Assembly (NCBI GenBank): GCA_037045355.1
Contig: JBAOHO010000029.1
Span: forward strand, 139,030 to 203,029
Origin: Candidatus Nanopelagicales bacterium
Lineage (GTDB): Bacteria > Actinomycetota > Actinomycetes > S36-B12 > GCA-2699445
Reading direction: 5' to 3'
DNA length: 64,000 nt
Shown here: piece by piece, positions 1-64,000 of the stretch
How the letters are laid out: each line of letters begins with the position of its first letter
Position numbering within the stretch: the first letter of the stretch is position 1
Made by a program: the position numbers and the translations under genes
The notes under the pieces: generated by a model
Databases searched by the model: none
Told to the model about the DNA's origin: nothing
Seen by the model: only the letters and a program-made list of their open reading frames with translations

Positions 1-567
1 TCCCGTGAGGGCGTGAAACTGTCGTTCCTGCCCTTCTTCGCCAAGGCTGTCGTGGAGGCCCTCAAGACCCACCCCACCGTGAACGCCAGCATCGACATGG
101 CCGCCGGGACCGTCACGTACCACGGCTCTGAGCATCTCGGCGTCGCAGTCGATACCGAACGCGGCCTGCTGGTCCCTGTCATCCGGGATGCCGGGGAGCT
201 CAACATCGCCGGTTTGGCTCGGCGGATCGCTGATCTCGCCGAGCGGACCCGGACGAGTGCCGTCACACCGGACGAACTGTCTGGCGGGACATTCACGTTG
301 ACCAATACGGGCAGCAGGGGGGCCTTGTTCGATACGCCGATCATCAATCAGCCACAGGTTGCCATCCTCGGAACCGGGACCGTCGTCAAACGTCCCGTCG
401 TGGTAGCCGGTGCTGACGGGTCGGACGTCATCGCGGTGCGATCCATGGTCTACCTGGCCTTGACGTACGACCATCGCATCGTTGACGGGGCGGATGCCGC
501 CCGGTTCCTGTCCAGCGTCAAACATCGCCTCGAGGAAGGCTCCTTCGAGGGCGAACTCGGACTATGA
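1..567 (+). CDS. sucB: 2-oxoacid dehydrogenase E2 (dihydrolipoamide acyl/succinyltransferase), C-terminal catalytic domain; 5' end outside window
   Basis: The frame is open from base 1. The translation carries the E2 catalytic region ...[17 protein letters not shown]... and stops at 565-567. It lies upstream of lipB/lipA, as dlaT/sucB does in mycobacteria. Confidence 0.9.
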
Positions 568-609
568 CAGTGGGCGGCGCCTCATGACGTCCGATCGGAG
601 GATCACCTC

Positions 610-1503
610 ATGACCGTGGGAATCACGGGTGCGAGCGGAACCATCGGCACTGGACTGGCGGAATCCTTGCGCGCCGACGGCATTGCGGTGCGCCGTTTCG
701 TACGGCGACCTGCACGCACCCCCGACGAGATCAGCTGGGACCCCGAGGGCCGGTCGATCGACACCGCCGCCCTGGAATCGGCGGGACTGACCGCAGTCGT
801 CCACCTGGCTGGGGCGGGAGTGGGTGATCGCCGCTGGACCGCCTCCTACAAAGACGAGATCCTGAGTTCCCGCGTCGCGGGAACGGAGACACTCGCGAAG
901 GCACTGGCCGGCTTGCCGCGGCGGGTGGCCCTGATCAGCGGTTCGGCAATCGGCTACTACGGCGACACGGGGACCGCGATCGTCGATGAGTCCGCCCTGC
1001 CGGGCAGTACCTTCCTCGCCGATGTCGTGGTCCGCTGGGAGTCGGCCACCGCGGCGGCGATCGACGCGGGCTTGCGGGTGGCATTCGCCCGAACCGGTTT
1101 GGTGGTGTCCCGCTCCGGCGGGGCATTCGGCAAGATGGTCCCCATCTTCAAGGCTGGGATCGGCGGTCGGCTGGGGTCCGGGCGTCAGTGGTGGTCCTTC
1201 ATCTCCCTGACTGACGAGATCCGTGCCCTCCGTTTCCTGATCGACAACGAACTTGACGGACCGTTCAATCTGGTGGCACCTCATCCTGTGACCAATAGCG
1301 AAGCAGTGCATGATCTGGGCGCGGCTTTGCACCGGCCGGCGGCGTTGCCTGTCCCGTCCTTCGCACTTCGCACGGCCCTTGGCGAGTTCGCCAGCGAAAT
1401 CACCATGAGCCAGGGTGTGGAACCTCGCCGGCTGACGGCTGCCGGCTTCACATGGAATCACCCGACCCTGCCACAGGCTCTCGCAGCTGAATTGGCCGCC
1501 TGA
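610..1503 (+). CDS. TIGR01777/YfcH-like epimerase-family SDR protein
   Basis: 297-aa ORF with an N-terminal Rossmann motif ([12 protein letters not shown]) and a long C-terminal tail typical of YfcH-type proteins. It occupies the position of Rv2216 between the E2 gene and lipB. Confidence 0.8.
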
Positions 1504-1507
1504 CCTC

Positions 1508-2125
1508 GTGGTGGGGAGTCTGGTCATCCAGCGGGTCGATCTCGGCTCTCGACCCATCCCCTACGAAGAGGCCTGGCAGTTACAGCGGCGAATCCATGCC
1601 GAGGTATGTGAGGGACATCGGCCCGACACCTTACTGCTGTTGGAACACGAAGCTGTCTACACAGCGGGGTCGCGCACCCAGCCTCAGGATCGGCCCTGGG
1701 ACGGTTCGCCCGTCCTCGACGTCGACCGCGGGGGTCGGATCACCTGGCACGGACCGGGACAACTCGTCGGTTACCCGATCGTGCGTCTTCCTCACCGCAT
1801 GGATGTCGTGGCCTACGTTCGATTCCTCGAGGACCTCATCATGACGGTGTGCAGACACTTCGGGGTCGTGGGCTTCCGGGTCGAGGGCCGTTCCGGAGTC
1901 TGGGTCGACGGCCCGGCCAAGGTGGCTGCCATCGGGGTGCGAGTTGCGCGTGGAGTCACGATGCATGGCTTCGCCATCAACTGTGACTGTGACCTCTCCT
2001 GGGCGGAGCGCATCGTGCCGTGCGGAATCGACGATGCCACCGTGACGTCGCTGAGCGAAGTCACCGGCCGGCGGATCACCGTGGAAGAAGTCGCCGACAC
2101 CGTTTCGGAGTATGTGCCCCGATGA
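1508..2125 (+). CDS. lipB: lipoyl(octanoyl) transferase LipB
   Basis: GTG start 4 nt after the preceding stop; 205 aa. It carries LipB-type motifs ([29 protein letters not shown]) and is directly followed by lipA. Confidence 0.92.
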
Positions 2126-2991
2126 TCGTGCTCAGGGCCTTGGGGGTCGTGCTGGCCGGACTCCTGGCCACCGCCGCGTGCCTCGGCTTCGCCGTCGACC
2201 GCTCGTTGGCCGACTCGGCCGACTTCGTAGTTCGGATGGATCAAGCCCTCGACGACCCTCAGGTCATCGCCGAACTCCAGTCCGTGGTGCGAACCGAAAC
2301 GCTGGCGGCGGCTGACCGATTGGCTGCAAGTGCGGGGCCGCTGGGTGGATTGGCCCGGTCCGGGGCACAGGCAGCCGCCGACCAACTCGCCGCCGCTGTC
2401 ACGTCACCGGAGTTCCGTACTGCTTGGTCGTCATGGTCTGCACTGCTCTACGAAGGCTTGGCCGCCGAGCCGACAGGAGCAGGCGACGCTCAGGTGCAGG
2501 TCTCGGGATCTGTCATTGTTGTGGCGGTCGAACCGCTGCTGTCGCCGTTGCTCGGGGATTCTCTGGCGGGCAACCTCAGCGGGGTCCTCGACTTCCTCGG
2601 CCGTGACACCACCGTGTCCATCACGACCGGGGTTCCGCTGGAACAGATCCTGCAGGCGACCGGGCAACTGGCCGAGATGCGCTGGGGGCTGCTCATCGCC
2701 GCCTTGGCCGCAGGATTCCTCTCGGCGCTGGCCGCGCGGCCCCGCTGGGGCTGGTCAGCGGGAGTCCTCCTGTGGTGCGCCGCTTGTCTGGCCGGCGCCG
2801 GTTTCGTCATGGGACTCGCCGGGGCTGCTTCCGCTACGGGCTCGGACTACCCGGCGCTCAGCCGCAGCGTGACGTCCGCCTTGACCGCCCCCTGGTCGGC
2901 GATGCTTCTGACAGTTGCGGCGGCGGTGGGAATCCTGGGAGTGGTCACCGCCGCTGTTGCGCTCGTGACCCGGGAACGCCCTCGCTCCTGA
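2122..2991 (+). CDS. hypothetical integral membrane protein
   Basis: ATG 2122 overlaps the lipB stop (ATGA). It has an N-terminal TM helix ([20 protein letters not shown]) and several C-terminal hydrophobic helices. The ORF-track start at 2020 lies inside lipB and was not used. No domain was recognised. Confidence 0.55.
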
Positions 2992-3023
2992 GCCTCCCCG
3001 AACCGCCTGCCCGCCGGGACTTC

Positions 3024-3148
3024 TCTCCTACTCCCGCGGGTACCCGGGTCTCCTACTCCCGCGGGTACCCGGGTCTCCTACTCCCGCGGGTACCCGGGTC
3101 TCCTACTCCCGCGGGTACCCGGGTCTCCTGCTCCCGCAGGTACCCGAG
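3024..3148. repeat. tandem minisatellite, 25-bp unit x5 (TCTCCTACTCCCGCGGGTACCCGGG; last copy degenerate)
   Basis: Four identical units at 3024, 3049, 3074 and 3099, plus a fifth at 3124 with 3 mismatches. Each unit contains the palindromes CCCGCGGG and ACCCGGGT. The array is intergenic between the membrane-protein stop (2991) and the lipA start (3227). Confidence 0.9.
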
Positions 3149-3226
3149 TCTCGGTGGCGGGCTCCGCCGCGGATCGAACCGGCCGAGGGCGGACTCGGGT
3201 GTAGCTATTGAAGTTAGGGTAAGGAC

Positions 3227-4147
3227 ATGGGCGAGGACCGGCGGCTGCTGCGCATCGAACAACGCAACAGCGACACCCCTATCGAACGCAAACCCCCCTG
3301 GATCCGGACGACTCTGCGCACCGGTCCCGAGTACCTGCAGATCCGTTCCCTCGTCGAGCGCGAGAACCTCCATACCGTCTGCCAGGAAGCGGGATGCCCC
3401 AACATCTACGAGTGCTGGGAGGATCGCGAGGCAACGTTCCTCATCGGCGGAGAGCAGTGCACCCGTCGGTGTGACTTCTGCCAGATCGACACGGGACGGC
3501 CGACGCCCCTGGATCTCGATGAACCGCAACGAGTCGCGGACAGCGTCGCCGCCATGGGGCTCGCTTATGCCACCGTCACCGGCGTGGCTCGCGACGACCT
3601 GCCTGACCAAGGGGCCTGGCTCTACGCGGAGACTGTCTCAGCCATTCATCGCACTGTTCCGGACTGCGGCGTTGAAGTGCTGATCCCGGATTTCTCAGCC
3701 GAACTCGATCTGCTGGATCAGGTCTTTGCCGCGCGACCCGAGGTGCTGGCCCACAATCTCGAGACGGTACCGCGCATCTTCAAGCGAATCCGCCCGGCCT
3801 TCCGTTACCAGCGCTCGCTGGAAGTCCTCCAGCAGGCCAAGGACTTCGGGCTCATCACGAAGTCCAACCTGATCTTGGGACTCGGGGAGGAACCTGACGA
3901 AGTCGAGCAGGCACTGGCCGATCTGCGATCTGTGTCCTGCGATCTCATCACGATCACCCAATACCTCCGCCCGAGTCCGCGGCACCATCCAGTGGCCCGC
4001 TGGGTGCATCCGGACGAGTTCCTGCACCTGGAGCAGGTTGCGCGCGACCTTGGTTTCTCCGGTGTCATGAGCGGCCCACTGGTCCGCTCCTCCTACCGTG
4101 CCGGGCGACTGTTCCGATCAGCGTCTGGCGTGTCGGCGGGTTCATGA
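3227..4147 (+). CDS. lipA: lipoyl synthase LipA (radical SAM)
   Basis: 306 aa with the auxiliary-cluster motif CPNIYECW and the radical-SAM motif [10 protein letters not shown], in the conserved lipB-lipA order. Confidence 0.97.
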
Positions 4148-4187
4148 CCGGTCAGGTGCGTCTCCCTCGGCTCTCCTGGATCTGGGC

Positions 4188-5297
4188 GTGAGTGCGAACA
4201 CGCCAAGAAGTCGCTACCTGCGGCTCGTCACGGTGTCAACGGGGAACCCCGACACGGATCGACGTGCCACGACACTGCTCAACAGCCTGCTGGTCATGGT
4301 GCCCGCGACGCTCATCGCCGCCGCCCTGTTCTGGAAGGAGGCCAACGGCGAACTAAGCGCACTGATACTCGTGCTGGTTGCGGCCCTGTGCGTGGGACTC
4401 TTCACCGTCTGTCGGGCGGGACACGTCAATATCGCTGTGCTCGGATTCTCCGCGACCCTGTGGATTCTCGTGGTCGGACAGCCCATCTTGAGTGGGGACT
4501 TGAGTACCAATGCGGCCCTCGTGGCGCCCGCGGGGGCCTTGATCCTGTTCCTACTGCCGTACAACTGGCGCTGGTGGTCCCTCGTCTGGGCAGGTAGCGC
4601 CTTGGCCGCGCTGTGGCTGGGCACGACCGACGAAGAGACCGTCTTGGCGTCGCGATGGATACAGCTGATCAGCGAAGCCCTGATCTCGCTGACGATGATC
4701 GTGCTGATCTCCTTCGCTGCCCAACAACTCCTGGTGGCGTCTCGCCGCGGCCAGGAGGTGTCCGCGGCACTCGAGTCGCAGAGTGAGCTTCTCAGTCAGT
4801 TGGAGCAAGCCGCGAACACGGACCCGCTCACTGGTCTGCTGAACCGCCGCGCCCTGGATCCGTTGCTCGATGCCCAGCTGGTGGGACCGATGTCGCCCCA
4901 TCCCGCCGTGGCGTTGGTCGACTTGGACAACTTCAAGCAGATCAATGACCAGGCCTCCCACGCCGCCGGGGACATGGTCCTCGCCCGACTCGCTCAGATC
5001 CTCAGACACAACTCGCGGTCCAGCGATCTGCTGTTCCGACTCGGTGGCGATGAGTTCATGATCGTCTCCGGCCACGGTGGGGCCGAAGGGCTGGACAGTT
5101 GGCTCCAGAGACAGCGCACGATTCTCGCAGCCCAACATTGGTCCGATCTGCCGGCTGCGCTGCGACCGACGATCAGCGCGGGAGTCACGAACGTCACCGA
5201 TGACGCTCACATCACCCTACGAGCGGCCATGAACGATGCCGACCGCTTGCTCCGCGCGGCGAAGTCGTCGGGGCGCGACCGTATCGTGACGGGCTAG
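4188..5297 (+). CDS. membrane-anchored diguanylate cyclase (GGDEF domain)
   Basis: C-terminal GGDEF domain (DPLTGLLNRRAL ... LFRLGGDEFMIV) preceded by about 5-6 hydrophobic helices. The ORF-track start 4098 overlaps lipA. GTG 4188 is the first start downstream of the lipA stop; GTG 4233 and ATG 4296 are alternatives, so the start is uncertain. Confidence 0.8.
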   Translation: MSANTPRSRYLRLVTVSTGNPDTDRRATTLLNSLLVMVPATLIAAALFWKEANGELSALILVLVAALCVGLFTVCRAGHVNIAVLGFSATLWILVVGQPILSGDLSTNAALVAPAGALILFLLPYNWRWWSLVWAGSALAALWLGTTDEETVLASRWIQLISEALISLTMIVLISFAAQQLLVASRRGQEVSAALESQSELLSQLEQAANTDPLTGLLNRRALDPLLDAQLVGPMSPHPAVALVDLDNFKQINDQASHAAGDMVLARLAQILRHNSRSSDLLFRLGGDEFMIVSGHGGAEGLDSWLQRQRTILAAQHWSDLPAALRPTISAGVTNVTDDAHITLRAAMNDADRLLRAAKSSGRDRIVTG

Positions 5298-5405
5298 AGT
5301 CCGTTCGAACCTTCGTCGCGCAGACCGTCCGCCAATTTCCCCTGACCTGCTACCTGCCGGCGCTGAGCCTTCCGGCGCAAGTCACGGCGCGGCCGGGGCG
5401 GATAC

Positions 5406-5431
5406 CACTAGGGGTGTCACCTACCCTAGTG
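5406..5431. promoter_or_regulatory. inverted repeat CACTAGGG-n10-CCCTAGTG abutting the start codon of the DUF4191 gene
   Basis: Perfect 8-bp arms at 5406-5413 and 5424-5431; the ATG is at 5434. It could be an operator or a 5'-UTR hairpin. The function is not demonstrable from sequence. Confidence 0.25.
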
Positions 5432-5433
5432 AG

Positions 5434-6126
5434 ATGGCCGAAACTCCCGCACCCAAGAAGAAGCGCTTCGCCTGGGTCGGCCAGGTGCGCGACAACTACC
5501 GCATGACTGCCGAGGTCTACCCATCACTCGGGTGGATCATGGCCGGGATCTTCGTGGGCATCCTGGCTATTGCCCTGGTCATCGGCTTCCTCATCGGCAA
5601 CCCCGTGACCGTCGGCCTCGTCGGTGTATCCCTAGGGCTGCTTGCTTCGATGTGGTTCTTCAGCCGCAAGGCGATGTCCGCCGCGTACAGCCAGGTCGAG
5701 GGACAACCTGGCGGGGCCGCCGCCGTCGCCCAAGCCATGCGCGGCAACTGGAGCACCACCCCCGCCGTGTCCGTCACGAAGAACCAGGACATGGTCCATC
5801 GGGTGGTCGGTCGACCAGGAGTGATTCTCGTGTCGGAGGGGCCATCCACCCGGGTGCGGCACATGCTCTCGAGCGAGAAGAAACGCACGCAGCGCTTCAT
5901 CCCCGACACGCCCATCCATGAAGTCCAGGTCGGCGACGAAGCCGATCAGATCCCGATCGCGAAGTTGCAGAAGTCCCTGTCCAAACTCCCGAATGCCTTG
6001 ACCCCCGCCGAAGTCACAGAGGTCAGGCGGCGACTCGATGCCCTCACGCAGCAGCCAGCGCCTATTCCGAAGGGACCGATGCCGCGCAGCCCCAAAGCTG
6101 CCAAGTCGCAGATGCGCGGCCGCTGA
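5434..6126 (+). CDS. DUF4191 family membrane protein (Rv2219-like)
   Basis: 230 aa with a basic N-terminus (KKKRFAWVGQVRDNYRMT) followed by two TM helices. It occupies the conserved position downstream of lipA. Confidence 0.8.
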   Translation: MAETPAPKKKRFAWVGQVRDNYRMTAEVYPSLGWIMAGIFVGILAIALVIGFLIGNPVTVGLVGVSLGLLASMWFFSRKAMSAAYSQVEGQPGGAAAVAQAMRGNWSTTPAVSVTKNQDMVHRVVGRPGVILVSEGPSTRVRHMLSSEKKRTQRFIPDTPIHEVQVGDEADQIPIAKLQKSLSKLPNALTPAEVTEVRRRLDALTQQPAPIPKGPMPRSPKAAKSQMRGR

Positions 6127-6152
6127 GTCACAGGTACGGGGCCGCTGAGCGG

Positions 6153-7724
6153 TCACTTCCCCGCGACGGGGACACGTATCAGATCTGTGACTCCCTCACT
6201 GGCGATATAGACGTATCGGCTGTCCGGCGTGAACGTCACCGCCTCTCCCTGGCCCTGAGCCGGCAGCGTCAGTACACGTGGGTCAACACCCGGTACCCCG
6301 GTGAGCAACAGCGCATCGGCGTAGTAGCGGACGACAGTCAGGGTTCGGTCCGCAGCCACTGCTCCGTCAGTGGCCGTTGACCCCACCGTCTGGATCACGG
6401 AACCTGTGGTGGCGCTTCCGTCAGCGCGGAAGTTACCTCCGAGCCGGTACACCCCACCCACGGCTTCTTTGCTGATCAAGTAGATGTCACCGTTGGCCAC
6501 CGGATCGACCAGGAGCGTCTCGCAGTTGCGTCGTCCCTCTGTCCAGGTCACCTGAATGGTCTCAACAGGCACCGACTGATCGAGCAGGGCGGCGGGCTCG
6601 GCCAGTCGATACAACTGCACCCGCTCTCGAGTCAGACCGTTGTCTCCCACATCGGCCACCCACAACTCCGGCGATCCGGCAGCGTCGCGCCCCATCCCGA
6701 TTGCCTCGATATCGCGCGCCGTGACGCCGTGCAATGCGACGACCGCGCGCACCGCGCAAGTGGTGACATCGATCGCGAATATCCGAGCGCTGTCACCGGA
6801 GTCGTTGTGGGTCCAGACGATGCCCTCGTGAAGGATCGAACTCGCGAGGCCGCTGATCTCGGGCAGTCGCGGATCGGATATCTCGCACATGACCCGAGGT
6901 GTTGCGTCGATCGGCTCAGGTGCAGGTGTTGTCGCGGTCGGAGATGCCAGGGGGTCGGGTAGAGGTGCCGACGCAGCGGGGGATGTGACCGGTTCCGGCG
7001 AGGGGGTCTCTAGTGGCAGCACTGGCGTGGGCGTCGGACTCGGATCCACGGTCGGGACCGCCGATGGTGTCGGTTCTGGCGGCTGAGCGTCGGGCGCCCT
7101 GACCAAGCCGCTCAACACGAAGTCGAACCACACCCCGTGGCGCCGCTCACTGTCGTCGTGAACCTCCACTGCAACCACGTTGCGACCAATTCGAAGCAGG
7201 CCTGTGGGAATCTCGGTTCCGCGCCAACGTCGGGGATGGCGCACGCTTCGGTTGGCGAGGGTCTGACGGTCAGGATTCGCGGAGATGTTGAAGCGCCAGA
7301 TCCGCGACCCATTGAGGTAGGCCACCACGCCATCGGCGATCTGGGCACTGAGGCGCAGCCGCGGCACTACTGCGGGGTTCTCGACCTGGAACGTCGTCCG
7401 GAAGAAGTGGGCCTGCTTCCCTGCGACAAGTTCGGTCGCCGGATCGCGATAGCCGCGACCGAAGGGGGCAGGAGCGAAGTCCCAGGTCCGTGGTGAGCGG
7501 TCGCGTGATGACCAGCGAGGCCCTGGACTTCGATCACCGCCGATGAAGTTCCATCGGGCACCCTGGCCGACCAGTGTTGCCTCGTGCTGGCCGCCTGTGA
7601 CCGCGCGCTCGACCCCCCTGGGCTGGGAGTGCGTCGGCTCGTGAAGAACCACCGCTGCGGTGGGAGGGATCGCTGCGGGCCCTCCGGCCACTGCACAGGC
7701 GACGAGCAAAGTCAGCAGCCGCAT
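6153..7724 (-). CDS. secreted two-domain protein: N-terminal jelly-roll-like module, P/T/S linker, C-terminal beta-propeller-like module
   Basis: ATG 7724 gives a signal peptide (MRLLTLLVACAVAGGPAAIP). The N-module contains ...FFRTTFQVENP...AYLNGSRIWRFN. The linker reads PEPTPSAVPTVDPSPTPTP. The C-module motifs EISGLA, WTHNDSGD and LWVADVGDN resemble SdiA-regulated / phytase-like propeller proteins; this family call is from memory and unverified. Confidence 0.6.
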   Translation of the reverse strand: MRLLTLLVACAVAGGPAAIPPTAAVVLHEPTHSQPRGVERAVTGGQHEATLVGQGARWNFIGGDRSPGPRWSSRDRSPRTWDFAPAPFGRGYRDPATELVAGKQAHFFRTTFQVENPAVVPRLRLSAQIADGVVAYLNGSRIWRFNISANPDRQTLANRSVRHPRRWRGTEIPTGLLRIGRNVVAVEVHDDSERRHGVWFDFVLSGLVRAPDAQPPEPTPSAVPTVDPSPTPTPVLPLETPSPEPVTSPAASAPLPDPLASPTATTPAPEPIDATPRVMCEISDPRLPEISGLASSILHEGIVWTHNDSGDSARIFAIDVTTCAVRAVVALHGVTARDIEAIGMGRDAAGSPELWVADVGDNGLTRERVQLYRLAEPAALLDQSVPVETIQVTWTEGRRNCETLLVDPVANGDIYLISKEAVGGVYRLGGNFRADGSATTGSVIQTVGSTATDGAVAADRTLTVVRYYADALLLTGVPGVDPRVLTLPAQGQGEAVTFTPDSRYVYIASEGVTDLIRVPVAGK

Positions 7725-7837
7725 CGTGTCTCCGATCTCGGCCTCTCGTTCCAGTCTAGGCCGGGTTCGCCCCACGATCGCTTCCATCGTTGCCACCGTG
7801 GGGCGAGCAGGACCGACAGAGCGCCGAACTGCTACTC

Positions 7838-8986
7838 CTAACGGAAGTGGTAGGCGCCGATCGCCAAGGGATACGTGTTGCGCTGCCGGGTGGCCTTACC
7901 GGTGATCGAGACGACGTCGTCCCGCTCCGTCACATCACCCATTCGGCGATACCGGTCGAAGACGTAGGGCAGCGCTGACCCGCCGAACAGGATCGGACTG
8001 TCGCTCAGCTGGAAGTGCAGGTGCGGACCGGTGGTGTTCCCGCTGTTACCCAGCCGGCCGAGTCGCTGTCCCGTTCTGACCCGGTCACCTTGCTCCACGC
8101 GAACAGAACCCTCCTTCATGTGCGCGTACACCGCGAACACGCCAGCTCGGATCCGCACCGACACATGATTGCCCAGGAACTGCACTGCGCTGGTGAGGTC
8201 TTCACCTTCGGCGCCGGGTGGGATGTCCGGCATGTTGTTGCGGACCCTGACCACGACCCCGTCCGTTGCCGACATGATCGGCGAACCAAAGGCGAAGTAG
8301 TCACTGTTGCGGGAGCCGTCACCGTCAGCCTGGCCACCGCCTCGAAGTTGCACGAAGTCGATCGCGAATCGCTCCATCTGCTGCCAAGTGCCACCAGTAC
8401 TGAGTCGAGCCTTGGAATGCGGGCTGTCGGTGCAGCACGCGTTCAGATTGAGCCACCCTTGTCCGCGCAACGGCGGTGCGATGCTGAGCGGAACGTGTGT
8501 GCGGATCGGGGCCTCGGGTGACCTGACGCTCCACTTCACCCCGGTCTGGCGCAAGGTCTCGGGCAGTTCGGTACCGGGCGGCACTTTGTACTCGATTCGA
8601 TGCCTGATAGCGGTGGAGCGGGGACCGGCCCGCATATCCAGAGGCGCCACAAGCGTCTGACTCGGCGCTATGACTCCCGGCGCGGGGCCCGGGTAGATCG
8701 TGGTGAGCGCATCCCGCAGATCGTCGCCTCGCAGCCAACTCAGTGTCCGACCGCGTTGGTCCTCGATCCACAACTCCTCAGGGATCAAAGGGACCGGAAA
8801 CAGGTTGGTGAGTCCCACCGTGTAGACGATCCGATGGTGTCCGTCATCGCCCGTGATCCGCCAGGGGCCTTGCGAGACGGAAACCGAGACTCCGACGAGC
8901 CGACCCGAGTCAGCAGTCACCGGTGACGCGATCGGAACCAGGGTGAGGACACCGGCTGTCAGGAGTACGGGCAGACGCATGCACAT
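7838..8986 (-). CDS. secreted M23 family metallopeptidase
   Basis: Signal peptide MCMRLPVLLTAGVLTLVPIASPVTA. The C-terminal LytM/M23 signature is ...VYAHMKEGSVRVEQGDRVRTGQRLGRLGNSGNTTGPHLHFQL. Confidence 0.85.
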   Translation of the reverse strand: MCMRLPVLLTAGVLTLVPIASPVTADSGRLVGVSVSVSQGPWRITGDDGHHRIVYTVGLTNLFPVPLIPEELWIEDQRGRTLSWLRGDDLRDALTTIYPGPAPGVIAPSQTLVAPLDMRAGPRSTAIRHRIEYKVPPGTELPETLRQTGVKWSVRSPEAPIRTHVPLSIAPPLRGQGWLNLNACCTDSPHSKARLSTGGTWQQMERFAIDFVQLRGGGQADGDGSRNSDYFAFGSPIMSATDGVVVRVRNNMPDIPPGAEGEDLTSAVQFLGNHVSVRIRAGVFAVYAHMKEGSVRVEQGDRVRTGQRLGRLGNSGNTTGPHLHFQLSDSPILFGGSALPYVFDRYRRMGDVTERDDVVSITGKATRQRNTYPLAIGAYHFR

Positions 8987-9083
8987 GCTTCAAGTCTGCC
9001 TGGCGAGTCCAGCGATCACGGGGCACTTGGTCCTTGTGATCATTGTCGCTGAGGCGGTCAGCGCTGTTCGGAGGACGGCGGCG

Positions 9084-9791
9084 TCAGGTCCCCGTGTAGG
9101 TGATGGAGACTGTGGGCGAGGTCGCCAGCACTTTGCCTGTCGGGTTCAATACCTGGACGCGGTACCGACCGACCCCTGGCGCGTATCCCTCCACGGTTCC
9201 CGCCGCTCTTCCGGACTTGTTCAACCGTCGCACATCGACGCCCTGCCAACTGGTGCGACCCTTCACCTGGATCGCGGCGCGCATTCCGGCCGCCATCTCG
9301 GCCGGCGTGACGGTGACGCTGTAAGGGACATTGACCCGGATCGGGGATGAACTCTTCGACAGTGTCAGGCGCGGAGACAGGGACAGCTTCGTCCAGGTGA
9401 ACGTGGCCACCGTACTGCGGGCGAGGGTCCGCCCGTCTCCGGCGTTGACCAGAACGGCACGATATCGCTTCGTCCCGGAGGTTTTGGACGTGACCGTACT
9501 TGCGGCCACACCATCATTGCCGACACGAGGTCGATCGATGGTGCGCCAGCGAGTACCGCTGTCGATCTGGAGCAGAACCGTCCGACCTGCGGTCTTTGCG
9601 GAGGGCGTCGTTGTGACGCGGTAACTCACTGCTGTGGTCACGGCAGCGGACTTGCCACTGATCGCCAGCGATGCGGTGTACATGACTCCCGTCGGCCGGG
9701 CTGATTGCCCGTTCCCAGAGGCGATGGAGAGCGGTCCGGCGACCACGATCACCAGCACCGCGGAGAGGACCGATAGTGCGCGAGTCTTCAT
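9084..9791 (-). CDS. secreted protein with two tandem Ig-like modules
   Basis: ATG 9791 gives the signal peptide MKTRALSVLSAVLVIVVAGPLSIASG. It is followed by two modules of about 100 aa with the same pattern (...GRTVLLQIDSGTRWRTID...RYRAVLVN... and ...AAIQVKGRTSWQGVD...RYRVQVLN...). Confidence 0.5.
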   Translation of the reverse strand: MKTRALSVLSAVLVIVVAGPLSIASGNGQSARPTGVMYTASLAISGKSAAVTTAVSYRVTTTPSAKTAGRTVLLQIDSGTRWRTIDRPRVGNDGVAASTVTSKTSGTKRYRAVLVNAGDGRTLARSTVATFTWTKLSLSPRLTLSKSSSPIRVNVPYSVTVTPAEMAAGMRAAIQVKGRTSWQGVDVRRLNKSGRAAGTVEGYAPGVGRYRVQVLNPTGKVLATSPTVSITYTGT

Positions 9792-9862
9792 AGGTCCAGT
9801 GTCGACCTGGCAGCTTCTCACCCTGAAGGGGTTCGCACGCAGTCGGGACCAACGTCCCGGGA

Positions 9863-10597
9863 CTACTCGACGGAACCGACTCTCGTCGCGGTCAGAACAG
9901 CGGCTACCTGATTGTTGCTGGCGGTGGCGGCCATGTCGGAATCACACACCAGCGCGACGGCCTGTCCGGCAGTCACGGTCATGGCGTATGACACCGAAAC
10001 GGGCGCGTACTCGAATGCGGCCCCGTTACCGGTGAACTTCCCCAGCCACAGGTTGGCGACATCGGACACCGGCACCCCATCGCGGGCAAGGTCGCAGTAG
10101 ACGAATCCGTTCTGGTTCGACGAGACCAGGGCGGATGCGGTCACCAGGTAGCTTCCCGCCGGTAACGTCCGGCCCACGACTGCGGTGTCGGTCGTCAGGA
10201 TGTTCACGGCGGTGAATGGTGCAACAACTTGGTAGGTGGGTCCGTTCGGCCCCTCCGGACCGGTCTGCCCCTGAGGGCCCGTCTGCCCCTGAGGACCGGT
10301 GGCGCCTTGAGGACCAGTAGCGCCAGTCGGGCCCGCCGCACCGGGACGGCCGTCGACTCCCTGTGGCCCGCGGGGCCCCTGAACGTTCCAGGACACCTTG
10401 CGTTCATTCTTCTTGCAGGGCGTCTCTTTGGATTTGACGATTCGGACTTGGCCGGTCTTCTTCTTGATGCAGGCGACCACCCTGGACTCCGCATCGGCAG
10501 CCCAAGCCGGGTGGCCACCCACGAACCCCCCGGCGGTCAGAACCAGAGCCACCAGGGCTACAGCCAGAACATGTTTCCTAACGGGAACGACCGACAC
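9863..10597 (-). CDS. secreted collagen-like triple-helix repeat protein
   Basis: Signal peptide (...[17 protein letters not shown]), then a Cys-bracketed basic stalk ([20 protein letters not shown]). Next come 16 uninterrupted G-X-Y triplets ([24 protein letters not shown]...GPNGPT, DNA 10235-10378) and a C-terminal globular domain of about 120 aa. Confidence 0.85.
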
Positions 10598-10646
10598 AGC
10601 AGCCTCCTACGTCGAAGGGACTACCTCAGAGTAGGAGCTTGGCTGA

Positions 10647-11156
10647 TCACACCCACTGGTACACGGTGACTCCGCCCGTGCTGGCGTTCGGCTTCACGGA
10701 GATCCGGGCGCTGTCGTTGCCCTTGACGAAGATCGTGATGCCGCGGGAAGTCCCGTAGTCCTCCCAACCGTTGGCAATCATGTCCTTCTTCTGGGCCTTG
10801 GTGACCGCGTCGACCTCTCCGGGGGCCATGTACTCGACCGCCTTCACCGGGTGGTCGGAGGTCGTCTCGATCGGTTCCCCGGTTCCGGTCGCTTGGACCA
10901 CGCCTTCGCTCGGGGCCGGGATGTCGGTTGGCCAGTCGGCCGGCGGCTCGGTGGCATTCGACAACACGAGATCCCAATCCCCGACCTTCACCGTGAATGT
11001 ATCCGCGGAGGCCGTGGGAGCGCCGGAAGCTGAGGCGGAACTTTCGGGCGAAGTGCTCGGCGATGACGTCGTGGTGCCGGTCCCGCCGGAGCATCCCGCG
11101 ATGACCATGACCGCCGCTGCGCCTACCCCGATGATTCCGATGACCCTGCTGCCCAT
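10647..11156 (-). CDS. lipoprotein, function unknown
   Basis: Lipobox ...AVMVIAGCSGG followed by a Ser/Thr-rich tether and a domain of about 110 aa. It is divergent from the GH64 gene. Confidence 0.6.
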   Translation of the reverse strand: MGSRVIGIIGVGAAAVMVIAGCSGGTGTTTSSPSTSPESSASASGAPTASADTFTVKVGDWDLVLSNATEPPADWPTDIPAPSEGVVQATGTGEPIETTSDHPVKAVEYMAPGEVDAVTKAQKKDMIANGWEDYGTSRGITIFVKGNDSARISVKPNASTGGVTVYQWV

Positions 11157-11358
11157 GATCCCTCCAGACCCAAGTGCCTACACTCCAGTGCACCACATCC
11201 CCGCCTGGGCTCGGATCCGGGGGAATGCTGCGCTGGGCCCGGGCTCGCATCCCGTCTGCAGCACCACTGCGCTGTTCGGGCGGATTTGCGTGTCTCGGCG
11301 ATGGATTTGCGTGTTACATACGGATGACCGAAGCGCTCTCTGTGCCGATGGTGGCAAT

Positions 11359-13134
11359 ATGACTCGGATTCGCCGTCTGCTCACGACAGTCACTGCTGTC
11401 GCCGTCACGACTCCGGGGCTGATCGTCACCACCGCGACCCCCAGCAATGCTTCAGAGGGCCTGAAGGTCGTGGTGGTGAACAACAATCCGGAGTACCGCG
11501 CGGACCAGGTGTGGGTCAAGGCGACCGGAAACGGTGCGGCGGCGCCGGAGTTGCCGTTGTCGCAGCGGTCATCGTTCACGCTGGACAGTGTCAGTTCCGG
11601 CCGCGTGTGGGTCACGTTGGGCAAACCGTTGAACTCGTCGACGTTCCCGAGCCCTGACACCTCGGATGTGCGTTTCGACACCGTCGAGTTGACCTATCCC
11701 GGGGTGGCGAACCTGACTGCGGTGGACATGCTCGGGATCCCGATGGATATCGAGACGTTCGACGCGGCGGGGAATCTGGTGGCGTCCAAGAAGTTCGCGT
11801 GTTACACCGACGTGATCCAAGACACCGTCAAGGACCGGTTGACCGCAGCGGGTGGGGACTACCGCAAGGTGGTCCGCACCGACGCCAACGGCAACTTTCT
11901 GCGCCTGGTGTCTCCGAACATCGTCTCCGGCGCCCATCCCAGCGGTTACCCGCGATTCGAGTCCTACATCAGCTCACTGAAGGGCGAACAGCTGACCGTG
12001 CGCGGTACGGCGATGGGCAAGAACTACCGATACACCGGCACGTTCGCCGACGACCCCCACGATCCCAACGGTCCGGGATCGATCCGGCTGACCGATCAAG
12101 GTCCCGACCAGTTGGCCCCGATGTACGTCAAGGGCAGTTCGCTGGCCGGTAACGACAGTAACGACACCAACGGCATCTACGGCAACAACAGTCCCTACTA
12201 CGTGGACGGCAAACTGCACTCCGGTAACGACGTCTACGGTGCGGTCTACCGCGACCTGGTCGCCGGGTTCGCCTACGGATTTTGGGGCAGTCCCGCCTAC
12301 GGCAACGACAGCGGCCGCTTCGACGTGTCCACCGCGCCGGGCCCGTTCGAAGGCGCCCAACCCGACGCCGCGAACTACAACGTGTGGGCCGCGGCGCTGT
12401 GGCCGATCACTGACGCCTACGGCTTCCCGTACGGTGACACGTTCAACCACCAGCCCGACCGCAACCCGATCGTCGAGCTGCCGACCGATGGCACGCTGAA
12501 GATCACCATCGATCCCGACACCAGCCCGGCCGGATGCGCCGGCGGTACCACCCCGACGCCGACACCGACACCCACGCCCACGGTCACGACTGCGCCCCCG
12601 GCCACCCCCACGCCGACACCGACACCCACGCCCACGGTCACGACTGCGCCCCCGGCCACCTCCACGCCGACACCGCACCGACACCGACGCCCACGGTCAC
12701 GACGGCGCCCCCGGCCACCCCGACGTCCACGCCGACGCCGACACCGACAGACGACACAGACTACCAGCCGATCGACGCCTTGCGTGCGTTCCGCCTACGA
12801 GCGGATCGAGGCCGAGGCGCCCACCGCCACCAACGGCGGCGTGATCGACGGCGGCCATGTCGGCAACCTCGGTAACGGCGACTGGCTCGAATACGGCACC
12901 GTCGACTTCGGCAGCAGCGGCCCCTACCAGGTCAACTCCCTGGTCTCCGGCGGCTCGTCGGGCTCCGGCCTGGTCACCTACCGCGTCGACTCCCCCACCG
13001 GACCTGTCGTGGCGGACTTCGCCATCGCCAACACCGGCGGCTGGAACACCTACAAGCAGATCCCCGCCAACGCCGGCGGAGTCACCGGCGAACATAAGCT
13101 GTACGTCACCTTCACAGTCCGGCTACTCCGGTGA
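11359..13134 (+). CDS. GH64-like beta-1,3-glucanase with P/T linker and CBM6-like module; the ORF ends prematurely after a frame break near 13115
   Basis: ATG 11359 gives a signal-like N-terminus (MTRIRRLLTTVTAVAVTTPGLIVTTATPSNA). The body resembles laminaripentaose-producing GH64 enzymes as I remember them (VVVNNN..., SGRVWVTLGKPL, RFDTVELTY...AVDMLG with candidate catalytic E and D, AYGFPYGDTFNH). It is followed by a carbohydrate-binding module (SAYERIEAE...GNGDWLEYGTVDF...TGGWNTYKQIP). The ORF-track start 10771 overlaps the opposite-strand lipoprotein gene and was rejected. Confidence 0.7.
   Translation: MTRIRRLLTTVTAVAVTTPGLIVTTATPSNASEGLKVVVVNNNPEYRADQVWVKATGNGAAAPELPLSQRSSFTLDSVSSGRVWVTLGKPLNSSTFPSPDTSDVRFDTVELTYPGVANLTAVDMLGIPMDIETFDAAGNLVASKKFACYTDVIQDTVKDRLTAAGGDYRKVVRTDANGNFLRLVSPNIVSGAHPSGYPRFESYISSLKGEQLTVRGTAMGKNYRYTGTFADDPHDPNGPGSIRLTDQGPDQLAPMYVKGSSLAGNDSNDTNGIYGNNSPYYVDGKLHSGNDVYGAVYRDLVAGFAYGFWGSPAYGNDSGRFDVSTAPGPFEGAQPDAANYNVWAAALWPITDAYGFPYGDTFNHQPDRNPIVELPTDGTLKITIDPDTSPAGCAGGTTPTPTPTPTPTVTTAPPATPTPTPTPTPTVTTAPPATSTPTPHRHRRPRSRRRPRPPRRPRRRRHRQTTQTTSRSTPCVRSAYERIEAEAPTATNGGVIDGGHVGNLGNGDWLEYGTVDFGSSGPYQVNSLVSGGSSGSGLVTYRVDSPTGPVVADFAIANTGGWNTYKQIPANAGGVTGEHKLYVTFTVRLLR
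12556..12722 (+). repeat. 54-bp tandem repeat x3 encoding the TPTPTPTPTVTTAPPAT linker; the third copy carries about 5 extra nt
   Basis: Copies start at 12556, 12610 and 12664. The first two are near-identical. The third reads ...ccgacaccgCACCGacaccgacgccc..., which changes the frame. Confidence 0.85.
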
Positions 13135-13812
13135 CTACGTCAACCTCGACCGGTTCCAGTTCTCGGTCAAGGGCGCGCCGCGTCCGGACCTGATGTCGGC
13201 CTACACCGTCACCGAGGCCGAGCAGACCGCTGACCGCCACCGCAAGGTGACCGCCGACGACCGCGTCGTCCGACTGCGCAAGGGCACGTGGCTGGACTAC
13301 GGCACCGTCGACTTCGGCAAGCGCGGACCGGCCGAGGTTGACCTCACTGGTGGCCAACGCCTCGTCGCGCCCCGCGACGGTGTCATTCCGACTCGATGCG
13401 CGCACCGGACGCAAGATCGCCGACTTCACCGTCGTCGGGCAAGGCCGGCGGGGACAGCTTCAAGCAGTACCGCACCAAGACCCGTCCCGTGACCGGCACC
13501 CACCGCCTGTTCGTGACGGCCACCTCGAAGACACAAGCGCGGTGCCGTCGACTTCGACCGGTTCCAGTTCTCGGTCAAGGGCGCACCACGTCCCAACCTG
13601 ACCACCGTCGCCGCCCGTTCGGTCTCGGCCACGCCCTGCCCGACCCCAACTCCGACCCCCACCCCCACCACCCCGACACCGACGCCGACACCAGACACCG
13701 ACACCGACACCCCACACCTACACAGACGCCGACTCCAACACCCACCCCGACACCGACGCCGACCCAGACGGCGACCCCGACCCCGACGCCGACAGCCACC
13801 GCGCCGACCGGT
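13135..13812 (+). pseudogene. frame-scrambled second CBM6-like module plus P/T linker, linking the GH64 ORF to the downstream CBM6-phosphoesterase ORF
   Basis: Pieces of one module are readable in three frames. In order: SGYSGDYVNLDRFQFSVKGAPRP...GTWLDYGTVDFGKRGPAEV; then TSLVANASSRPATVSFRLDARTGRKIADFTVVG; then AGGDSFKQYRTKTRPVTGTHRLFVTATSK; then GAVDFDRFQFSVKGAPRPNL...PTPTPTPTP. I saw no stop codon in the stitched reading. Confidence 0.55.
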
Positions 13813-15201
13813 AGCCGCTCCGCCTACGAGCCCATCGAGGGCGAGTCCGCCGATGCCAACAATGGAGCCCGCATCGACGGTGGACGGGTATCCGACCTCG
13901 GCAACGGCGACTGGCTGTCCTATCGCGACGTCGACTTCGGCGCGATCGGTCCGCACCAGATCTACTCGCTGGTCGCCGGCGGTTCGTCGGGCTCAGGGCT
14001 GGTCAGCTACCGCATCGATTCGCCGACCGGACCCGTGATCGGGAACTTCGCCGTCGGAAACACTGGCGGATGGGACACGTTCAAGCAGATCCCTAGCAAC
14101 GTGTCCTCCTCACCGACAGGTCGACATGACGTGTACATCACCTTCAGTTCCGGCTACCGCAGTGAATACGTCACTCTCGACCGGTTCCAGTTCCAGGTCA
14201 GGGGCGGACCGGTTCCCAATCTGAAGCAGCCGGGTACTCCTACGCCCGCTCCCACGACCTCCCCGACGGGTTCTGCAACGCCGACGGCAACGAGTAGTCC
14301 GACACCGACACCGCCACCGACACCGACACCGCCACCCACGCCCACACCGACGTCAGTGCCGTCGCAGCCAGGTGACGTGGTCATCGCTGCCGCTGGTGAT
14401 ATCGCTTCGGGCACCGACGGTGGGGACTCGCGGTACACCGCGGATCTGGTGATGAGCAACATCAACCGCTACCACAAGGTCCTGGCGTTGGGAGACCTGC
14501 AGTACCCCGACGGCCGTTACAGCGACTTCATCACCTCCTACGACAAGACCTGGGGCCGGTTCAAGAACAAGACCGCGCCGATCATGGGTAACCACGAGGC
14601 CGACGGCGCCGGGTACTGGGACTACTTCAACGGCATCGGCGTCACTGAGGGCCCCGCCGGCACCCGGAACAAGGGCTGGTACTCCTACGACACCGGCGAC
14701 TCCGCGACCAGCGGCTGGCACATCGTGGCGCTGAACTCCGAATGCATGGGCAAACCATGCGGCACCGAGCAGCTGGCCTGGCTGCAAGCCGATCTGGCCG
14801 CCAGCCAGAAGCAGTGCACCGCCGCGTACTGGCACAAACCTCGCTTCTCGTCCGGCAGCCACGGAAACGACTCAGCCATGCAGCCGTTGTGGAACCTGAT
14901 GAACCAGTACAACGCCGAAATCGTGCTCAGCGGCCACGACCACAACTACGAACGGTTCGCCCCCATGAACACATCCGGGGTCCGCGATGACGCCCGCGGT
15001 GTGCGACAGTTCGTGGTCGGCACCGGAGGCATCGGATTTCGCAGCGTCGGCAATACGGCCAACTCACAGGCCCGCAACGCCAACACCCACGGAGTCCTGG
15101 AACTGACCCTCAAGGCCAACTCCTACGACTTCAACTTCGCCCGCGCCAACTACCCCGGAAACGGCACCTTCACCGACTCCGGCAGCGCCACCTGCCACTG
15201 A
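13396..15201 (+). CDS. CBM6-like module + P/T linker + calcineurin-like metallophosphoesterase (the first ~130 codons of the ORF are out of frame relative to the upstream module)
   Basis: From about 13813 there is a third CBM copy (SAYEPIEGE...GNGDWLSYRDVDF...TGGWDTFKQIP...YVTLDRFQFQVRG). After a linker comes a phosphoesterase domain (VIAAAGDIA, LALGDLQY, GNHE, WHKPRFSSGSHG, LSGHDHNYERF). Confidence 0.75.
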   Translation: MRAPDARSPTSPSSGKAGGDSFKQYRTKTRPVTGTHRLFVTATSKTQARCRRLRPVPVLGQGRTTSQPDHRRRPFGLGHALPDPNSDPHPHHPDTDADTRHRHRHPTPTQTPTPTPTPTPTPTQTATPTPTPTATAPTGSRSAYEPIEGESADANNGARIDGGRVSDLGNGDWLSYRDVDFGAIGPHQIYSLVAGGSSGSGLVSYRIDSPTGPVIGNFAVGNTGGWDTFKQIPSNVSSSPTGRHDVYITFSSGYRSEYVTLDRFQFQVRGGPVPNLKQPGTPTPAPTTSPTGSATPTATSSPTPTPPPTPTPPPTPTPTSVPSQPGDVVIAAAGDIASGTDGGDSRYTADLVMSNINRYHKVLALGDLQYPDGRYSDFITSYDKTWGRFKNKTAPIMGNHEADGAGYWDYFNGIGVTEGPAGTRNKGWYSYDTGDSATSGWHIVALNSECMGKPCGTEQLAWLQADLAASQKQCTAAYWHKPRFSSGSHGNDSAMQPLWNLMNQYNAEIVLSGHDHNYERFAPMNTSGVRDDARGVRQFVVGTGGIGFRSVGNTANSQARNANTHGVLELTLKANSYDFNFARANYPGNGTFTDSGSATCH

Positions 15202-15232
15202 GGACCGAGAACTCACCTGTCGACCAACGCGG

Positions 15233-18200
15233 TCAGAACGTGTTCTCACCCGAAGACTGTCGGGGGAACATCCGCCGACGATCGTCTGAGCCAGACTGCC
15301 GGAAGTCGGAGTCCCCGGCAGTCTGGCTCGACCAATCCCTCACAGCAGTGGCCACCTCCGCTCTCGAGCGCACCCCCAATCGGAGGAAGATCCGCCTCAG
15401 GTGAGACTCGACAGTCCTGGTGCTGATGAACAACTGCGCCGCGATCTCCCTGTTGCCTCTCCCTCGTTCCACCAGATTCGCAACCTCGATTTCACGCTTG
15501 CTGAGGGCCGCCGGACCGCCACCTAGGGCACCTGAGTCGTTTCGGTGCGGAAGCCGAATCCCTGTCACACGCAGATATCTGCGGACCTCAGACGCAAGCC
15601 CGACGGCGCCGCTGCGGTCATAGAACGCAAGCGCTCGCGTCAGCCGCTCGACTCCCTCGACTGTGAGCCCTAACGCCAACTCAGCGCGCGCAGCCGTCAC
15701 TTCCGCCTTGGCGAGCTCCACGGGCAGTTCGCGATCCGCGACGGCGATGACTGCCTCGTCCGCCGCACTCAGCGCCGCCTGGGAATCGCCCTCTGCCAGC
15801 AGGACAGTGGCCATGGCCCGCTTCGCCCAACAGGTCAGCAGGGGCGGCTGGCCCTCCCCCGATTGCTGTAGAGCCCATTCCGCCCAGTGCCGGGCTCGTG
15901 CGACATCCTGTGCCGCGAGTTCCGATTGGGTGAGGAGCTCCAGGACCAGACCGAGGGTCACGGAGACGACCTGGTCGAGACCCGGGCCTCCGCAGTGATC
16001 GAGCAGAAGCAGACGCGCCCGACATGGGTTACCCAGGCTGAGCCAGACCGGCGCCACGGAAGCCGCGACGGTTGCACGGGCTGCGGCTCTGCGTGTCTTG
16101 GGGAGGATGTCCTCGGCTGACTCCGCGGCTCGTCTGGCCGCCGAAATGTCGCCGGCCACCGCACAAAGCAGAGCTCGCCGAGCCATCGCAACCGCCACCA
16201 TCTCGGGGTCGCCGGTCATCCGGGCGGTGTCCTCCGCGTCGAGATTCACATCCTCGGCGCGATCAAACCTGCCCAGCGCCGACCACGCTCCCTCGCTCAC
16301 GGCTCGCAGCATGCTCTGGGCCGCCGCGTTACCGCTGGCTTCCGCGGCGAGGAGTCCTGCATCGGCCAACCGCAGGGCAAGGCGGGGACGTCCGAGCCAC
16401 TGCTGCACGGAACCCAGTAATCCGACAGCGTCGGCCCATCTCCTGCGCTCATCGTCCGGGAGTACGTCGAACTTCGCCTGCGCCTGCTCAGCCATTGCTG
16501 CCGTCAGAACTCCGTCACCCAATCGGGCCTCCGAAAACGCCCGAGCGGCGGTGACCGAGAACTGCATGGCTACCGTCCCGTGGGAGTCCGCGATTGACGC
16601 CGCATTCGCGCCCCACTGTCGAGCCTGCTCAACGTCGGCACGGCGGACCACATGGAGCATTGCCAGACACTCCAGCGCCATCCGCTCGACCGAAGGGGCA
16701 CTGGGCAGTTGGTCCAGGATCGGCTCGATACGCGTCCGAGCCTGGTCGTCGCGGCCGAGCCAAGTCTCCGCGCGAACCACCGTGGCGATGAGAGCCGCTC
16801 TTGCGATCACGGTCTCCTGGGCGCTGCGCTCCATCCGTTCGATCATCAGCTCGCGAGCAGTATCAGCGTGTCCCGCCGCAATCAGACAATCCGCCTGCGC
16901 GACGGCCAGGAAACTACGTGCGGCCGCCTCCGGGCCGGACGACGGACAGAGCCGCAGCGCCGCACCGTACCAACGCGCAGCCGAACCAGGCGTGTAGGGG
17001 CGAGCCTCTGCAGCAGCATCCCCCAGAGTCTGCATCGCTTCAGCATCTCCGGGCACAGCGCCCCGCTCCAGATGGGGGGCGATCTGAACCGCAGATGCCC
17101 CCCGCTCCTTCAGAAGCGCCGCGGCACGGCGGTGACAGTCCATCCGCCAACCGGGCCCAGCCGCCTGATAGACGACCGTGGCCACGATGGGATGACGGAA
17201 TGTGAAGGTCACGTGGTGATCCGCGACCGGCTCGACCAGCCCCACGGCACACAACTCATCGACCGACCGCCCCGCATCCTCATCCGACATGCCCGCAAGA
17301 GCCGCGCACAGGTATAGATCGAAGTGATCCGCCACTACCGCACCAGTGCGCGCCAACAGGCGAGCCTGGGGGCTTACCGCAGCCAACTGCCCGAGGATGC
17401 TGTCGATCACGGGCGCCGGCCAACGTGACTGAGAATCTTGCCCCGGTGACGAATGGCTGGGCAGCGGGTTTCGAGCGGCCTTGGCCAGTTCGGTGAGGTA
17501 GAAGGGATTGCCGCCGGAGATCTCCAGGATCTCGTTTCGCTGCTGCACCGAAATGTCGGTGAGAATCTCGACCGCCGACAGTCGATCGAGCGGCCCCAAC
17601 TCAATGGTCTCCCGAAGCGTCCCGCCCACATCAGGACTGGTTGCCGTCCCTGAGCGCACAGCGAAACCGACCAGCAGTGGGACGCGTAACCCACGCCGGA
17701 TCAAGTAGTTCAGGACAGCACTCGTCGCTTCGTCACTCCACTGCATGTCGTCGATGAGGAGCGCCACACCCGCGTGTTCCGCCGCCAAGGCAGCCAAGGC
17801 GTGCCTGGTCGCCCGGGCGACCAGGAGGTTGTCGGGTCTGGTGTGACGTCGATCCGCCGCTACTCGCAATCGCAGGCCCGGCAAGACCGCCGCCAGGTCC
17901 TGTATTTCGAACCGGTCGAGGTGGTCGCCCTCCGGGGCGTCCGATGTGGTTCGGACCGGGAGATCGATGAGTAGTTCGTCCAGCAGAGCGATGAGCAGGC
18001 TGAAAGCGCGGTCCTGCTCGGCCCGGGCAGCGGACGCCCGCACGACGATCATCCGCTGATTCGCCGCCTCGTCCGCCAATACGTTCAGCAACGCGCTCTT
18101 GCCGATCCCGGGAGGTCCACTGATCTCAACGAGTCGCACTGACTCAGGGCGTTCGGGGCCATTGGCCGATACGGACTGAAGCGGCAATACGGCGCGGCGC

Positions 18201-18250
18201 AACTGTTCCATCTCGGTTTCGCGACCGCGGAGGAACTGCGAGTTCGGCAC
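15233..18250 (-). CDS. LAL-type (large ATP-binding LuxR family) transcriptional regulator
   Basis: 1005 aa. It has an N-terminal Walker A motif (ISGPPGIGKSAL), a long helical/TPR-like middle region, and a C-terminal LuxR HTH (LSKREIEVANLVERGRGNREIAAQLFISTRTVESHLRRIFLRLGV). Confidence 0.9.
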   Translation of the reverse strand: MPNSQFLRGRETEMEQLRRAVLPLQSVSANGPERPESVRLVEISGPPGIGKSALLNVLADEAANQRMIVVRASAARAEQDRAFSLLIALLDELLIDLPVRTTSDAPEGDHLDRFEIQDLAAVLPGLRLRVAADRRHTRPDNLLVARATRHALAALAAEHAGVALLIDDMQWSDEATSAVLNYLIRRGLRVPLLVGFAVRSGTATSPDVGGTLRETIELGPLDRLSAVEILTDISVQQRNEILEISGGNPFYLTELAKAARNPLPSHSSPGQDSQSRWPAPVIDSILGQLAAVSPQARLLARTGAVVADHFDLYLCAALAGMSDEDAGRSVDELCAVGLVEPVADHHVTFTFRHPIVATVVYQAAGPGWRMDCHRRAAALLKERGASAVQIAPHLERGAVPGDAEAMQTLGDAAAEARPYTPGSAARWYGAALRLCPSSGPEAAARSFLAVAQADCLIAAGHADTARELMIERMERSAQETVIARAALIATVVRAETWLGRDDQARTRIEPILDQLPSAPSVERMALECLAMLHVVRRADVEQARQWGANAASIADSHGTVAMQFSVTAARAFSEARLGDGVLTAAMAEQAQAKFDVLPDDERRRWADAVGLLGSVQQWLGRPRLALRLADAGLLAAEASGNAAAQSMLRAVSEGAWSALGRFDRAEDVNLDAEDTARMTGDPEMVAVAMARRALLCAVAGDISAARRAAESAEDILPKTRRAAARATVAASVAPVWLSLGNPCRARLLLLDHCGGPGLDQVVSVTLGLVLELLTQSELAAQDVARARHWAEWALQQSGEGQPPLLTCWAKRAMATVLLAEGDSQAALSAADEAVIAVADRELPVELAKAEVTAARAELALGLTVEGVERLTRALAFYDRSGAVGLASEVRRYLRVTGIRLPHRNDSGALGGGPAALSKREIEVANLVERGRGNREIAAQLFISTRTVESHLRRIFLRLGVRSRAEVATAVRDWSSQTAGDSDFRQSGSDDRRRMFPRQSSGENTF

Positions 18251-18331
18251 TCCCCAACAGTGCCCGCTGAGTAGCCCGCGTGCTACCCGTCTCGTCCGGT
18301 CGGGCGCATCCAGACCGGACGTGATACCCGA

Positions 18332-20482
18332 CTAGCTCTGCGGCACGGGAGTCACGTCTCCCAGCGGTGGCCCCTGGAAGGTCACGTTGAGTTCTGTCAC
18401 CGGTGTTTGCCACTTGAAGTCGAACGGTTCCGAACTACTGAACGGGAATCCCAATTGCGCCGACTCGTAGTACCCGGCAGGCCAGCCCCCGGCCGCTCCC
18501 ATCGTGACGGGGACCGGCCAGTTGTTCCCGTATGCCGTGGCGATGGGGCTGCCGGTTGCAGCGTTGACCTTGAGCCCGGGCAGGCTGACGGTCGGTGATG
18601 CGGTGCACCCGAACTGGGCGGGGACTGCCGCGGCGCCATCGGGGGTCACCATGTCCTCCAGATTGGCCGCCGTCACGGTTCCCAGGGCCACTGCCTGACT
18701 GCCGCCCGCCGAGGCCGCCTGAATCGACACGGGCTGGTTGTTGGCGTTCGGAGCGAGGTAGGGGGTGTTGATGCCGTTGGTGGCCTCGGACACCGATTCC
18801 TCGATGTAGACCGGCTGCCCATCGGCGGTGACGCCAAAGAAATTGACCAACCAGTCGGCGTTCTGCGGGAGTTGACCCGAGCCGTTGGTCGCGGTGGTGG
18901 CCAGCGTGCTCTGTTCGACTGTGGTCGGAGCGCCGTTCCCGAAAGGAGTCGTCAGGGAGGCCGTCATCTGCGACAGATCGCAGCGCAATGTGTAGTCGCC
19001 AGTCGAATCCACCGTCGCATTCATGACCGGCGCGTTGCCGTCGTTGAGCAAGCCGGAGCTGTACTGCGGATTCGTCAGGTAGCTGAGTTGGATGTCCATC
19101 TGGCCCAAAGGAGGTTCGTTGGTACCTCCGTAGTTGCAGTAGTACGGACCGACATCAACACTGGCCCCCTCACATACGGCAACGGCGTCAGGGAATCCCG
19201 GGTTGGGGCCGACGTACTGGATCAGTCCGTCCTGGAATGTGGCGGAGCCGCCCGTGTAGGTCTTCGACGAGGCGTTCGGGGAGACCATCGGAGCCGGCAC
19301 GCCACCGTTCCAGTAGTACATGACGTTGGTCTGCGCACCGAGGGCTTGCTGCAGGGTTCCACCGATGAACGCACTACTGGGCACGTCGGTGAAAGCGCCC
19401 TGATTGCCGGCAGCGGGATTACCGGCCCAGGTATTCGTTGGCGGCCAGTCGGCTTGAGTCGGATCCGTCACGCCGTTCGTCCCGAAGCCGGTGACAGCCG
19501 TCGTCACTCCGAACAGCTGTGGGTATTCGGAGGTCTCATTGCAGGTATCGACCTTGAGACCTTCGAGGAAGGAGACGACGAAACGTACGCTGGCTGCGGC
19601 TACGGCTCCCACGATCCCGGCTCCGGTGTAGGTGCGTGGGTTGAAAGCTGAATCGACCGCTTGCTGCCCGGCAACGTTGCCCGAGTTGACGAGATCGGTC
19701 ATCAAAGTTCCCTGCGTCCCCGGGGCGTTGAGGCCTTTCTCGGCCCCGTAGAGCCCGATCGGGGGGTCATTGGGGGTGGGAGTCTCGCGTGACTTCCCGT
19801 TCTTCCAGTTGGGGTACTGGGCGTAGGCGAACAGGACGGTGTCGCCTGCGTTGGCTGTTTCGACAGCAGCGGGGGGCGGCGCCGAGGCTGTTGCCGCGTA
19901 CATGCATTGAATGACGGGTTGGAAGGTCACTTGCTGCTGGAACGGGGAGTTGTTGTTCACGTAGATGTTGTTGTAGACGGGAGTATTGGAGTTGAGCTCA
20001 GAGGCGTAACTGCCGTCAGCCACCTGCGTGCCGTGAATCAGGGAACGCCGCAGCATCTGGCGCTGCTCGATGGCTCCCGCCGTCACGCGCTGAACCTTCC
20101 GCTTGGACCACTTGCCTTTGACCAAGGGGCCCGCATTCACTTGGGTGACCTCATGGGGAGATCCACCCCTCTTAGTGTCCTTGCGGTGGCTCACGGACAC
20201 CGCCACTGCGGCTCGACGACCTTGGAACCCACGATCCCGCATCTTGTCCGAGGCGCCCTTCGACAGGGGCACCTTCATGGTCATCACCCCGGGCTTCGCG
20301 ACCTTGCGGCTCTGGTGGGATCGCATCAACAGCGCGCTGTCGGGCAAGACCTCCACCGATCGCGGCTTGTTCACCAACGTGTACTTCTTCTTGCCCACGG
20401 CCACGCGCATCCGTACTCGGTCCTGGCGCAGACCATTGCTTGCGCGGGTCCGCTTGGGATCGACGAACACCTTCGCTACCAC
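18332..20482 (-). CDS. large orphan exported protein (N/G/T/A-rich), no recognisable domain; the signal peptide appears displaced into another frame (20476-20682)
   Basis: 716-aa ORF starting at GTG 20482. The same frame stays open and coding-like upstream (...ATPATASKVEAANHVARAGYAPQWVQYPYLAKDGNGKFS) but contains no start codon. The overlapping 68-aa ORF 20476-20682 begins with a Sec-type signal (MLRAIAVTTALATAAAVGSTVGADA). This implies a frame break near 20598-20612 (ggggcggcggc). Confidence 0.65.
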   Translation of the reverse strand: MVAKVFVDPKRTRASNGLRQDRVRMRVAVGKKKYTLVNKPRSVEVLPDSALLMRSHQSRKVAKPGVMTMKVPLSKGASDKMRDRGFQGRRAAVAVSVSHRKDTKRGGSPHEVTQVNAGPLVKGKWSKRKVQRVTAGAIEQRQMLRRSLIHGTQVADGSYASELNSNTPVYNNIYVNNNSPFQQQVTFQPVIQCMYAATASAPPPAAVETANAGDTVLFAYAQYPNWKNGKSRETPTPNDPPIGLYGAEKGLNAPGTQGTLMTDLVNSGNVAGQQAVDSAFNPRTYTGAGIVGAVAAASVRFVVSFLEGLKVDTCNETSEYPQLFGVTTAVTGFGTNGVTDPTQADWPPTNTWAGNPAAGNQGAFTDVPSSAFIGGTLQQALGAQTNVMYYWNGGVPAPMVSPNASSKTYTGGSATFQDGLIQYVGPNPGFPDAVAVCEGASVDVGPYYCNYGGTNEPPLGQMDIQLSYLTNPQYSSGLLNDGNAPVMNATVDSTGDYTLRCDLSQMTASLTTPFGNGAPTTVEQSTLATTATNGSGQLPQNADWLVNFFGVTADGQPVYIEESVSEATNGINTPYLAPNANNQPVSIQAASAGGSQAVALGTVTAANLEDMVTPDGAAAVPAQFGCTASPTVSLPGLKVNAATGSPIATAYGNNWPVPVTMGAAGGWPAGYYESAQLGFPFSSSEPFDFKWQTPVTELNVTFQGPPLGDVTPVPQS

Positions 20483-20694
20483 GCTGAACTTGCCGTTGCC
20501 GTCTTTGGCCAGATAGGGGTACTGGACCCACTGCGGCGCGTAGCCCGCCCTGGCGACGTGATTGGCTGCTTCGACCTTGGATGCGGTCGCGGGCGTGGCG
20601 GGGCGGCGGCATCGGCCCCCACCGTGGACCCGACCGCAGCGGCGGTGGCCAGAGCAGTTGTCACAGCGATGGCACGAAGCATCGGCTCTCCCGA

Positions 20695-20730
20695 CTATTG
20701 GTGGGCCCGAATAGCTATTGGTGGGCCCGA
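20695..20730. repeat. perfect 16-bp direct repeat CTATTGGTGGGCCCGA x2 (20-bp period) just upstream of the orphan protein's signal-peptide start
   Basis: Copies at 20695-20710 and 20715-20730. The ATG of the signal-peptide ORF is at 20682 (minus strand). The repeat lies between that start and the glnA terminator. Confidence 0.8.
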
Positions 20731-20770
20731 GTAGCGGTGGTATGGCAGCCTAACTCCTCCGGCCGACCAC

Positions 20771-20808
20771 GGCCCCGATCTGAACGGTTTCACGCTCAGA
20801 TCGGGGCC
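20771..20808 (-). terminator. stem-loop terminator candidate downstream of glnA
   Basis: Perfect 13-bp inverted repeat GGCCCCGATCTGA-n12-TCAGATCGGGGCC beginning 8 nt after the glnA stop (20816-20818). There is no U-tract, which is common for actinobacterial terminators. Confidence 0.6.
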
Positions 20809-20815
20809 ATATCTG

Positions 20816-22240
20816 TCAGATGTCGTAGTACATCTCGAACTCATGCGGATGCGGACGCAGCCGAATGGGATCGATCTCATTGGCCCGCTTGTAGTCGACC
20901 CACGTCTCGATGAGGTCGGGCGTGAAGACGTTTCCTTCGGTGAGGAAGTCGTGATCCTCCTCGAGAGCTGTCAAGACCCCTTCCAGCGACGAGGGCACCT
21001 GCGGGATGTCCGCGGCTTCGTCCGGGGGCAACTCGTAGAGATCCTTGTCGACGGGGGCCACGGGTTCGATCTTGTTCTTGATCCCGTCCAAACCGGCCAT
21101 CAGCATCGCCGAGAACGCCAGATACGGGTTGCTCGACGGATCCGGCACGCGGAACTCGATGCGCTTGGCCTTGGCGTTCGACCCCGTGATCGGGATGCGG
21201 ATGCAGGCCGATCGGTTGCGCTGTGAGTAGACCAGATTCACAGGAGCCTCGAACCCGGGCACCAGACGGTGGAACGAGTTGGTGGTCGGGTTGGTGAACG
21301 CGAGCACCGCAGGGGCATGGGCCAGGAGTCCGCCGATGTACCAACGAGCCGTGTCAGACAGTCCGGCGTAGCCGAGCTCGTCGTAGAACAGCGGATCGCC
21401 GTCCTTCCACAGCGACTGGTGGCAGTGCATGCCGGAACCGTTGTCCCCGAACAAAGGCTTGGGCATGAATGTCGCGCTCTTGCCATTGGCCCAGGCCACG
21501 TTCTTGATCACGTACTTGAACAGCATCACCTGGTCGGCTGCGTGCAGCAGGGTGTTGAACTTGTAGTTGATCTCGGCCTGGCCGGCGGTACCGACTTCGT
21601 GGTGAGCTCGCTCGACCTCGAGGCCGACATCCATGAGAGTGCGGCTCATCTGGTCGCGCAGGTCCGCGTAGTGGTCGACCGGGGGAACGGGGAAGTATCC
21701 GCCCTTGTACCGCGTCTTGTAACCGCGGTTTCCGCCCTCTTCCTCGCGACCCGAGTTCCAAGCGCCCTCGATCGAGTCGATGAAGTAGTACCCGGCGTTC
21801 TGCTTGGTCTCGAACCGAACGTCGTCGAAAACGTAGAACTCGGCCTCGGGACCGAAGTACGCCGTGTCGGCGATGCCGGTGGACCGCAGGTAGTTCTCCG
21901 CCTTGGCCGCGATCTGACGAGGGTCGCGGGAGTAGGGCTCGTCGGTGAACGGGTCGCGGATCGAGAAGTTCATGACGAGTGTCTTCTCAGCCCGGAATGG
22001 ATCGACGAAGGCGGTGACGGGGTCCGGCACCAGCTTCATGTCCGACTCGTGGATGGCCTGGAAGCCGCGGATCGAGGACCCGTCGAACATCTGGCCGTCC
22101 GTGAAGAACGCATCGTCGACACTGGCCACGGGCACGTTGAAGTGCTGCATCACGCCAGGCAGATCACAGAACCGGACGTCTATGAACTTGACGTCCTCGT
22201 CCTTGACGTAGCGCAATACCTCGTCTGCGTTGTTGAACAT
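20816..22240 (-). CDS. glnA: glutamine synthetase type I (GlnA1-like)
   Basis: 474 aa with full-length GSI features ([29 protein letters not shown]..., ...[12 protein letters not shown]..., and the adenylylation-loop region ...DKDLYELPP). A strong RBS (AGGAGGG) precedes the ATG. Confidence 0.97.
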
Positions 22241-22323
22241 TCACCCTCCTAGGTGTCCGGAGCGAGCCGGGCGGTCGCCGCCCAGTTTCCCCCTCCTGGT
22301 CGTTGCGACAGTAGGCGGGGGGC

Positions 22324-22361
22324 ATTAATCACCCGTGTCCCTTGTGTTTCGCCCGTGTTAC
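22324..22361 (-). promoter_or_regulatory. candidate GlnR box upstream of glnA
   Basis: The minus strand reads GTAAC-acgggc-GAAAC-acaagg-GACAC-gggtga-TTAAT. The first half matches the published actinobacterial GlnR a/b-site pattern gTnAc-n6-GaAAc exactly. The second half is degenerate. The site ends about 84 nt upstream of the glnA ATG. Confidence 0.45.
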
Positions 22362-22434
22362 GTGCTCCAGGGTTCGCTCTCAGTCCACGACAACTGGTCT
22401 CGCCCTTGTCACGGAGTCGACGACCGGCCTCGGA

Positions 22435-22630
22435 CCTCTGCTGCCGCGGGTGGGGTCCTCTGCTGCCGCAGGTAGGGTCCTCTGCTGCCGCGGGTAGGGT
22501 CCTCTGCTGCACGCGGGTGGGGTCCTCTGCCGACGCGGGTGGGTCCTCTGCCGATGCGGGTGGGGTCCTCTGCTGCCGCGGGTGGGGTCCTCTGCTGCCG
22601 CGGGTGGAGTCCTCTGCTGCCGCGGGTGGA
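22435..22630. repeat. tandem minisatellite, ~22-bp unit x9 (CCTCTGCTGCCGCGGGTGGGGT and variants)
   Basis: Unit starts at 22435, 22457, 22479, 22501, 22524, 22545, 22567, 22589 and 22611, giving periods of 21-23 bp. The array lies in the divergent region between glnA (start 22240) and the RDD gene. It shares the TCCT...CCGCGGGT...GGTC skeleton with the 3024-3148 array. Confidence 0.9.
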
Positions 22631-22772
22631 TAGGGCGCCGAAAGGCAGACTGGATTACCGAAGCGTTACGGAATCCGTGAGTGGCGCGAAGAGGCCGGTA
22701 TCGGATCGGCCCCTTGCGCCGACTGACGCGCCCGTTCTGCGGCCACCTGAGCAGACGGGTACCGTGGGGCCC

Positions 22773-23234
22773 GTGGACAGGAGAGCTCTGGGGTCGTGGC
22801 TGACGACACCGGGAGAAGCACCCGAGGTCATGGGGCCGACCCAGGACTTCCGCGGCCAGAGGCTGGGCCTTCCCGAGTCCGGTCCCGGCTCGATCGCCCC
22901 CGTCAGTCGCCGGGTCATCGCACTGCTCATCGACTGGAGCGCCGCCATGATCGTGGCCCGCTTCTTCGCCGGATTCGGCACCGACGGCTACGCTTGGCTG
23001 ACCCTGGCGATCTTCGCTGGGCAGACCACCATTCTGCAGTGGCTCATGGGCTCATCGTTCGGTCAACGGATCACCAAGGTGGCCGTCGTCAGGGTCGACG
23101 GCGGTCGACTCGGCATCCTGCCGCTGATGGTGCGCACCGCGTTGGTATGCCTGGTCATCCCCGCGGTCGTCTGGGACCGGGACACGCGCGGCTTGCATGA
23201 CCGGGCAGTGCGTACGGTCTGCGTCCGGCGTTGA
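22773..23234 (+). CDS. RDD family membrane protein
   Basis: GTG 22773 (or GTG 22764) gives about 153 aa: ...QDFRGQRLGLPESGPGSIAPVSRRVIALLIDW... followed by TM helices and RD...D residues near the C-terminus. The ORF-track start 22539 lies inside the minisatellite and was rejected. Confidence 0.75.
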   Translation: MDRRALGSWLTTPGEAPEVMGPTQDFRGQRLGLPESGPGSIAPVSRRVIALLIDWSAAMIVARFFAGFGTDGYAWLTLAIFAGQTTILQWLMGSSFGQRITKVAVVRVDGGRLGILPLMVRTALVCLVIPAVVWDRDTRGLHDRAVRTVCVRR

Positions 23235-24397
23235 CTCTGAGCCCGGCCCGACGGGCGCTACTGGTCGCGGTCACGACCAACCTGGCGGGAGTTCTTCCGC
23301 TGTTCCTCACCGGGGCGATGTCCGTGCAGATCGGCCGGGAACTGGGGTTGGACCCGTCGGGGATCGGATGGCTCCTCGCCGGCTTCGCCGTGATGTCTTT
23401 GCTGCTCAGCGCTCCGCTGGGTGCCCGCGTCGGGACGATCGGCATCTCACCGTCCATGCGGATCGCGTCCGGCCTGTCTGTCGTCTCCCTGCTCGCCTGT
23501 GCCGCCGCGCCGAATCGGCTTCTGCTGGCGGCAGCCGTCTTGGTCGGAGGTACGTCGAACGCCCTGGGGCAAACGGCATCGAATGCACTGGTCGCCGCCC
23601 GGGTGCGAGCCGCGCGCTACGGACTTGGCCTACGCGATCAAGCAGTCGGCGATCCCGCTGTCGATCCTGCTGGGTGGGTTGGCGGTGCCGGCGATCGCCC
23701 TCACAGTTGGATGGCGCCACGCCTACCTGGTCGCCGCGGCCGTCGCGCTCGCGGCACTGCTGGCGGTTCCAGAGGCATGTGGCTCCGAGCCTCGGCCGAG
23801 CGGAGCGACCGGTCTCAAGCGACGAACGGGGCTCGGTGTGGCTGCTGGGCGCCGGATTGGTCGCAGCAGTAGTCGCAGCGACCTCGATCGGAGCACACGC
23901 TGCCTCATCCGCGGTCGCGATCGGCTTCAGCGAAGGTTCAGCCGGACTCATGGTGGCGGCCGGCGGTGCCGCTGGGCTCGCCGTCCGACTGGCAGCGGGC
24001 GTGCGCGCAGACCGAGTGTCCGGCGGGGCGCTCACCGCGGCCGCTGTGCTGTGCGTCATGGGTGCCGTCGGGTGGCTGTTGATGTCGACCCTGTGGCCAC
24101 TGCTCTTTGTTGTCGGGCTACTGGCCGCCAACGCCTTCGGTTGGGGATGGCCAGGACTGGTGCATCTGGCGGTCGCGCGCACGTTTCCCCGAGGCAACCG
24201 CCGCCGCCAGTGGCATCACACAGACCGGCGTGGCGCTGGGGTTGCTCATCGGACCGCCGGTTATCGGCTTGGTCGCGGTCAGCGCCGGATGGGCGTGGGC
24301 GTGGGCCCTGGCAGCCGGATCTGCCTTGGCCGGGGCCGCCTTGATCGCACTGGCTCGCAAACGACTGATCAAAGGCCGTAAAACACCCGCTCCATGA
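23231..24397 (+). pseudogene. MFS transporter, broken by three frame shifts in this sequence
   Basis: An MFS-like sequence is readable successively in four ORF-track frames. In order: MTLSPARRALLVAVTTNLAGVLPLFLTGAMSVQIGRELGLDPSGIGWLLAGF...; then ...LAYAIKQSAIPLSILLGGLAVPAIALTVGWRHAYLVAAAVALAALLAVP; then ...SVWLLGAGLVAAVVAATSIGAHAASSAVAIGFSEGSAG...GWPGLVHLAVAR; then FPEATAAASGITQTGVALGLLIGPPVIGLVAV.... Junctions are near 23628, about 23790-23830, and 24187 (tttcccc run). Confidence 0.7.
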
Positions 24398-27300
24398 CTT
24401 TGCGGGCCCGGCGCGTGGCCCGTCGGTAGTCCTGCACCACTGCCTGACTGTCGCCGCGCCGATACCCCAACAGATAACCCACAGTCCGCAGCAGAGTGGT
24501 CTCCGTCGGGACCTGGGCAGCGGGTCGGCCCGTGGCCAGCATGGTGGCGTTGCGGATGGCGGTCGCGAGCATCCAGGCCGCCCGCAGTTGCTCAGCATCG
24601 GCGGAATCGAGCAGATCGGACGCCACCGCGGCTTCGAGGGCGGGCAACGTCTGGGGGGTGCGCAGTGACTCGATCGTCGCTCCGTGCTGCATCTGGAGCA
24701 GTTGCACCGTCCACTCCACGTCGGCGAGCCCACCCGGACCCAGCTTGGTGTGCAGAGCGGGGTCAGCGCCGCGCGGCAGACGCTCCGACTCCATCCGCGC
24801 CTTCAGCCTGCGCATCTCCCGGACGTGATCCGCCGCCAGACCATGTGCGGGATAACGGATCGGGTCGATGGCGGCCAGGAACTCCTCCCCGAGTCCTGGG
24901 TCGCCCGCCACGGGCCGGGCTCGCAGCAGCGCCTGCGCCTCCCATGGCGCGGACCACTTCTCGTAGTAGGCGCGACACGATGCCAAGGATCGAGACATGG
25001 GGCCGTTGCGGCCCTCGGGACGCAGGTCGGCGTCGATGGTCAGCTCTGGATCGGGTGACGGCAGTCCCAGCAGCCGACGCAACTCATTGGCGACAGCGAT
25101 CGCTTGACGCGTGGCCACGTCTTCGCCGGTTCCGGGCAGCGCGTCATGCACGAACATGACGTCGGCATCGGAGGCGTAGGACATCTCCGCTCCCCCGAAT
25201 CGATCCCATTCCGACAACCAAGAGCCGCACTCCCAGCTTGTCCCCACCGGCGACTGCGGTGACGGCTGCCTGCAGTGCCGCGCTCACGGTCGCGGTCGTG
25301 ACATCGGACAGGCCCCCGGCCGTGGTGACGACATCGGACTCACCCAGCACGTCCGCGACCGCGATGCGGAACAGCTCCCGGCGCCGGAACGCGCGCACCG
25401 CGCCGATCGCAGTTTCCGGGTCCTCTCGGCGCGAAACCGCCGCCAACGCCTCCGACTCCAGGGATGCGGGCGTGCGATTGCCCAGATCGGTGCCGTCGGC
25501 GAGCATGGCGACGGCCTCCGGGGCGCGCATGAGCAGGTCGCTCGCGTATCGGCTCGCCCCTAGGATCGAGGCCAGGCGCTGTGCCGCGACCGATTCGTCG
25601 CGCAGCAGTCTCATGTACCAAGGCGTCGCCCCCAGGGCATCACTGACCTGGCGGAAACCCAGCAATGCCGCGTCCGGATCGGGACCGGCAGCGAACCAGC
25701 CCAGCATGACCGGGAGCAGAGTCCGCTGGATCGCGGCTCGACGGCTGACCCCGGCCGTCAGGGCCTCGAGGTGGCGCAGAGCCGAGTCGGGGGCGGTGAA
25801 TCCCAGGACCTGGAGTCGATCACGCGCAGCCGACTCGGTGAGCCGCACCTCGCCCGGCTCGAGCCGGGCCACGGCCGCGAGCAGTGGGCGGTAGAACAGC
25901 TTCTCGTGCAGCCGCCGCACCTCGCGCCGCACCTCGCGCCACTGATCGTCGAATTGCCGCTCTGGATGGGTGCGGAATCCCAGCGAACGCGCGACCCGCC
26001 GGATGTCCCTTTCGGCATCCGGTACGACCTGGATGCGCTGCAGTCGGTACAGCTGCAGGCGGTGCTCCAGGGTGCGCAGGAACCGATACGCCGACGCCAG
26101 CCCCGAGGCGTCCTTACGTCCCACGTACCCGTAAGTCGCCAGCGCCTCCAGCGCACGCATGGTGTTCGGCAGCCGCACGAGAGGATCCCCACGCCCATGA
26201 ACCATCTGCAGCAACTGGACACTGAACTCCACATCTCGCAGTCCCCCCTGGCCCAACTTCAGCTGCCTTTCCGCGGACTTGGGGGTGAGCGAGTCCTCCA
26301 CCCGCCGTCTCATCGCCTGCACGTCTTCGACGAAGTTCTCCCGCCCCGAGGCCTGCCAGACCAATGCCGCGGTGGCATCGGTGTAGGCGCGACCCAGATC
26401 CATGTCCCCAGCGGCGGCACGTGCCTTGAGCAGCGCCTGGAACTCCCACGTCTGCGCCCAACGCTCGTAGTAACCCAGGTGGCTGTCGAGGGTTCGCACC
26501 AGCGCCCCCGATTTCCCCTCCGGACGTAGTCCCGGGTCCACCTCCCACAGCGGTCCCTCGGGCGTGCTGGCGCTACACACCTTCATCAGCTCGGATGCCA
26601 ACGCCGTACCAACGCGAGTCGCCGTGACGTCGTCGGCGCCGGCGGCGGGACCGACCACGAACACGACGTCTACATCGGAGACATAGTTCAGTTCCTGCGC
26701 CCCGCACTTGCCCATGGCGATCACAGCGAACCGGCAACTGTCCGCATGCGGCACCCTGCTGCGCGCCACGGCCAAGGCCGCCTCCAACGCCGCGTCGGCC
26801 AGATCGGACAACCAGCCGACCACCGCGTCATACGGCGCTCCCCCGACCAGATCCGCCCTGGCAATGCGCAACAGGATTGCCCGGTAGCGTCTCCTGATCG
26901 CAGCAGCGGGGTCGGGGCTGGTCCCACTCGCCACCGGACCTCCGGGACCGGATTCGGCTCCGACCTCGGCGAGTAGTTCACCGATCATCGCGGTCCGGTC
27001 CGGAACCGCATGCTGCCCGGCCATCTCCGACAGGTCCTCGGGGTGGCGCACGAGGTGGTCGGCCAGCGCCTCGGAGACTCCCAACACCCCGACCACACCC
27101 TGTTGCAGTTCCGGATCGTCGTTCAGTAGCTGCACCACTGCCGGCGGGTCGTCCGAGACCGCAACGATGCGCGACAGAGACAACAGAGCGAGATCCGGGT
27201 CGGCCGCGGCTCCGAGCGCCGCGAGGAGGTCGTCACCAACAGCGCCCGCCAACGGATCCGTCGCCAGATGAACGACGGCGCGGTCGGGTTCGCGGAACCC

Positions 27301-27405
27301 GAGTCGGGCCAGCGCTCCTGCCGTCGTGGTGCGCGGTCCGCTCACAGCAACGGCAGATAGCGATCGAGTTCGAACTGAGTGACCTGACGGCGGTAGCCGC
27401 GCCAT
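24369..27405 (-). pseudogene. glnE: bifunctional glutamine synthetase adenylyltransferase / adenylyl-removing enzyme GlnE, split by one frame shift near 25201-25210
   Basis: The 753-aa ORF (25144-27405) and the 292-aa ORF (24369-25247) together form a complete two-domain GlnE. The junction reads ...LLVVGMG | RFGGAEMSYASDADVMFVH...; deleting one base in atgggaTcgattc restores the conserved nucleotidyltransferase G-x-G-R-x-G-G motif. An alternative start, GTG 27345, overlaps the glnA2 stop (GTGA). Confidence 0.85.
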
Positions 27406-28682
27406 TCCTCACGTTTGTTGCGCAGGAGGTAGTCGAACACGTGCTCGCCCAGTGTCTCCGCGACGAGTTCGCTGGCTTCCATGGCGTCGACCGCCTGACC
27501 CAGGCTGCCCGGCAGTGGCCGCATGCCCAATGCCCTGCGCTCAGACTCGGTCAAGGCCCACACGTCGTCCTCGGCGCCGGGCGGCAACTCGTAGCCCTCC
27601 TCGATTCCCTTGAGTCCGGCGGCGAGGATCACCGCGAAAGCCAGATACGGATTGCAGGCCGCGTCGAGTGTCCGTAGTTCCACGCGGGTGGAGCCGCCCT
27701 TGTGTGGTTTGTACATCGGCACACGGAGCATCGCGGAGCGGTTGTTGTGTCCCCAGCACACCCATGCGGGGGCCTCACCTCCACCCTGCAGGCGCTTGTA
27801 GGAGTTCACCCATTGGTTGGTGACAGCGCTGATCTCGACGGCGTGTTCCAGCAGTCCGGCCATGAATGCCCGGCCGACCTTCGACAGCTGATACTGGGCG
27901 CCCGGTTCGTAGAACGCGTTGGTGTCCCCCTCGAACAGGGACAGGTGAGTGTGCATCCCCGAGCCGGCATGTTCGGCGAAGGGTTTGGGCATGAACGAGG
28001 CAACCACGCCGTGCTCGAGAGCCATCTCTTTGACGACGAGCCGGAACGTCATGATGTTGTCCGCGGTGGACAAAGCGTCGGCATAACGTAGGTCGATCTC
28101 CTGCTGACCCGGCGCTCCCTCATGGTGGCTGAACTCCACCGAGATACCCATGGACTCGAGCATCGTGATCGTCGACCGGCGGAAGTCGTGGGCAACCCCG
28201 TGGGGAGCGTTGTCGAAGTAGCCGAATCGGTCGATCGGCTCCGGCGGCGGTCCTCCGGGCTCGTGGGGTTCGGTGAACAAGAAGAACTCGATCTCCGGGT
28301 GGGTGTAAAACGTGAAGCCGAGATCGGCCGCCTTGGCCAGCGTGCGCTTGAGGACGTAGCGCGGATCGGACCATGCGGGGCTGCCGTCCGGCATGAGGAT
28401 GTCGCAGAAGAGTCGGGCCGTCCCGCGCGAATCCCCTCGCCACGGGAGAATCTGGAACGTCCCCGGGTCGGGGCGCACGATCATGTCAGCCTCGGACACC
28501 CGCGCGAAACCCTGGATCGCCGAACCGTCGAATCCGATGCCCTCGTCGAACGCGCCCTCCAACTCGGCAGGTGCCACAGCAACGGACTTCAACGTCCCCA
28601 GGACGTCGGTGAACCACAGCCGAATGAAGCGGATGTCCCGCTCCTCGATCGTGCGGAGTACGAACTCGGTCTGCTTGTCCAT
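27342..28682 (-). CDS. glnA: glutamine synthetase GlnA2-type
   Basis: ATG 28682 gives 446 aa: MDKQTEFVLRTIEERDIRFIRLWFTDVLG... with ...HAGSGMHTHLSLF.... It is upstream of and coupled to glnE, as glnA2-glnE are in mycobacteria. The ORF-track start 28772 adds 30 non-conserved-looking residues. Confidence 0.92.
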   Translation of the reverse strand: MDKQTEFVLRTIEERDIRFIRLWFTDVLGTLKSVAVAPAELEGAFDEGIGFDGSAIQGFARVSEADMIVRPDPGTFQILPWRGDSRGTARLFCDILMPDGSPAWSDPRYVLKRTLAKAADLGFTFYTHPEIEFFLFTEPHEPGGPPPEPIDRFGYFDNAPHGVAHDFRRSTITMLESMGISVEFSHHEGAPGQQEIDLRYADALSTADNIMTFRLVVKEMALEHGVVASFMPKPFAEHAGSGMHTHLSLFEGDTNAFYEPGAQYQLSKVGRAFMAGLLEHAVEISAVTNQWVNSYKRLQGGGEAPAWVCWGHNNRSAMLRVPMYKPHKGGSTRVELRTLDAACNPYLAFAVILAAGLKGIEEGYELPPGAEDDVWALTESERRALGMRPLPGSLGQAVDAMEASELVAETLGEHVFDYLLRNKREEWRGYRRQVTQFELDRYLPLL

Positions 28683-28784
28683 GGGGCCATCTTGCCCGAC
28701 GTCTCGCTCACAGCCACGACCACCGCTCCCGTCTCTCCTCGGCAGGCGGCGCGGAGTCGTCACCGCGGGCACTAGCCTTGGCCC

Positions 28785-30629
28785 GTGCCCGATCTACGCA
28801 TCGCCTTGGCGCAGGTGAACCCGACGGTGGGCGACATCACCGGGAACGCCCGCATCGTGCTTGAGACATGTCTGCTCGCCGCCAAATCCGGTGTCGATCT
28901 GGTCGCGTTCCCCGAGATGATGCTCACCGGATACCCCATCGAGGATCTGGCGCTGCGTTCGACAGTCATCCAGGCATCCCGGGCTGCGGCCGAACGATTG
29001 GCCGTCGACCTTGTCACCGAAGGACTTGGCGCGCTGACCGTCGTGGTGGGACTCCTGGACAGACAGGCCGATGTCGACAGCGACCTCGGGGTGCCGAGGA
29101 ATGCGCCCTTGAACGCGGCGTGGGTCCTGCGCGGTGGTCAGGTGAGTGCCCGATACGCCAAGCACCATCTGCCCAACTATGGCGTGTTCGACGAGTACCG
29201 CTACTTCGTCCCGGGCACGAGCGCGACCGTGATCGACGTCGCCGGCACGAAGGTCGCGCTCGCCATCTGCGAGGACCTCTGGCAAGACGGCGGTCCCGTC
29301 ACCTGGGCCCGTGAATCGGCCGCCGACGTGTTGTTGGTCATCAACGGATCGCCCTACGAACGTGCCAAGGACGATGCCCGGCTGGAACTGTGTCGGCGCC
29401 GCGCCGCGGAGTCCGGCTGCACGTTGGCCTACGTCAACATGGTGGGTGGGCAGGACGAACTCGTTTTCGACGGTGACTCCATGATCGTCAGGCCAGACGG
29501 TTCGCTGCTCGCCCGGGCACCGCAATTCCATCCCTACCTTCTCGTCGCAGACCTCTTCCCGGCGGCCCATCACGACCCGCAAGAAGACCACGACCCGCAA
29601 GAAGACCTCGACCCGCAAGAAGACCTCGACCCGCAAGAAGCCGAGGGCGACACCCCCGGCCCGCCCGCGGAGCAACCCACCGGCCCAGCGCCCGGACTAC
29701 CTCACCTCACGGTGGACGAGGTCATCGGAATCGAACCGGTCATCGTCACAGGGCCGGGGACCGACCTTCTGGTCCTGTCCGCTGAGGCGGAGGTCTATGG
29801 GGCGCTGGTCGTCGGTCTGCGCGATTACGTGCGCAAGAACGGATTCGCGTCGGTCATCTTGGGCTTGTCCGGGGGCATCGACTCCGCCTTGGTAGCCGCG
29901 ATCGCCTGTGATGCCGTCGGAGCGGCGAATGTGCACGGGGTGTCCTTGCCGAGCGCCTACTCGTCGGAGCATTCGCGAACCGATGCCGCAGTGACCGCCG
30001 AACGCACGGGACTGCGACTGCGCACGGTGCCCATCGCCCCCATGGTCGACGCGTTTCAGTCCTCTCTGCACCTGACCGGACTCGCTGAAGAGAATCTGCA
30101 GGCCCGGGTCCGCGGAGTGACCCTGATGGGTCTGTCCAATGCCGAAGGGCACCTGGTGTTGGCGACCGGGAACAAGACCGAGCTCTCAGTCGGGTACTCG
30201 ACGATCTACGGCGACGCGGTCGGCGGTTTCGCGCCGATCAAGGACCTGCCCAAGATCGAGGTCTGGAGCCTGTCCCGGTGGCGTAACTCGGTTGCTCGTG
30301 CGACCGGCAGCCCGGAGCCGATCCCACAGTCGAGCATCGACAAACCCCCCAGCGCCGAGTTGCGTCCGGGGCAGCTGGACACGGACTCGCTGCCCGACTA
30401 CCGGGTGCTCGACGACCTGCTCGACGACTACGTGGAGTTGGATCGGGGCGCGGACTACCTCATCGAAGCCGGGTTCGACGCCCACCTGGTCGAGAGAGTG
30501 CTGCACTTGACGGATGCTGCCGAGTACAAGCGGCGGCAGTACCCGCCGGGCACCAAAGTGAGCTTGAAGGCGTTCGGCCGCGACCGGCGGCTACCGATCA
30601 CCAGTCGGTGGCGGGAGCGGCGTAGTTGA
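28785..30629 (+). CDS. nadE: glutamine-dependent NAD+ synthetase NadE (CN-hydrolase + synthetase domains)
   Basis: GTG start; 614 aa. The N-terminal nitrilase-like domain contains LRIALAQVNPTVGD...FPEM...AICEDLW. The C-terminal ATP-pyrophosphatase domain contains the SGGIDS motif. Confidence 0.93.
   Translation: MPDLRIALAQVNPTVGDITGNARIVLETCLLAAKSGVDLVAFPEMMLTGYPIEDLALRSTVIQASRAAAERLAVDLVTEGLGALTVVVGLLDRQADVDSDLGVPRNAPLNAAWVLRGGQVSARYAKHHLPNYGVFDEYRYFVPGTSATVIDVAGTKVALAICEDLWQDGGPVTWARESAADVLLVINGSPYERAKDDARLELCRRRAAESGCTLAYVNMVGGQDELVFDGDSMIVRPDGSLLARAPQFHPYLLVADLFPAAHHDPQEDHDPQEDLDPQEDLDPQEAEGDTPGPPAEQPTGPAPGLPHLTVDEVIGIEPVIVTGPGTDLLVLSAEAEVYGALVVGLRDYVRKNGFASVILGLSGGIDSALVAAIACDAVGAANVHGVSLPSAYSSEHSRTDAAVTAERTGLRLRTVPIAPMVDAFQSSLHLTGLAEENLQARVRGVTLMGLSNAEGHLVLATGNKTELSVGYSTIYGDAVGGFAPIKDLPKIEVWSLSRWRNSVARATGSPEPIPQSSIDKPPSAELRPGQLDTDSLPDYRVLDDLLDDYVELDRGADYLIEAGFDAHLVERVLHLTDAAEYKRRQYPPGTKVSLKAFGRDRRLPITSRWRERRS
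29574..29645 (+). repeat. in-frame 18-bp tandem repeat x4 inside nadE encoding (H/L)DPQED units
   Basis: Units at 29574, 29592, 29610 and 29628 (GACCCGCAAGAAGACC[AC/TC]). The translation is HHDPQEDHDPQEDLDPQEDLDPQEAEG, located in the inter-domain linker. Confidence 0.9.
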
Positions 30630-32321
30630 CGACTCCAGGTGCTGTTCGCGTGCGACCTCGTCCAAGGTGACCTCAGGATCAGGCTCGTCCCAGGTGTCTG
30701 GCGGGCTGGCGTCGCGGGCTTGCGGTGGCGAGATCGCCGGGAGCCCGAAGCCCACCAGCAGCGCGGCGACGATCACCATGATCGCGCTCAGGATCATGGT
30801 GGTGTGTGAGGCAGTCAGGAACGCGTCGAAAGCCCCTTGCCGGATCACTTCGATCTGACTCGGAGCTGCCAAACCCTGTTGGCTCGCGGCTGTGAGAATC
30901 GCGTCCGTAGCCACGATGGATTCCTCGGCCTGGGCATCAGGGAACTGCGGCGGCAGGCCCGACAACACGGGCGCGACGTTGTTGGCGTACTGGGTGCCCA
31001 AGACCGTACCGACAACCGCCACACCGAGGGCGCCTGCCACCTGGCGCACCGTGTTCTGCACGGCGGACCCTGCTCCGGCCCGGGCCAACGGCAGCACGTT
31101 CTGCATGACCGCGGTAGCGGGCGCGACGACGTTGCCCATACCGAAGCCGAAGAGGAAGAAGCCCACGAGCACCAGCCAAATGTTGCTGTCGAGCCTCAGC
31201 TGCGTCAGCCCGGCCAGGGTGATGGCGACGATGACAAGACCACCGGTCATGACGAGTCGATAGCCGAATCGCTCGACCATCTTGGCGCTGCGTGGAGCGG
31301 CGATGAGTTGTCCCACGGCGAAAGGCAGGAACGCGAGACCGGCCTGCAACGTGGAGTAGCCACGCAGGATCTGGAAGTAGAAGGGCAGCGTGAACGTGAT
31401 GCCCATGAGGGCGAAGAACGCCAAGCTCACGGCCGACAGACTCACGGCGTAGCCGCGATTCCGGAAGAGCGCCACATCGAAGGACTTATGGCTGCTGTGA
31501 GCCTCGTAGACGAGGAAACCGATCAGGATCACGATGCCCGCCACGATGGGGCCGATCACCTGGACATCGATCCACGCGCCGACAGAGGATGCGTGGATGA
31601 TGCCGTAGATCAAGGCAACCAAGCCGACGAAGGACAGCACGAGGCCGATGAGGTCGAGTTGCTGGGGATGGGGATTCCGACTCTCGGGAACAACCCGCAG
31701 GATTCCGATGAGGCCGACGATCACGATTGGGACGTTGATGAGGAACACCGAGCCCCAGTCGTTACCCGTCAGCCAGCTGGACCACTCGGGATGTTCGAGG
31801 AGTAGTCCGCCCAAGACCGGGCCCAGTGCCACGGCCGCTCCGACAGCTCCGGCCCAGGCGCCGATGGCGCGACCGCGTTCGTGTGGCGGGAACACCACGG
31901 TGATGATGGCCAGCGTGACGGGCATGACAGCGGCTCCGCCGACACCCATCAGACCGCGGGTCCCGATCAGCCACATCGGGGTCGGCGCGAATGCGGATGC
32001 GGCGCTCGCGAGCCCGAACACGATGAGACCGATGATCAGGATCTTCTTGCGGCCGAACCGATCGCCCAGCACACCCCAGGTGAACAGCAGCGCGGCGAAC
32101 ACCAAGATGTAGGAGTCGATGGCCCACACCAACTCGCTCTGCGTGGCCTGCAGATCGTCTTGAATGGTTGGCAGGGCGATATTCAGCACCGTGTTGTCGA
32201 GCACCACCACGAGCAGGCTCACCACCAACACGGCGAGAATCGCCCAGCGCCGTGGATGGCCTTCCCCGCTGGTCATCCAGTCGCCACCTGCGGCGGGTGC
32301 GGTCTCGTCGGCAGCGGCCAT
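30591..32321 (-). CDS. MFS transporter, DHA2 (EmrB/QacA-like, 14-TMS) family
   Basis: ATG 32321 (MAAADETAPAAGGDWMTSGEGHPRRWAILAVLVVSLLVVVLDNTVLNIALPTI...). It shows the typical DHA2 motifs LDxTVxNVALP and GxLxDRFGRKK. It is convergent with nadE and overlaps its 3' end. Confidence 0.85.
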   Translation of the reverse strand: MAAADETAPAAGGDWMTSGEGHPRRWAILAVLVVSLLVVVLDNTVLNIALPTIQDDLQATQSELVWAIDSYILVFAALLFTWGVLGDRFGRKKILIIGLIVFGLASAASAFAPTPMWLIGTRGLMGVGGAAVMPVTLAIITVVFPPHERGRAIGAWAGAVGAAVALGPVLGGLLLEHPEWSSWLTGNDWGSVFLINVPIVIVGLIGILRVVPESRNPHPQQLDLIGLVLSFVGLVALIYGIIHASSVGAWIDVQVIGPIVAGIVILIGFLVYEAHSSHKSFDVALFRNRGYAVSLSAVSLAFFALMGITFTLPFYFQILRGYSTLQAGLAFLPFAVGQLIAAPRSAKMVERFGYRLVMTGGLVIVAITLAGLTQLRLDSNIWLVLVGFFLFGFGMGNVVAPATAVMQNVLPLARAGAGSAVQNTVRQVAGALGVAVVGTVLGTQYANNVAPVLSGLPPQFPDAQAEESIVATDAILTAASQQGLAAPSQIEVIRQGAFDAFLTASHTTMILSAIMVIVAALLVGFGLPAISPPQARDASPPDTWDEPDPEVTLDEVAREQHLESSTTPLPPPTGDR

Positions 32322-32541
32322 GTGAACCTCGGTTTCGCGTCGACCAAGGCTACGGCACGCCACCAGCCCGGTGAGATCGCGCTGGCAGGCACTGCTCGAG
32401 GAAGCCGGATCATGCCATTCGGGAATATTCGGTCAGCGTGACCCACGTCACATTGGGAGTCTGGCCACCGGCCGGTCGCGGGTGGGACGATGGCCTCGTC
32501 GCGGCGACCCGTGTGTGGCGTCGACGATTTGGAGGATCACC

Positions 32542-33384
32542 ATGTCCGACACATCCGCATCCGTCTCTGTCTATGGCGGCATCACCAACCGGCGCATCAC
32601 CGTCACCGATCTGGCGAAGGCCAAGGAGGCCAGTGAGAAGTGGCCGATGCTCACCGCCTACGACGCCATGGTCGCCGGACTGCTCGACGAGGCCGGAATC
32701 CCGGTGCTGCTCGTCGGAGACTCCGCTGCCATGGTCGTTCACGGCCACAGCACCACGCTGCCCATCACCGTCGATGATCTGGTCCCGCTGACTTCCGCCG
32801 TCGTGCGCGGCACCACTCGCGCCCTGGTCGTGGCCGACCTGCCCTTCGGCTCCTACCAGGAGGGGCCCAAGCAGGCTCTGCGTTCCGCCACGCGCTTCAT
32901 GAAAGAGGCCGGAGCTCACGCCGTGAAACTCGAAGGAGGTGTGCGCGTCGTCCCGCAGATCCAGACACTCGTCGAGGCTGGGATTCCGGTGATGGCACAC
33001 ATCGGGCTGACCCCTCAGTCCGTCAACACGATCGGCGGCTACAAGGTGCAAGGGCGCGGCGAAGCCGGCCATGTTCTGCTCGATGAAGCCTTCGCCGTCC
33101 AAGAAGCGGGCGCGTTCGCCGTGGTGTTGGAGGTGGTCCCTCACGACCTCGCCGAGCGTGTCACGAAGGAGCTCGACATCCCCACCATCGGCATCGGAGC
33201 GGGCAACAGCACTGACGCCCAGGTCCTGGTCTGGCAGGACCTGCTGGGTCTGACCCCGGGACGCGCGCCGAAGTTCGTCAAGCCATATGCGGACCTGCGC
33301 GGCATCATGACGACCGCAGTCCAGACCTGGGCCGCCGATGTCGTCTCAGGTGAGTACCCCGACCTCGACCATTCGTACAACTGA
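32542..33384 (+). CDS. panB: 3-methyl-2-oxobutanoate hydroxymethyltransferase PanB
   Basis: ATG 32542 is preceded by GGAGGA; 280 aa: ...KWPMLTAYDA...PVLLVGDSAAMVVHGH...KLEGG...AHIGLTPQS... Confidence 0.95.
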   Translation: MSDTSASVSVYGGITNRRITVTDLAKAKEASEKWPMLTAYDAMVAGLLDEAGIPVLLVGDSAAMVVHGHSTTLPITVDDLVPLTSAVVRGTTRALVVADLPFGSYQEGPKQALRSATRFMKEAGAHAVKLEGGVRVVPQIQTLVEAGIPVMAHIGLTPQSVNTIGGYKVQGRGEAGHVLLDEAFAVQEAGAFAVVLEVVPHDLAERVTKELDIPTIGIGAGNSTDAQVLVWQDLLGLTPGRAPKFVKPYADLRGIMTTAVQTWAADVVSGEYPDLDHSYN

Positions 33385-33425
33385 CGCACAACTGACGTAC
33401 CACCGCTACACGTGAAGCAGCACCG

Positions 33426-34109
33426 CTACACGTCGGTGATGCGAACTCCGGCGTGGGTCTTGTAGCGACGGTTGATCGAGATCAGGTTGGCGGTCAGGCC
33501 CTCGACCTGTCCGCAGTTGCGCAAACGGCCACCGTAGATGCCCCGCAGCCCGGGGATTCTGTCGGCCAGCTCTTGCACGGCGTCGGTCGCGGCCCGCACG
33601 TCACCGAGGACCAAGATGTCCATGTCGGGCACAGACTCGAGATCCCGGTCCTGGAGCAGGACGGCGCTGACATGGTGGAAGGCCCCCACGACGACGCTGT
33701 CGGGCAGCAGGGCCTGCGCCTGCTGCGCCGCCGACCCCTCGGCGACGTCGAGACAATGAGCACCCTGCTTGTCGAATCCGAGCGGATTGACGCAGTCGAT
33801 CACCAACTTGTCCCGCAGCGGTTCCCGCAGTGACTCCAGCAACGGCGCATGTCCTGCCCAGGGCACCGCCACCAGTGCCACGTCACAACGTTCCGCCACG
33901 TCGTCGTTGGTGCCTCCGATCACGCCGTGCCCCACCTGTGCGGCCGCGGCCTCGGCACGTTCGCGGTCCCGGGAGCCGATCAGGACCGGCAGACCGCTGC
34001 GAGCCCAGCGGTAGGCCAGTCCCAGACCTTGATCACCTGTGCCGCCGAGGACGGCGATGGTGGGGTGTTCGGGCAATGCGGGAGCGGAGTTCTCGGACAT
34101 GGGGACCAT
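33426..34109 (-). CDS. npdG: NADPH-dependent F420 reductase (NpdG-like)
   Basis: 227 aa with the N-terminal dinucleotide fold IAVLGGTGDQGLGLAYRWARSGLPVLIGSR and overall length and pattern typical of NpdG. The start is ATG 34109 or 34100. Confidence 0.8.
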   Translation of the reverse strand: MVPMSENSAPALPEHPTIAVLGGTGDQGLGLAYRWARSGLPVLIGSRDRERAEAAAAQVGHGVIGGTNDDVAERCDVALVAVPWAGHAPLLESLREPLRDKLVIDCVNPLGFDKQGAHCLDVAEGSAAQQAQALLPDSVVVGAFHHVSAVLLQDRDLESVPDMDILVLGDVRAATDAVQELADRIPGLRGIYGGRLRNCGQVEGLTANLISINRRYKTHAGVRITDV

Positions 34110-34124
34110 GGTGACAGTTGCCAG

Positions 34125-35267
34125 TCAGGAGTGCGGCAGTGCCGTGCGTTCTGCCAACTCCGCCGGGACTCCCCACGCCTCGAGGGCAGCGGCTCCGTGC
34201 CCGAACTCCGAGCGCGGCACGGCCTGCCCCGGTGTACGCGAGAACCGAGGGGCGGGAGCGGGCTGCAACGGCTCGTCGGGCAGGAACGTGCCGCGTGCCT
34301 TCAGGTGGGGGTCTTCACTCGCCTCCACCATGGATCGGACCCCGAAAGTGCAGGCGTCGGTTCCGCGGAACGCGTCGTCCCATGCGTCGCGGGTGCGGGT
34401 CGCGATGATGTCGGTGAACGCCGTACGCAGCTCCGGCCACCGGGCCACATCGAACTGATTCGGCAACTCGGTGTCGTCCAGACCGAGAACCTCGAGGAAC
34501 TCCGAGTAGAACTTCGGCTCCAGGCACCCCACCGACAAGAACTCGCCGTCGGCGCACCGGTAGACGTCGTAGAACGGCGCACCGGTGTCCAGCAGGTTTG
34601 TCCCCGGCGCATCGGGGTTCCACAGACCCTGCGCGGCCAGCGAGTACACGAGCATCATCAGATATGCGGACCCATCGACCATCGCGGCGTCGATGACCTG
34701 ACCCCTGCCGGACCGGCTCCGCTCGAACAGAGCTGACAGAACCCCGAGCAACAGGAACATCGCCCCGCCCCCGAAGTCGGCGACAAGATTCACCGGCGGC
34801 ACGGGGCGTTCGCCCTGCCGTGCGAAGTGACGCAGCGGCCCGGCCACGGCGATGTAGTTCATGTCATGCCCCGCGCGCTGGGCGAGCGGACCGTCCTGAC
34901 CCCAGCCGGTCATGCGACCGATCACCAAAGCGGGGTTGTCGGCCAGCAAGTCGTCGGGAGCGAACCCCAACTTCTCGAGCACGCCGGGACGGAAGCCCTC
35001 GAGCAGCACATCCGCCCGGGCCACCAGGTCGCGCACAACCGAAGCCGATTCCGGATCCCGCAGGTTCACCCGTGCGGAGGAACGGCCCCGCAGGTGAACC
35101 GCCTTCTCGACATCCACAGCGTCGAAACCGGGCCCGGGCGCCTCGATCCGAAGCACGTCGGCTCCGAGGTCGGCCAGGAGCCCAGCAGCCATGGGAACCG
35201 GTCCGATGGCATTGAGTTCGACGACCTTCAGCCCCGCCAGAGGGCCCTGCCGCACGTTCGATTCCAC
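34125..35267 (-). CDS. family III CoA-transferase (CaiB/BaiF; alpha-methylacyl-CoA racemase-like)
   Basis: GTG 35267 gives VESNVRQGPLAGLKVVELNAIGPVPMAAGLLADLGADVLRIE..., the canonical N-terminus of this family. The longer ORF-track start 35381 adds an Arg-rich, non-coding-looking extension. Confidence 0.85.
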   Translation of the reverse strand: MESNVRQGPLAGLKVVELNAIGPVPMAAGLLADLGADVLRIEAPGPGFDAVDVEKAVHLRGRSSARVNLRDPESASVVRDLVARADVLLEGFRPGVLEKLGFAPDDLLADNPALVIGRMTGWGQDGPLAQRAGHDMNYIAVAGPLRHFARQGERPVPPVNLVADFGGGAMFLLLGVLSALFERSRSGRGQVIDAAMVDGSAYLMMLVYSLAAQGLWNPDAPGTNLLDTGAPFYDVYRCADGEFLSVGCLEPKFYSEFLEVLGLDDTELPNQFDVARWPELRTAFTDIIATRTRDAWDDAFRGTDACTFGVRSMVEASEDPHLKARGTFLPDEPLQPAPAPRFSRTPGQAVPRSEFGHGAAALEAWGVPAELAERTALPHS

Positions 35268-35293
35268 TGTCGGACCCGGGTCTTCGTTCGGGA

Positions 35294-35521
35294 TCAGGTC
35301 GATTCTCCTGACTCTTCGACTCCGAACTCCGGGTCGACCTTGGGCGTCACACCTTCCCAGGTGTCCTCGTCCTGGTCCCACTGCTCATTTCGTTTGGCCG
35401 CTATCTCCAGCGCACGAGAAGCGTCTTCAGCGGAGTCGAAAGGCCCCAGTCGCTCGGAGTTGGGGCAGCCTTCGTCCGGCTCGACCTTGTTGTGCACCAG
35501 GCAGTACCACCACTGCGCCAC
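35294..35521 (-). CDS. small conserved actinobacterial protein (MAQWWYCL...)
   Basis: GTG 35521 is preceded by AAGGGAG at 5-nt spacing. The 75-aa product reads (M)[49 protein letters not shown].... It lies 27 nt upstream of the CoA-transferase start. I recall similar small proteins in other actinobacteria but cannot name a family. Confidence 0.55.
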
Positions 35522-35599
35522 GCGAACTCCCTTCACTGCCGCCCAGTCGGGGCGATCCACGGCTCCACTCTGCCAGACCGGACATGCCAGAATCGCCGC

Positions 35600-36472
35600 A
35601 TGTCCTCATCGACCACTGACCGGGTCCTGGAACCGGGTCGGATTTCGCCGCGACGCGCGGTCCCCGACTCGATCGAACGCCCCGAGTACGTCGGCCGCCC
35701 TGCTCCGGCTGCCTATCGCGGGCCGGAAGTGAAGGACCCCGACACCATCGAACGCATGCGGGTCGCCGGCCGCATCGCCGCTGACGCCCTGGCCGCAGTG
35801 GGTGCCGCAATCCGGCCCGGCATCACCACCGATGAACTCGACCGAGTGGGCCACGAGTTCTTGCTCGACCACGGCGCCTATCCGTCCACGCTGGGCTACC
35901 GCGGTTTCCCCAAGTCCTTGTGCACCTCGCTGAACGAGGTCATCTGCCACGGCATCCCCGACTCCACGATTCTGGTGGACGGCGACATCTGCAACGTCGA
36001 CATCACCGCCTTCATCGGCGGCGTGCATGGGGACACCAACGCGACCTTCCTCGTCGGGGATGTGGATGAGGAATCCCGCCTGCTGGTGGACCGCACGCGC
36101 GAGGCGACGATGCGGGCCATCAAGGTGGTCGCCCCAGGACGTCCGTTGAACGTCGTGGGGCGGGTCATCGAGTCATACGCACGCAGATTCGGCTATGGCG
36201 TGGTGCGTGACTTCACCGGACACGGCATCGGCACGTCATTCCATACCGGGTTGATCGTGCCGCACTACGACGACCCCGACCTGTCGGTCATGATGGAGAC
36301 CGGCATGACCTTCACCATCGAACCGATGCTCACCTTGGGGACGTACGACTACGACATCTGGGACGACACGTGGACGGTGACCACGAAGGACAAACGGCGC
36401 ACCGCCCAGTTCGAGCACACGATCCTCGTCACGGCCTCCGGGTCGCAGATCCTCACGCTCCCTACCTCCTGA
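35600..36472 (+). CDS. map: type I methionine aminopeptidase
   Basis: ATG 35600; 290 aa. Metal-ligand context is ...[18 protein letters not shown]..., ...HGIG..., ...FTIEP..., ...QFEHTILVT. Confidence 0.95.
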
Positions 36473-36507
36473 CTGAGTCGCCCCCGACCGATCCGAACCC
36501 CCGCCGA

Positions 36508-36534
36508 GCGCCGCCCCCGACCGAGCGGCGGCGC
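36508..36534 (+). terminator. weak stem-loop candidate downstream of map
   Basis: GCGCCGCC-n11-GGCGGCGC, an 8-bp GC stem located 36 nt after the map stop. No U-tract. Confidence 0.3.
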
Positions 36535-36819
36535 CAGTCGCACCCCCTCCGCACTCAATGCCGTTCGCCCGCCAAATGGAGGCTGTTGCGTCGGACGCGC
36601 GAGTGAGCGTGTGAACGGCCTCCCGAGCGACCCCAGGTCAGACCCCGGACGACAACCCACCCTCGAACCAGGCCGAGAACTCAGCCGACAACCCGACAAC
36701 GCGAGAAGCCGAGAAGAAGCCCATGCCGCAGCCAGGACCCACGCCTACCGAGGGCCGATTGCCGTGCTTCCCGGCGACGCAACTGCAAGAGTGGGGCCAT
36801 CGAACCGTGAGGAGCATCC

Positions 36820-37602
36820 ATGGCCAAGAAGGTCCAGCAGAAGGTCGTCAGCGCCACATGGCCCAAGAACGTCACCACCTTGGGCATCGATATCGGGGGC
36901 TCCGGAGTCAAGGCGTCGGTCTTGGACCAGGACGGCCAGATGATCACCGAGCGGGTCCGGCAGGACACTCCCTACCCCTGTCCTCCCCCCACCCTGGTGG
37001 CGACCATCGAAGAGGTCGTATCGAACCTGCCCAAAGCCAATCGCGTCTCGGTTGGTTTCCCCGGACTCGTTCGCGGCGGCAAGGTCATCCATGTGCCGTC
37101 GCTGTCCCGGCTCGAGTACGGCGGTCCTCAGGACTCCGCCATGGCGGAGCGCTGGCGTGGGTTCGATCTGGCTGGGGCGCTGTCCGAGAAGTTCGGCCTG
37201 CCCACGAAGGTCGTCAATGATGCCGACATGCAGGGATGCGCCGTCGCGCAAGGCGAGGGCTTCGAGTTCGTCATGACCCTGGGCACCGGGGTCGGCACGG
37301 CCCTGTTCAGCGACGGCAAGCTGCTCGATCACCTCGAGTTGTCGCACGGCCCCTTCCAGAAGTCGACCTTCGATCTCGTCCTCGGAAACGCGGGGCGCAA
37401 GTCGATGGGCAAGAAGAAGTGGCGCAAGTTGGTCCTCGAGGCCATCCACTGGTTCGACGAGATGCTGTTCTTCGACACCATCTACGTCGGTGGAGGCAAT
37501 GCGAAACACCTTGATGCCGCCACCCTCCCGGCCAAGGCGCAGGTCGTCCCTAACTCCGCCGGTATCACAGGTGGGGTACGAGTGTGGGATCTGGCCCCCT
37601 GA
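36820..37602 (+). CDS. ppgK: ROK-family polyphosphate glucokinase
   Basis: RBS GAGGAG; 260 aa. It carries LGIDIGGSGVKASVLD (the ATP/polyP-binding glycine motif) and ...VVNDADMQGCA.... Confidence 0.85.
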   Translation: MAKKVQQKVVSATWPKNVTTLGIDIGGSGVKASVLDQDGQMITERVRQDTPYPCPPPTLVATIEEVVSNLPKANRVSVGFPGLVRGGKVIHVPSLSRLEYGGPQDSAMAERWRGFDLAGALSEKFGLPTKVVNDADMQGCAVAQGEGFEFVMTLGTGVGTALFSDGKLLDHLELSHGPFQKSTFDLVLGNAGRKSMGKKKWRKLVLEAIHWFDEMLFFDTIYVGGGNAKHLDAATLPAKAQVVPNSAGITGGVRVWDLAP

Positions 37603-37605
37603 CCA

Positions 37606-39803
37606 GTGGCGGAACCTGAGGTCGATGCGGCGGGAGGTCTGCCCGCAATCCGCTACGTCCTCGACAAGGCTCGCGGCACGGGCCGTCCCCTCGAGGTGCT
37701 GGCGCGTGTTCGATCGGGCAACACGTGCAAGACGTGCGCGTTGGGCATGGGCGGCGACCTCGGTGGCATGGTCAACGAAGTCGGTCACTTCCCGGAGGTC
37801 TGCAAGAAATCGGTCCAAGCCCAAGCGGGTGACATGGCCCCGCCGATCCCCGAGGAGTTCTTCGCCCGTACCGACATCTCCGATCTGGAGCGGCTGACGA
37901 GTCGGCGAGGCGGAGACGTCTCGGTCGTCTTGCCTTTCCGATTGCCATCGGACCGGGGGATCGGACGTTCCGTCGGATGTCGTGGTCGGTTGCGCTGCAA
38001 GCCGCAGGGGACCGCGCTGAAGAGCACCGACGCCCGATCGAAGCTTCTTCTACCTGAGCGGCCGTTCCAGCAACGAAGCGGCCTTCCTGACGCAGTTGGT
38101 GGCGCGAGCGTTCGGAACCAACAATGTCCACAACTGCTCGTACTACTGCCACAACGCCTCATCCGTGGCACTGGCCCAGGTGTACGGATCCGGGACCTCG
38201 TCGGTCGATCTCACCGACTTGAGCCGCACCGACTTGGCGGTTGTGATCGGCGCCAATCCGGCCAGCAACCACCCCCGACTGATCACCCAACTCATTCGTT
38301 TGCGCGAACGAGGCGGACGGGTGATCGTGATCAACCCGCTGTCTGAGCTGGGGTTGCGCCGGTTCCGGCTCCCATCGGATGCCCGCAGCCTCGTGGCCGG
38401 TTCAACCGTCAGTGATCTGTATGTGCAGCCGCGGGTCGGCGGCGATGTACATCTGCTGACAGCAGTGTTGAAACGGCTGATCGAGTTGGACGGGCTCGAT
38501 CATGACTTCATCCAACGACACACCCGCAACTGGGACGCCGCGCTCGACCATGTCAGACGAACACCCTGGGAGGATCTCCTGACGGGCTGTGGACTGACAC
38601 GCAGCGATATTGATCGCTGTGCGGATCTGATCGCCGGGGCCGAGTCCGGAATCCTGATGTGGGCGATGGGTCTGACTCATCATGCACACGGAACTGACAA
38701 CATCCTCGCGTTGGCCAATCTGGCTCTGGCTCGCGGCTGGCTGGGACGACCGGGCGCGGGGCTGCTGCCCATCCGCGGCCACTCGAATGTCCAAGGCGTC
38801 GGTTCGATGGGCGTCTCTCCCCTTCTGAAGAAGGAGTTCAGCACCCGACTGGAACACTTGTACGGGATCGACCCTCGGAATGCCCCCCGGCCAGGACACC
38901 TACGCGTCCATGACGGCAGCGCACGCCGGCGACATCGACGCGTGTGTGTTGTTGGGCGGCAATCTCTGGGGGAGCAACCCGGACTCGGGCTGGGCCACGC
39001 AGGCGCTGCGCCAGATCCCGTTCAGTCTGTCCATCACCACCAAACTCAACCCCGGGCACTTCCGCGGACGAGGCCAGGCGGCAATCATCGTCCCGGCGCT
39101 CACGCGTGACGAAGAAGCGAGAACCCACCACCCAGGAGTCCATGTTCAACTACGTGCGGTTCTCATGCGGAGGCACACCGATGGTCGCCGGTGAGATGCG
39201 TTCTGAGGTTGACATCATCGCGGGGTTGGCCGAGCAGATTCTGCCTCCCGATCGTTTCGAGTGGTCTGCGCTTCGCTCGCACGAGGCACTGCGGCGGGCG
39301 ATCTCTCAGGTCGTCCCGGGTTACCAGGACATCCATCGGCCGGGGCTGCGCCGATCGCAGCGTCGCGAGTTCTCCGTCGCTGGGCGGGTCCAGCACTCCC
39401 CCGAGTTCCCGACGCAGAGACGGGCGAGCGCACGTTCCACGCGGTCGCATTGCCCGACGTCACCGCAGACCCGGACCAGTTGATCCTCATGACCGTACGC
39501 TCCGAGGGGCAGTTCAACACCGTGGTGTACGACGACGAGGACCTCTACCGCGGTAACACCGCCCGCGATGTCGTGATGATCAGCGCGGCCGATGCACAGC
39601 GCTGGGGCGTGGTGGAGGGCGATCGCGTGCTGGTCAGCAGCTCTTGCGGCTCGATGTCCGCCAGCGTGGCGATCACTGGGATCAGCGTCGGTTCCGCGGC
39701 CATGTACTACCCCGAAGCCAACGTCCTGGTGCCCCAGGTCTTGGACCCGCAGTCTCACACCCCCGCCTTCAAGTCCGTGCCGGTGCGCTTGACCCGCGCC
39801 TGA
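37606..39803 (+). pseudogene. FdhF/YdeP-family molybdopterin oxidoreductase, fragmented by about six frame shifts
   Basis: Family-typical sequence is readable piecewise in alternating frames. In order: MAEPEVDAAGGLPAIRYVL...SGNTCKTCALGMGG...; RRLGRLAFPIAIGPGDRTFRRMSWSVALQAAGDR; ALKSTDARS; FFYLSGRSSNEAAFLTQLVARAFGTNNVHNCSYYCH...IRGHSNVQG...; PPGQDTYASMTAAHAGDIDACVLLGGNLWGSNPD...; EPTTQESMFNYVRFS...ISQVVPGYQDI...; ETGERTFHAVALPD...LILMTVRSEGQFNTVVYDDEDLYRG.... Junctions are near 37905, 38005, 38040, 38885 (C6 run), 39118 and 39405. Confidence 0.8.
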
Positions 39804-39842
39804 CAGGTCTGGTGCGGGTGGTTCCGCCCACTACAGTGGACG

Positions 39843-40215
39843 TGGACGAGTCGGTCGGACGGTCGCGGTGGTACGCCACCGAGGAAAGTCCGGACTCCAC
39901 ACGGCAGGGTGGTGGCCAACAGCCACCCGGGGTGACCCGCGGGACAGTGCCACAGAAAGCAGACCGCCGCTGCGAAGCGGTAAGGGTGAAACGGTGGTGT
40001 AAGAGACCACCAGCGGCCGGGGTGACCCGGTCGGCTCGGCAAACCCCACCCGGAGCAAGGTCAAGAGGGCGCTTCGGCGCCTGCGCGGACGTTCGAGAGT
40101 TGCCCGCTCGAGTCCGCGGGTGGACCGCACCAGGCCGGCGGCAACGCCGGTCGCAGATGGATGGCCGTCGGCGTGCAAGCGTCACAGAATCCGGCTTACA
40201 GACCGACTCGTCCCC
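39843..40215 (+). ncRNA. rnpB: RNase P RNA, bacterial type A
   Basis: Universal motifs GAGGAAAGTCCGGACTCCAC (39881-39900) and ACAGAATCCGGCTTACAG near the 3' end. A 13-bp P1 helix pairs GGACGAGTCGGTC (39844-39856) with GACCGACTCGTCC (40201-40213). GGTAAGGGTGAAA is also present. Confidence 0.92.
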
Positions 40216-40296
40216 AATCCCCTTCGTTCGAGCGTGAATCTGCGCTGTTGGTGGCTCGTCGTCCCCCGTCGTCCCCCACGGCCCGGGCGAGCTGCG

Positions 40297-41859
40297 CTAC
40301 GGATTCTTCAGCCGATAGGCGTGAATCACAGGGAACTGTTCACCGTCACCTTGGAACCCATTGAGGACCTCCACGTAAAGGGTGTGGGAGACGCGGTCAT
40401 ACGCAGCGCCGGCGACACGACGAACTGCTCCGGTGGAAGCGTCCTGCCCCTCACCGGTGGCCGGATAATCAACGGCCGAGATCTCTGCGGGGTCAACCTG
40501 CCAGGGTTGCCGGTTTCCCAGCGCCACGTCTGCAAGGTCCTGCGGGTCGTAGATGTACCAGTAGGGACGGTGATCGTCCGCCTGAAGTCCGCCGAACTCG
40601 TACGCGATCCGTCCCGTATTCAGTTCCGCGAAGTACAGCACACCGTGCCGCGACGGTTCGTCGATCCACACCGCGCCCCCCTCGATCGAGTCGCCGGGGG
40701 CCCAGTAGCCGCGCGAGTCCGGCCCCCGCCCCCAGTCCAGGTTCGCGGCAATCGAGTAGTTCGTCGGCCGTAGGGCCCACTGGTCGGATTGGGCCACCGG
40801 TACGGGGTGAGCCAGCAACGGCACGGGGTCGACGAGTTCTGCCTCTCCTGGTTCGGTGGTCGCAAAGAGAGTGGGGCCCATGCTCCCCGGCCCGATGATC
40901 GAGAAGTACCCGCCGAACCCGATCCCGAGGGTGCGCCCGCCGATGTAGGTGTCGGCGAACCACTGAGGGATTCGAAGCACCCCACCTCGAACCCGCTGAG
41001 CGTGCGCGTTCTCGGGATCCGATGTCACCCAGGGACCAAGCGAGCGCGTCGAACTTGCGTCTGAGAAGACTGTGGCGCCGAGGAAGTGGTCGTTCGATGT
41101 GTCGGCGTTGTACACGTCACCGAAGCTCCAGTAGAGACGATGGCTCTGGTCATCGAAGAACAGACCGTGAGTCCAGGTGCTTCCGTCGAACGGCTCCGGA
41201 GCGTCTCCGAGATGTTTGCGCCCCCCGTAGAGGTCGCATGGTTCCGCTGCGACAGTTGCCGTGGGCCAGGTGCTGGGATCTGTGCCGACCCCCGGAAAGG
41301 CAACCTCGTAGACGAGGCTTCCGCTGTAGACGTGCACCGCCGAGAAGAAGCGCAGTTCAGATCCGACCCGCCGAATGGCTATTCCACTGCTGCTGTAGGC
41401 GGTGGTCCACCCGCATGCGTGCTCGGGAAGCCGGAAGGCACCGAGGTAGTCGAAGTCCGAATACGACAGCACTTCGCGGGCAGGCGGGACTGCCACCGGA
41501 TTGTCCGGCGCTGGAACCACGGGTGGTTCGGGCGTTGGAGGGAGCAGCCTGGCCCTCGGGCTGGGCGGACCGAGGCGATTGCCGGTGGCGAGGCGGAATC
41601 GAACCCAAGCCCCTCTCCCTCCGCCTGGCGGTAGAAGGGCCAGCATTCTGTCCGGGACCCGCACCCGCACGCCGTTGTTGACAGGCCGCGTGCGAATCAC
41701 TGCCGTTCCGAAGCGACTGACACCTCGGACTCGCACCTTGACTTCCGTGAGGCAGCCGGGGCCGAGTGCGCATCCGGACCAAGTCCCCCACGCGAAATCG
41801 ACCGGGGTGAAGCGACACGATGGCTGGAGAGTTCCGCTTGGTGGCCATGGAGTCACCAA
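40297..41859 (-). CDS. hypothetical exported protein (possible N-terminal signal region displaced to another frame, up to ~42098)
   Basis: 520-aa ORF (GTG start) with no recognised domain; the C-terminal part is propeller-like in composition (…FGGYFSIIGPGSMGPTLF…YWYIYDPQDLADV…). The overlapping upstream ORF 41357-42160 encodes MMADTDRASSRPQGARRSPGDRPGGLAFGSKMLVVAAGTLVASMLVVTPTGA..., a plausible signal peptide. This suggests a frame break near 41860-41900 (ccccgggccgccgccccggg). Confidence 0.55.
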   Translation of the reverse strand: MVTPWPPSGTLQPSCRFTPVDFAWGTWSGCALGPGCLTEVKVRVRGVSRFGTAVIRTRPVNNGVRVRVPDRMLALLPPGGGRGAWVRFRLATGNRLGPPSPRARLLPPTPEPPVVPAPDNPVAVPPAREVLSYSDFDYLGAFRLPEHACGWTTAYSSSGIAIRRVGSELRFFSAVHVYSGSLVYEVAFPGVGTDPSTWPTATVAAEPCDLYGGRKHLGDAPEPFDGSTWTHGLFFDDQSHRLYWSFGDVYNADTSNDHFLGATVFSDASSTRSLGPWVTSDPENAHAQRVRGGVLRIPQWFADTYIGGRTLGIGFGGYFSIIGPGSMGPTLFATTEPGEAELVDPVPLLAHPVPVAQSDQWALRPTNYSIAANLDWGRGPDSRGYWAPGDSIEGGAVWIDEPSRHGVLYFAELNTGRIAYEFGGLQADDHRPYWYIYDPQDLADVALGNRQPWQVDPAEISAVDYPATGEGQDASTGAVRRVAGAAYDRVSHTLYVEVLNGFQGDGEQFPVIHAYRLKNP

Positions 41860-42433
41860 CTCCCGGGGCGGCGGCCCGGGGTCGATCCGGCGAAGGGCTG
41901 CTCGTCCCTACCCCCGCACGGGCGACTGGATCGCCTTCGAGTGCACCTGTTGGTGTCACCACCAGCATCGACGCGACCAGCGTCCCAGCAGCGACCACCA
42001 GCATCTTCGACCCAAACGCAAGCCCTCCCGGCCGATCGCCCGGGGAGCGACGTGCACCCTGCGGTCGGCTCGAGGCTCGATCTGTGTCGGCCATCATCTC
42101 CACCGCCTTCTCGGCGACCAGGACCCCACGACCCATAGATCGGCGTTCGCTGCACACCATCGCTCATGCACCGTGGCGCTCATGCACCGTGCGCCTGACT
42201 TGTCGCAGTGCCCCTCGTGGTCAGCAACTGGCAGCCCCGGGACCCCTACTTCACTCTACGTAGTTGTGTGGTGACAGTCGACTCGGATTCACGCAGCGAA
42301 AATCGCAGAGGGCGCAGTCGTCTCCGACGCACCTGCCACTTCGTGGGCGACGCAGGTCGCGTCCCACCACGGCCGGATCGCCCGTGCCGGGAGGCGTCAG
42401 GGGCTACTCTGACCAACACGCACATTCTGCGTC

Positions 42434-42763
42434 TTGTCAAGGGGGTGTCTCGTCTCAACTCCTCAAGCGGTCCCCTCCTCCGCTGCGGAGGCTGCCTGCG
42501 CTTGGACTGAACTGTGGGCCGGTATCGGCTCCGACGTACTAGCAGTCGGAAGCGTGACCGGGACGATCGAGTGGATCTCGGAGTCGGTGACGAGGGTGCT
42601 GGGCTGGCCGGTGGCTGACATGCTCGCCCACCCGCTCCTCGAATTCGTACATCCTGACGACGTGGCTACCGTCAAAGAGGCTCAGTCGAGACTGACGCAG
42701 GCGGGCCACGCAACGGTTGAGATGCGCCTTCGAGCCCGGGAGAGCTGGGTACCGGTGGGTTAG
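42434..42763 (+). pseudogene. N-terminal PAS module of the downstream sensor cyclase, separated by a frame shift near 42741-42750
   Basis: A PAS-like sequence (...GTIEWISESVTRVLGWPVADMLAHPLLEFVHPDDVATVKEAQSRL...VEMRLRARES) runs into a stop. The +1 frame continues with GYRWVSSSARVRADEQGTAIGWIASWRDV, the expected end of the same PAS fold. Confidence 0.6.
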
Positions 42764-44978
42764 CAGCAGCGCTCGCGTGAGAGCCGATGAACAGGGAACA
42801 GCCATCGGATGGATCGCGTCGTGGCGTGACGTCGGTGCCGAGTACAACGCACAGTGGGTGGCCGAGTCTCGCACCAGACTGCGGGTCGCCACTCTGCAGT
42901 CGATGCTGGATCCCCACGTTTTGTTGCAGGCAGTGAGAGACGACTCAGGCAAGGTGGTCGATTTCGCTTACGTCGAGGCCAACGAAGCCGCTTGCGCCTA
43001 CAACCGGGTCGAGCGCCAGGAGTTGATCGGGTCCACGGTCATGGGGTTGTTGCCCGCCCATCAGGCAACGGGACTGTTGGACCAGTACATCCGCGTGGTG
43101 AACACCGGGGTTCCGTTGGTTTTGGACGATTTCGTGTATCCCCACGAAATCATGGCCGAGCCCCGTCACTTCGACATCCGCGGCGTGAAGGTGGGCGATG
43201 CGATCTCTCTCACATGGCGTGATGTCACCGATAGGGCAGAACAGGCCGCCAGGATCGCCGCGTCGGAGGCTCGCTATCGCCTACTCGCGGAGGCATCGGT
43301 GGACGTCGTCGTCACACTGGATTCGGATGGGGCATTGACCTACGTGTCGCCGGCAGTGCGGGACCTTCTCGGCTGGGATCCTGGAGAACTCATCGGTACG
43401 ACGATGCTGACCAAGGTGCACCCCGACGACCTCGCCCTGGTCGCGGACGCGCAACAGCGGATGCACTCGTCGGAAACGGGGCAGGGTCAGGTCATCGCGC
43501 GAGTGCGCTGTGCGGATGGGTCCTACCGGTGCGTGGGCGGTGTGGCCCGAGAGCTGCGGGCCGAGGATGGAACGCCGACCGGTGTCGTCGCGACGTGGCG
43601 AGACGTCACCGCCGAGGTTGAGGCTCAACGAGCATTGGCGAAGTCGGAGAGGCACTACCGCCTTCTGGCGGAGAACGCTTCCGACCTGGTGGCGTTGGAC
43701 GCCATGGATGCAGTCGTGGGCTGGGTTTCTCCCTCGATCGAGCGGCTCGGGTACCTTCCCCGTGACGTTCTCGGCCAACCGTTCACTAGTTTCGTCCACC
43801 CCGACGACTGGGTGATCCTGCGTCGCGCCGGGGAACAGACTGCACGTGGGGAGTCGGTCACGGTTGAACTGCGAATCCGACGCAATGACGGCAAATACCG
43901 CTGGTTCCGGGGCCGGACGAATCCCATCACTGATGACACCGGGGCCGTGACGGCCCGAGTGTCCGGCTGGCAGGACATCGACGACGAGCGAAACACCCGC
44001 CAGGCGCTGGCGAGCAGCGAAGAGCGATTCCGAACGGCCATGCAGTCCGCTCCCGCCGGTATGGCGCTCATGAGCCTGCAACGCTCGTTCACCGAGGTAA
44101 ACCCGGCTCTGTGCCGCATCCTGGGCGCGGAGCCCGATTGGCTCCTTGGCCGTGGTGTCGTCGATGTCCTGACTGAGGCCGACGCCGAACTGGACCGCCG
44201 CATGCGAGACCACCTGCTCGCAGGCGCGGAAGGCTTCGCTGGCCCGGAGACCCTCGCAGGAGCTGAGAGCCTCACCGCACGGGACAACTTCGTGTCGTGG
44301 GAGCATCAGATGCTGCGCTCGGATGGCAGGCACATCTGGGTGGAGCAGTCGATCGGCGTGCTCCACGACTCGAGCGGAGAGGTCACGTCGTTCGTCTGCC
44401 AGTTCGTCGACGTCACGCAAGCTCGTCAGGCCCGTGAGCAACTTCAGTTCTTGGCCACTCACGACCCCCTCACCAATCTGGTCAATCGGCGTGAACTCAT
44501 CACAGAGATCGATGAGCGCCTCACCCACGAACCTCGAGCGGGCGTGAACGTCGCCGTTCTGTTCATCGATGTCGACGGCTTGAAATCGATCAACGACACC
44601 TACGGCCATCTCGTCGGGGACGGGGTCATTGCCACCGTCGCCCAGCGACTGCGCCGCTCGGTGCGTCACGCTGACGTCGTGGCCCGCATGGGGGGAGACG
44701 AGTTCGTCATCGTCTTGACCGCAATCACGACCCTGGATGACGCGGGCCGGGTCGCCGCCAAGATCCATGCCCAGTTCAATGCGCCGATCCACACCGGTGA
44801 CCACACGATCCCCATCACACTCAGCATCGGGCTGACGCTGATCGCTCCCGGCGATAACGCCGACACCGCTCTCACACGAGCAGACACCGCTCTCTATCAG
44901 GCCAAGAATGAGGGACGGAACCGCACCGTGGTCGACCGCCAGCCGGCCAGTGCAGCCGGGGAATCAGACCCGCGTTGA
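42717..44978 (+). CDS. multi-PAS sensor diguanylate cyclase (GGDEF)
   Basis: 753-aa ORF with at least four PAS-like repeats, each ending ...W[RQ]D[VI]T/D.... The C-terminal GGDEF domain reads THDPLTNLVNRREL...VARMGGDEFVIVL. There is no EAL/HD-GYP domain. Confidence 0.85.
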   Translation: MRCAFEPGRAGYRWVSSSARVRADEQGTAIGWIASWRDVGAEYNAQWVAESRTRLRVATLQSMLDPHVLLQAVRDDSGKVVDFAYVEANEAACAYNRVERQELIGSTVMGLLPAHQATGLLDQYIRVVNTGVPLVLDDFVYPHEIMAEPRHFDIRGVKVGDAISLTWRDVTDRAEQAARIAASEARYRLLAEASVDVVVTLDSDGALTYVSPAVRDLLGWDPGELIGTTMLTKVHPDDLALVADAQQRMHSSETGQGQVIARVRCADGSYRCVGGVARELRAEDGTPTGVVATWRDVTAEVEAQRALAKSERHYRLLAENASDLVALDAMDAVVGWVSPSIERLGYLPRDVLGQPFTSFVHPDDWVILRRAGEQTARGESVTVELRIRRNDGKYRWFRGRTNPITDDTGAVTARVSGWQDIDDERNTRQALASSEERFRTAMQSAPAGMALMSLQRSFTEVNPALCRILGAEPDWLLGRGVVDVLTEADAELDRRMRDHLLAGAEGFAGPETLAGAESLTARDNFVSWEHQMLRSDGRHIWVEQSIGVLHDSSGEVTSFVCQFVDVTQARQAREQLQFLATHDPLTNLVNRRELITEIDERLTHEPRAGVNVAVLFIDVDGLKSINDTYGHLVGDGVIATVAQRLRRSVRHADVVARMGGDEFVIVLTAITTLDDAGRVAAKIHAQFNAPIHTGDHTIPITLSIGLTLIAPGDNADTALTRADTALYQAKNEGRNRTVVDRQPASAAGESDPR

Positions 44979-45051
44979 GCCACTACTCGGCGATGCGCGG
45001 CCAGCAGTGGTCGATGAGGCGCTGTTGACCGACCGGACCCGCCTCGAAGAC

Positions 45052-45936
45052 CTATGCCGCGTTCGGTCTGGAGGGCTGGGCCGCCTCTTCGTCGGGGATG
45101 CGGTCCGTCAGCGTCGGACCTAACTTGGCAGCCACCAACCACAGCCAAAGCAGCATGCCCACGTGCAGTACGTCGTTCTCGGAGAAGTAGAAACCGGCAC
45201 CGTCGTTCCACAACAGCTGGGTGATGCCGGCGGCGTAGTAGGCGAAGTACGCCACCTGCACGACGACGAGCAGCACGGCTGCCCACAGGATCCACTTCTC
45301 CGCCTCTCCGTGATGTAGGCGGAGTCGCCTGGCGGCCACCGCGATGACGATGATGATGCCCGGCAACGCGAAAAGCATGAGGACCTCGAACGACAGCAGG
45401 ACCTTGCTCGGGATCATCACCCCAGCGATCGCGACCACGCAGTACACCAGTGCGTTCAGGATCGCGTAGCCGATCAGTGCCCGCCGGGCACCACCGAGGG
45501 TGCAGACGAACGCGACAGCGATGAGCATCGCGCTCACGCTCCACGCCTGCGTGACGCTATAGCCGACTTCGAAGCCGTTGGTGTAGCGGCAGAACTCCTG
45601 GCCCGCGCACTTCAGTTCGTAGCTGAAGGCTTGGTAACTGACGCCGGCCTGCGCTGCTCCAAGGCCACCGAGGACAAGCGCGACCCCCAGCCACAGCCGA
45701 GACCGTTGTGAGCGCCGACTGACGAGGAAGTACACCCCGACACCGACCCAGAGCGCCGCCAACGCGAATACCAGGAACGTGCCCAACGGCTCGTTGAGGA
45801 TCGTGTCGCCCACCTGGACGCACGGCCGGTCCTCGCACCACTGCTGCGGTGTGATCGGTGGGTCGTAGCTCAGCTCATCCAGCCGACCACAACCGGCCAG
45901 AAGAGGGAGCCCCAGGAGCAGTCCGAGTCGATGCAT
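45052..45936 (-). CDS. polytopic membrane lipoprotein, function unknown
   Basis: ATG 45936 gives the lipobox MHRLGLLLGLPLLAGC. A Cys-containing extracytoplasmic segment follows, then about 7 hydrophobic helices. Confidence 0.55.
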   Translation of the reverse strand: MHRLGLLLGLPLLAGCGRLDELSYDPPITPQQWCEDRPCVQVGDTILNEPLGTFLVFALAALWVGVGVYFLVSRRSQRSRLWLGVALVLGGLGAAQAGVSYQAFSYELKCAGQEFCRYTNGFEVGYSVTQAWSVSAMLIAVAFVCTLGGARRALIGYAILNALVYCVVAIAGVMIPSKVLLSFEVLMLFALPGIIIVIAVAARRLRLHHGEAEKWILWAAVLLVVVQVAYFAYYAAGITQLLWNDGAGFYFSENDVLHVGMLLWLWLVAAKLGPTLTDRIPDEEAAQPSRPNAA

Positions 45937-46070
45937 CTTCACAGGTGCGATCCTGCCGCACGACTGATCGCGTTGTCGGAGCAAACGGGGACGCTTCGTG
46001 CTGCAGAAATGGCCGGCAGCCGAATGCCAACGGGCAAACCACTTCCTTGGACTGCGACGGGGGGAAACCG

Positions 46071-46685
46071 TCAGCCGAACAGGCGTGAGGTGTCCCCGGA
46101 ACCCTGCCGCGCTACCTCGGGCGGGGTTTGCGACAGATCGATGACGGTGGTCGGCTCGCCTCCGCAGAACCCGGCGTCGACGATCACATCCACCTGAGAA
46201 CCGATCCGCTCGGCCACATCCGCTCCGTCGGACAGCGGATCGGTGTCGCCGGGCAGGATCAAGGTGGCCGACATCAACGGCTCCTCCAATGCCGCGACCA
46301 GCGCCAGCGCCACCGCGTTATCCGGCAGCCTGACCCCTACGGTCTTCTTCTTCGGATGCATCAGGCGACGGGGCACCTCTCGCGTCGCCGGCAGGATGAA
46401 GGTGTACGGACCTGGGGTGCAGGATCGGATCAACCGATAGTCCGAGTTGCTGACTCGCACGAACTGCCCCAACTGCGCGAAATCGGCACACACGAGAGTG
46501 AAGTGATGCTTGTCGTCCAAGTCACGTAACCGTTTGATCCGCTCGATTCCGGCGGCGTTGCCGAGTTGGCACCCCAAGGCGTAACCGGAATCGGTGGGGT
46601 AGGCCACCAACGCTCCCTCGCGCAACGAGTCGGCGACCTGGGCGATCAGGCGCGGCTGGGGATTGTCCGGATGAATCTCGATCAT
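46071..46685 (-). CDS. YrdC/TsaC-family L-threonylcarbamoyladenylate synthase-like protein
   Basis: ATG 46685; 204 aa: ...LREGALVAYPTDSGYALGC...PGPYTFIL...VGVRLPDN...SATLILPGD... These are typical YrdC-domain motifs. Confidence 0.8.
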   Translation of the reverse strand: MIEIHPDNPQPRLIAQVADSLREGALVAYPTDSGYALGCQLGNAAGIERIKRLRDLDDKHHFTLVCADFAQLGQFVRVSNSDYRLIRSCTPGPYTFILPATREVPRRLMHPKKKTVGVRLPDNAVALALVAALEEPLMSATLILPGDTDPLSDGADVAERIGSQVDVIVDAGFCGGEPTTVIDLSQTPPEVARQGSGDTSRLFG

Positions 46686-46932
46686 GCGGTTCACGCCCGA
46701 CAATCTATGAGTCGGACCGCTACGTGGCGAGGCCAAGAACCATTTGTGTAAGCCGGAGGCCAGCCGCTGCTACTTCCACCGCGGTTCTGACCCGGATCAG
46801 ACCCCGTTCTCGGAGTGTGACGTGTCCCACCTCCGATTATCGGCGTCCAGGTGAGCGTGAATGAGAGGAAATTGCGGCACAAATGAGTGGAAACTTGCAG
46901 AGGGCTTACATGACCTTGTTACGGTCCTGCGG

Positions 46933-48152
46933 ATGACTCACCGCACCCACGCCTTCGCCATTGCCGTCGCCACCACCATAGCCGTCCTGCTGGGCGGTTT
47001 CTTGGTTCCCGGAGCTGCCGATGCCGCTCCGTCGAAGCGTAAGCCGCGCAACACCGCCCCGGTCGTGTGCACCGACACCGCGGTGACCCCGTACGCCACG
47101 CCGCGCGCCCGTTACGCATTCACGCAACTCACGGCGGCTGGGTACTCCCCCGCGGCGGCTGCCGGGGTCGTGGGCTACCTCGACTATCGATCCGCGCTCG
47201 CGCCGATGGCCCTCGCCACCGACGGCACGGGCTACGGGATCGCGCAGTGGCCGCTTGGAGCGGTGGCGCACCCTGGTGTCGATCGCTGAGGACGAAGCCG
47301 GTAACCGCTGGAGTCCCAAGCGACAGATCGAGTTCCTCATCACCGAGATGGCGACGAATCCGGTCTCTTTCGACAGTGAGGGCTTCAAGACACTCACCGA
47401 TGCGGGTGACGCAGCCAAGGTGTTCGAGCGCACGTTCAACCCCACCCCGAACACCAATCCTGTGGCCCTGAGCAGCAAGGCACAGGAGTGGTTCACCATT
47501 CTCAGCGCCCTTCCCAGCACCGACATCGAACCGGGTTTGACGAACGGCATCCAGGTGCCATGCGTGCCCACCGGCGTCAGCGTCGATCAATGCCCGATGG
47601 TGCCGCGCTCGTTCAAGCGCAACTTCGCGAACTACACCGGATACTCCTGGGATCGGCTGAACATCAACACCCAGCGCATGTCCCGCTGCGTGTACGTCAA
47701 CTTCCCCTACATCACCGCACACGGGACCTACGGCGGACACAGTGCCGGTGTGGAAACAGGCTCTCGACTTCTTCGTGCCCAGCAGCTGCAGCAATGCCGG
47801 CGGCTCCCACACGAACGACCCCAACGATGTCCTTGTCGGTGACCGGCTCACCCGCTACTTGATCGACAACGCCTCGCGAATCGGCGTCGACTACGTGATC
47901 TGGCAGGACAGCATCCGCAACCCCCGCGAGCACGCCGGCGAATCCGTGTGGCAGCCCCTGAAGTATTGGCGGCAGGACAACTACAACAACGGGGACTGCG
48001 TCAACACCCACTTCGATCATGTGCACGCCAGCGTGTATGCGGGAGTCGGCAACTTCGGCAAGCGCACTCGTGGCTACGACACCGGCAAGAACTGGGGCTA
48101 CGCCCACAGTGACCTGACCCCGGGTCTGAACCCCGACGGCAAGCCGTGGTGA
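46933..48152 (+). pseudogene. secreted cell-wall-hydrolase-like protein (phage-tail-lysozyme-like N-domain + ARB-07466-like C-domain), two frame shifts
   Basis: Signal peptide MTHRTHAFAIAVATTIAVLLGGFLVPGAADA. The sequence is readable in three frames. In order: ...GYGIAQWP; then LERWRTLVSIAEDEAGNRWSPKRQIEFLITEM...TYGGH; then VWKQALDFFVPSS...GVDYVIWQDSIRNP...NTHFDHVHASVY. Junctions are near 47258 and 47745. Domain names are from memory. Confidence 0.6.
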
Positions 48153-48318
48153 CCTGTCTGAATCGCTGAGCGATCTCTCGGGGAGTGAACTCCCAGTTGG
48201 GCGCGCGACGAGCGACCGACCTGGTTGGCCCTCACCGGGCCCCGGTCGGTCGCTTGGCGCGTCCACCGCGCCTGAGCGTTCCGAGCGCCCCTAGGATGCG
48301 GGGAACGAAGGAGACCCC

Positions 48319-48726
48319 ATGATCCACCCCCGTTTGGCACTCGGATTGGCCGGTAGCGTCATCGCACTCGCAGGCTTGACCGCATGCTCCTCCACGAGCA
48401 GCACGACAACCGCCAGTTCCGCGCCCGCCACCAGCGCCGCAGCGCCTACGGCAGCGCCCACCATCGCGGAGCCCACCACCGCATCGGGGTACTCCGCGGA
48501 GACCGAGAAGAACTTCGTCGACGCCTGCACCACGCAGGCTGCTGCCGGGGGCATGACGCAAGCCGCCGCGAAGTCCCTGTGCGGCTGCTGGTACCGAGGC
48601 ATCGAGCAGACCGTGCCCTTCGAGGACTTCCTGGCCGCCGACCAAGACGCCGCGACCGGTGCGCCAGTCCCCGATGACATGATCAAGATCGGCGAGCAGT
48701 GTGAGTCGAACCCGTCGGTGTTCTGA
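48319..48726 (+). CDS. lipoprotein, function unknown
   Basis: Lipobox ...GSVIALAGLTACSS, then an S/T/A-rich tether and a 4-Cys domain of about 75 aa. Confidence 0.6.
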   Translation: MIHPRLALGLAGSVIALAGLTACSSTSSTTTASSAPATSAAAPTAAPTIAEPTTASGYSAETEKNFVDACTTQAAAGGMTQAAAKSLCGCWYRGIEQTVPFEDFLAADQDAATGAPVPDDMIKIGEQCESNPSVF

Positions 48727-48925
48727 CCGGCAGACCATGGGGGGCGCCCTCACACGAAGTCCGAACTTCGGTGAACTGACGGGAACCACCCGATCAGCGG
48801 TGCGGTGGGCGCGTTGCGCAACCGAGGATCACCGGTGATGGCCCATGGCGCCGTCGCTGGATTCGAACAGTGATCACGGCGGCGCGGGTCATCACCAGTC
48901 GGGGGCTGAGCCCGGACGACAAACG

Positions 48926-50363
48926 TCAGGAGCCAGGGCCGGCGAACATGACGGCGCGTTGCTCGGGCTCGGCTGTCACCAAGGTGACGTCCGCCTTCGT
49001 CCCCACGACAAGATCGCCCCGTGCTTTGGCCCGCACACCTGGGTCGGCAATGACGATCGAGAATATGTTCCGCTTGTCGCGATCCACCACCGCTGCGGGA
49101 AACACCTCTCCGACCCGATCGGCCAGGAGCACTGCTTCGACGAGGTTGATGGACTCTCGCTCCAGCGCCCGAGCCGTACGGGTCGCGGACGCCATGAGAT
49201 CAGGCAGTTCAGCCAGGGCCTCGGTGACCCAGCCCGCGGGTTCCTGGCCCGCGGACACGCTCAGCGCGACTTCGGTCCCGAACCTGTCCACGAGCCGCCG
49301 CAGCGGTGCTGTGACATGGGCGTAAGGGGCCGCCACTGCGGCGTGTGTCGACAACTCCGGTTCGGAGCCCATGAACGCGGTGTAACCTGCCCCGCGCAGC
49401 AGCGTTGTCGCCAGCGACAGGAAGGCCAGGTGACTCGGTTCCCGGGGATCTGCTCCCCGGATCAGCTCCGCGTAGGATCCCTCGGTCGGCCAGCGGAGGC
49501 CAAGCGCTGCGGCAGTCCGGCGGACCCTCGCAAGGTCCTGCGGGTGAGGCGGCGGCATCGTCCGGAGAATGCCCACACCGCCGGACAGCATCAGATCGGC
49601 CGCAGCCATCCCCGTCATCAGGGAGATCTGGGCGTTCCAGCCCTCCACCGGCAGTGGCGCGCGGAACGATAGGTGCCAGGATTCCCCATCGAAGGTCACC
49701 TCCTGCTCGGGTACCGGCAGATCGACTCCCCCGCGGGCGCGCTCCAACTCCTGGCGCAACCAGCCCACAGTCACGCAACCCTGTGAGGATCTCGTCCGCG
49801 GTTCCGTCATCCAATCGGGTCTGGACTTCGCCGTAGGACAACTGCGCTCGGGACCGGACCACAGCTCGTGTGACCGAGACATCGATGGGGGCAGCGTCGG
49901 CGTCGAGGCGGAAGTCCCACAGCGCCGCCGGGCGGTCTTGGCCCGGGAGCAGACTGGCTGCCCCCTCCGCCAACGTCACCGGGTGGAGCGGCACTCGACC
50001 GTCGGGTGCGTACAACGTGAGTCCACGCCGCCGCGCCTCAGCGTCGATCACTCCACCAGCGCTGACGAAATGGGCGACGTCCGCGATGGCGTATCGAACC
50101 CGCCAGCCGGTCCCACTGCGCTCGACGTGGACAGCCTGATCCAAGTCGACCGAGCCTTCCGGGTCGATAGTGACCAGCGGGACATCGGTCGCGTCACGGG
50201 CCTCTTGCCCCGATTGAACGTGCCGGTGTGACGCCGCTAATGCCGCTGCCGCGACATCGGCCGGGAAGTCCGAGGGAATCTGGAGCTCTGTACGAACCTC
50301 CCGCAGCCCGGCCCGCACGCGGCCATCCTGTCGATCCGCGAGACGAACCTGTCGCGTGGTCAT
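48926..50363 (-). pseudogene. RNB-domain (RNase II/R family) ribonuclease, one frame shift near 49765-49775
   Basis: The 384-aa ORF contains ...PLVTIDPEGSVDLDQAVHVERSGTGWRVRYAIADVAHFV...RGLTLYAPDGRVPLHP.... The 318-aa ORF contains ...VGWLRQELERARGGVDLPVPEQEV...YAHVTAPLRRLVDRF.... Together they form one RNB protein. The junction reads ...ADEILTGLR | VGWLRQ.... Confidence 0.75.
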
Positions 50364-50400
50364 TACCCCACCTTGGCAGAGCAGCCGCGACCGTGCCCGA

Positions 50401-51084
50401 TCACGGCAACAGGATGCAGCCGCATTCCTCGCAGTATCGGATCTCGTCCTCCGGGGCGGAACGCAGGGCGTCGAGATCGCCGGGCGGAAGCTCCAGGCGA
50501 CAACCTCCGCACTGGGTCCCGACGAGTTGTGCCGCCGCCACAGGCGTATCGCGGCGGATGCGCTCGTAACGTTCCACGAGTGCCGGGTCCAGGCGCGCGG
50601 TCAGAGCCGACCGCTGCTCGGTGAGCCGACCCGTCTTGCTCCGGCTGTCGTCGGCCACCGCCTCGTAGTCGACACGGGCGTCGGACACCAATCCTGCGAT
50701 TTCGCCGGCGCGCTCCTGCAGCCGGACCAGCCGGGCAGCGATCCGCTCCTGCTCGGCGAGCATCTCCAACTCGGCATCCTCGAGTTCCGTCAACCGGCGC
50801 TCCAGGGAACCCAACTCGTGCTCAAGTTCGCGCTGGACCTTGGCCGAAGCACCCGAGTTCGCCATCTCGAGGTCACGGGCCAGTCGTGCCCGGACTCGCT
50901 CGATCTCGGTTTCGGCACGATCGATGGCCCTTTTGAGGTCCGACTCGGCGATCTCTGCCTCGACTGCCGCTCGTTGCACGTCGTCTCGTTGCGCCTCGAG
51001 CTCTTTCACCTGGTTGGCCTGCTGTCGCTGGGCAGTGGCGCGCCGCAGCCGATTCAGTTCGGTGTCGATGGCCTGGAGGTCCAA
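50401..51084 (-). CDS. coiled-coil / C4 zinc-ribbon protein (DUF164-like, Rv2229c-like); the true start is probably ATG 51118, separated by a frame shift
   Basis: 227-aa ORF (TTG start) with long heptad-like repeats and a C-terminal CGGC...CEECGCIL ribbon. ATG 51118 overlaps the Nif3 stop (ATGA). After removing one G from cccGgaac (about 51100) it would read MKARPEQRALLLDLQAIDTELN.... Confidence 0.8.
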   Translation of the reverse strand: MDLQAIDTELNRLRRATAQRQQANQVKELEAQRDDVQRAAVEAEIAESDLKRAIDRAETEIERVRARLARDLEMANSGASAKVQRELEHELGSLERRLTELEDAELEMLAEQERIAARLVRLQERAGEIAGLVSDARVDYEAVADDSRSKTGRLTEQRSALTARLDPALVERYERIRRDTPVAAAQLVGTQCGGCRLELPPGDLDALRSAPEDEIRYCEECGCILLP

Positions 51085-51114
51085 CAGCAGTGCCCGCTGT
51101 TCCGGGACGTGCCT

Positions 51115-52275
51115 TCATGATGATCTCCCGACAGTGGCGACGTGTCCGGCCCACGGATCTGTGTTGCGCGGATTGGCAGCGGCCGACACTGCCAGCCCTT
51201 CGGCAGCGGCATCGGCGACCAGTTGGTCCGCCCACGCCGACAGCCACAAGGCCTCGCCAGAGGCATGCGGGATGTCGACAACAGCCACATCGTTGTCCGC
51301 GATGAAGTCGCTGACGGGGTGGTGGCGCAGGTCGCTGGTGACGAACGCATCAACCCCTGCGGTGGCCACGTCCTCGAACAGTGAGTCCCCCGCGCCGCCG
51401 CACACCGCGACCCGGTGCACCTGACGACGCGGATCACCGGCGAACTTCACTCCGGAGTGATTGGGCGGCAGAGTCGGCCGCCAACTGCTGCACAAATGTC
51501 AGCAAGTCGGTCGCCGGGACGTCTCCGACACGACCGAGTCCGGTCGGACTGGGCAGAGCCACACTGTCGACCACCGAGAAGGCCGGCTCCTCGTAGGGGT
51601 GCGCCGCCCGCAAAGCGGTGATCGCGTCGTCGAGGCGCGACCGGGGCACGACCATCTCGAGGCGATCCTCGGCGACGTGCTCAAGCTGTCCCACGCTGCC
51701 CATCCGCGGATCGGCGCCGGGCATCGGCTGAAACTGGCCGGTCCCGGCAACCCAGAACGCGCAATGGTCGTAGTGACCGATCCGACCCGCACCCGCATCG
51801 GACAGCGCCAGAGCCACTCGATCGGGTGTATGTCGCCGGAACGTGCACCACGACACGCACCGGCCCGGGTTCGAGACGAGCCCGCAGGGGGACACGTTCA
51901 GAAGCCATCCCCACAGCGTCGGCCAGTGCGTCGTTGACACCACCGGGCGCCTGGTCGGCGTTGGTGTGCATCGTGATGAGGGCGCAGTCCGCCTTGACCA
52001 AGGCGGCCAGAGCCCGGCCCCGGCTACTTGTTTCTGCGATCGAATGCACCCCGCGGAGCAGGAGGGGATGATGGGTCACCAGCAGATCGGTACCCGCAGG
52101 CCACAGCATCCGCAATGACGTCAGGGCGCGGATCCACCGCGAACATCGCTGTTGCCACTCTGGCCGTCGGCTCCCCGACGACGAGTCCGACACGATCCCA
52201 GTCCTCCGCCGTCGCCGGGTCGGCGCGCCGGTCGAGCAGAGCGAGGACCTGTGACAAGGTGGGGATCTCGGACAC
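51115..52275 (-). pseudogene. Nif3-like dinuclear metal centre protein (GTP cyclohydrolase 1 type 2 family), three frame shifts
   Basis: The sequence is readable in four minus-strand frames. In order: MSEIPTLSQVLALLDRRADPATAEDWDRVGLVVGEP...; then ...GTDLLVTHHPLLLRGVHS...ALITMHTNADQAPGGVNDALA...; then ...GRIGHYDHCAFWVAGTGQFQP...HPYEEPAF...; then ...HRVAVCGGAGDSLFEDVATAGVDAFVTSDLRHHP.... Confidence 0.8.
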
Positions 52276-52326
52276 ACTCGCAGACTAACCAAGTCCTCCG
52301 TCGGACCCCCAGCGCAGGATTCACCC

Positions 52327-53154
52327 ATGATCGAACGCATCGCCAAACTGCTCAACAAGGCCGAGCGCTCCGCCACCCCGGAAGAAGCCCAGCTGTACTT
52401 CGACAAGGCCCAGGCCTTGGCCACCGCTCACTCCATTTCGCTGGCACGGGCCCGCCTGCAGCACCCCGGTGACGTCCGGGCCCCCCAACCCGTCAACCGC
52501 ACCATCCGAATCGGTGAGCCGCGGCGCCACGCCAATCGGCACCTCATCGCGTTGATGGCCGCCGTCGCCTCCGTCAACGGCCTGCGCGTCGACATCGCGC
52601 ACAACTCCACTTATGTGATCGCCTACGGTTTCCCGGATGACATCGACGCCGCCGAACAACTGTGGAGTCACATCGCCACGCAGATGATTCGTTTCGGCGA
52701 GCAGTACCTGGCGACCGACACCTGGCGCAGCGACGAACGGATCGTGGTGCGTGCCGGGTGGGGTCACGTTCGACCGATGACGAAGCAGACGGCCCGGGCC
52801 ACCTACTACGCGTCATTCATCGACACGATTCGCCTGCGGCTGGCCGAGGCCCACGACCGCGCGGTGCAACGCGCCGACGAGCAGGCGGTCTCCGACCGGT
52901 CCTTAGCCTCGGAGTCCTCGGGATCCGAGTCCGTCGGATCCGAGGCGGGAGCCGCACTCGCGCTCCGGGCCAAGGACGAAGCCGTCGGTTCCTTCTACCG
53001 GCAGTCGTCCACAGCTCGCGGCACCTGGACGGGGGGCTCCAGCGTGATCGGTCGCTCCCGCTCGGCATCGGCCGCGGGTTCCCGCGATGCGCACGCGGTC
53101 CGTCTCGGGTCGGCCACGCAGGTGGGTGGTCGACGGGCGGCCCTGCCGCAATGA
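52327..53154 (+). CDS. DUF2786 domain protein
   Basis: N-terminus MIERIAKLLNKAERSATPEEAQLYFDKAQALATAHSISLA is the hallmark DUF2786 helix pair; 275 aa. Confidence 0.75.
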   Translation: MIERIAKLLNKAERSATPEEAQLYFDKAQALATAHSISLARARLQHPGDVRAPQPVNRTIRIGEPRRHANRHLIALMAAVASVNGLRVDIAHNSTYVIAYGFPDDIDAAEQLWSHIATQMIRFGEQYLATDTWRSDERIVVRAGWGHVRPMTKQTARATYYASFIDTIRLRLAEAHDRAVQRADEQAVSDRSLASESSGSESVGSEAGAALALRAKDEAVGSFYRQSSTARGTWTGGSSVIGRSRSASAAGSRDAHAVRLGSATQVGGRRAALPQ

Positions 53155-53663
53155 ACGCGCCCCGGGACACCTCCCGTGCCGGTGTCTACTCCGCGGAGGA
53201 CCAAGTCATCGCAGTGCTCGACCGCGGTGGTGTGGTCGATTTCCATGGATCCACCTTCGATGTGCCACGGCAGCGCCGCTTCGGCGATCTCACGGCGGCG
53301 AGTGCCTACCTGAACGCGGTACGCCGATGTTCCTGGGGATACTCGGACACTCCAGCACCGAACCTGCGCCACCGTCGGGGTCCGGGACGCGCTCACTGGA
53401 TGGCGCCGGACACCATCGCCCTGCCACAAGATGCCGCTTGGGCCATGACCGAACTTGTCCTGCTGCACGAGTACGCCCACCACGTGAACTGGCATCACAA
53501 CGGCAGTAGCGGCCACGATCAGGGGTATCGCGACATCATGCTCAACCTTGTGGCCGAGGCGCTCGCGCCCCAGGTCGCGACACTGCTACTGGCGGCCTAC
53601 CACTCCGCCGGGGCCTGGGGTGACAACCCGGCCACCCCGACATCGCCGCCCACGCTCACGTGA
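53151..53663 (+). CDS. putative zinc metallohydrolase (HEYAH motif; TIGR04338-like)
   Basis: ATG 53151 overlaps the preceding stop (ATGA); 170 aa with ...ELVLLHEYAHHVNWHH.... The family name is recalled from similar actinobacterial gene pairs and is unverified. Confidence 0.6.
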   Translation: MNAPRDTSRAGVYSAEDQVIAVLDRGGVVDFHGSTFDVPRQRRFGDLTAASAYLNAVRRCSWGYSDTPAPNLRHRRGPGRAHWMAPDTIALPQDAAWAMTELVLLHEYAHHVNWHHNGSSGHDQGYRDIMLNLVAEALAPQVATLLLAAYHSAGAWGDNPATPTSPPTLT

Positions 53664-53679
53664 ATCGAGGGATCCTGAC

Positions 53680-54645
53680 ATGCCTGGAGAACGTCGAACT
53701 CCCATGACGAACCTTCGGATCGCAGCGGCCAGCGTGGCCGTCCTGGCTGTGCTCACCGGCTGCTCGACCGCCACATCGGGAAGCTCGGCACCAGCGGAGA
53801 ACTCCGCACCCCTGGTGGCTCCCACCACGGCCGACCGGTCAACGGACCAGGCGGGCAACAATCCTGCGGCCAACAGTCAGCAGGTGGACCGTGAAGTCAT
53901 CCGTACTGCTCGGTTCACCGTGGTCGTCGAAGACACCGAGGCCTCAGCTGCGACACTTACCCGCATCACGGACGACGCCGAGGGTTACGTGCAAAGCGTC
54001 GACACCGGCAACGGTGATGGCGGGTGCACGCCCGAGCGGCCGTGCACGTTGCTTCCCGACGACCGGCAGAGCCCACTCGGTGTGACGACCATCGTCCTGC
54101 GAGTCCCCGCATCCGCCTACGACGGCACTGTTGCCCAGATCGGAGAACTCGGCGAGGTGGTCGCCGTCGATGTCACCGCCGACGATGTCACCGGACAGGT
54201 CACCGACCTCGACGCCCGCATCGATGCCCAACGCGCGAGTGTCGCCCGGGTGCAACAACTGATGAAGCAGGCCAACAACCTCTCTGAAGTCGTGCAGATC
54301 GAGAAGGAGCTCTCCGATCGTCAGGCCGAGCTGGAGTCACTGCTCGCGCAACGTGCGCAACTCGCTGATGCCGTTGCCCTGGCCACGATCACCGTTGCTC
54401 TGGTCCCCACCGATCTGCAAAGCGAGGTCACACCACAGGACCCACATTGGTGGGACGCCCCAGCAGCGGCGTTCACCCAGTCGTGGCAGGTACTGCTCGT
54501 GACGGCCGCTGCACTGTCACCACTACTCATCGCGGCAGTCATCATCGGAGGACTTGTGATGTGGTTCGTGCGACGTCGGCGCCGCACCCATGCCAAGTGG
54601 CCGGCACCCGAACAGCCACCGGTATCCCCCGGTGACGAGCCCTGA
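53680..54645 (+). CDS. DUF4349 domain lipoprotein
   Basis: ATG 53680 (or 53704). Lipobox AVLAVLTGCS. It has a coiled-coil core ...DVTGQVTDLDARIDAQRASVARVQQLMKQANNLSEVVQIEKELSDRQAELESL... and a C-terminal TM helix, the typical DUF4349 layout. Confidence 0.75.
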   Translation: MPGERRTPMTNLRIAAASVAVLAVLTGCSTATSGSSAPAENSAPLVAPTTADRSTDQAGNNPAANSQQVDREVIRTARFTVVVEDTEASAATLTRITDDAEGYVQSVDTGNGDGGCTPERPCTLLPDDRQSPLGVTTIVLRVPASAYDGTVAQIGELGEVVAVDVTADDVTGQVTDLDARIDAQRASVARVQQLMKQANNLSEVVQIEKELSDRQAELESLLAQRAQLADAVALATITVALVPTDLQSEVTPQDPHWWDAPAAAFTQSWQVLLVTAAALSPLLIAAVIIGGLVMWFVRRRRRTHAKWPAPEQPPVSPGDEP

Positions 54646-54712
54646 GCCCTGAGCCGTATCGCGAGCCCGGTCCAGCCAGCCTCATGCCGGAGCTCACAGT
54701 TGCGAGCCGAGG

Positions 54713-55561
54713 TCAGGATCGCGCGGCAAGCACCTCGTCGAGCGTCACGAAACCGTACCCGGCCGCCTTCAGTTTCGAGAGCGTTCGGGGCAGGGCCTTC
54801 GCGTCGAGGGTGCTGCCATCGTCGGGATTCGAACCCAGATGCATCATCATGATCGCGCCCGGCCGCGCCCCGGCCATGACCTTGCGGGTGACTGACCGAA
54901 CTGACTGACCACCGCTGGTACCCATCCACCCCAGGGTGTCGACAGTCCAACCCATCACGGCGTATCCCAGATCATTTGCTGTCCGTACCGCCGCTTGGTC
55001 GTAGCTGCCGAAAGGGAACCGGAACCACGGAGCCGGAGTACGTCCCGTGATCGCCGTGATCTGCCGTCCCGCGGTACGGATCTGCCGCACCCGTTGCCGC
55101 GTGCTGAGGTCCTGGAAGTCAGGGTGGTTGACGCTGTGGTTGGCGACCCGGTGTCCGGCGGCCACGATGCGACGCATCTCGGCACGGTGACCACGCGCGA
55201 AATCGCCGGTGACGAAGAATGTGGCGGCCACATCGTGTCGACTCAAGGACCGCAGGATCGGGCGCACGCCGGCAGCATTTGCACCGCCGTCGAACGTCAT
55301 GGCGACGACTTTGCGGTGCGTCGGCAGTCGGGTAAGACTCCGCCCCGTCCACCGTTCCGGGAGGCGACCGACTGTCATCGAGTCCGACAGGACCTTGGCC
55401 GCCTGGAGTCCTGCTGAGACACCCACGGTGTTCACTGCCCCCTGAGCATGGGGCGTACCGGCGATCACCGCCACCGTGACAGCGGGAGCGATCACCAGGG
55501 CAGCGGGATTGAATCTGAGCACATCACCATCATGGCCCGACCGCCCTCGGCAGTCAGCCAC
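54713..55561 (-). CDS. secreted polysaccharide deacetylase (NodB homology domain)
   Basis: Contains ...VAMTFDGGANA..., ...ATFFVTG..., ...HRVANHSVNHPD... and ...GAIMMMHLG..., with a signal-like N-terminus. The start is uncertain (55561 or an internal GTG). Confidence 0.85.
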   Translation of the reverse strand: MADCRGRSGHDGDVLRFNPAALVIAPAVTVAVIAGTPHAQGAVNTVGVSAGLQAAKVLSDSMTVGRLPERWTGRSLTRLPTHRKVVAMTFDGGANAAGVRPILRSLSRHDVAATFFVTGDFARGHRAEMRRIVAAGHRVANHSVNHPDFQDLSTRQRVRQIRTAGRQITAITGRTPAPWFRFPFGSYDQAAVRTANDLGYAVMGWTVDTLGWMGTSGGQSVRSVTRKVMAGARPGAIMMMHLGSNPDDGSTLDAKALPRTLSKLKAAGYGFVTLDEVLAARS

Positions 55562-55763
55562 ATCGGTTCACTCCGGTCGTCACCCATCCCGTCGGACCAC
55601 GCGGTGCGGCCACAACCGATCGGATACCTGACCGCCGAGCCAGACACAGTCGTCCGATGGAGGCATCGACGCGGCCATCAATGCCGGACACGTCCGCATC
55701 CCACTGCACACTCCCGCGTGCCGATGGGTCGACAATGTAACTGGACCGCAGAGAGGACGACTA

Positions 55764-57122
55764 ATGGCCGATCGCTGCGTCGGGTTCGTGTTCTCGGGTG
55801 GTGGCGCCAAGGGATCGTTCTCCGCCGGAGCAGTCGACTACTTGATTCGCGAGCGGAGCGTACTGCCGAGCATCATCACCGGCACTTCGGCCGGGTCGAT
55901 CTGCGCGGCAGTTCTCGCCCAGGCGCGTTCGGCTGCGGAGTTCTCCGGGCTGGCGGGAGTGCTGCGTGACGACATCATGCGCATGAGCCTCCCCGATGCG
56001 ACTTTCGCGAAGCAGCCCTGGCTCACCGCCCTTGATGGCACCGCGGCCGGCGATGACATCACCAAAGTGATCCGGGGCAAGACCCGACCGGTCATCCCAC
56101 CTGATCCCACGATGTCCGATGACGTGCTGGCGACCGGAGGCCCACCAACCCTGACCTTTCGCCAGGTGTGGGACGACCTGCGCTCATTGGTGACCAACCT
56201 GCCCGCCGAGCACCGCGCATTGAAGAGCCTCGGTTCGGACAATCGCTCGCTGATGCTGCTCGATCCGCTCGAGAAGGCGCTTCGCGGCCAATCACCGGGA
56301 GTGGGTCCGTCACCTATCGACGAAAAGGCGATCGCCAGACCTGATCTGCAGCTGCGCCTCACGATCACAGCTCTCAACGACGGGTGTCCACGATTCGTCA
56401 CGGAATCCGGCGCCGTGGTGGACAGCGACGCCGTGACACCGGCGGAAGGATCCCCGGTCCCAGGCGTGATCGAGGGTCTGCTGGCATCGTCGAGCGTCCC
56501 GGCTGTGTTTCCCGCCCGACCCATCGGATCCGATGTGTACGTCGATGGCGGCGTCGTGATGAACATCCCGCTCGAACCCGCCCTGAGCCTCGGTGCTCAA
56601 GACGTGTTCCTGATCCTGGCCGATCCCCTGGACTGTCCGCCACCGACGTGCGACTACAGTTCGGCGAACCTCTTCGAGGTCCTCACCAGAGCTGAAAGCA
56701 CCGTGTCGTTCTACACCCAACAACACAGCGACGTTGCGCGGTCGCTGTCTTCCGATGTGACCATGACGACGATCGACCCGACAGTGGTCGCGGTGAGCAC
56801 GTTCGAGACCGAAGGGGACCTGCTGCAGATCAACATGGATTACGGCTGGCTCCGGGCCGCCGGCGAGACGTCCGAACTCGCTGAGGCGGATCGCACGACA
56901 GCCCACGGCCTCGCGGACCGCCTCACCATCGGCCGGCTGCGATCCTGGTACTTGGACAATGGATTCGGGGGGTCAGGCGCCGCGCACGACAAGTCAGCAG
57001 TCAGCGCCCGCTCATTGGTGTCGGATTCACTGTCGCAGTGGACGGCACTCGGCTTGCCGGTGCCCGCCACGGCATCGAGTTGGGCCACAAAACCGACGCC
57101 GACACCGAAGCCGGCACGCTGA
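55764..57122 (+). CDS. patatin-like phospholipase family protein with ~200-aa C-terminal extension
   Basis: Contains the oxyanion GGGAKGSFSAG, the nucleophile elbow GTSAGS and the catalytic DGG (YVDGGVVMNIP); 452 aa. Confidence 0.85.
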   Translation: MADRCVGFVFSGGGAKGSFSAGAVDYLIRERSVLPSIITGTSAGSICAAVLAQARSAAEFSGLAGVLRDDIMRMSLPDATFAKQPWLTALDGTAAGDDITKVIRGKTRPVIPPDPTMSDDVLATGGPPTLTFRQVWDDLRSLVTNLPAEHRALKSLGSDNRSLMLLDPLEKALRGQSPGVGPSPIDEKAIARPDLQLRLTITALNDGCPRFVTESGAVVDSDAVTPAEGSPVPGVIEGLLASSSVPAVFPARPIGSDVYVDGGVVMNIPLEPALSLGAQDVFLILADPLDCPPPTCDYSSANLFEVLTRAESTVSFYTQQHSDVARSLSSDVTMTTIDPTVVAVSTFETEGDLLQINMDYGWLRAAGETSELAEADRTTAHGLADRLTIGRLRSWYLDNGFGGSGAAHDKSAVSARSLVSDSLSQWTALGLPVPATASSWATKPTPTPKPAR

Positions 57123-57125
57123 CCG

Positions 57126-57704
57126 TTGGAGCAGGACATGGGCTACTGGGTCTCGATCCACGGTCGTCGTTTCGGACCCCACTCCGGGGGTCAGATCAGG
57201 ACCATGCTCCACTCCGGCCAGATCCCGGGCGCGGCCGAAGTCTGGATTCCGGCCGAGAGCAGGTGGATTCCGGCGCCCGAGCTCGCTCCAACGATTGCGC
57301 AGGTGAATACCGGGGCAGCCACGCTGTCCAGCGGCATTCCAGCAGCCGCAGGATCATCGGTCGACCACGTCCCCATCGGAATTCCTGGGTCCGACATGGC
57401 ATCACACGCTCCCGGGCGACCATTCACTGCGCGATTCAACCCGCTTGCCGTCACCTGCTTGGTACTGGCTCTGGTCAGTCTGCCCCTGCTGGCTGTCGTC
57501 GTCGGTTTCGCGATCGCCGTGCTCGCCGTCGTTGTGGGCCACCGAGCACTGAACACGATCGAGCGCTCCCGCGCGAACCCAGTGCCGCAACGGGGCACGA
57601 CATTGGCAGTGATCGGCTTGATCGTCGGTTACCTCAGCATCTGTGTGGGCGCCGTCGTGATGGTGCCCGCCATGCTTGCGCTGCCGATCCTGAACGCGGG
57701 CTGA
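57126..57704 (+). CDS. GYF_2-like N-domain + DUF4190-like membrane domain protein
   Basis: Starts 3 nt after the patatin stop. The N-terminus GYWVSIHGRRFGPHSGGQIRTMLHSGQIPGAAEVWIPAESRWIPAPEL is GYF-like. The C-terminus has two TM helices flanking ...VVVGHRALNTIERS.... Confidence 0.65.
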   Translation: MEQDMGYWVSIHGRRFGPHSGGQIRTMLHSGQIPGAAEVWIPAESRWIPAPELAPTIAQVNTGAATLSSGIPAAAGSSVDHVPIGIPGSDMASHAPGRPFTARFNPLAVTCLVLALVSLPLLAVVVGFAIAVLAVVVGHRALNTIERSRANPVPQRGTTLAVIGLIVGYLSICVGAVVMVPAMLALPILNAG

Positions 57705-57766
57705 CCCGGATGACGCGTGGAGGCAGGGGTTGCTCAGCTCCGCCGTGTCACCGTCGGCGGTCGTCG

Positions 57767-58510
57767 TCACTGCGGGAGCTGCATGACTGCGTTTCCGACC
57801 CGCGTCCCGTCTCCCCGATAGGCGAAGAGCGACAGGCGCCCACCTGGCCGCGAATCGGGAACCGCGATCACAACCGGTCGGGAGGACGCAGCAGGCACGG
57901 TGACGATTCCGGTACGAGCCTCGGATCCGATGGCGGCCTTGGCCCGTGAACCCCCCGGGGAGACGTATCCGCGTGCTCCCACCTCCACGGCGCGCCCCGA
58001 CTCGTTGATCACTGCGGCTGTGATTCTCAGGTCGTCGTCGGTGTTGCGGTACTGGTAGCGAACTCGGACCACGATCGGTCCCAGTTGACCATTCACCGGT
58101 GGGCCCCCGACGATCCGAGCGGCCAGCGGGCCACCCGGATCCGAAGTCCAGGCCTCCAGCCGGTCCCGTCGGTCGAATGCGAAGTCGCGGAAGTAGTACT
58201 CGGTTCCGTCGGAGTAGCGGATGGTGGCCATGTCAGTGGAGGCGACGACTGAAGGGCTGTCTGTATCGACACGTCCAGCCGCCAAGGTCTCACCCCAGTA
58301 GCCCGCGAAGTCGCGCGCTGGTGAACCGGGTGCCGACTGTCGTCGCATCGCCCGCACATCGTTGTCCGCCCAGGCATCGAGGTAACCCACGGCCTTCGTG
58401 GGCTGTGCGGATTCGGTGGCGCTCAGCGTCGTCGCAGGCAGCACGTTCTGCGATTCGGCGCAGGCCGACAGTCCGAGCGCCAGTGTGGCGACGACGAGTC
58501 CCCTGATCAT
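57767..58510 (-). CDS. lipoprotein, function unknown
   Basis: ATG 58510 gives the lipobox MIRGLVVATLALGLSACA; 247 aa; no recognised domain. Confidence 0.55.
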   Translation of the reverse strand: MIRGLVVATLALGLSACAESQNVLPATTLSATESAQPTKAVGYLDAWADNDVRAMRRQSAPGSPARDFAGYWGETLAAGRVDTDSPSVVASTDMATIRYSDGTEYYFRDFAFDRRDRLEAWTSDPGGPLAARIVGGPPVNGQLGPIVVRVRYQYRNTDDDLRITAAVINESGRAVEVGARGYVSPGGSRAKAAIGSEARTGIVTVPAASSRPVVIAVPDSRPGGRLSLFAYRGDGTRVGNAVMQLPQ

Positions 58511-58600
58511 CGGTCCCTCCACTCGGCGAACCTTAGCCCTCACTCCTTTGAGCACGGGTGACCTGCACCAGCACGCCTGATCACTCCCCAGCCCAATGGT

Positions 58601-60574
58601 TCAGCGCAGGGCACGGCAGGTCGAATTGCCCTTCACCTTGTTGCCGCGACCCTTGTCGATCACGTTGGCGCGCTCGTTCTGCAGACAGTCACCGCGACGA
58701 TCCCGCCCGATGTAGTTGTGCACGACCTTGTTGTCCTTTGTCTTCGACTTCAAGGTGACGCCGGGGCCGTCATTGCCGCTGATGAGCTTGGACACCTGAC
58801 CCTTACCGCTGTAGCCGAGGACGTTGTTGCGCGCCTTTCCGGAGACGAGAACACCACCGAGTTCGTTGCCGACGAGGGGCCAAGAGGAGCCCTTGTGGAT
58901 GCCTTGGATGTTGGATCCGATGAACGTGTCGAACACCTTGTTGTGGTGAGCTTCGCCCTTGATCACCAGACCGTAGCGGTCGTTGCCCGACAGTGTGTTC
59001 TGGCGGATGACCGACCTCAGGTCGCCACCGATGGTGTTGTGATGGGCCTTGTCGGTGACGAGAATCCCGTTGGCCCCGTTGGACAGGACTCCGTCACCTC
59101 GGGTGTTCAGTCCGACGATGTTGGGGTCCACCGTGACGTCGGTGGCCCGACCGCCGATCTCGATTCCGTTGCCGTCATTGCCGGAGAACACATTCGTACG
59201 CAGCAGGATGTCGCCTCCGGTCGCTGTGACCAGGATCCCGTTCTCGCCGTTCGGAGCGGCACCCTTGAAGGCCAGCAGACCCCCGAAAGTGTTGAAGGTG
59301 GTGAAGCCTCCGGCCTTGCCCTTGACCACGATGCCGTTCTCCGTGTTCCCGGCGATGACATTGCCCAACGGGATCACTCCGCCGACCTGCGTGTCTGTCG
59401 AGTCACCATCGACGACCAAGCCGTTGCCGCCGTTGCCCAGCAGTGTCGTGTTGTCGGCTGCCACACCGAAGAAGTTCGCCTGGACGACCGTTCCGTCCGA
59501 GTTCGAGATCCGCAGCCCGTTCTTCCCGTTGTCACTCAGGATGTTGTAGTAGACGAAGGGGTCGTCCTGGAACCGGCATCCTTGCAGCTTGTTGTCGTCG
59601 GAGTCCTCGATCAGCACGCCATTGCCGCGATTGCCCAGACCATCGTCTCCGCCGGCTGTCGTACCGATGAAGTTCCCGTTCAGCACGTTCCGGCTGGAAC
59701 TGTCGCTGATCGTGACGCCCTGCCGCTCGTTACCCGACACCAGATTGCCCAGCGGCGGCACGACGAACACCGGTGTGGTGGATCCCTCTGAACCGGTGGG
59801 GTTGTTCGACTGGCCGGTAGCCGAGTCGGTGAACGCGCGCCCGCCGATGGTGTTGCGGGTGGACTTGTCGGCGAGGGTTATGCCGTCGATGCCGTTGGGA
59901 ACCGCCGTCGCCCCCGCCGGGTCGGTGCCGATGTAGTTCGCCTGGACCGTGTTCTGCGACGACCGGACCATCCGGATGCCGCTACCTTCATTTCCGGAGA
60001 TGACGTTGCTGACGGCGCCCGAGACTTCGGCGGTGTTGCCACCGATCATGTTGGCACCCGAGCCTCTGGCCAGCTCGACACCATCGCCGCCGTTGCCCGC
60101 TGCCACTCCAGCGGGTGTCAGACCGATGTAGTTGCTCGCCAACACAACGCCCGAGCCGAGAATCTGCACTCCGTCGCCAGATGCCCCGGTGACGGACAGG
60201 GCGGACATGCTCCCGGTCGCGGCAGTCCCGAAAACCAGTCCTCCGTGGCCGTTGGCGTCGATCTGTACCAACGGTGGCCCACCGGAGACGTACGTCGGCG
60301 CTGTCGTGCCATCGATGACCACATCACTGGTGATGTCGGGCAGGGCGGAGGTCAAGGCGATACGTCCAGTGACGCCGAACTGAATGGTGAACGGGCCACC
60401 GGCCGTGTTCGCCTGCATGATCGCATCGCGCAGTGAACCGGGGCCGCTGTCTGCGACGGTCGTGACCATGGCGGACCCCGTCGCGGCATTGGCGGTCACA
60501 TATGGCACTGTTGCCAGCCCACTGGCGAGAACCGCGAAAGATCCGATGAGGGCGGTCGTTGAGGTACGGCGCAC
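58601..60574 (-). CDS. secreted right-handed parallel beta-helix repeat protein
   Basis: Signal peptide MRRTSTTALIGSFAVLASGLATVPYVTANA. The N-terminal motif is DSGPGSLRDAIMQAN. It is followed by more than 15 repeats of the pattern N.I.GN...GI.I....N.V..N.IG. Confidence 0.75.
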   Translation of the reverse strand: MRRTSTTALIGSFAVLASGLATVPYVTANAATGSAMVTTVADSGPGSLRDAIMQANTAGGPFTIQFGVTGRIALTSALPDITSDVVIDGTTAPTYVSGGPPLVQIDANGHGGLVFGTAATGSMSALSVTGASGDGVQILGSGVVLASNYIGLTPAGVAAGNGGDGVELARGSGANMIGGNTAEVSGAVSNVISGNEGSGIRMVRSSQNTVQANYIGTDPAGATAVPNGIDGITLADKSTRNTIGGRAFTDSATGQSNNPTGSEGSTTPVFVVPPLGNLVSGNERQGVTISDSSSRNVLNGNFIGTTAGGDDGLGNRGNGVLIEDSDDNKLQGCRFQDDPFVYYNILSDNGKNGLRISNSDGTVVQANFFGVAADNTTLLGNGGNGLVVDGDSTDTQVGGVIPLGNVIAGNTENGIVVKGKAGGFTTFNTFGGLLAFKGAAPNGENGILVTATGGDILLRTNVFSGNDGNGIEIGGRATDVTVDPNIVGLNTRGDGVLSNGANGILVTDKAHHNTIGGDLRSVIRQNTLSGNDRYGLVIKGEAHHNKVFDTFIGSNIQGIHKGSSWPLVGNELGGVLVSGKARNNVLGYSGKGQVSKLISGNDGPGVTLKSKTKDNKVVHNYIGRDRRGDCLQNERANVIDKGRGNKVKGNSTCRALR

Positions 60575-60683
60575 GATGTCTCCGATCCTGGGTGATCTTC
60601 AGGCTGTCACACTAGCCGTGCATTCCCCGGCTGAGCGGGCGCACGATGGATTAGCCACCAATGGCCGACGAGATCAGGGAGCG

Positions 60684-61028
60684 ATGATGACAACGAGCCA
60701 AGTGGATGAATCGGTGGCACGGACTGGGGTGTGGTCCGAACTTCCCATTCCGGCGGAAGCGACCACGTCAAGGGTCGTGGTGAACAACAAACTTCTGCGC
60801 GTGGTGCAGTTCGCCATGGACACGGGCCAGGAGCTCACCGACCACGCATCCCCACGAGCCGTCACCGTGCAGATGATGCAGGGCGACTTGAGTTTCACGG
60901 TGGGAACGGATCAGTACCTACTGACTGCCGGCGACGTCGTCTACTTGGCTCCCGGCGAGCGGCACGCGCTGGTCGCGCAGACACCCTGTCGGTTCACCTT
61001 GGTCCTCGTCGATCAGGACCGCGACTGA
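60684..61028 (+). CDS. cupin domain protein
   Basis: ATG 60684 follows AGGGA; 114 aa with ...HASPRAVTVQMMQGDLSFTVG...LLTAGDVVYLAPGERHAL.... The ORF-track start 60384 overlaps the beta-helix gene start region. Confidence 0.7.
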   Translation: MMTTSQVDESVARTGVWSELPIPAEATTSRVVVNNKLLRVVQFAMDTGQELTDHASPRAVTVQMMQGDLSFTVGTDQYLLTAGDVVYLAPGERHALVAQTPCRFTLVLVDQDRD

Positions 61029-61079
61029 CCGCGATTCACACGCCACCGCCCGGAAAGCCTCACCGCCCGGAAAGCCCGG

Positions 61080-63743
61080 CTATTGATCGAGGCCCGCCGC
61101 TTTGATGGCCTTGATGATGTCCTCACCGGTCGGATCGCCGACCTCCACGAATGCAGCCGGCGTCCCGATGGGGGCATCCACGGTGACCATCCGATCGCCC
61201 CGGAACACCTCGCCGGTCAGGATGTGTCGCCACTCGCCAGGAGGGAACGTGACATCCACGGTCGTGGCGTCCTCTTCGTACACCGGTGCCACAAACAGGT
61301 GATCACCCAAGAAGAACTGCAGGTCCTGACGCGCTGCCTTGCTCCCCGGATACACGAGCCACGTGTGACGCCGCGCGGGGATGCCACGCTCGATGGCTTC
61401 ATCGATGACGCCGGCGCGGTACTTGTGCAAGGCGGCATAAATCTGCGACGAACGAGCGAACTGCTGCCGGGTGGTCGCAGTGCTGTAGATCTGCTGGTTG
61501 CGCCGCGGACGGTTGGTTTCGTGCGAACGCATCACGACACCGAATGCCTCGAGTTCACCCCAGCGCGCATTGAGGTTCGGCGGGCGGATGAAGTCGGTGA
61601 CTCCGGTGTTGACGCTCGTATAGCCACCGATGTCGCTGTGCCACAAGGGAGCACCGGACACGCCCCCGGCCAACATTCCCTTGATCACGCTCTTCAGGCC
61701 ATCCTCGACCGCGTAGTTGACCATCTGGTCTCCGGCCCACATCAGTGGGGCGTACTTGGGGCTGCCGGTGTAGCCGGAGCGGAAGAACGCCACGCAATCG
61801 GGAACACCACCGCGCTTGCAGCCCTCGCGCACTGTCTTGGCCCACAACTGCGGATACCGATTGTGCTGCTGCATTCCGGTTCCCTCATGCAGGACGCTGT
61901 CGAAAGGCAGGTACTCACCGAAGTCGGCCATGAAACCGGACGCTCCGACCCCGAGGAGGTTGTCAGCGATGATGTCTGCGTACCAGTCACGAGCGGCGGG
62001 ATTGGTGAGATCGACCATCGCCGTCGGGAAGCCCACGGTTTGCACGATGTAGGTCTGCCCCAGTTGGTTCTTGACCAGGTATCCCTTGCGTTCCCCGATC
62101 TTCAGGTAGTTCTTGATCGGGTGGCCGTTGACCTCGCCGGCGTCGATGACGGACGGGTTGATGTAGGTCATCACCTTGATGCCCTGCTTGTCGAAATCCT
62201 TGACCATCTTGTTCCAGCCGGGGTAGGTGGATCGGTCGAGCTGCCAGGTCCACCACAGTTGCTCACCGAAGTCGGTGACCCGCTTGCCCACCCAGTCCTG
62301 AAGCCACACGCCGGAGATCTTGGTCTTCGCCGCCTGCATGTCTGCGACGATCTGACGAACCGCATCGGTGCCGCCCTGCAATCCCAGGACTGCACCTCGC
62401 TGAATCCATCCGGCCAACTCGGGCCGCTTGGTTCCGGCGGCCCGGGCCGCAATCAGTTTCTTCGGAGTGCCGGCGGCCTGTACCCGCGCGTTCATGACCG
62501 GTTGGAACGACTCGAGTGCGATCTGTGTGGACCGACGCATGTCGACCGTCGCGAAAGCCCCGCTGCGCAGATCATCCACCAACTCGAACGATCGCTTCTG
62601 GGCAGTGACATAACTGGGCCACGGCGCGTAGGTGGTGTTCAGGTTCCCCGCACCCCACGTGGCGAAGTCGACGATGCGCGCGGCCGGTTCCTCACCTCGG
62701 GTCACGCCCTGCTCCTGGACGAGGATCGGGATGATCTCACCAGACAGGTCAAACGGGCGGAACTGCTCGCCGAGACCGTGCACCGCTGCATCGCGACCCC
62801 GCCCGGAGGTCAGTTGCACACTGTCCACGCGTCGGCCGGTACTCGTCCTGGCGAAGCGGACCGAGATATCCAGTGCAGTCACAGTTCTCGAACGCTGGGC
62901 GGATTTGAATGCGACGGTGTAGCGGGCGCTTTCGCCGCTGCCTCGAACCTTGCCGCTGATGGTCACTGAGTTCCCGGAGCGTTCGACATCGCCGATGGAT
63001 TGCCTCGTCAGTCGCGCCGAGCGTTCGACGTCCGGCCAGAACGCACCGGCTTTCGACCGGCTGTACCAATTGACCGTGTTCCGACTGGCCCCCACGAACG
63101 CCCGTCCCGGGTCGCTGGCCCACACAACTCTGCCACGTCGATCGGTGACGGTGACGCCCACTCCCCGCTGTCCCCGAGGAGACCCGTTGCCCGGTACGCC
63201 TGCCGTGACCCGCACCCGGTAGGCACCCAGATTGAGGGTGCTCTGCGCACGGGGACTGACGGTCAGGCGACCGGGCACCATCGGGTCGTACTCGTCCGGC
63301 GGCACCGTGTCGCCGTAGTTGACGGTCACCACCGCGACGGAACTCACGATCCTGGGTTGCCCGTTCGCCGCCGGCGCAACGGCGCGCACCCGGTAGTCAT
63401 CCCCCGTGTATGCCTTCCATGTACCGGTCGCACGTCCGGAGGCATCGGTCTGGACCCGGTCGGTGGTAGTCCAGCCACTGTTGGTCCACCGGATCTGGAG
63501 TTCGATGTCACGCCGGGCTGCCGGGGTGATCTGAACGGTCGCGGAGTTCTCGTCGCCGACCAGTGTCGTGGCGGACGCGACGGTGATGGCGAGGTCGGAC
63601 GCGGCGGCGTTCACCGCGCGTTCCTCGCCAACGGAGGCCGCCGAAGTCGATACCGAGACGGCGCCGAGCGCCAGAGATACGCCGAGCACCGCGAACAGAA
63701 GTCGCTGGTGCCACCGAGATGGTCCTTGCCGTGTCGTCCACAT
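61080..63743 (-). CDS. secreted glycoside hydrolase family 31 enzyme with N-terminal Ig-like module
   Basis: ATG 63743 gives a signal peptide (MWTTRQGPSRWHQRLLFAVLGVSLALGAVSVSTSAAS). GH31 motifs are present: WLQDWVG, GFMADFGEYLP (nucleophile Asp context), HNRYPQLW and LMWAGDQ. The start is uncertain (63743, 63770 or 63902). Confidence 0.85.
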   Translation of the reverse strand: MWTTRQGPSRWHQRLLFAVLGVSLALGAVSVSTSAASVGEERAVNAAASDLAITVASATTLVGDENSATVQITPAARRDIELQIRWTNSGWTTTDRVQTDASGRATGTWKAYTGDDYRVRAVAPAANGQPRIVSSVAVVTVNYGDTVPPDEYDPMVPGRLTVSPRAQSTLNLGAYRVRVTAGVPGNGSPRGQRGVGVTVTDRRGRVVWASDPGRAFVGASRNTVNWYSRSKAGAFWPDVERSARLTRQSIGDVERSGNSVTISGKVRGSGESARYTVAFKSAQRSRTVTALDISVRFARTSTGRRVDSVQLTSGRGRDAAVHGLGEQFRPFDLSGEIIPILVQEQGVTRGEEPAARIVDFATWGAGNLNTTYAPWPSYVTAQKRSFELVDDLRSGAFATVDMRRSTQIALESFQPVMNARVQAAGTPKKLIAARAAGTKRPELAGWIQRGAVLGLQGGTDAVRQIVADMQAAKTKISGVWLQDWVGKRVTDFGEQLWWTWQLDRSTYPGWNKMVKDFDKQGIKVMTYINPSVIDAGEVNGHPIKNYLKIGERKGYLVKNQLGQTYIVQTVGFPTAMVDLTNPAARDWYADIIADNLLGVGASGFMADFGEYLPFDSVLHEGTGMQQHNRYPQLWAKTVREGCKRGGVPDCVAFFRSGYTGSPKYAPLMWAGDQMVNYAVEDGLKSVIKGMLAGGVSGAPLWHSDIGGYTSVNTGVTDFIRPPNLNARWGELEAFGVVMRSHETNRPRRNQQIYSTATTRQQFARSSQIYAALHKYRAGVIDEAIERGIPARRHTWLVYPGSKAARQDLQFFLGDHLFVAPVYEEDATTVDVTFPPGEWRHILTGEVFRGDRMVTVDAPIGTPAAFVEVGDPTGEDIIKAIKAAGLDQ

Positions 63744-63846
63744 CACGGACCCAACGCTAGTCGTCGGCATCGGCCATGTCCCGCGCTGTCGCGGCAGACG
63801 CGCCACTGCTCGACCTCGGCAATACGCTGTGGCCGTGGCCACAGCA

Positions 63847-64000
63847 ATGGCGGATCTGCGCGCACTGATCGCCAGTCGGCACAACCTGATCCTCGTCGAC
63901 ACCCGTGACGAGGAGTCGTTGCGGACCGTCGTTTCCGACGTCGCCCGGCAGTTGCAGATGCCGGTCTGGGAATGGACTCCAGCGGCCGGGCTGAGCGTGC
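63847..64000 (+). CDS. 5' end of a probable AAA+ ATPase (truncated by window end)
   Basis: ATG 63847 opens a frame reading MADLRALIASRHNLILVDTRDEESLRTVVSDVARQLQMPVWEWTPAAGLSV. This resembles N-termini of a family of actinobacterial AAA ATPases I recall. Only 51 codons are visible. Confidence 0.4.
   Translation, partial: MADLRALIASRHNLILVDTRDEESLRTVVSDVARQLQMPVWEWTPAAGLSV

Follow-up and report, generated by a model that had tools for sequence, protein, structure and literature searches.

Positions 11359–15201 (+ strand) of the window, the 64,000-nucleotide stretch of DNA analysed here, very probably make up a single gene whose product, a modular enzyme of ~1280 residues, is predicted to be secreted; eight indels in this gene are most likely consensus errors of the assembly. 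The domain order is GH64, Pro/Thr (PT) linker, CBM6, CBM6, PT linker, CBM6, PT linker and Metallophos. We regard the scrambled frame as mostly an assembly artefact over a real, conserved domain combination; its source is probably an error-prone, long-read metagenome assembly. Eight single-base edits yield a stop-free open reading frame (ORF) of 1278 residues, in agreement with the original prediction that the coding frame continues across the span without an in-frame stop. Pfam finds every domain where it had been read by eye, and GH64, all three copies of CBM_6 and Metallophos score above their cut-offs.

The start codon at 11359, shared with the NCBI protein MEI2718440.1, opens a putative signal peptide (MTRIRRLLTTVTAVAVTTPGLIVTTATPSNA, 11359–11451; judged by eye from the translation). 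A twin-arginine signal (RR in MTRIRRLL) was considered but is not proposed, as it is not a conserved feature in the related loci L005 and L008. The GH64 β-1,3-glucanase catalytic domain (11452–12546) is unbroken in frame 1. It is followed by PT linker 1 (12547–12789), which contains a 54-bp tandem repeat at 12548–12736 (3.4 copies), CBM6 module 1 (12790–13192), the divergent CBM6 module 2 (13196–13600) and PT linker 2 (13601–13818). CBM6 module 3 (13819–14223), PT linker 3 (14224–14370) and the purple acid phosphatase (PAP)-like metallophosphoesterase domain with the stop codon (14371–15201) are again unbroken. In the NCBI annotation of the metagenome-assembled genome (MAG), only the region 11359–13134 is called as a 591-aa 'carbohydrate-binding protein', MEI2718440.1.

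The GH64 domain matches the Pfam family PF16483 (Glyco_hydro_64) with 50.7 bits against a cut-off of 27, and the match is restricted to profile positions 59–224 of 370 (~40% of the model). A phmmer search of the PDB with the single GH64 sequence gave no match. A profile built from 20 homologues matches the laminaripentaose-producing enzyme LPHase (PDB 3GD0, E = 9e-11) as well as the structures 9VSF, 9VP9 and 5H9X. Two residues, E110 and D123, are invariant in the 20 homologues and align with the Glu and Asp of the SEYT...VDMF region of 3GD0. We take this Glu and Asp, 16 residues apart, to be the catalytic pair of LPHase, and E110 and D123 are the putative catalytic acid/base pair of the window domain. 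GH64 enzymes are inverting endo-β-1,3-glucanases. NCBIfam has no match to the GH64 or Metallophos segment or to CBM6-3.

CBM6 modules 1, 2 and 3 score 100.6, 54.0 and 90.5 bits, respectively, against Pfam CBM_6 (PF03422, cut-off 28.9); the scores refer to hand-stitched translations, and modules 1 and 2 pass the cut-off only once the frame is repaired. Module 3 matches the CBM6 structures 2V4V, 1GMM and 1W9S in the PDB (E = 4e-14 for 1W9S). The copies share 67–74% nucleotide and 43–64% amino-acid identity and are diverged paralogues, not near-identical repeats. The proposal that they are paralogous at the DNA level, made on the basis of a shared 18-mer, holds: this 18-mer is present at 13145, 13553 (one mismatch) and 14176, with a chance expectation of 0. 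In the protein database, the nearest CBM6 relatives beyond the clade belong to GH16–CBM6 'beta-glucanases' of Micromonospora, Streptomyces and Kribbella (41–49% identity). The association of the modules with GH64 and GH16 domains suggests β-1,3-glucan as a candidate ligand.

The C-terminal domain matches PF00149 (Metallophos) with 41.7 bits (cut-off 21.5) over profile positions 3–191 of 191. It also matches the kidney bean PAP structure 1KBP (E = 8e-6) in an alignment that covers the GDxxY, GNHE, H and GHxH motifs. The window motifs GDLQY, GNHE, WHKP and GHDH line up with their 1KBP counterparts; the first metal motif, AAGDIA, lies outside this alignment and was read by eye. Taking seven metal ligands in GD / GDxxY / GNH(E/D) / VxxH / GHxH as the signature of a PAP, we judged the full set to be present. 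Purple acid phosphatases are phosphomonoesterases with an Fe(III)–M(II) centre. Bacterial homologues of the domain number in the thousands at ~50% identity and are often fused to extracellular modules, such as RTX repeats and DNRLRE, Big and TIG domains.

Frame breaks in the window were traced with a codon-usage Viterbi frame path; GC3-based filtering of ORFs was discarded, as it does not discriminate in high-GC DNA. In the three-frame translation of the locus, the frame (start position modulo 3) changes from 1 to 0 at ~12675 and back to 1 at ~12775, both within linker 1. It then moves to 2 at 13116 in module 1, to 0, 1 and 2 at 13334, 13435 and 13530 in module 2, and to 1 at 13690/13709 in linker 2. 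The repair consists of one base added near 12674 and one base removed at 12774 and at each of the six sites downstream. The original prediction of about seven frame changes agrees with these sites except for the last, near 13700, where the alignment with the contig L017 shows two insertions 19 nt apart. The missing base at ~12674/12675 was deduced from the 54-bp repeat unit, with support from the clean TPTP pattern that the repair restores. The insertions at 12774, 13116, 13334, 13435 and 13530 were identified against L005, a reference from another sample, and none of the five lies within a homopolymer run.

All eight indels are packed into ~1.05 kb. No indels are found in the comparison with L015 over 14302–20600, a neighbouring 6.3 kb that begins within linker 3, so the errors are clustered and not uniform. 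A further contig, L016, is 99.9% identical over 14198–15834 and likewise has no gaps in linker 3. Failed polishing caused by the CBM repeats was considered as an origin of the cluster; since the copies are only 67–74% identical, repeat-induced mis-polishing is no obvious cause. Our guess is that the cluster arose from the second near-identical copy of the locus in the MAG or from a co-binned strain. Programmed frameshifting was rejected because the eight sites have no common motif and are not conserved in orthologues, and because genes unrelated to this one are broken in a similar way.

An independent assembly of the same population is available in L017, a MEGAHIT short-read contig with 98.6% identity over window positions 13665–22402. 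It spans linker 2, CBM6-3, the Metallophos domain and the LuxR gene. The insertions at 13690 and 13709 are absent from it, and a clean TPTPTQ linker continues in frame into CBM6-3; the partial ORF keeps this frame from linker 2 across the Metallophos domain. The other six indels, spread over 12674–13530, are probably errors as well, a conclusion reached indirectly. The same MAG contains a second copy of the locus (P0187, MEI2716837/8), which is ~97% identical. It reads across the 13116 site in one frame, and it breaks near 13250 and within GH64, where the window is intact. A search of metagenome contigs with the repaired CBM6-2 returned only distant relatives (≤43%) and no same-population contig over the CBM sites. 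In a protein search with the repaired CBM6-1 and CBM6-2, high identity was found only to the second MAG copy.

Relatives of the locus carry the same fusion. L008 (CAZJNU010000163.1), a SPAdes short-read MAG contig with 77% identity, encodes an intact 1226-aa ORF with GH64, two CBM_6 modules and Metallophos. In L005 (86% identity), an unbroken frame (11085–14801) runs from linker 1 through three CBM6 modules, a GH16 domain and a further CBM6 to the Metallophos stop codon. GH64 lies directly upstream of this frame and is connected to it across one shift in linker 1; L005 is itself an error-prone assembly, with this shift and a split LuxR gene. The contigs L006 and L007 share a 105-bp overlap that is 100% identical, and together they link GH64–CBM6 to CBM6–PT–Metallophos, while L001–L004 begin within a PT linker in frame with Metallophos. 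The combination of β-1,3-glucanase, CBM6 and PAP-like phosphatase is kept in at least four lineages at 59–86% identity. The intact ORF of L008, the unbroken frame of L005 and the L006/L007 bridge bear out the suggestion that the ancestral gene was one large glucanase–phosphoesterase fusion. Short-read contigs of the relatives always end in PT linkers or at CBM ends, and because of these breaks short-read assemblies systematically miss the combination. The architecture had been put forward as undescribed, and we likewise found no paper describing a GH64 protein that carries three CBM6 modules as well as a phosphatase domain at its C terminus.

Several further genes of the window are broken. NIF3 matches its Pfam profile at positions 2–58, 56–121 and 158–251 in three different frames, and a molybdopterin oxidoreductase and an MFS transporter gene are also split across frames. 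A 1-bp deletion at 20603 severs the signal peptide from a 783/780-aa protein. This could mean a pseudogene-rich genome, in which the fused gene has been genuinely inactivated in this strain and the second MAG copy, broken too, is decaying independently. The contrast between the indel-dense ~1.05 kb and the indel-free flank would also fit such a pseudogene, but we consider it unlikely. NIF3, one of the broken genes, is widely conserved, and the deletion at 20603 is missing from two independent short-read assemblies, L015 and L017, just as both linker-2 insertions are missing from L017. The repaired frame contains no nonsense codons and no indels longer than 1 bp. Its dN/dS against L005 is 0.18 for CBM6-1 and 0.20 for CBM6-2, the broken modules, which is similar to the intact GH64 (0.13) and Metallophos (0.10) domains; the value of ~0.4 for CBM6-3 comes from a poor alignment. 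These ratios indicate purifying selection on the frame once it is repaired. Seven of the eight changes here are 1-bp insertions, whereas pseudogenes in bacteria are generally reported to be biased towards deletions. The suggestion that the gene is now decaying thus finds no support: its breaks are shared with neither L017 nor the second MAG copy, unrelated genes are broken as well, and selection appears to maintain the frame.

Two explanations that separate the GH64 and phosphatase parts are both very improbable. A chimeric mis-assembly, in which distinct GH64–CBM6 and CBM6–Metallophos genes were joined through similar CBM6/PT-linker DNA, would be favoured by the two similar loci in the MAG and by the habitual breakage of the relatives' short-read contigs at PT linkers and CBM ends. 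The order CBM6–CBM6–PT–CBM6 is, however, colinear in L005, which makes a chimeric join or gross mis-assembly unlikely. The whole fusion on a single short-read contig in L008, the continuity of L017 from linker 2 to LuxR and the limited DNA identity of the CBM copies all argue in the same direction. Of the proposal that CBM and PT-linker DNA was mis-assembled, single-base errors at the consensus level remain and the chimeric join does not. It is just as hard to believe that there are two adjacent genes, the first with a genuine stop and the second with a genuine start in the stretch from CBM6-2 to CBM6-3, although NCBI annotated separate pieces and the 601-aa ORF at 13396–15201 begins with an ATG. 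Three-frame translation places this ATG out of frame within CBM6-2, and no signal peptide follows it. No stop interrupts the modules in L005 or L008, L017 stays in frame from linker 2 onwards, and none of the orthologues is split by a stop and a start between the second and third CBM into two intact genes.

For a single gene with consensus errors, a mode of action can be proposed. The protein would be exported by means of its putative signal peptide, and the CBM6 modules would dock it onto β-1,3-glucan, either laminarin-type or in cell walls. The docked GH64 domain could then cut the glucan, and the tethered phosphatase might free phosphate from organophosphates on the same particle or close to it. 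That the glucanase and the phosphatase are functionally coupled is pure conjecture. It is possible, if somewhat doubtful, that a secreted enzyme with two genuine functions is conserved in this uncultured high-GC clade of Actinomycetes (Candidatus Nanopelagicales according to NCBI), its PAP-like domain being tethered through CBM6 modules to one or two β-1,3-glucanases (GH64 with or without GH16) and serving targeted phosphate scavenging. If so, scavenging would be aimed at particles rich in β-1,3-glucan or at algal, fungal or oomycete cell walls; we found no description of such substrate-targeted phosphatases in the literature. A phosphatase working while docked on β-glucan would represent a new coupling of polysaccharide attack to phosphorus acquisition. 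For annotation, it appears that one gene has been split into several "proteins" (MEI2718440.1 and its neighbours) by a cluster of one-base consensus errors in the MAG, and reading this frame-scrambled giant gene as gene decay or exotic recoding is unwarranted.

Pseudo-frameshifts caused by indels have been documented for long-read MAGs (PMC8103633). As in those genomes, clustered 1-bp indels split genes of the window into adjacent ORFs in different frames, the breaks are missing from short-read assemblies of the same population, and unrelated genes are affected. The errors in the window differ in lying outside homopolymer runs and in being strongly clustered.

Among characterised proteins, the closest for GH64 are LPHase of Streptomyces matensis (3GD0) and the modular GH64 enzymes 5H9X and 9VSF. 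The window protein, too, is an actinobacterial enzyme, predicted to be secreted, with appended binding modules. Its GH64 domain is divergent in sequence, and it adds three CBM6 modules as well as a phosphatase domain at the C terminus. Module 3 matches the structure of the β-1,3-glucan-binding CBM6 of Bacillus halodurans BH0236 (1W9S), and the GH16–CBM6 cassette of actinobacterial laminarinases is also present in the L005 orthologue. In contrast to both, CBM6 is triplicated in the window protein and placed between GH64 and the phosphatase. The C-terminal domain, with its motifs aligned to those of 1KBP, is closest to PAPs such as the kidney bean enzyme and mammalian TRAP, and to bacterial Metallophos proteins resembling 'acid phosphatase type 7'. 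It lacks the N-terminal domain of plant PAPs and, unlike PAPs, is tethered by PT linkers to CBM6 modules and a glucanase, where it is predicted to act as a phosphatase.

The coding-quality sequence of the locus (window positions 11359-15201, forward strand; 62-75% GC) switches frame repeatedly in a three-frame translation of positions 11340-15210. With frames labelled as the start coordinate modulo 3, the start codon at 11359 and the GH64-like domain lie in frame 1, the last third of the following Pro/Thr linker (PT linker 1) is sensible solely in frame 0, and CBM6 module 1 runs in frame 1 to 13113, with its last strands in frame 2. CBM6 module 2 starts in frame 2 and continues through frames 0, 1 and 2, and PT linker 2 returns to frame 1. 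CBM6 module 3, PT linker 3 and the metallophosphoesterase domain are read unbroken in frame 1 to the stop codon at 15199-15201. Hand-stitched translations score above the curated Pfam cut-offs for Glyco_hydro_64 (50.7 bits, cut-off 27), for CBM_6 in modules 1, 2 and 3 (100.6, 54.0 and 90.5 bits, cut-off 28.9) and for Metallophos (41.7 bits, cut-off 21.5). The three CBM6 copies, which share 67-74% nucleotide and 43-64% amino-acid identity pairwise, are evidently diverged paralogues. An 18-mer listed in the original prediction as common to them is found at 13145, 13553 (one mismatch) and 14176; none is expected by chance. PT linker 1 holds a 54-bp tandem repeat (12548-12736; 3.4 copies, 89% matches) with units encoding TPTPTPTPTVTTAPPA. 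The modules and frame changes first read from the sequence are therefore correct in all essentials.

The frame-1 ORF 11359-13134 is identical to the NCBI protein MEI2718440.1, located on a 228,401-bp contig. It is one of the separately annotated pieces of the locus, which the annotation pipeline thus cut into several proteins. The neighbouring genes encode a LuxR-type regulator (15233-18250, reverse strand; MEI2718443.1) and a glutamine synthetase (20816-22240; MEI2718445.1). Just upstream of the locus, a 244-residue ORF (9863-10597, reverse strand) has a signal-like N-terminus and a run of collagen-like Gly-X-Y repeats.

Judging from related sequences, the fusion of glucanase and phosphatase is real. 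Our scan of genome contigs retrieved a 4.2-kb SPAdes contig from an uncultured Actinomycetes MAG (L008, CAZJNU010000163.1; best segment 77% identical). Its single 1226-residue ORF (16-3696) contains a signal-peptide-like N-terminus followed by GH64, PT, CBM6, PT, CBM6, PT and Metallophos. In the 86%-identical orthologue L005 (ENA ERZ25039459 contig_11414), itself an error-prone assembly, a single frame stays open over 11085-14801 and covers PT linker, CBM6, CBM6, PT, CBM6, PT, GH16, CBM6, PT and Metallophos. GH64 lies immediately upstream, and its sole separation from this frame is one shift inside linker 1. Two contigs represent a species that is further removed (GH64 69% identical, Metallophos 59%) and share a 105-bp overlap at 100% identity: L006 ends GH64-PT-CBM6, and L007 begins with a CBM6 end followed by PT-Metallophos. 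The protein P0190 places a second CBM6 between the two parts. Four short-read contigs from 77-79% identical relatives (L001-L004) all begin inside a PT(K) linker in frame with Metallophos and have, like the window, a LuxR gene downstream on the opposite strand. None of the orthologues examined has a stop codon and a new start between CBM modules. The fusion is therefore not refuted, and the single gene of the original prediction, set there against two genes separated between modules 2 and 3, is borne out. With the exception of L008, the short-read contigs (L001-L004, L006, L007, L009, L010, L015-L017) all end in a PT linker or at a CBM6 end; the fused architecture is therefore systematically hidden in short-read data.

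The order of modules also bears on the proposal that the CBM and linker DNA was grossly mis-assembled. The window and L005 align colinearly from GH64 to the end of CBM6-3 and then over Metallophos, and the sole difference is an extra 1.2-kb GH16-CBM6 cassette in L005. In addition, the same-population contigs L017 and L016 run from linker 2 or CBM6-3 into the downstream genes. Gross mis-assembly is thus unlikely. Short-read data with the same population, at 98.6-99.9% identity, are SRR14932560, ERR1725969 and the runs behind ERZ27239146. The L005 cassette (12700-13960), placed between CBM6-3 and Metallophos, adds a GH16 laminarinase and a fourth CBM6. In L005 the LuxR gene and the enzyme gene share a strand; in the window, L001, L003, L004, L015 and L017 they lie on opposite strands.

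At the level of single bases, an alignment of window positions 12760-13640 with the error-prone L005 as reference reveals five extra bases in the window (12774, 13116, 13334, 13435 and 13530), none of them in a homopolymer run. Two further extra bases, at 13690 and 13709 in PT linker 2, emerge from comparison with L017, a MEGAHIT short-read contig with 98.6% identity over 13665-22402. Its linker 2 reads clean TPTPTPTPTQTATPTPTPTQTPTP..., in frame with CBM6-3 and the phosphatase. Since L017 lacks both bases, the apparent single -1 shift near 13700 is replaced by two +1 insertions 19 nt apart. The break near 12674 is best explained by one base missing from the third copy of the 54-bp repeat, as judged from the repeat unit. 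Adding one base near 12674 and removing the seven extra ones yields a 3837-nt ORF (1278 codons) that is free of stop codons and whose PT linkers read clean. None of the eight lesions exceeds 1 bp, and seven of them are insertions.

Such lesions could mark a gene that is now decaying, as the original prediction suggested, or errors of the assembly. On a 358,863-bp contig of the same MAG lies a second GH64-CBM6 locus (MEI2716837.1 and MEI2716838.1, consecutive accessions), whose protein-level identity to the first is ~97%; it is either a recent paralogue or derives from a co-binned strain. In the CBM fragment of this second locus (P0187), "KLYVTFKSGYSGDYVNLDRFQFSVKGAPRPDLMSAYTVTEAEQTADRHRKVT" stands in a single frame over the 13116 break of the window, and the frame is lost later, where the window stays in frame. 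The GH64 fragment (P0138) goes out of frame and back within the catalytic domain, a part that is intact in the window. As the two copies break at different positions, the breaks are not inherited. Unrelated genes are broken alike. A Viterbi frame path based on codon usage, trained on the long ORFs of the window and checked with Pfam, splits NIF3 (51128-52284, reverse strand; profile positions 2-58, 56-121 and 158-251 in three different frames), a molybdopterin oxidoreductase (~37606-39800, forward; four to five frame segments) and an MFS transporter (23211-24374, forward; four segments). A secreted protein (46951-48143, forward) and an RNB-like protein (48938-50204, reverse) are also split over several frames. 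The coding frames of these genes lack stops and the shifts are mostly in the +1 (insertion) direction, which suggests that the indel problem affects the whole contig. At 20603 the window misses one base that is present in L015 (98.9% identity) and L017, two independent short-read contigs that encode an intact protein of 783 or 780 residues over this site; the loss detaches the signal peptide MLRAIAVTTALATAAAVGSTVGADAAAP from the remainder. Compared with the same contigs, the window contains 19 additional bp at 20707 and misses a base at 20771.

True decay is also at odds with the dN/dS of the repaired frame against L005, which is in the purifying range (GH64 0.13, CBM6-1 0.18, CBM6-2 0.20, Metallophos 0.10; about 0.4 for the poorly aligned CBM6-3), and with the absence of nonsense codons and longer indels. 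Real bacterial pseudogenes tend toward deletion bias, in contrast to the excess of insertions here. The absence of the 13690, 13709 and 20603 lesions from same-population contigs points the same way; for the six sites between 12674 and 13530, no same-population sequence was found in the contig scan or protein search. The lesions are clustered rather than even along the window, with no indels against L015 in 14302-20600; our guess is that a nearly identical second copy or strain, assembled together with this one, is responsible. We consider decay improbable and an assembly artefact likely, and the frame scrambling is best treated as such. Long-read MAGs are known to contain false frameshifts driven by indels and to give inflated numbers of pseudogenes, above all where coverage is low (PMC8103633).

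Searched as a profile of 20 sequences, the GH64 domain matches several structures of its family, among them that of the laminaripentaose-producing β-1,3-glucanase LPHase (3GD0, E=9e-11). E110 and D123, invariant in the 20 sequences, align with a Glu and an Asp of LPHase, 16 residues apart, which we take to be the catalytic pair. Among the CBM6 structures that module 3 matches is the laminarin-binding module of BH0236 (1W9S), and the closest relatives of the CBM6 modules outside the clade are actinomycete GH16-CBM6 β-glucanases. The domain at the C-terminus can be aligned with the purple acid phosphatase (PAP) of kidney bean (1KBP, E=8e-6) over the GDxxY, GNHE, H and GHxH motifs. Its family, which sources label "acid phosphatase type 7", is bacterial and very large, and members are often fused to other extracellular modules. 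The enzyme would be exported and docked on β-1,3-glucan by its CBM6 modules. GH64, and in L005 also GH16, would cleave the glucan, with the tethered phosphatase held at the same surface.

The combination of GH64, CBM6 and PAP-like phosphatase is conserved across several lineages of the clade. Because short-read contigs break in PT linkers, it can easily escape notice. Literature searches for GH64 with metallophosphoesterase and for CBM6 with purple acid phosphatase found nothing, and a broader search for the domain combination gave no relevant match. Modular CBM6 glucanases are already well known, as is each domain family present here; what the locus adds to them is the PAP-like phosphatase, and in this the combination matches no paper found.

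What the first reader, a model, noticed from the sequence alone, without database searches (positions are those of the whole stretch)
22435..22630. Nine-copy ~22-bp minisatellite filling the glnA / RDD divergent promoter region
Nine units (periods 21-23 bp) with point variants (GCCGCGGGTGGGG, GCCGCAGGTAGGG, GCACGCGGGTGGGG, CCGACGCGGGTGGG, CCGATGCGGGTGGGG) lie about 195-390 bp upstream of glnA, beyond the candidate GlnR box, and about 140 bp upstream of the RDD start. A period close to two helical turns and the internal CCGCGG palindrome suggest phased protein binding or DNA-structure effects on two divergent promoters. Copy-number change could modulate glnA or RDD expression. The six-frame track turns this array into spurious ORFs (22253-22633 and the N-terminus of 22539-23234).
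Basis: seen in the sequence. Interest (0 to 1): 0.55.

Follow-up and report, generated by a model that had tools for sequence, protein, structure and literature searches.

The report
Variable 22-bp repeat upstream of glnA
A real nine-copy 22-bp tandem repeat lies in unconstrained spacer DNA between the glnA and RDD genes of an uncultured sewage actinobacterium. Its copy number runs from 2 to 9 among wild strains, so it looks like an ordinary hypervariable minisatellite and not a demonstrated regulatory device.

Summary
Window 22435-22632 holds about 9 head-to-tail units of 21-23 bp (TRF score 311; 0 such matches expected by chance). The array lies 195-392 bp upstream of glnA, 73 bp beyond a conserved GlnR box, and about 140 bp upstream of the RDD start.

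Sixteen independent sewage or wastewater contigs encode an identical GlnA or RDD protein. They carry 2, 3, 4 or 9 units, in two unit haplotypes. The nearest other species (GlnA 80-86% identical) have the GlnR box but no array.

The array's flanks differ between haplotypes at the neutral rate: 6.6%, against 7.0% at glnA four-fold sites. The promoter and GlnR-box stretch differs by only 1.65%.

Other tests found nothing:
- no RNA structure and no Rfam match;
- no coding potential;
- no GlnR or PhoP box in the units;
- no plasmid or phage relative.

A second polymorphic array (25 bp, 2-5 copies, window 3024-3152) lies upstream of lipA. It shares a unit core with this one, so a small repeat family is possible but unproven.

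Verdict: a lineage-specific, slippage-driven VNTR in promoter-distal spacer DNA. This is a new member of a known kind. A regulatory role is untested and not favoured. Interest is low.

The parts
22435..22632 (.). Array A: 9 tandem units of 21-23 bp. The + strand unit is (G)GTCCTCTGCTGCCGCGGGTGG(G). The unit nearest glnA is degenerate (GACCTCTGC...).
   Evidence: Copy number is 2-9 in other contigs.
22399..22434 (.). Flank on the glnA side of the array. About 31 bp of it is deleted between CGAGACC direct repeats in some 'GAC' haplotype contigs.
   Evidence: compare L001, L002, L004 and L008 with L007 and the window.
22346..22361 (-). GlnR box GTAACACGGGCGAAAC (gTnAc-n6-GaAAc type), distal site of the glnA promoter.
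   Evidence: Conserved at -89 to -142 in relatives L010-L020. Consensus as given in PMC6988585.
22324..22339 (-). Probable second GlnR site, GACACGGGTGATTAAT. Relatives have GTCAC-n6-GAAAT here.
   Evidence: The assignment is an inference from alignment by eye.
20816..22240 (-). glnA, glutamine synthetase type I, 474 aa.
   Evidence: Pfam Gln-synt_C 459.8 bits and Gln-synt_N 98.3 bits.
22633..22772 (.). 140-bp spacer between the array and the RDD start. It presumably holds the RDD promoter and evolves at the neutral rate.
   Evidence: 9 of 140 substitutions between haplotypes.
22773..23234 (+). RDD-family membrane protein gene, divergent from glnA. GTG 22773 is favoured because the N-terminus aligns with relatives. 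Gene callers use ATG 22830.
3024..3152 (.). Array B: 5.2 tandem units of 25 bp, TCTCCTACTCCCGCGGGTACCCGGG, 75 bp upstream of lipA. Its unit core is related to array A, and it is also copy-number variable (2-5).
3227..4147 (+). lipA, lipoyl synthase, downstream of array B.

Best explanation
Array A is a young, lineage-specific, non-coding minisatellite (VNTR). It lies in functionally unconstrained spacer DNA between two divergent promoters.

It grows and shrinks in whole 22-bp units, by replication slippage or unequal recombination between the direct repeats. That mechanism is inferred. Units within one haplotype are homogenised by this turnover.

The glnA core promoter and its GlnR operator lie within 121 bp of the ATG and stay intact whatever the copy number. 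The most likely functional consequence is therefore none. At most there is a small, sequence-independent change in the distance between the glnA and RDD promoters.

Shown: the array, its polymorphism, its absence in relatives, and neutral-rate flanks. Inferred: the slippage mechanism and the lack of function.
For: 1. Copy number. Among 16 independent complete alleles from sewage or wastewater assemblies with identical GlnA or RDD, the counts are 2 units (6 contigs), 3 (4), 4 (3) and 9 (3). The short alleles are shorter than the assemblers' k-mers (k127, k141), so they must exist in reads.

2. Concerted evolution. There are two unit haplotypes (..GCGGCAGCAG.. and ..GCGACAGCAG..). All interior units of the second are identical. 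The 9-unit alleles keep the same order of variant units.

3. Lineage specificity. It is absent from the nearest species (GlnA 80-86% identical). There the RDD-glnA spacer is only about 200 bp and still has the GlnR box. Pattern scans of genome, metagenome and viral collections found only this locus.

4. Neutral flanks. Between haplotypes the flanks differ at 12 of 181 sites (6.6%) and glnA four-fold sites at 16 of 230 (7.0%; Fisher p = 1.0). The ATG-to-GlnR-box segment differs at 2 of 121 (1.65%; p = 0.04 against four-fold sites). Part of one flank is deleted in some strains.

5. No sign of another role. RNA folding is no better than shuffles on either strand (z = +0.6 and +1.3). There is no Rfam match, no sigma-70-like promoter or terminator, and no homologue of any translation.

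6. A general property of this genome. Other intergenic tandem duplications nearby are also polymorphic: array B and the 20-bp duplication at 20695-20735.
Against: The unit of array A resembles that of array B, which is 19 kb away: 17 of 22 positions plus one 3-nt indel. Only 1 of 400 shuffles scores as well. Both arrays have the same orientation relative to the downstream + strand gene. Pure local slippage does not explain this, and it hints at a common origin or a common ligand.

Both arrays lie upstream of promoters, where copy-number changes are known to alter expression in Mycobacterium tuberculosis (PMC12817950).

No expression or binding data exist for this uncultured organism, so lack of function is inferred and not shown. 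The substitution counts behind the neutrality argument are small.
Confidence: 0.7

Rival explanations
1. Contingency or phase-variable promoter element. Changes in unit number alter the output of the RDD promoter (or glnA, or lipA for array B). They would do so by changing the distance or torsional coupling between the divergent promoters, or by adding weak upstream elements. The population would then hold expression variants.
For: Copy number is highly variable in nature. Both arrays lie upstream of genes. Promoter tandem repeats with variable copy number are linked to altered expression in M. tuberculosis (PMC12817950). Two units of the window allele carry a TAGGGT (TANNNT) hexamer on the RDD strand.
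Against: The units are 22 bp, too short to carry a whole promoter. They lie 140-195 bp from the start codons, whereas the M. tuberculosis repeats are 54-58 bp units 12-29 bp upstream. The scan found no promoter-like site. The TANNNT variant is absent from most alleles. The flanks evolve neutrally. The GlnR operator and core promoter are untouched.
Confidence: 0.15
2. Binding-site array. One sequence-specific protein recognises the shared core CTrCTsCCGCGGGT..GGGTC and coats arrays A and B, co-regulating RDD or glnA with lipA.
For: The unit core and orientation are shared between two otherwise unrelated intergenic regions. The CCGCGG palindrome and the roughly two-turn period of array A are compatible with binding.
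Against: There is no match to the GlnR/AfsQ1 or PhoP boxes (and direct reading of the sequence). CCGCGG is intact in 5 of 9 units only. One natural haplotype of array B has lost it in all units. Array B has a 25-bp period. No single units occur elsewhere in 64 kb. Strains with 2 units carry the same intact GlnA and RDD coding sequences as strains with 9. The array is absent from related species.
Confidence: 0.08
3. A member of a dispersed, possibly mobile, minisatellite family of the MIRU or BrickBuilt type, with many copies around the genome. Arrays A and B would be two of its insertions.
For: There are two related arrays in 64 kb, both intergenic and both variable. BrickBuilt of Porphyromonas gingivalis is a precedent: 23-nt tandem units, intergenic, 19 copies (PMC4596501).
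Against: The flanks of A and B share nothing, so there is no common leader or tail. The only flanking inverted repeat (19 nt, 14 matches) is reached by 30 of 200 shuffles, and its left arm is deleted in some strains. The 8 kb or so of extra sequence recovered from this species holds no further member. Collection scans found none, although they evidently hold little of this species.
Confidence: 0.2
4. A non-B DNA element. The G-runs on the + strand (GGGTGGGG, one per unit) would fold into tandem G-quadruplexes that affect transcription or replication.
For: A pattern of four G3+ runs with loops up to 15 nt matches three times in the array.
Against: Such patterns are common in this window: 37 in 64 kb. 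The 'GAC' haplotype units read GGGTGGAG, with only one G3 run. There is no strand-specific fold advantage.
Confidence: 0.04

Closest known systems
Bacterial intergenic VNTR or minisatellite loci, for example the MIRU-VNTR loci of Mycobacterium tuberculosis
   Same: Head-to-tail non-coding units, intergenic, with copy number differing among closely related strains. Variant units sit in a stable order, and more than one related locus exists per genome.
   Different: The units are 22 bp, not 40-100 bp. There is no sequence similarity to MIRUs and no small ORFs overlapping flanking genes. Array A lies between divergent genes, not inside an operon. Only two loci are known. The MIRU features listed here are from my own knowledge.
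Promoter tandem repeats of M. tuberculosis (dop, lpdA-glpD2, cysG-efpA; PMC12817950)
   Same: An actinobacterial tandem repeat upstream of a gene, with frequent copy-number change among strains.
   Different: Those units are 54-58 bp, described by the authors as tandemly repeated promoter sequence, and lie 12-29 bp from leaderless genes. Here the units are 22 bp with no promoter match, lie 140-195 bp away, and sit outside the conserved promoter.
BrickBuilt, a minisatellite-bearing MITE of Porphyromonas gingivalis (PMC4596501)
   Same: Tandem units of about 23 nt without spacers, always intergenic, in several related copies.
   Different: BrickBuilt has conserved leader and tail subunits with inverted-repeat ends, and 19 copies per genome. 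Here the flanks of the two arrays are unrelated and there is no significant terminal inverted repeat.
Eight degenerate 12-nt repeats upstream of Streptomyces pstS (as described in PMC6988585)
   Same: Direct repeats upstream of, and separate from, the response-regulator box of an actinobacterial nutrient-regulated promoter.
   Different: Those repeats are reported to take part in carbon-source control. Here no function is shown, the sequence is unrelated, and the array is polymorphic and lineage-specific.

Membership tests
Bacterial VNTR / minisatellite | Head-to-tail tandem units of about 10-100 bp | tested here: met
   TRF: period 22, 8.9 copies, 91% matches.
Bacterial VNTR / minisatellite | Copy number differs among closely related strains | tested here: met
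   2, 3, 4 and 9 units in 16 contigs with identical GlnA or RDD.
Bacterial VNTR / minisatellite | Non-coding | tested here: met
   Alleles differ by non-multiples of 3. No gene is called there. The translations have no homologue.
MIRU (mycobacterial interspersed repetitive units) | Units of 40-100 bp with small ORFs overlapping neighbouring genes inside operons | tested here: not met
   22-bp units between divergent genes. The MIRU definition is from my own knowledge.
MIRU (mycobacterial interspersed repetitive units) | Dispersed at tens of loci in the genome | tested here: inconclusive
   Two related arrays in 64 kb. No more of this genome could be reached.
BrickBuilt-type MITE with internal minisatellite | Conserved leader and tail flanks with inverted-repeat ends, shared by all copies | tested here: not met
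   The flanks of A and B are unrelated. The best flanking inverted repeat, 14 of 19 matches, is reached by 30 of 200 shuffles.
M. tuberculosis-type promoter tandem repeat | The repeated unit is promoter sequence (as described in PMC12817950) and lies immediately upstream of the gene | tested here: not met
   No promoter-like site. The unit is 22 bp and lies 141-195 bp from the start codons. Compare 54-58 bp units 12-29 bp upstream.
GlnR / AfsQ1 / MtrA operator | GTnAC-n6-G(T/a)nAC box | tested here: not met
   There is no GTnAC in either strand of the unit. The real GlnR box is 73 bp away.
PhoP PHO box | At least two adjacent 11-nt direct repeat units with a GTTCACC core | tested here: not met
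   The best segment, GGTCCTC, matches 4 of 7, and occurs once per 22 bp, not every 11 bp.
CRISPR array | Repeats separated by unique spacers | tested here: not met
   Units abut with no spacers.
Plasmid or phage iterons | Similar repeat next to a replication gene, or in plasmid or phage records | tested here: not met
   No blastn match in 72,556 plasmids or 50,697 phages. The neighbours are glnA and RDD.
Structured RNA (riboswitch or sRNA) | Fold better than shuffles, or an Rfam match | tested here: not met
   z = +0.61 and +1.29. Only chance-level Rfam hits with E > 7.

The most novel reading that the evidence does not exclude
Arrays A and B belong to a genome-wide family of short promoter-upstream minisatellites with a shared core (CTrCTsCCGCGGGT..GGGTC). 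Rapid copy-number change in these arrays would tune or switch expression of the downstream genes (RDD or glnA, lipA and others). The means would be either a common DNA-binding protein or promoter spacing. That would give an uncultured sewage actinobacterium a set of contingency loci acting on core metabolism.
Probability: 0.1. Interest if true: 0.55.

Novelty: new member of a known kind. Interest (0 to 1): 0.22.

Why it matters
As it stands, the array is a well-documented natural VNTR in an uncultured sewage actinobacterium related to Nanopelagicales and Motilibacterales. Together with the lipA array it could serve as a strain-typing marker. It also breaks short-read assemblies: several contigs end at or next to it.

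It would matter more if the shared core of the two arrays reflects a dispersed family that modulates promoters. That would extend promoter-repeat phase variation, recently described in M. tuberculosis, to free-living Actinomycetes and to central nitrogen and lipoate genes. The present evidence does not favour this.

Tried and rejected
- **PhoP PHO-box idea.** I recalled that the unit half GGTCCTCTGCT resembles a PHO direct repeat unit. Against the published GTTCACC core (PMC6988585) it matches only 4 of 7. It also recurs every 22 bp and not every 11 bp. Rejected.
- **GlnR/AfsQ1/MtrA box in the units.** Absent.
- **Structured RNA.** Folding of both strands is no better than shuffles. Rfam at gathering and at E <= 10 gave nothing.
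- **Hidden coding repeat.** A concatenated translation of both arrays on both strands gave no hit among 5.8 billion proteins.
- **MITE with terminal inverted repeats.** The inverted repeat is not significant, and one arm is deleted in some strains.
- **Restriction-site avoidance or decoy.** CCGCGG is seen 68 times against 73 expected outside the arrays.
- **G-quadruplex.** The motif is common in the window and is lost in one haplotype.
- **Iteron, plasmid or phage origin.** No blastn match.
- **Other family members by pattern.** The two-unit pattern gave 0 hits in genome contigs and viral contigs, and only the same locus in metagenome contigs. The metagenome scan missed array B of a JGI contig that I hold (L093), so these collections contain little of this species.
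- **Walking along the genome.** The lipA look-up at 10-kb flank added about 6.8 kb to the left. A right-end protein gave only short contigs. A homologue search plus look-up reached only a 3.5-kb contig. No further related array was found.
- **Recurrent arrays upstream of glnA in other Actinomycetes.** One of 80 loci has an array above the score cut-off used (L015), and a second has a weaker one (L084). About 0.35 were expected from the background density, so there is no significant enrichment.

Full report
**1. The observation**

The sequence at 22435-22632 is a genuine tandem array.
- Tandem Repeats Finder gives period 22, 8.9 copies, 91% matches and score 311.
- The consensus CCTCTGCTGCCGCGGGTGGGGT with up to 3 mismatches occurs 7 times, all inside the array, against 0 expected.

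The neighbours are as stated.
- glnA (Pfam Gln-synt_N and Gln-synt_C) lies on the - strand with its ATG at 22240.
- An RDD-family gene lies on the + strand.
- The RDD N-terminus aligns with relatives from the GTG at 22773. The array therefore ends 141 bp from RDD and starts 195 bp from glnA.
- The candidate GlnR box is real. GTAACACGGGCGAAAC at 22346-22361 (- strand) is conserved at the same relative position in a dozen related genomes, and it fits the gTnAc-n6-GaAAc consensus (PMC6988585).

Three small corrections apply.
- The CCGCGG palindrome is intact in only 5 of the 9 units.
- The window carries single-base insertions relative to a 99.3% identical contig. These frameshift the MFS gene and glnE, which are intact (387 and 991 aa) elsewhere. 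The window assembly therefore has indel errors, and the extra A that makes the 23-bp unit is probably one of them.
- The count of nine units is nevertheless confirmed by two independent contigs, L005 and L009.

**2. Population evidence**

Looking up the exact GlnA and RDD proteins returned contigs from urban sewage and wastewater assemblies and one NCBI MAG. Sixteen independent contigs span the whole array.

| Units | Contigs |
|---|---|
| 2 | 6 |
| 3 | 4 |
| 4 | 3 |
| 9 | 3 |

Source.

- The short alleles (44-88 bp) are shorter than the k-mers used (k127, k141). They cannot be collapse artefacts.
- There are two unit haplotypes. The 'GGC' type (..CCCGCGGCAGCAG..) occurs with 4 or 9 units and keeps a stable order of variant units. 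The 'GAC' type (..CCCGCGACAGCAG..) occurs with 2-4 units, and its interior units are identical.
- This is the classic signature of unit turnover with homogenisation.
- A segment of about 31 bp next to the array is also present or absent between CGAGACC direct repeats.
- Several contigs end at or beside the array, which is consistent with within-sample length heterogeneity.

**3. Comparative evidence**

- The nearest species in a collection of one genome per species have GlnA only 80-86% identical. They are unnamed Actinomycetes MAGs, with Nanopelagicales, Motilibacterales and Kineococcus-like neighbours.
- They keep the divergent RDD-glnA arrangement and the GlnR box. Their spacer is only about 200 bp and has no array and no unit-like sequence.
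- One MAG (L015) has an unrelated 72-bp x 2.7 array just upstream of its GlnR box. One array above the score cut-off in 80 loci, plus a weaker one in L084, is not significantly above the 0.35 expected from the background density.
- Scans with a two-unit pattern found nothing in genome or viral collections and only the same locus in metagenomes. These collections clearly hold little of this species.

**4. Constraint**

I compared the window with the 'GAC' haplotype.

| Segment | Differences | Rate |
|---|---|---|
| glnA four-fold degenerate sites | 16 of 230 | 7.0% |
| The two array flanks | 12 of 181 | 6.6% |
| ATG to the end of the GlnR box (121 bp) | 2 of 121 | 1.65% |

- GlnA protein is identical between the two, and glnA differs at 24 synonymous positions in all.
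- The flanks are indistinguishable from the four-fold sites (Fisher p = 1.0).
- The promoter segment is lower than the four-fold sites (p = 0.04).
- The array therefore lies in DNA that evolves as if unconstrained, next to a promoter that is constrained.

**5. Tests of alternative natures**

- RNA: folding energy of either strand is no better than shuffles. There is no Rfam match.
- Promoter or terminator: no consensus-like promoter or terminator. Only two variant units carry a TANNNT hexamer.
- Coding: ruled out by the 22-bp length steps, by the gene calls, and by the absence of homologues.
- Known operators: no GlnR/AfsQ1 box. The PHO-box resemblance I recalled fails against the published core.
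- Mobile element: the flanking inverted repeat is not significant and is partly deleted in some strains. There is no plasmid or phage similarity.
- Restriction-site effects: CCGCGG is not avoided.
- G-quadruplex: motifs are present but common, and they depend on the haplotype.

**6. The sister array**

- Window 3024-3152 holds 5.2 units of 25 bp (TCTCCTACTCCCGCGGGTACCCGGG), 75 bp upstream of lipA.
- It is also polymorphic, with 2, 3, 4 or 5 resolved copies. A diverged three-unit haplotype has lost CCGCGG.
- Its unit aligns with that of array A: CTGCTGCCGCGGGTG---GGGTC against CTACTCCCGCGGGTACCCGGGTC. That is 17 of 22 positions plus one indel, in the same orientation relative to the downstream + strand gene. 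Only 1 of 400 shuffles scores as well.
- The flanks are unrelated, and no single units occur elsewhere in the window.
- This similarity is the one feature that local slippage does not explain. It may mean a small dispersed family, a shared ligand, or chance.
- I could not obtain more of this genome to count members.
- A third small intergenic tandem duplication (20 bp, 20695-20735) is also 1 or 2 copies depending on haplotype. This suggests that this genome's intergenic DNA is generally prone to such events.

**7. Mechanism and comparison**

- The best-supported reading is a hypervariable minisatellite that expands and contracts by slippage or unequal recombination in promoter-distal spacer DNA. 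It has no sequence-specific function (confidence about 0.7).
- It meets every defining feature of a bacterial VNTR.
- It does not meet the defining features of any of these:
  - MIRUs;
  - the BrickBuilt MITE (PMC4596501);
  - M. tuberculosis promoter tandem repeats (PMC12817950), whose units are larger and lie next to the gene;
  - response-regulator boxes;
  - iterons;
  - CRISPR arrays.
- It could still work like a promoter-repeat contingency locus, through spacing effects on the RDD promoter. That is untested, and I rate it at about 0.15.

**8. Verdict**

It is a new member of a known kind, and interest is low (0.22).

Noticed in passing
window 3024-3152: A second intergenic minisatellite, 25 bp x 5.2 copies (TCTCCTACTCCCGCGGGTACCCGGG), lies 75 bp upstream of lipA. 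It has 2-5 copies in other contigs, plus a diverged 3-unit haplotype lacking CCGCGG. Its unit core is related to the glnA array.
   Followed up: yes
window 20695-20735: A near-palindromic 20-bp unit, CTATTGGTGGGCCCGAATAG, is duplicated in tandem between the glnA stop and the start of a 780-aa secreted-protein gene. There are two copies in 'GGC' haplotype contigs and one in 'GAC' contigs. It could be an operator or just another slippage product.
   Followed up: partly
window about 23625, 23771, 24181, 25204 (and inside the array): Single-base insertions relative to the 99.3% identical contig L009 frameshift the MFS gene (387 aa elsewhere) and glnE (991 aa elsewhere). The signal-peptide ORF at 20476-20682 is also out of frame with 18332-20482. 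The window assembly appears to carry indel errors of the long-read type.
   Followed up: partly
window 22399-22434: A segment of about 31 bp next to the array is present or absent among strains. It is bounded by CGAGACC(A/G)GTT direct repeats.
   Followed up: partly
L015 3689-3884: A Nanopelagicales MAG (GlnA 85% identical) has an unrelated 72-bp x 2.7 tandem array ending about 25 bp upstream of its glnA GlnR box. This is an independent array at the equivalent position.
   Followed up: partly
L104 5372-5420; L104 6370-6404 vs L105 6137-6225: Just left of the window in the same species there is a 21-bp x 2.3 intergenic repeat between lpd and sucB. An 18-bp coding repeat in the sucB linker has 1.9 copies in one strain and 4.9 in another.
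   Followed up: no
window 10249-10324, 12548-12749, 13639-13794, 14299-14351: Coding tandem repeats lie in secreted-protein genes. One is collagen-like (Gly-X-Y) on the - strand; the others are long CCGACA/CCACGC hexamer-based repeats. These are not part of the finding.
   Followed up: no
window 20760-20815: There is a strong hairpin just downstream of the glnA stop (GGCCCCGATCTGA...TCAGATCGGGGCC), a likely terminator. The stem is conserved and the loop differs between haplotypes.
   Followed up: no
L119: This contig is a recombinant haplotype. Its glnA is close to the window (0.4% different), but the array flanks and units are of the 'GAC' type. This shows recombination within the species near this locus.
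   Followed up: no
window 39847-40214: Bacterial RNase P RNA class A (Rfam RF00010, 284.6 bits).
   Followed up: no
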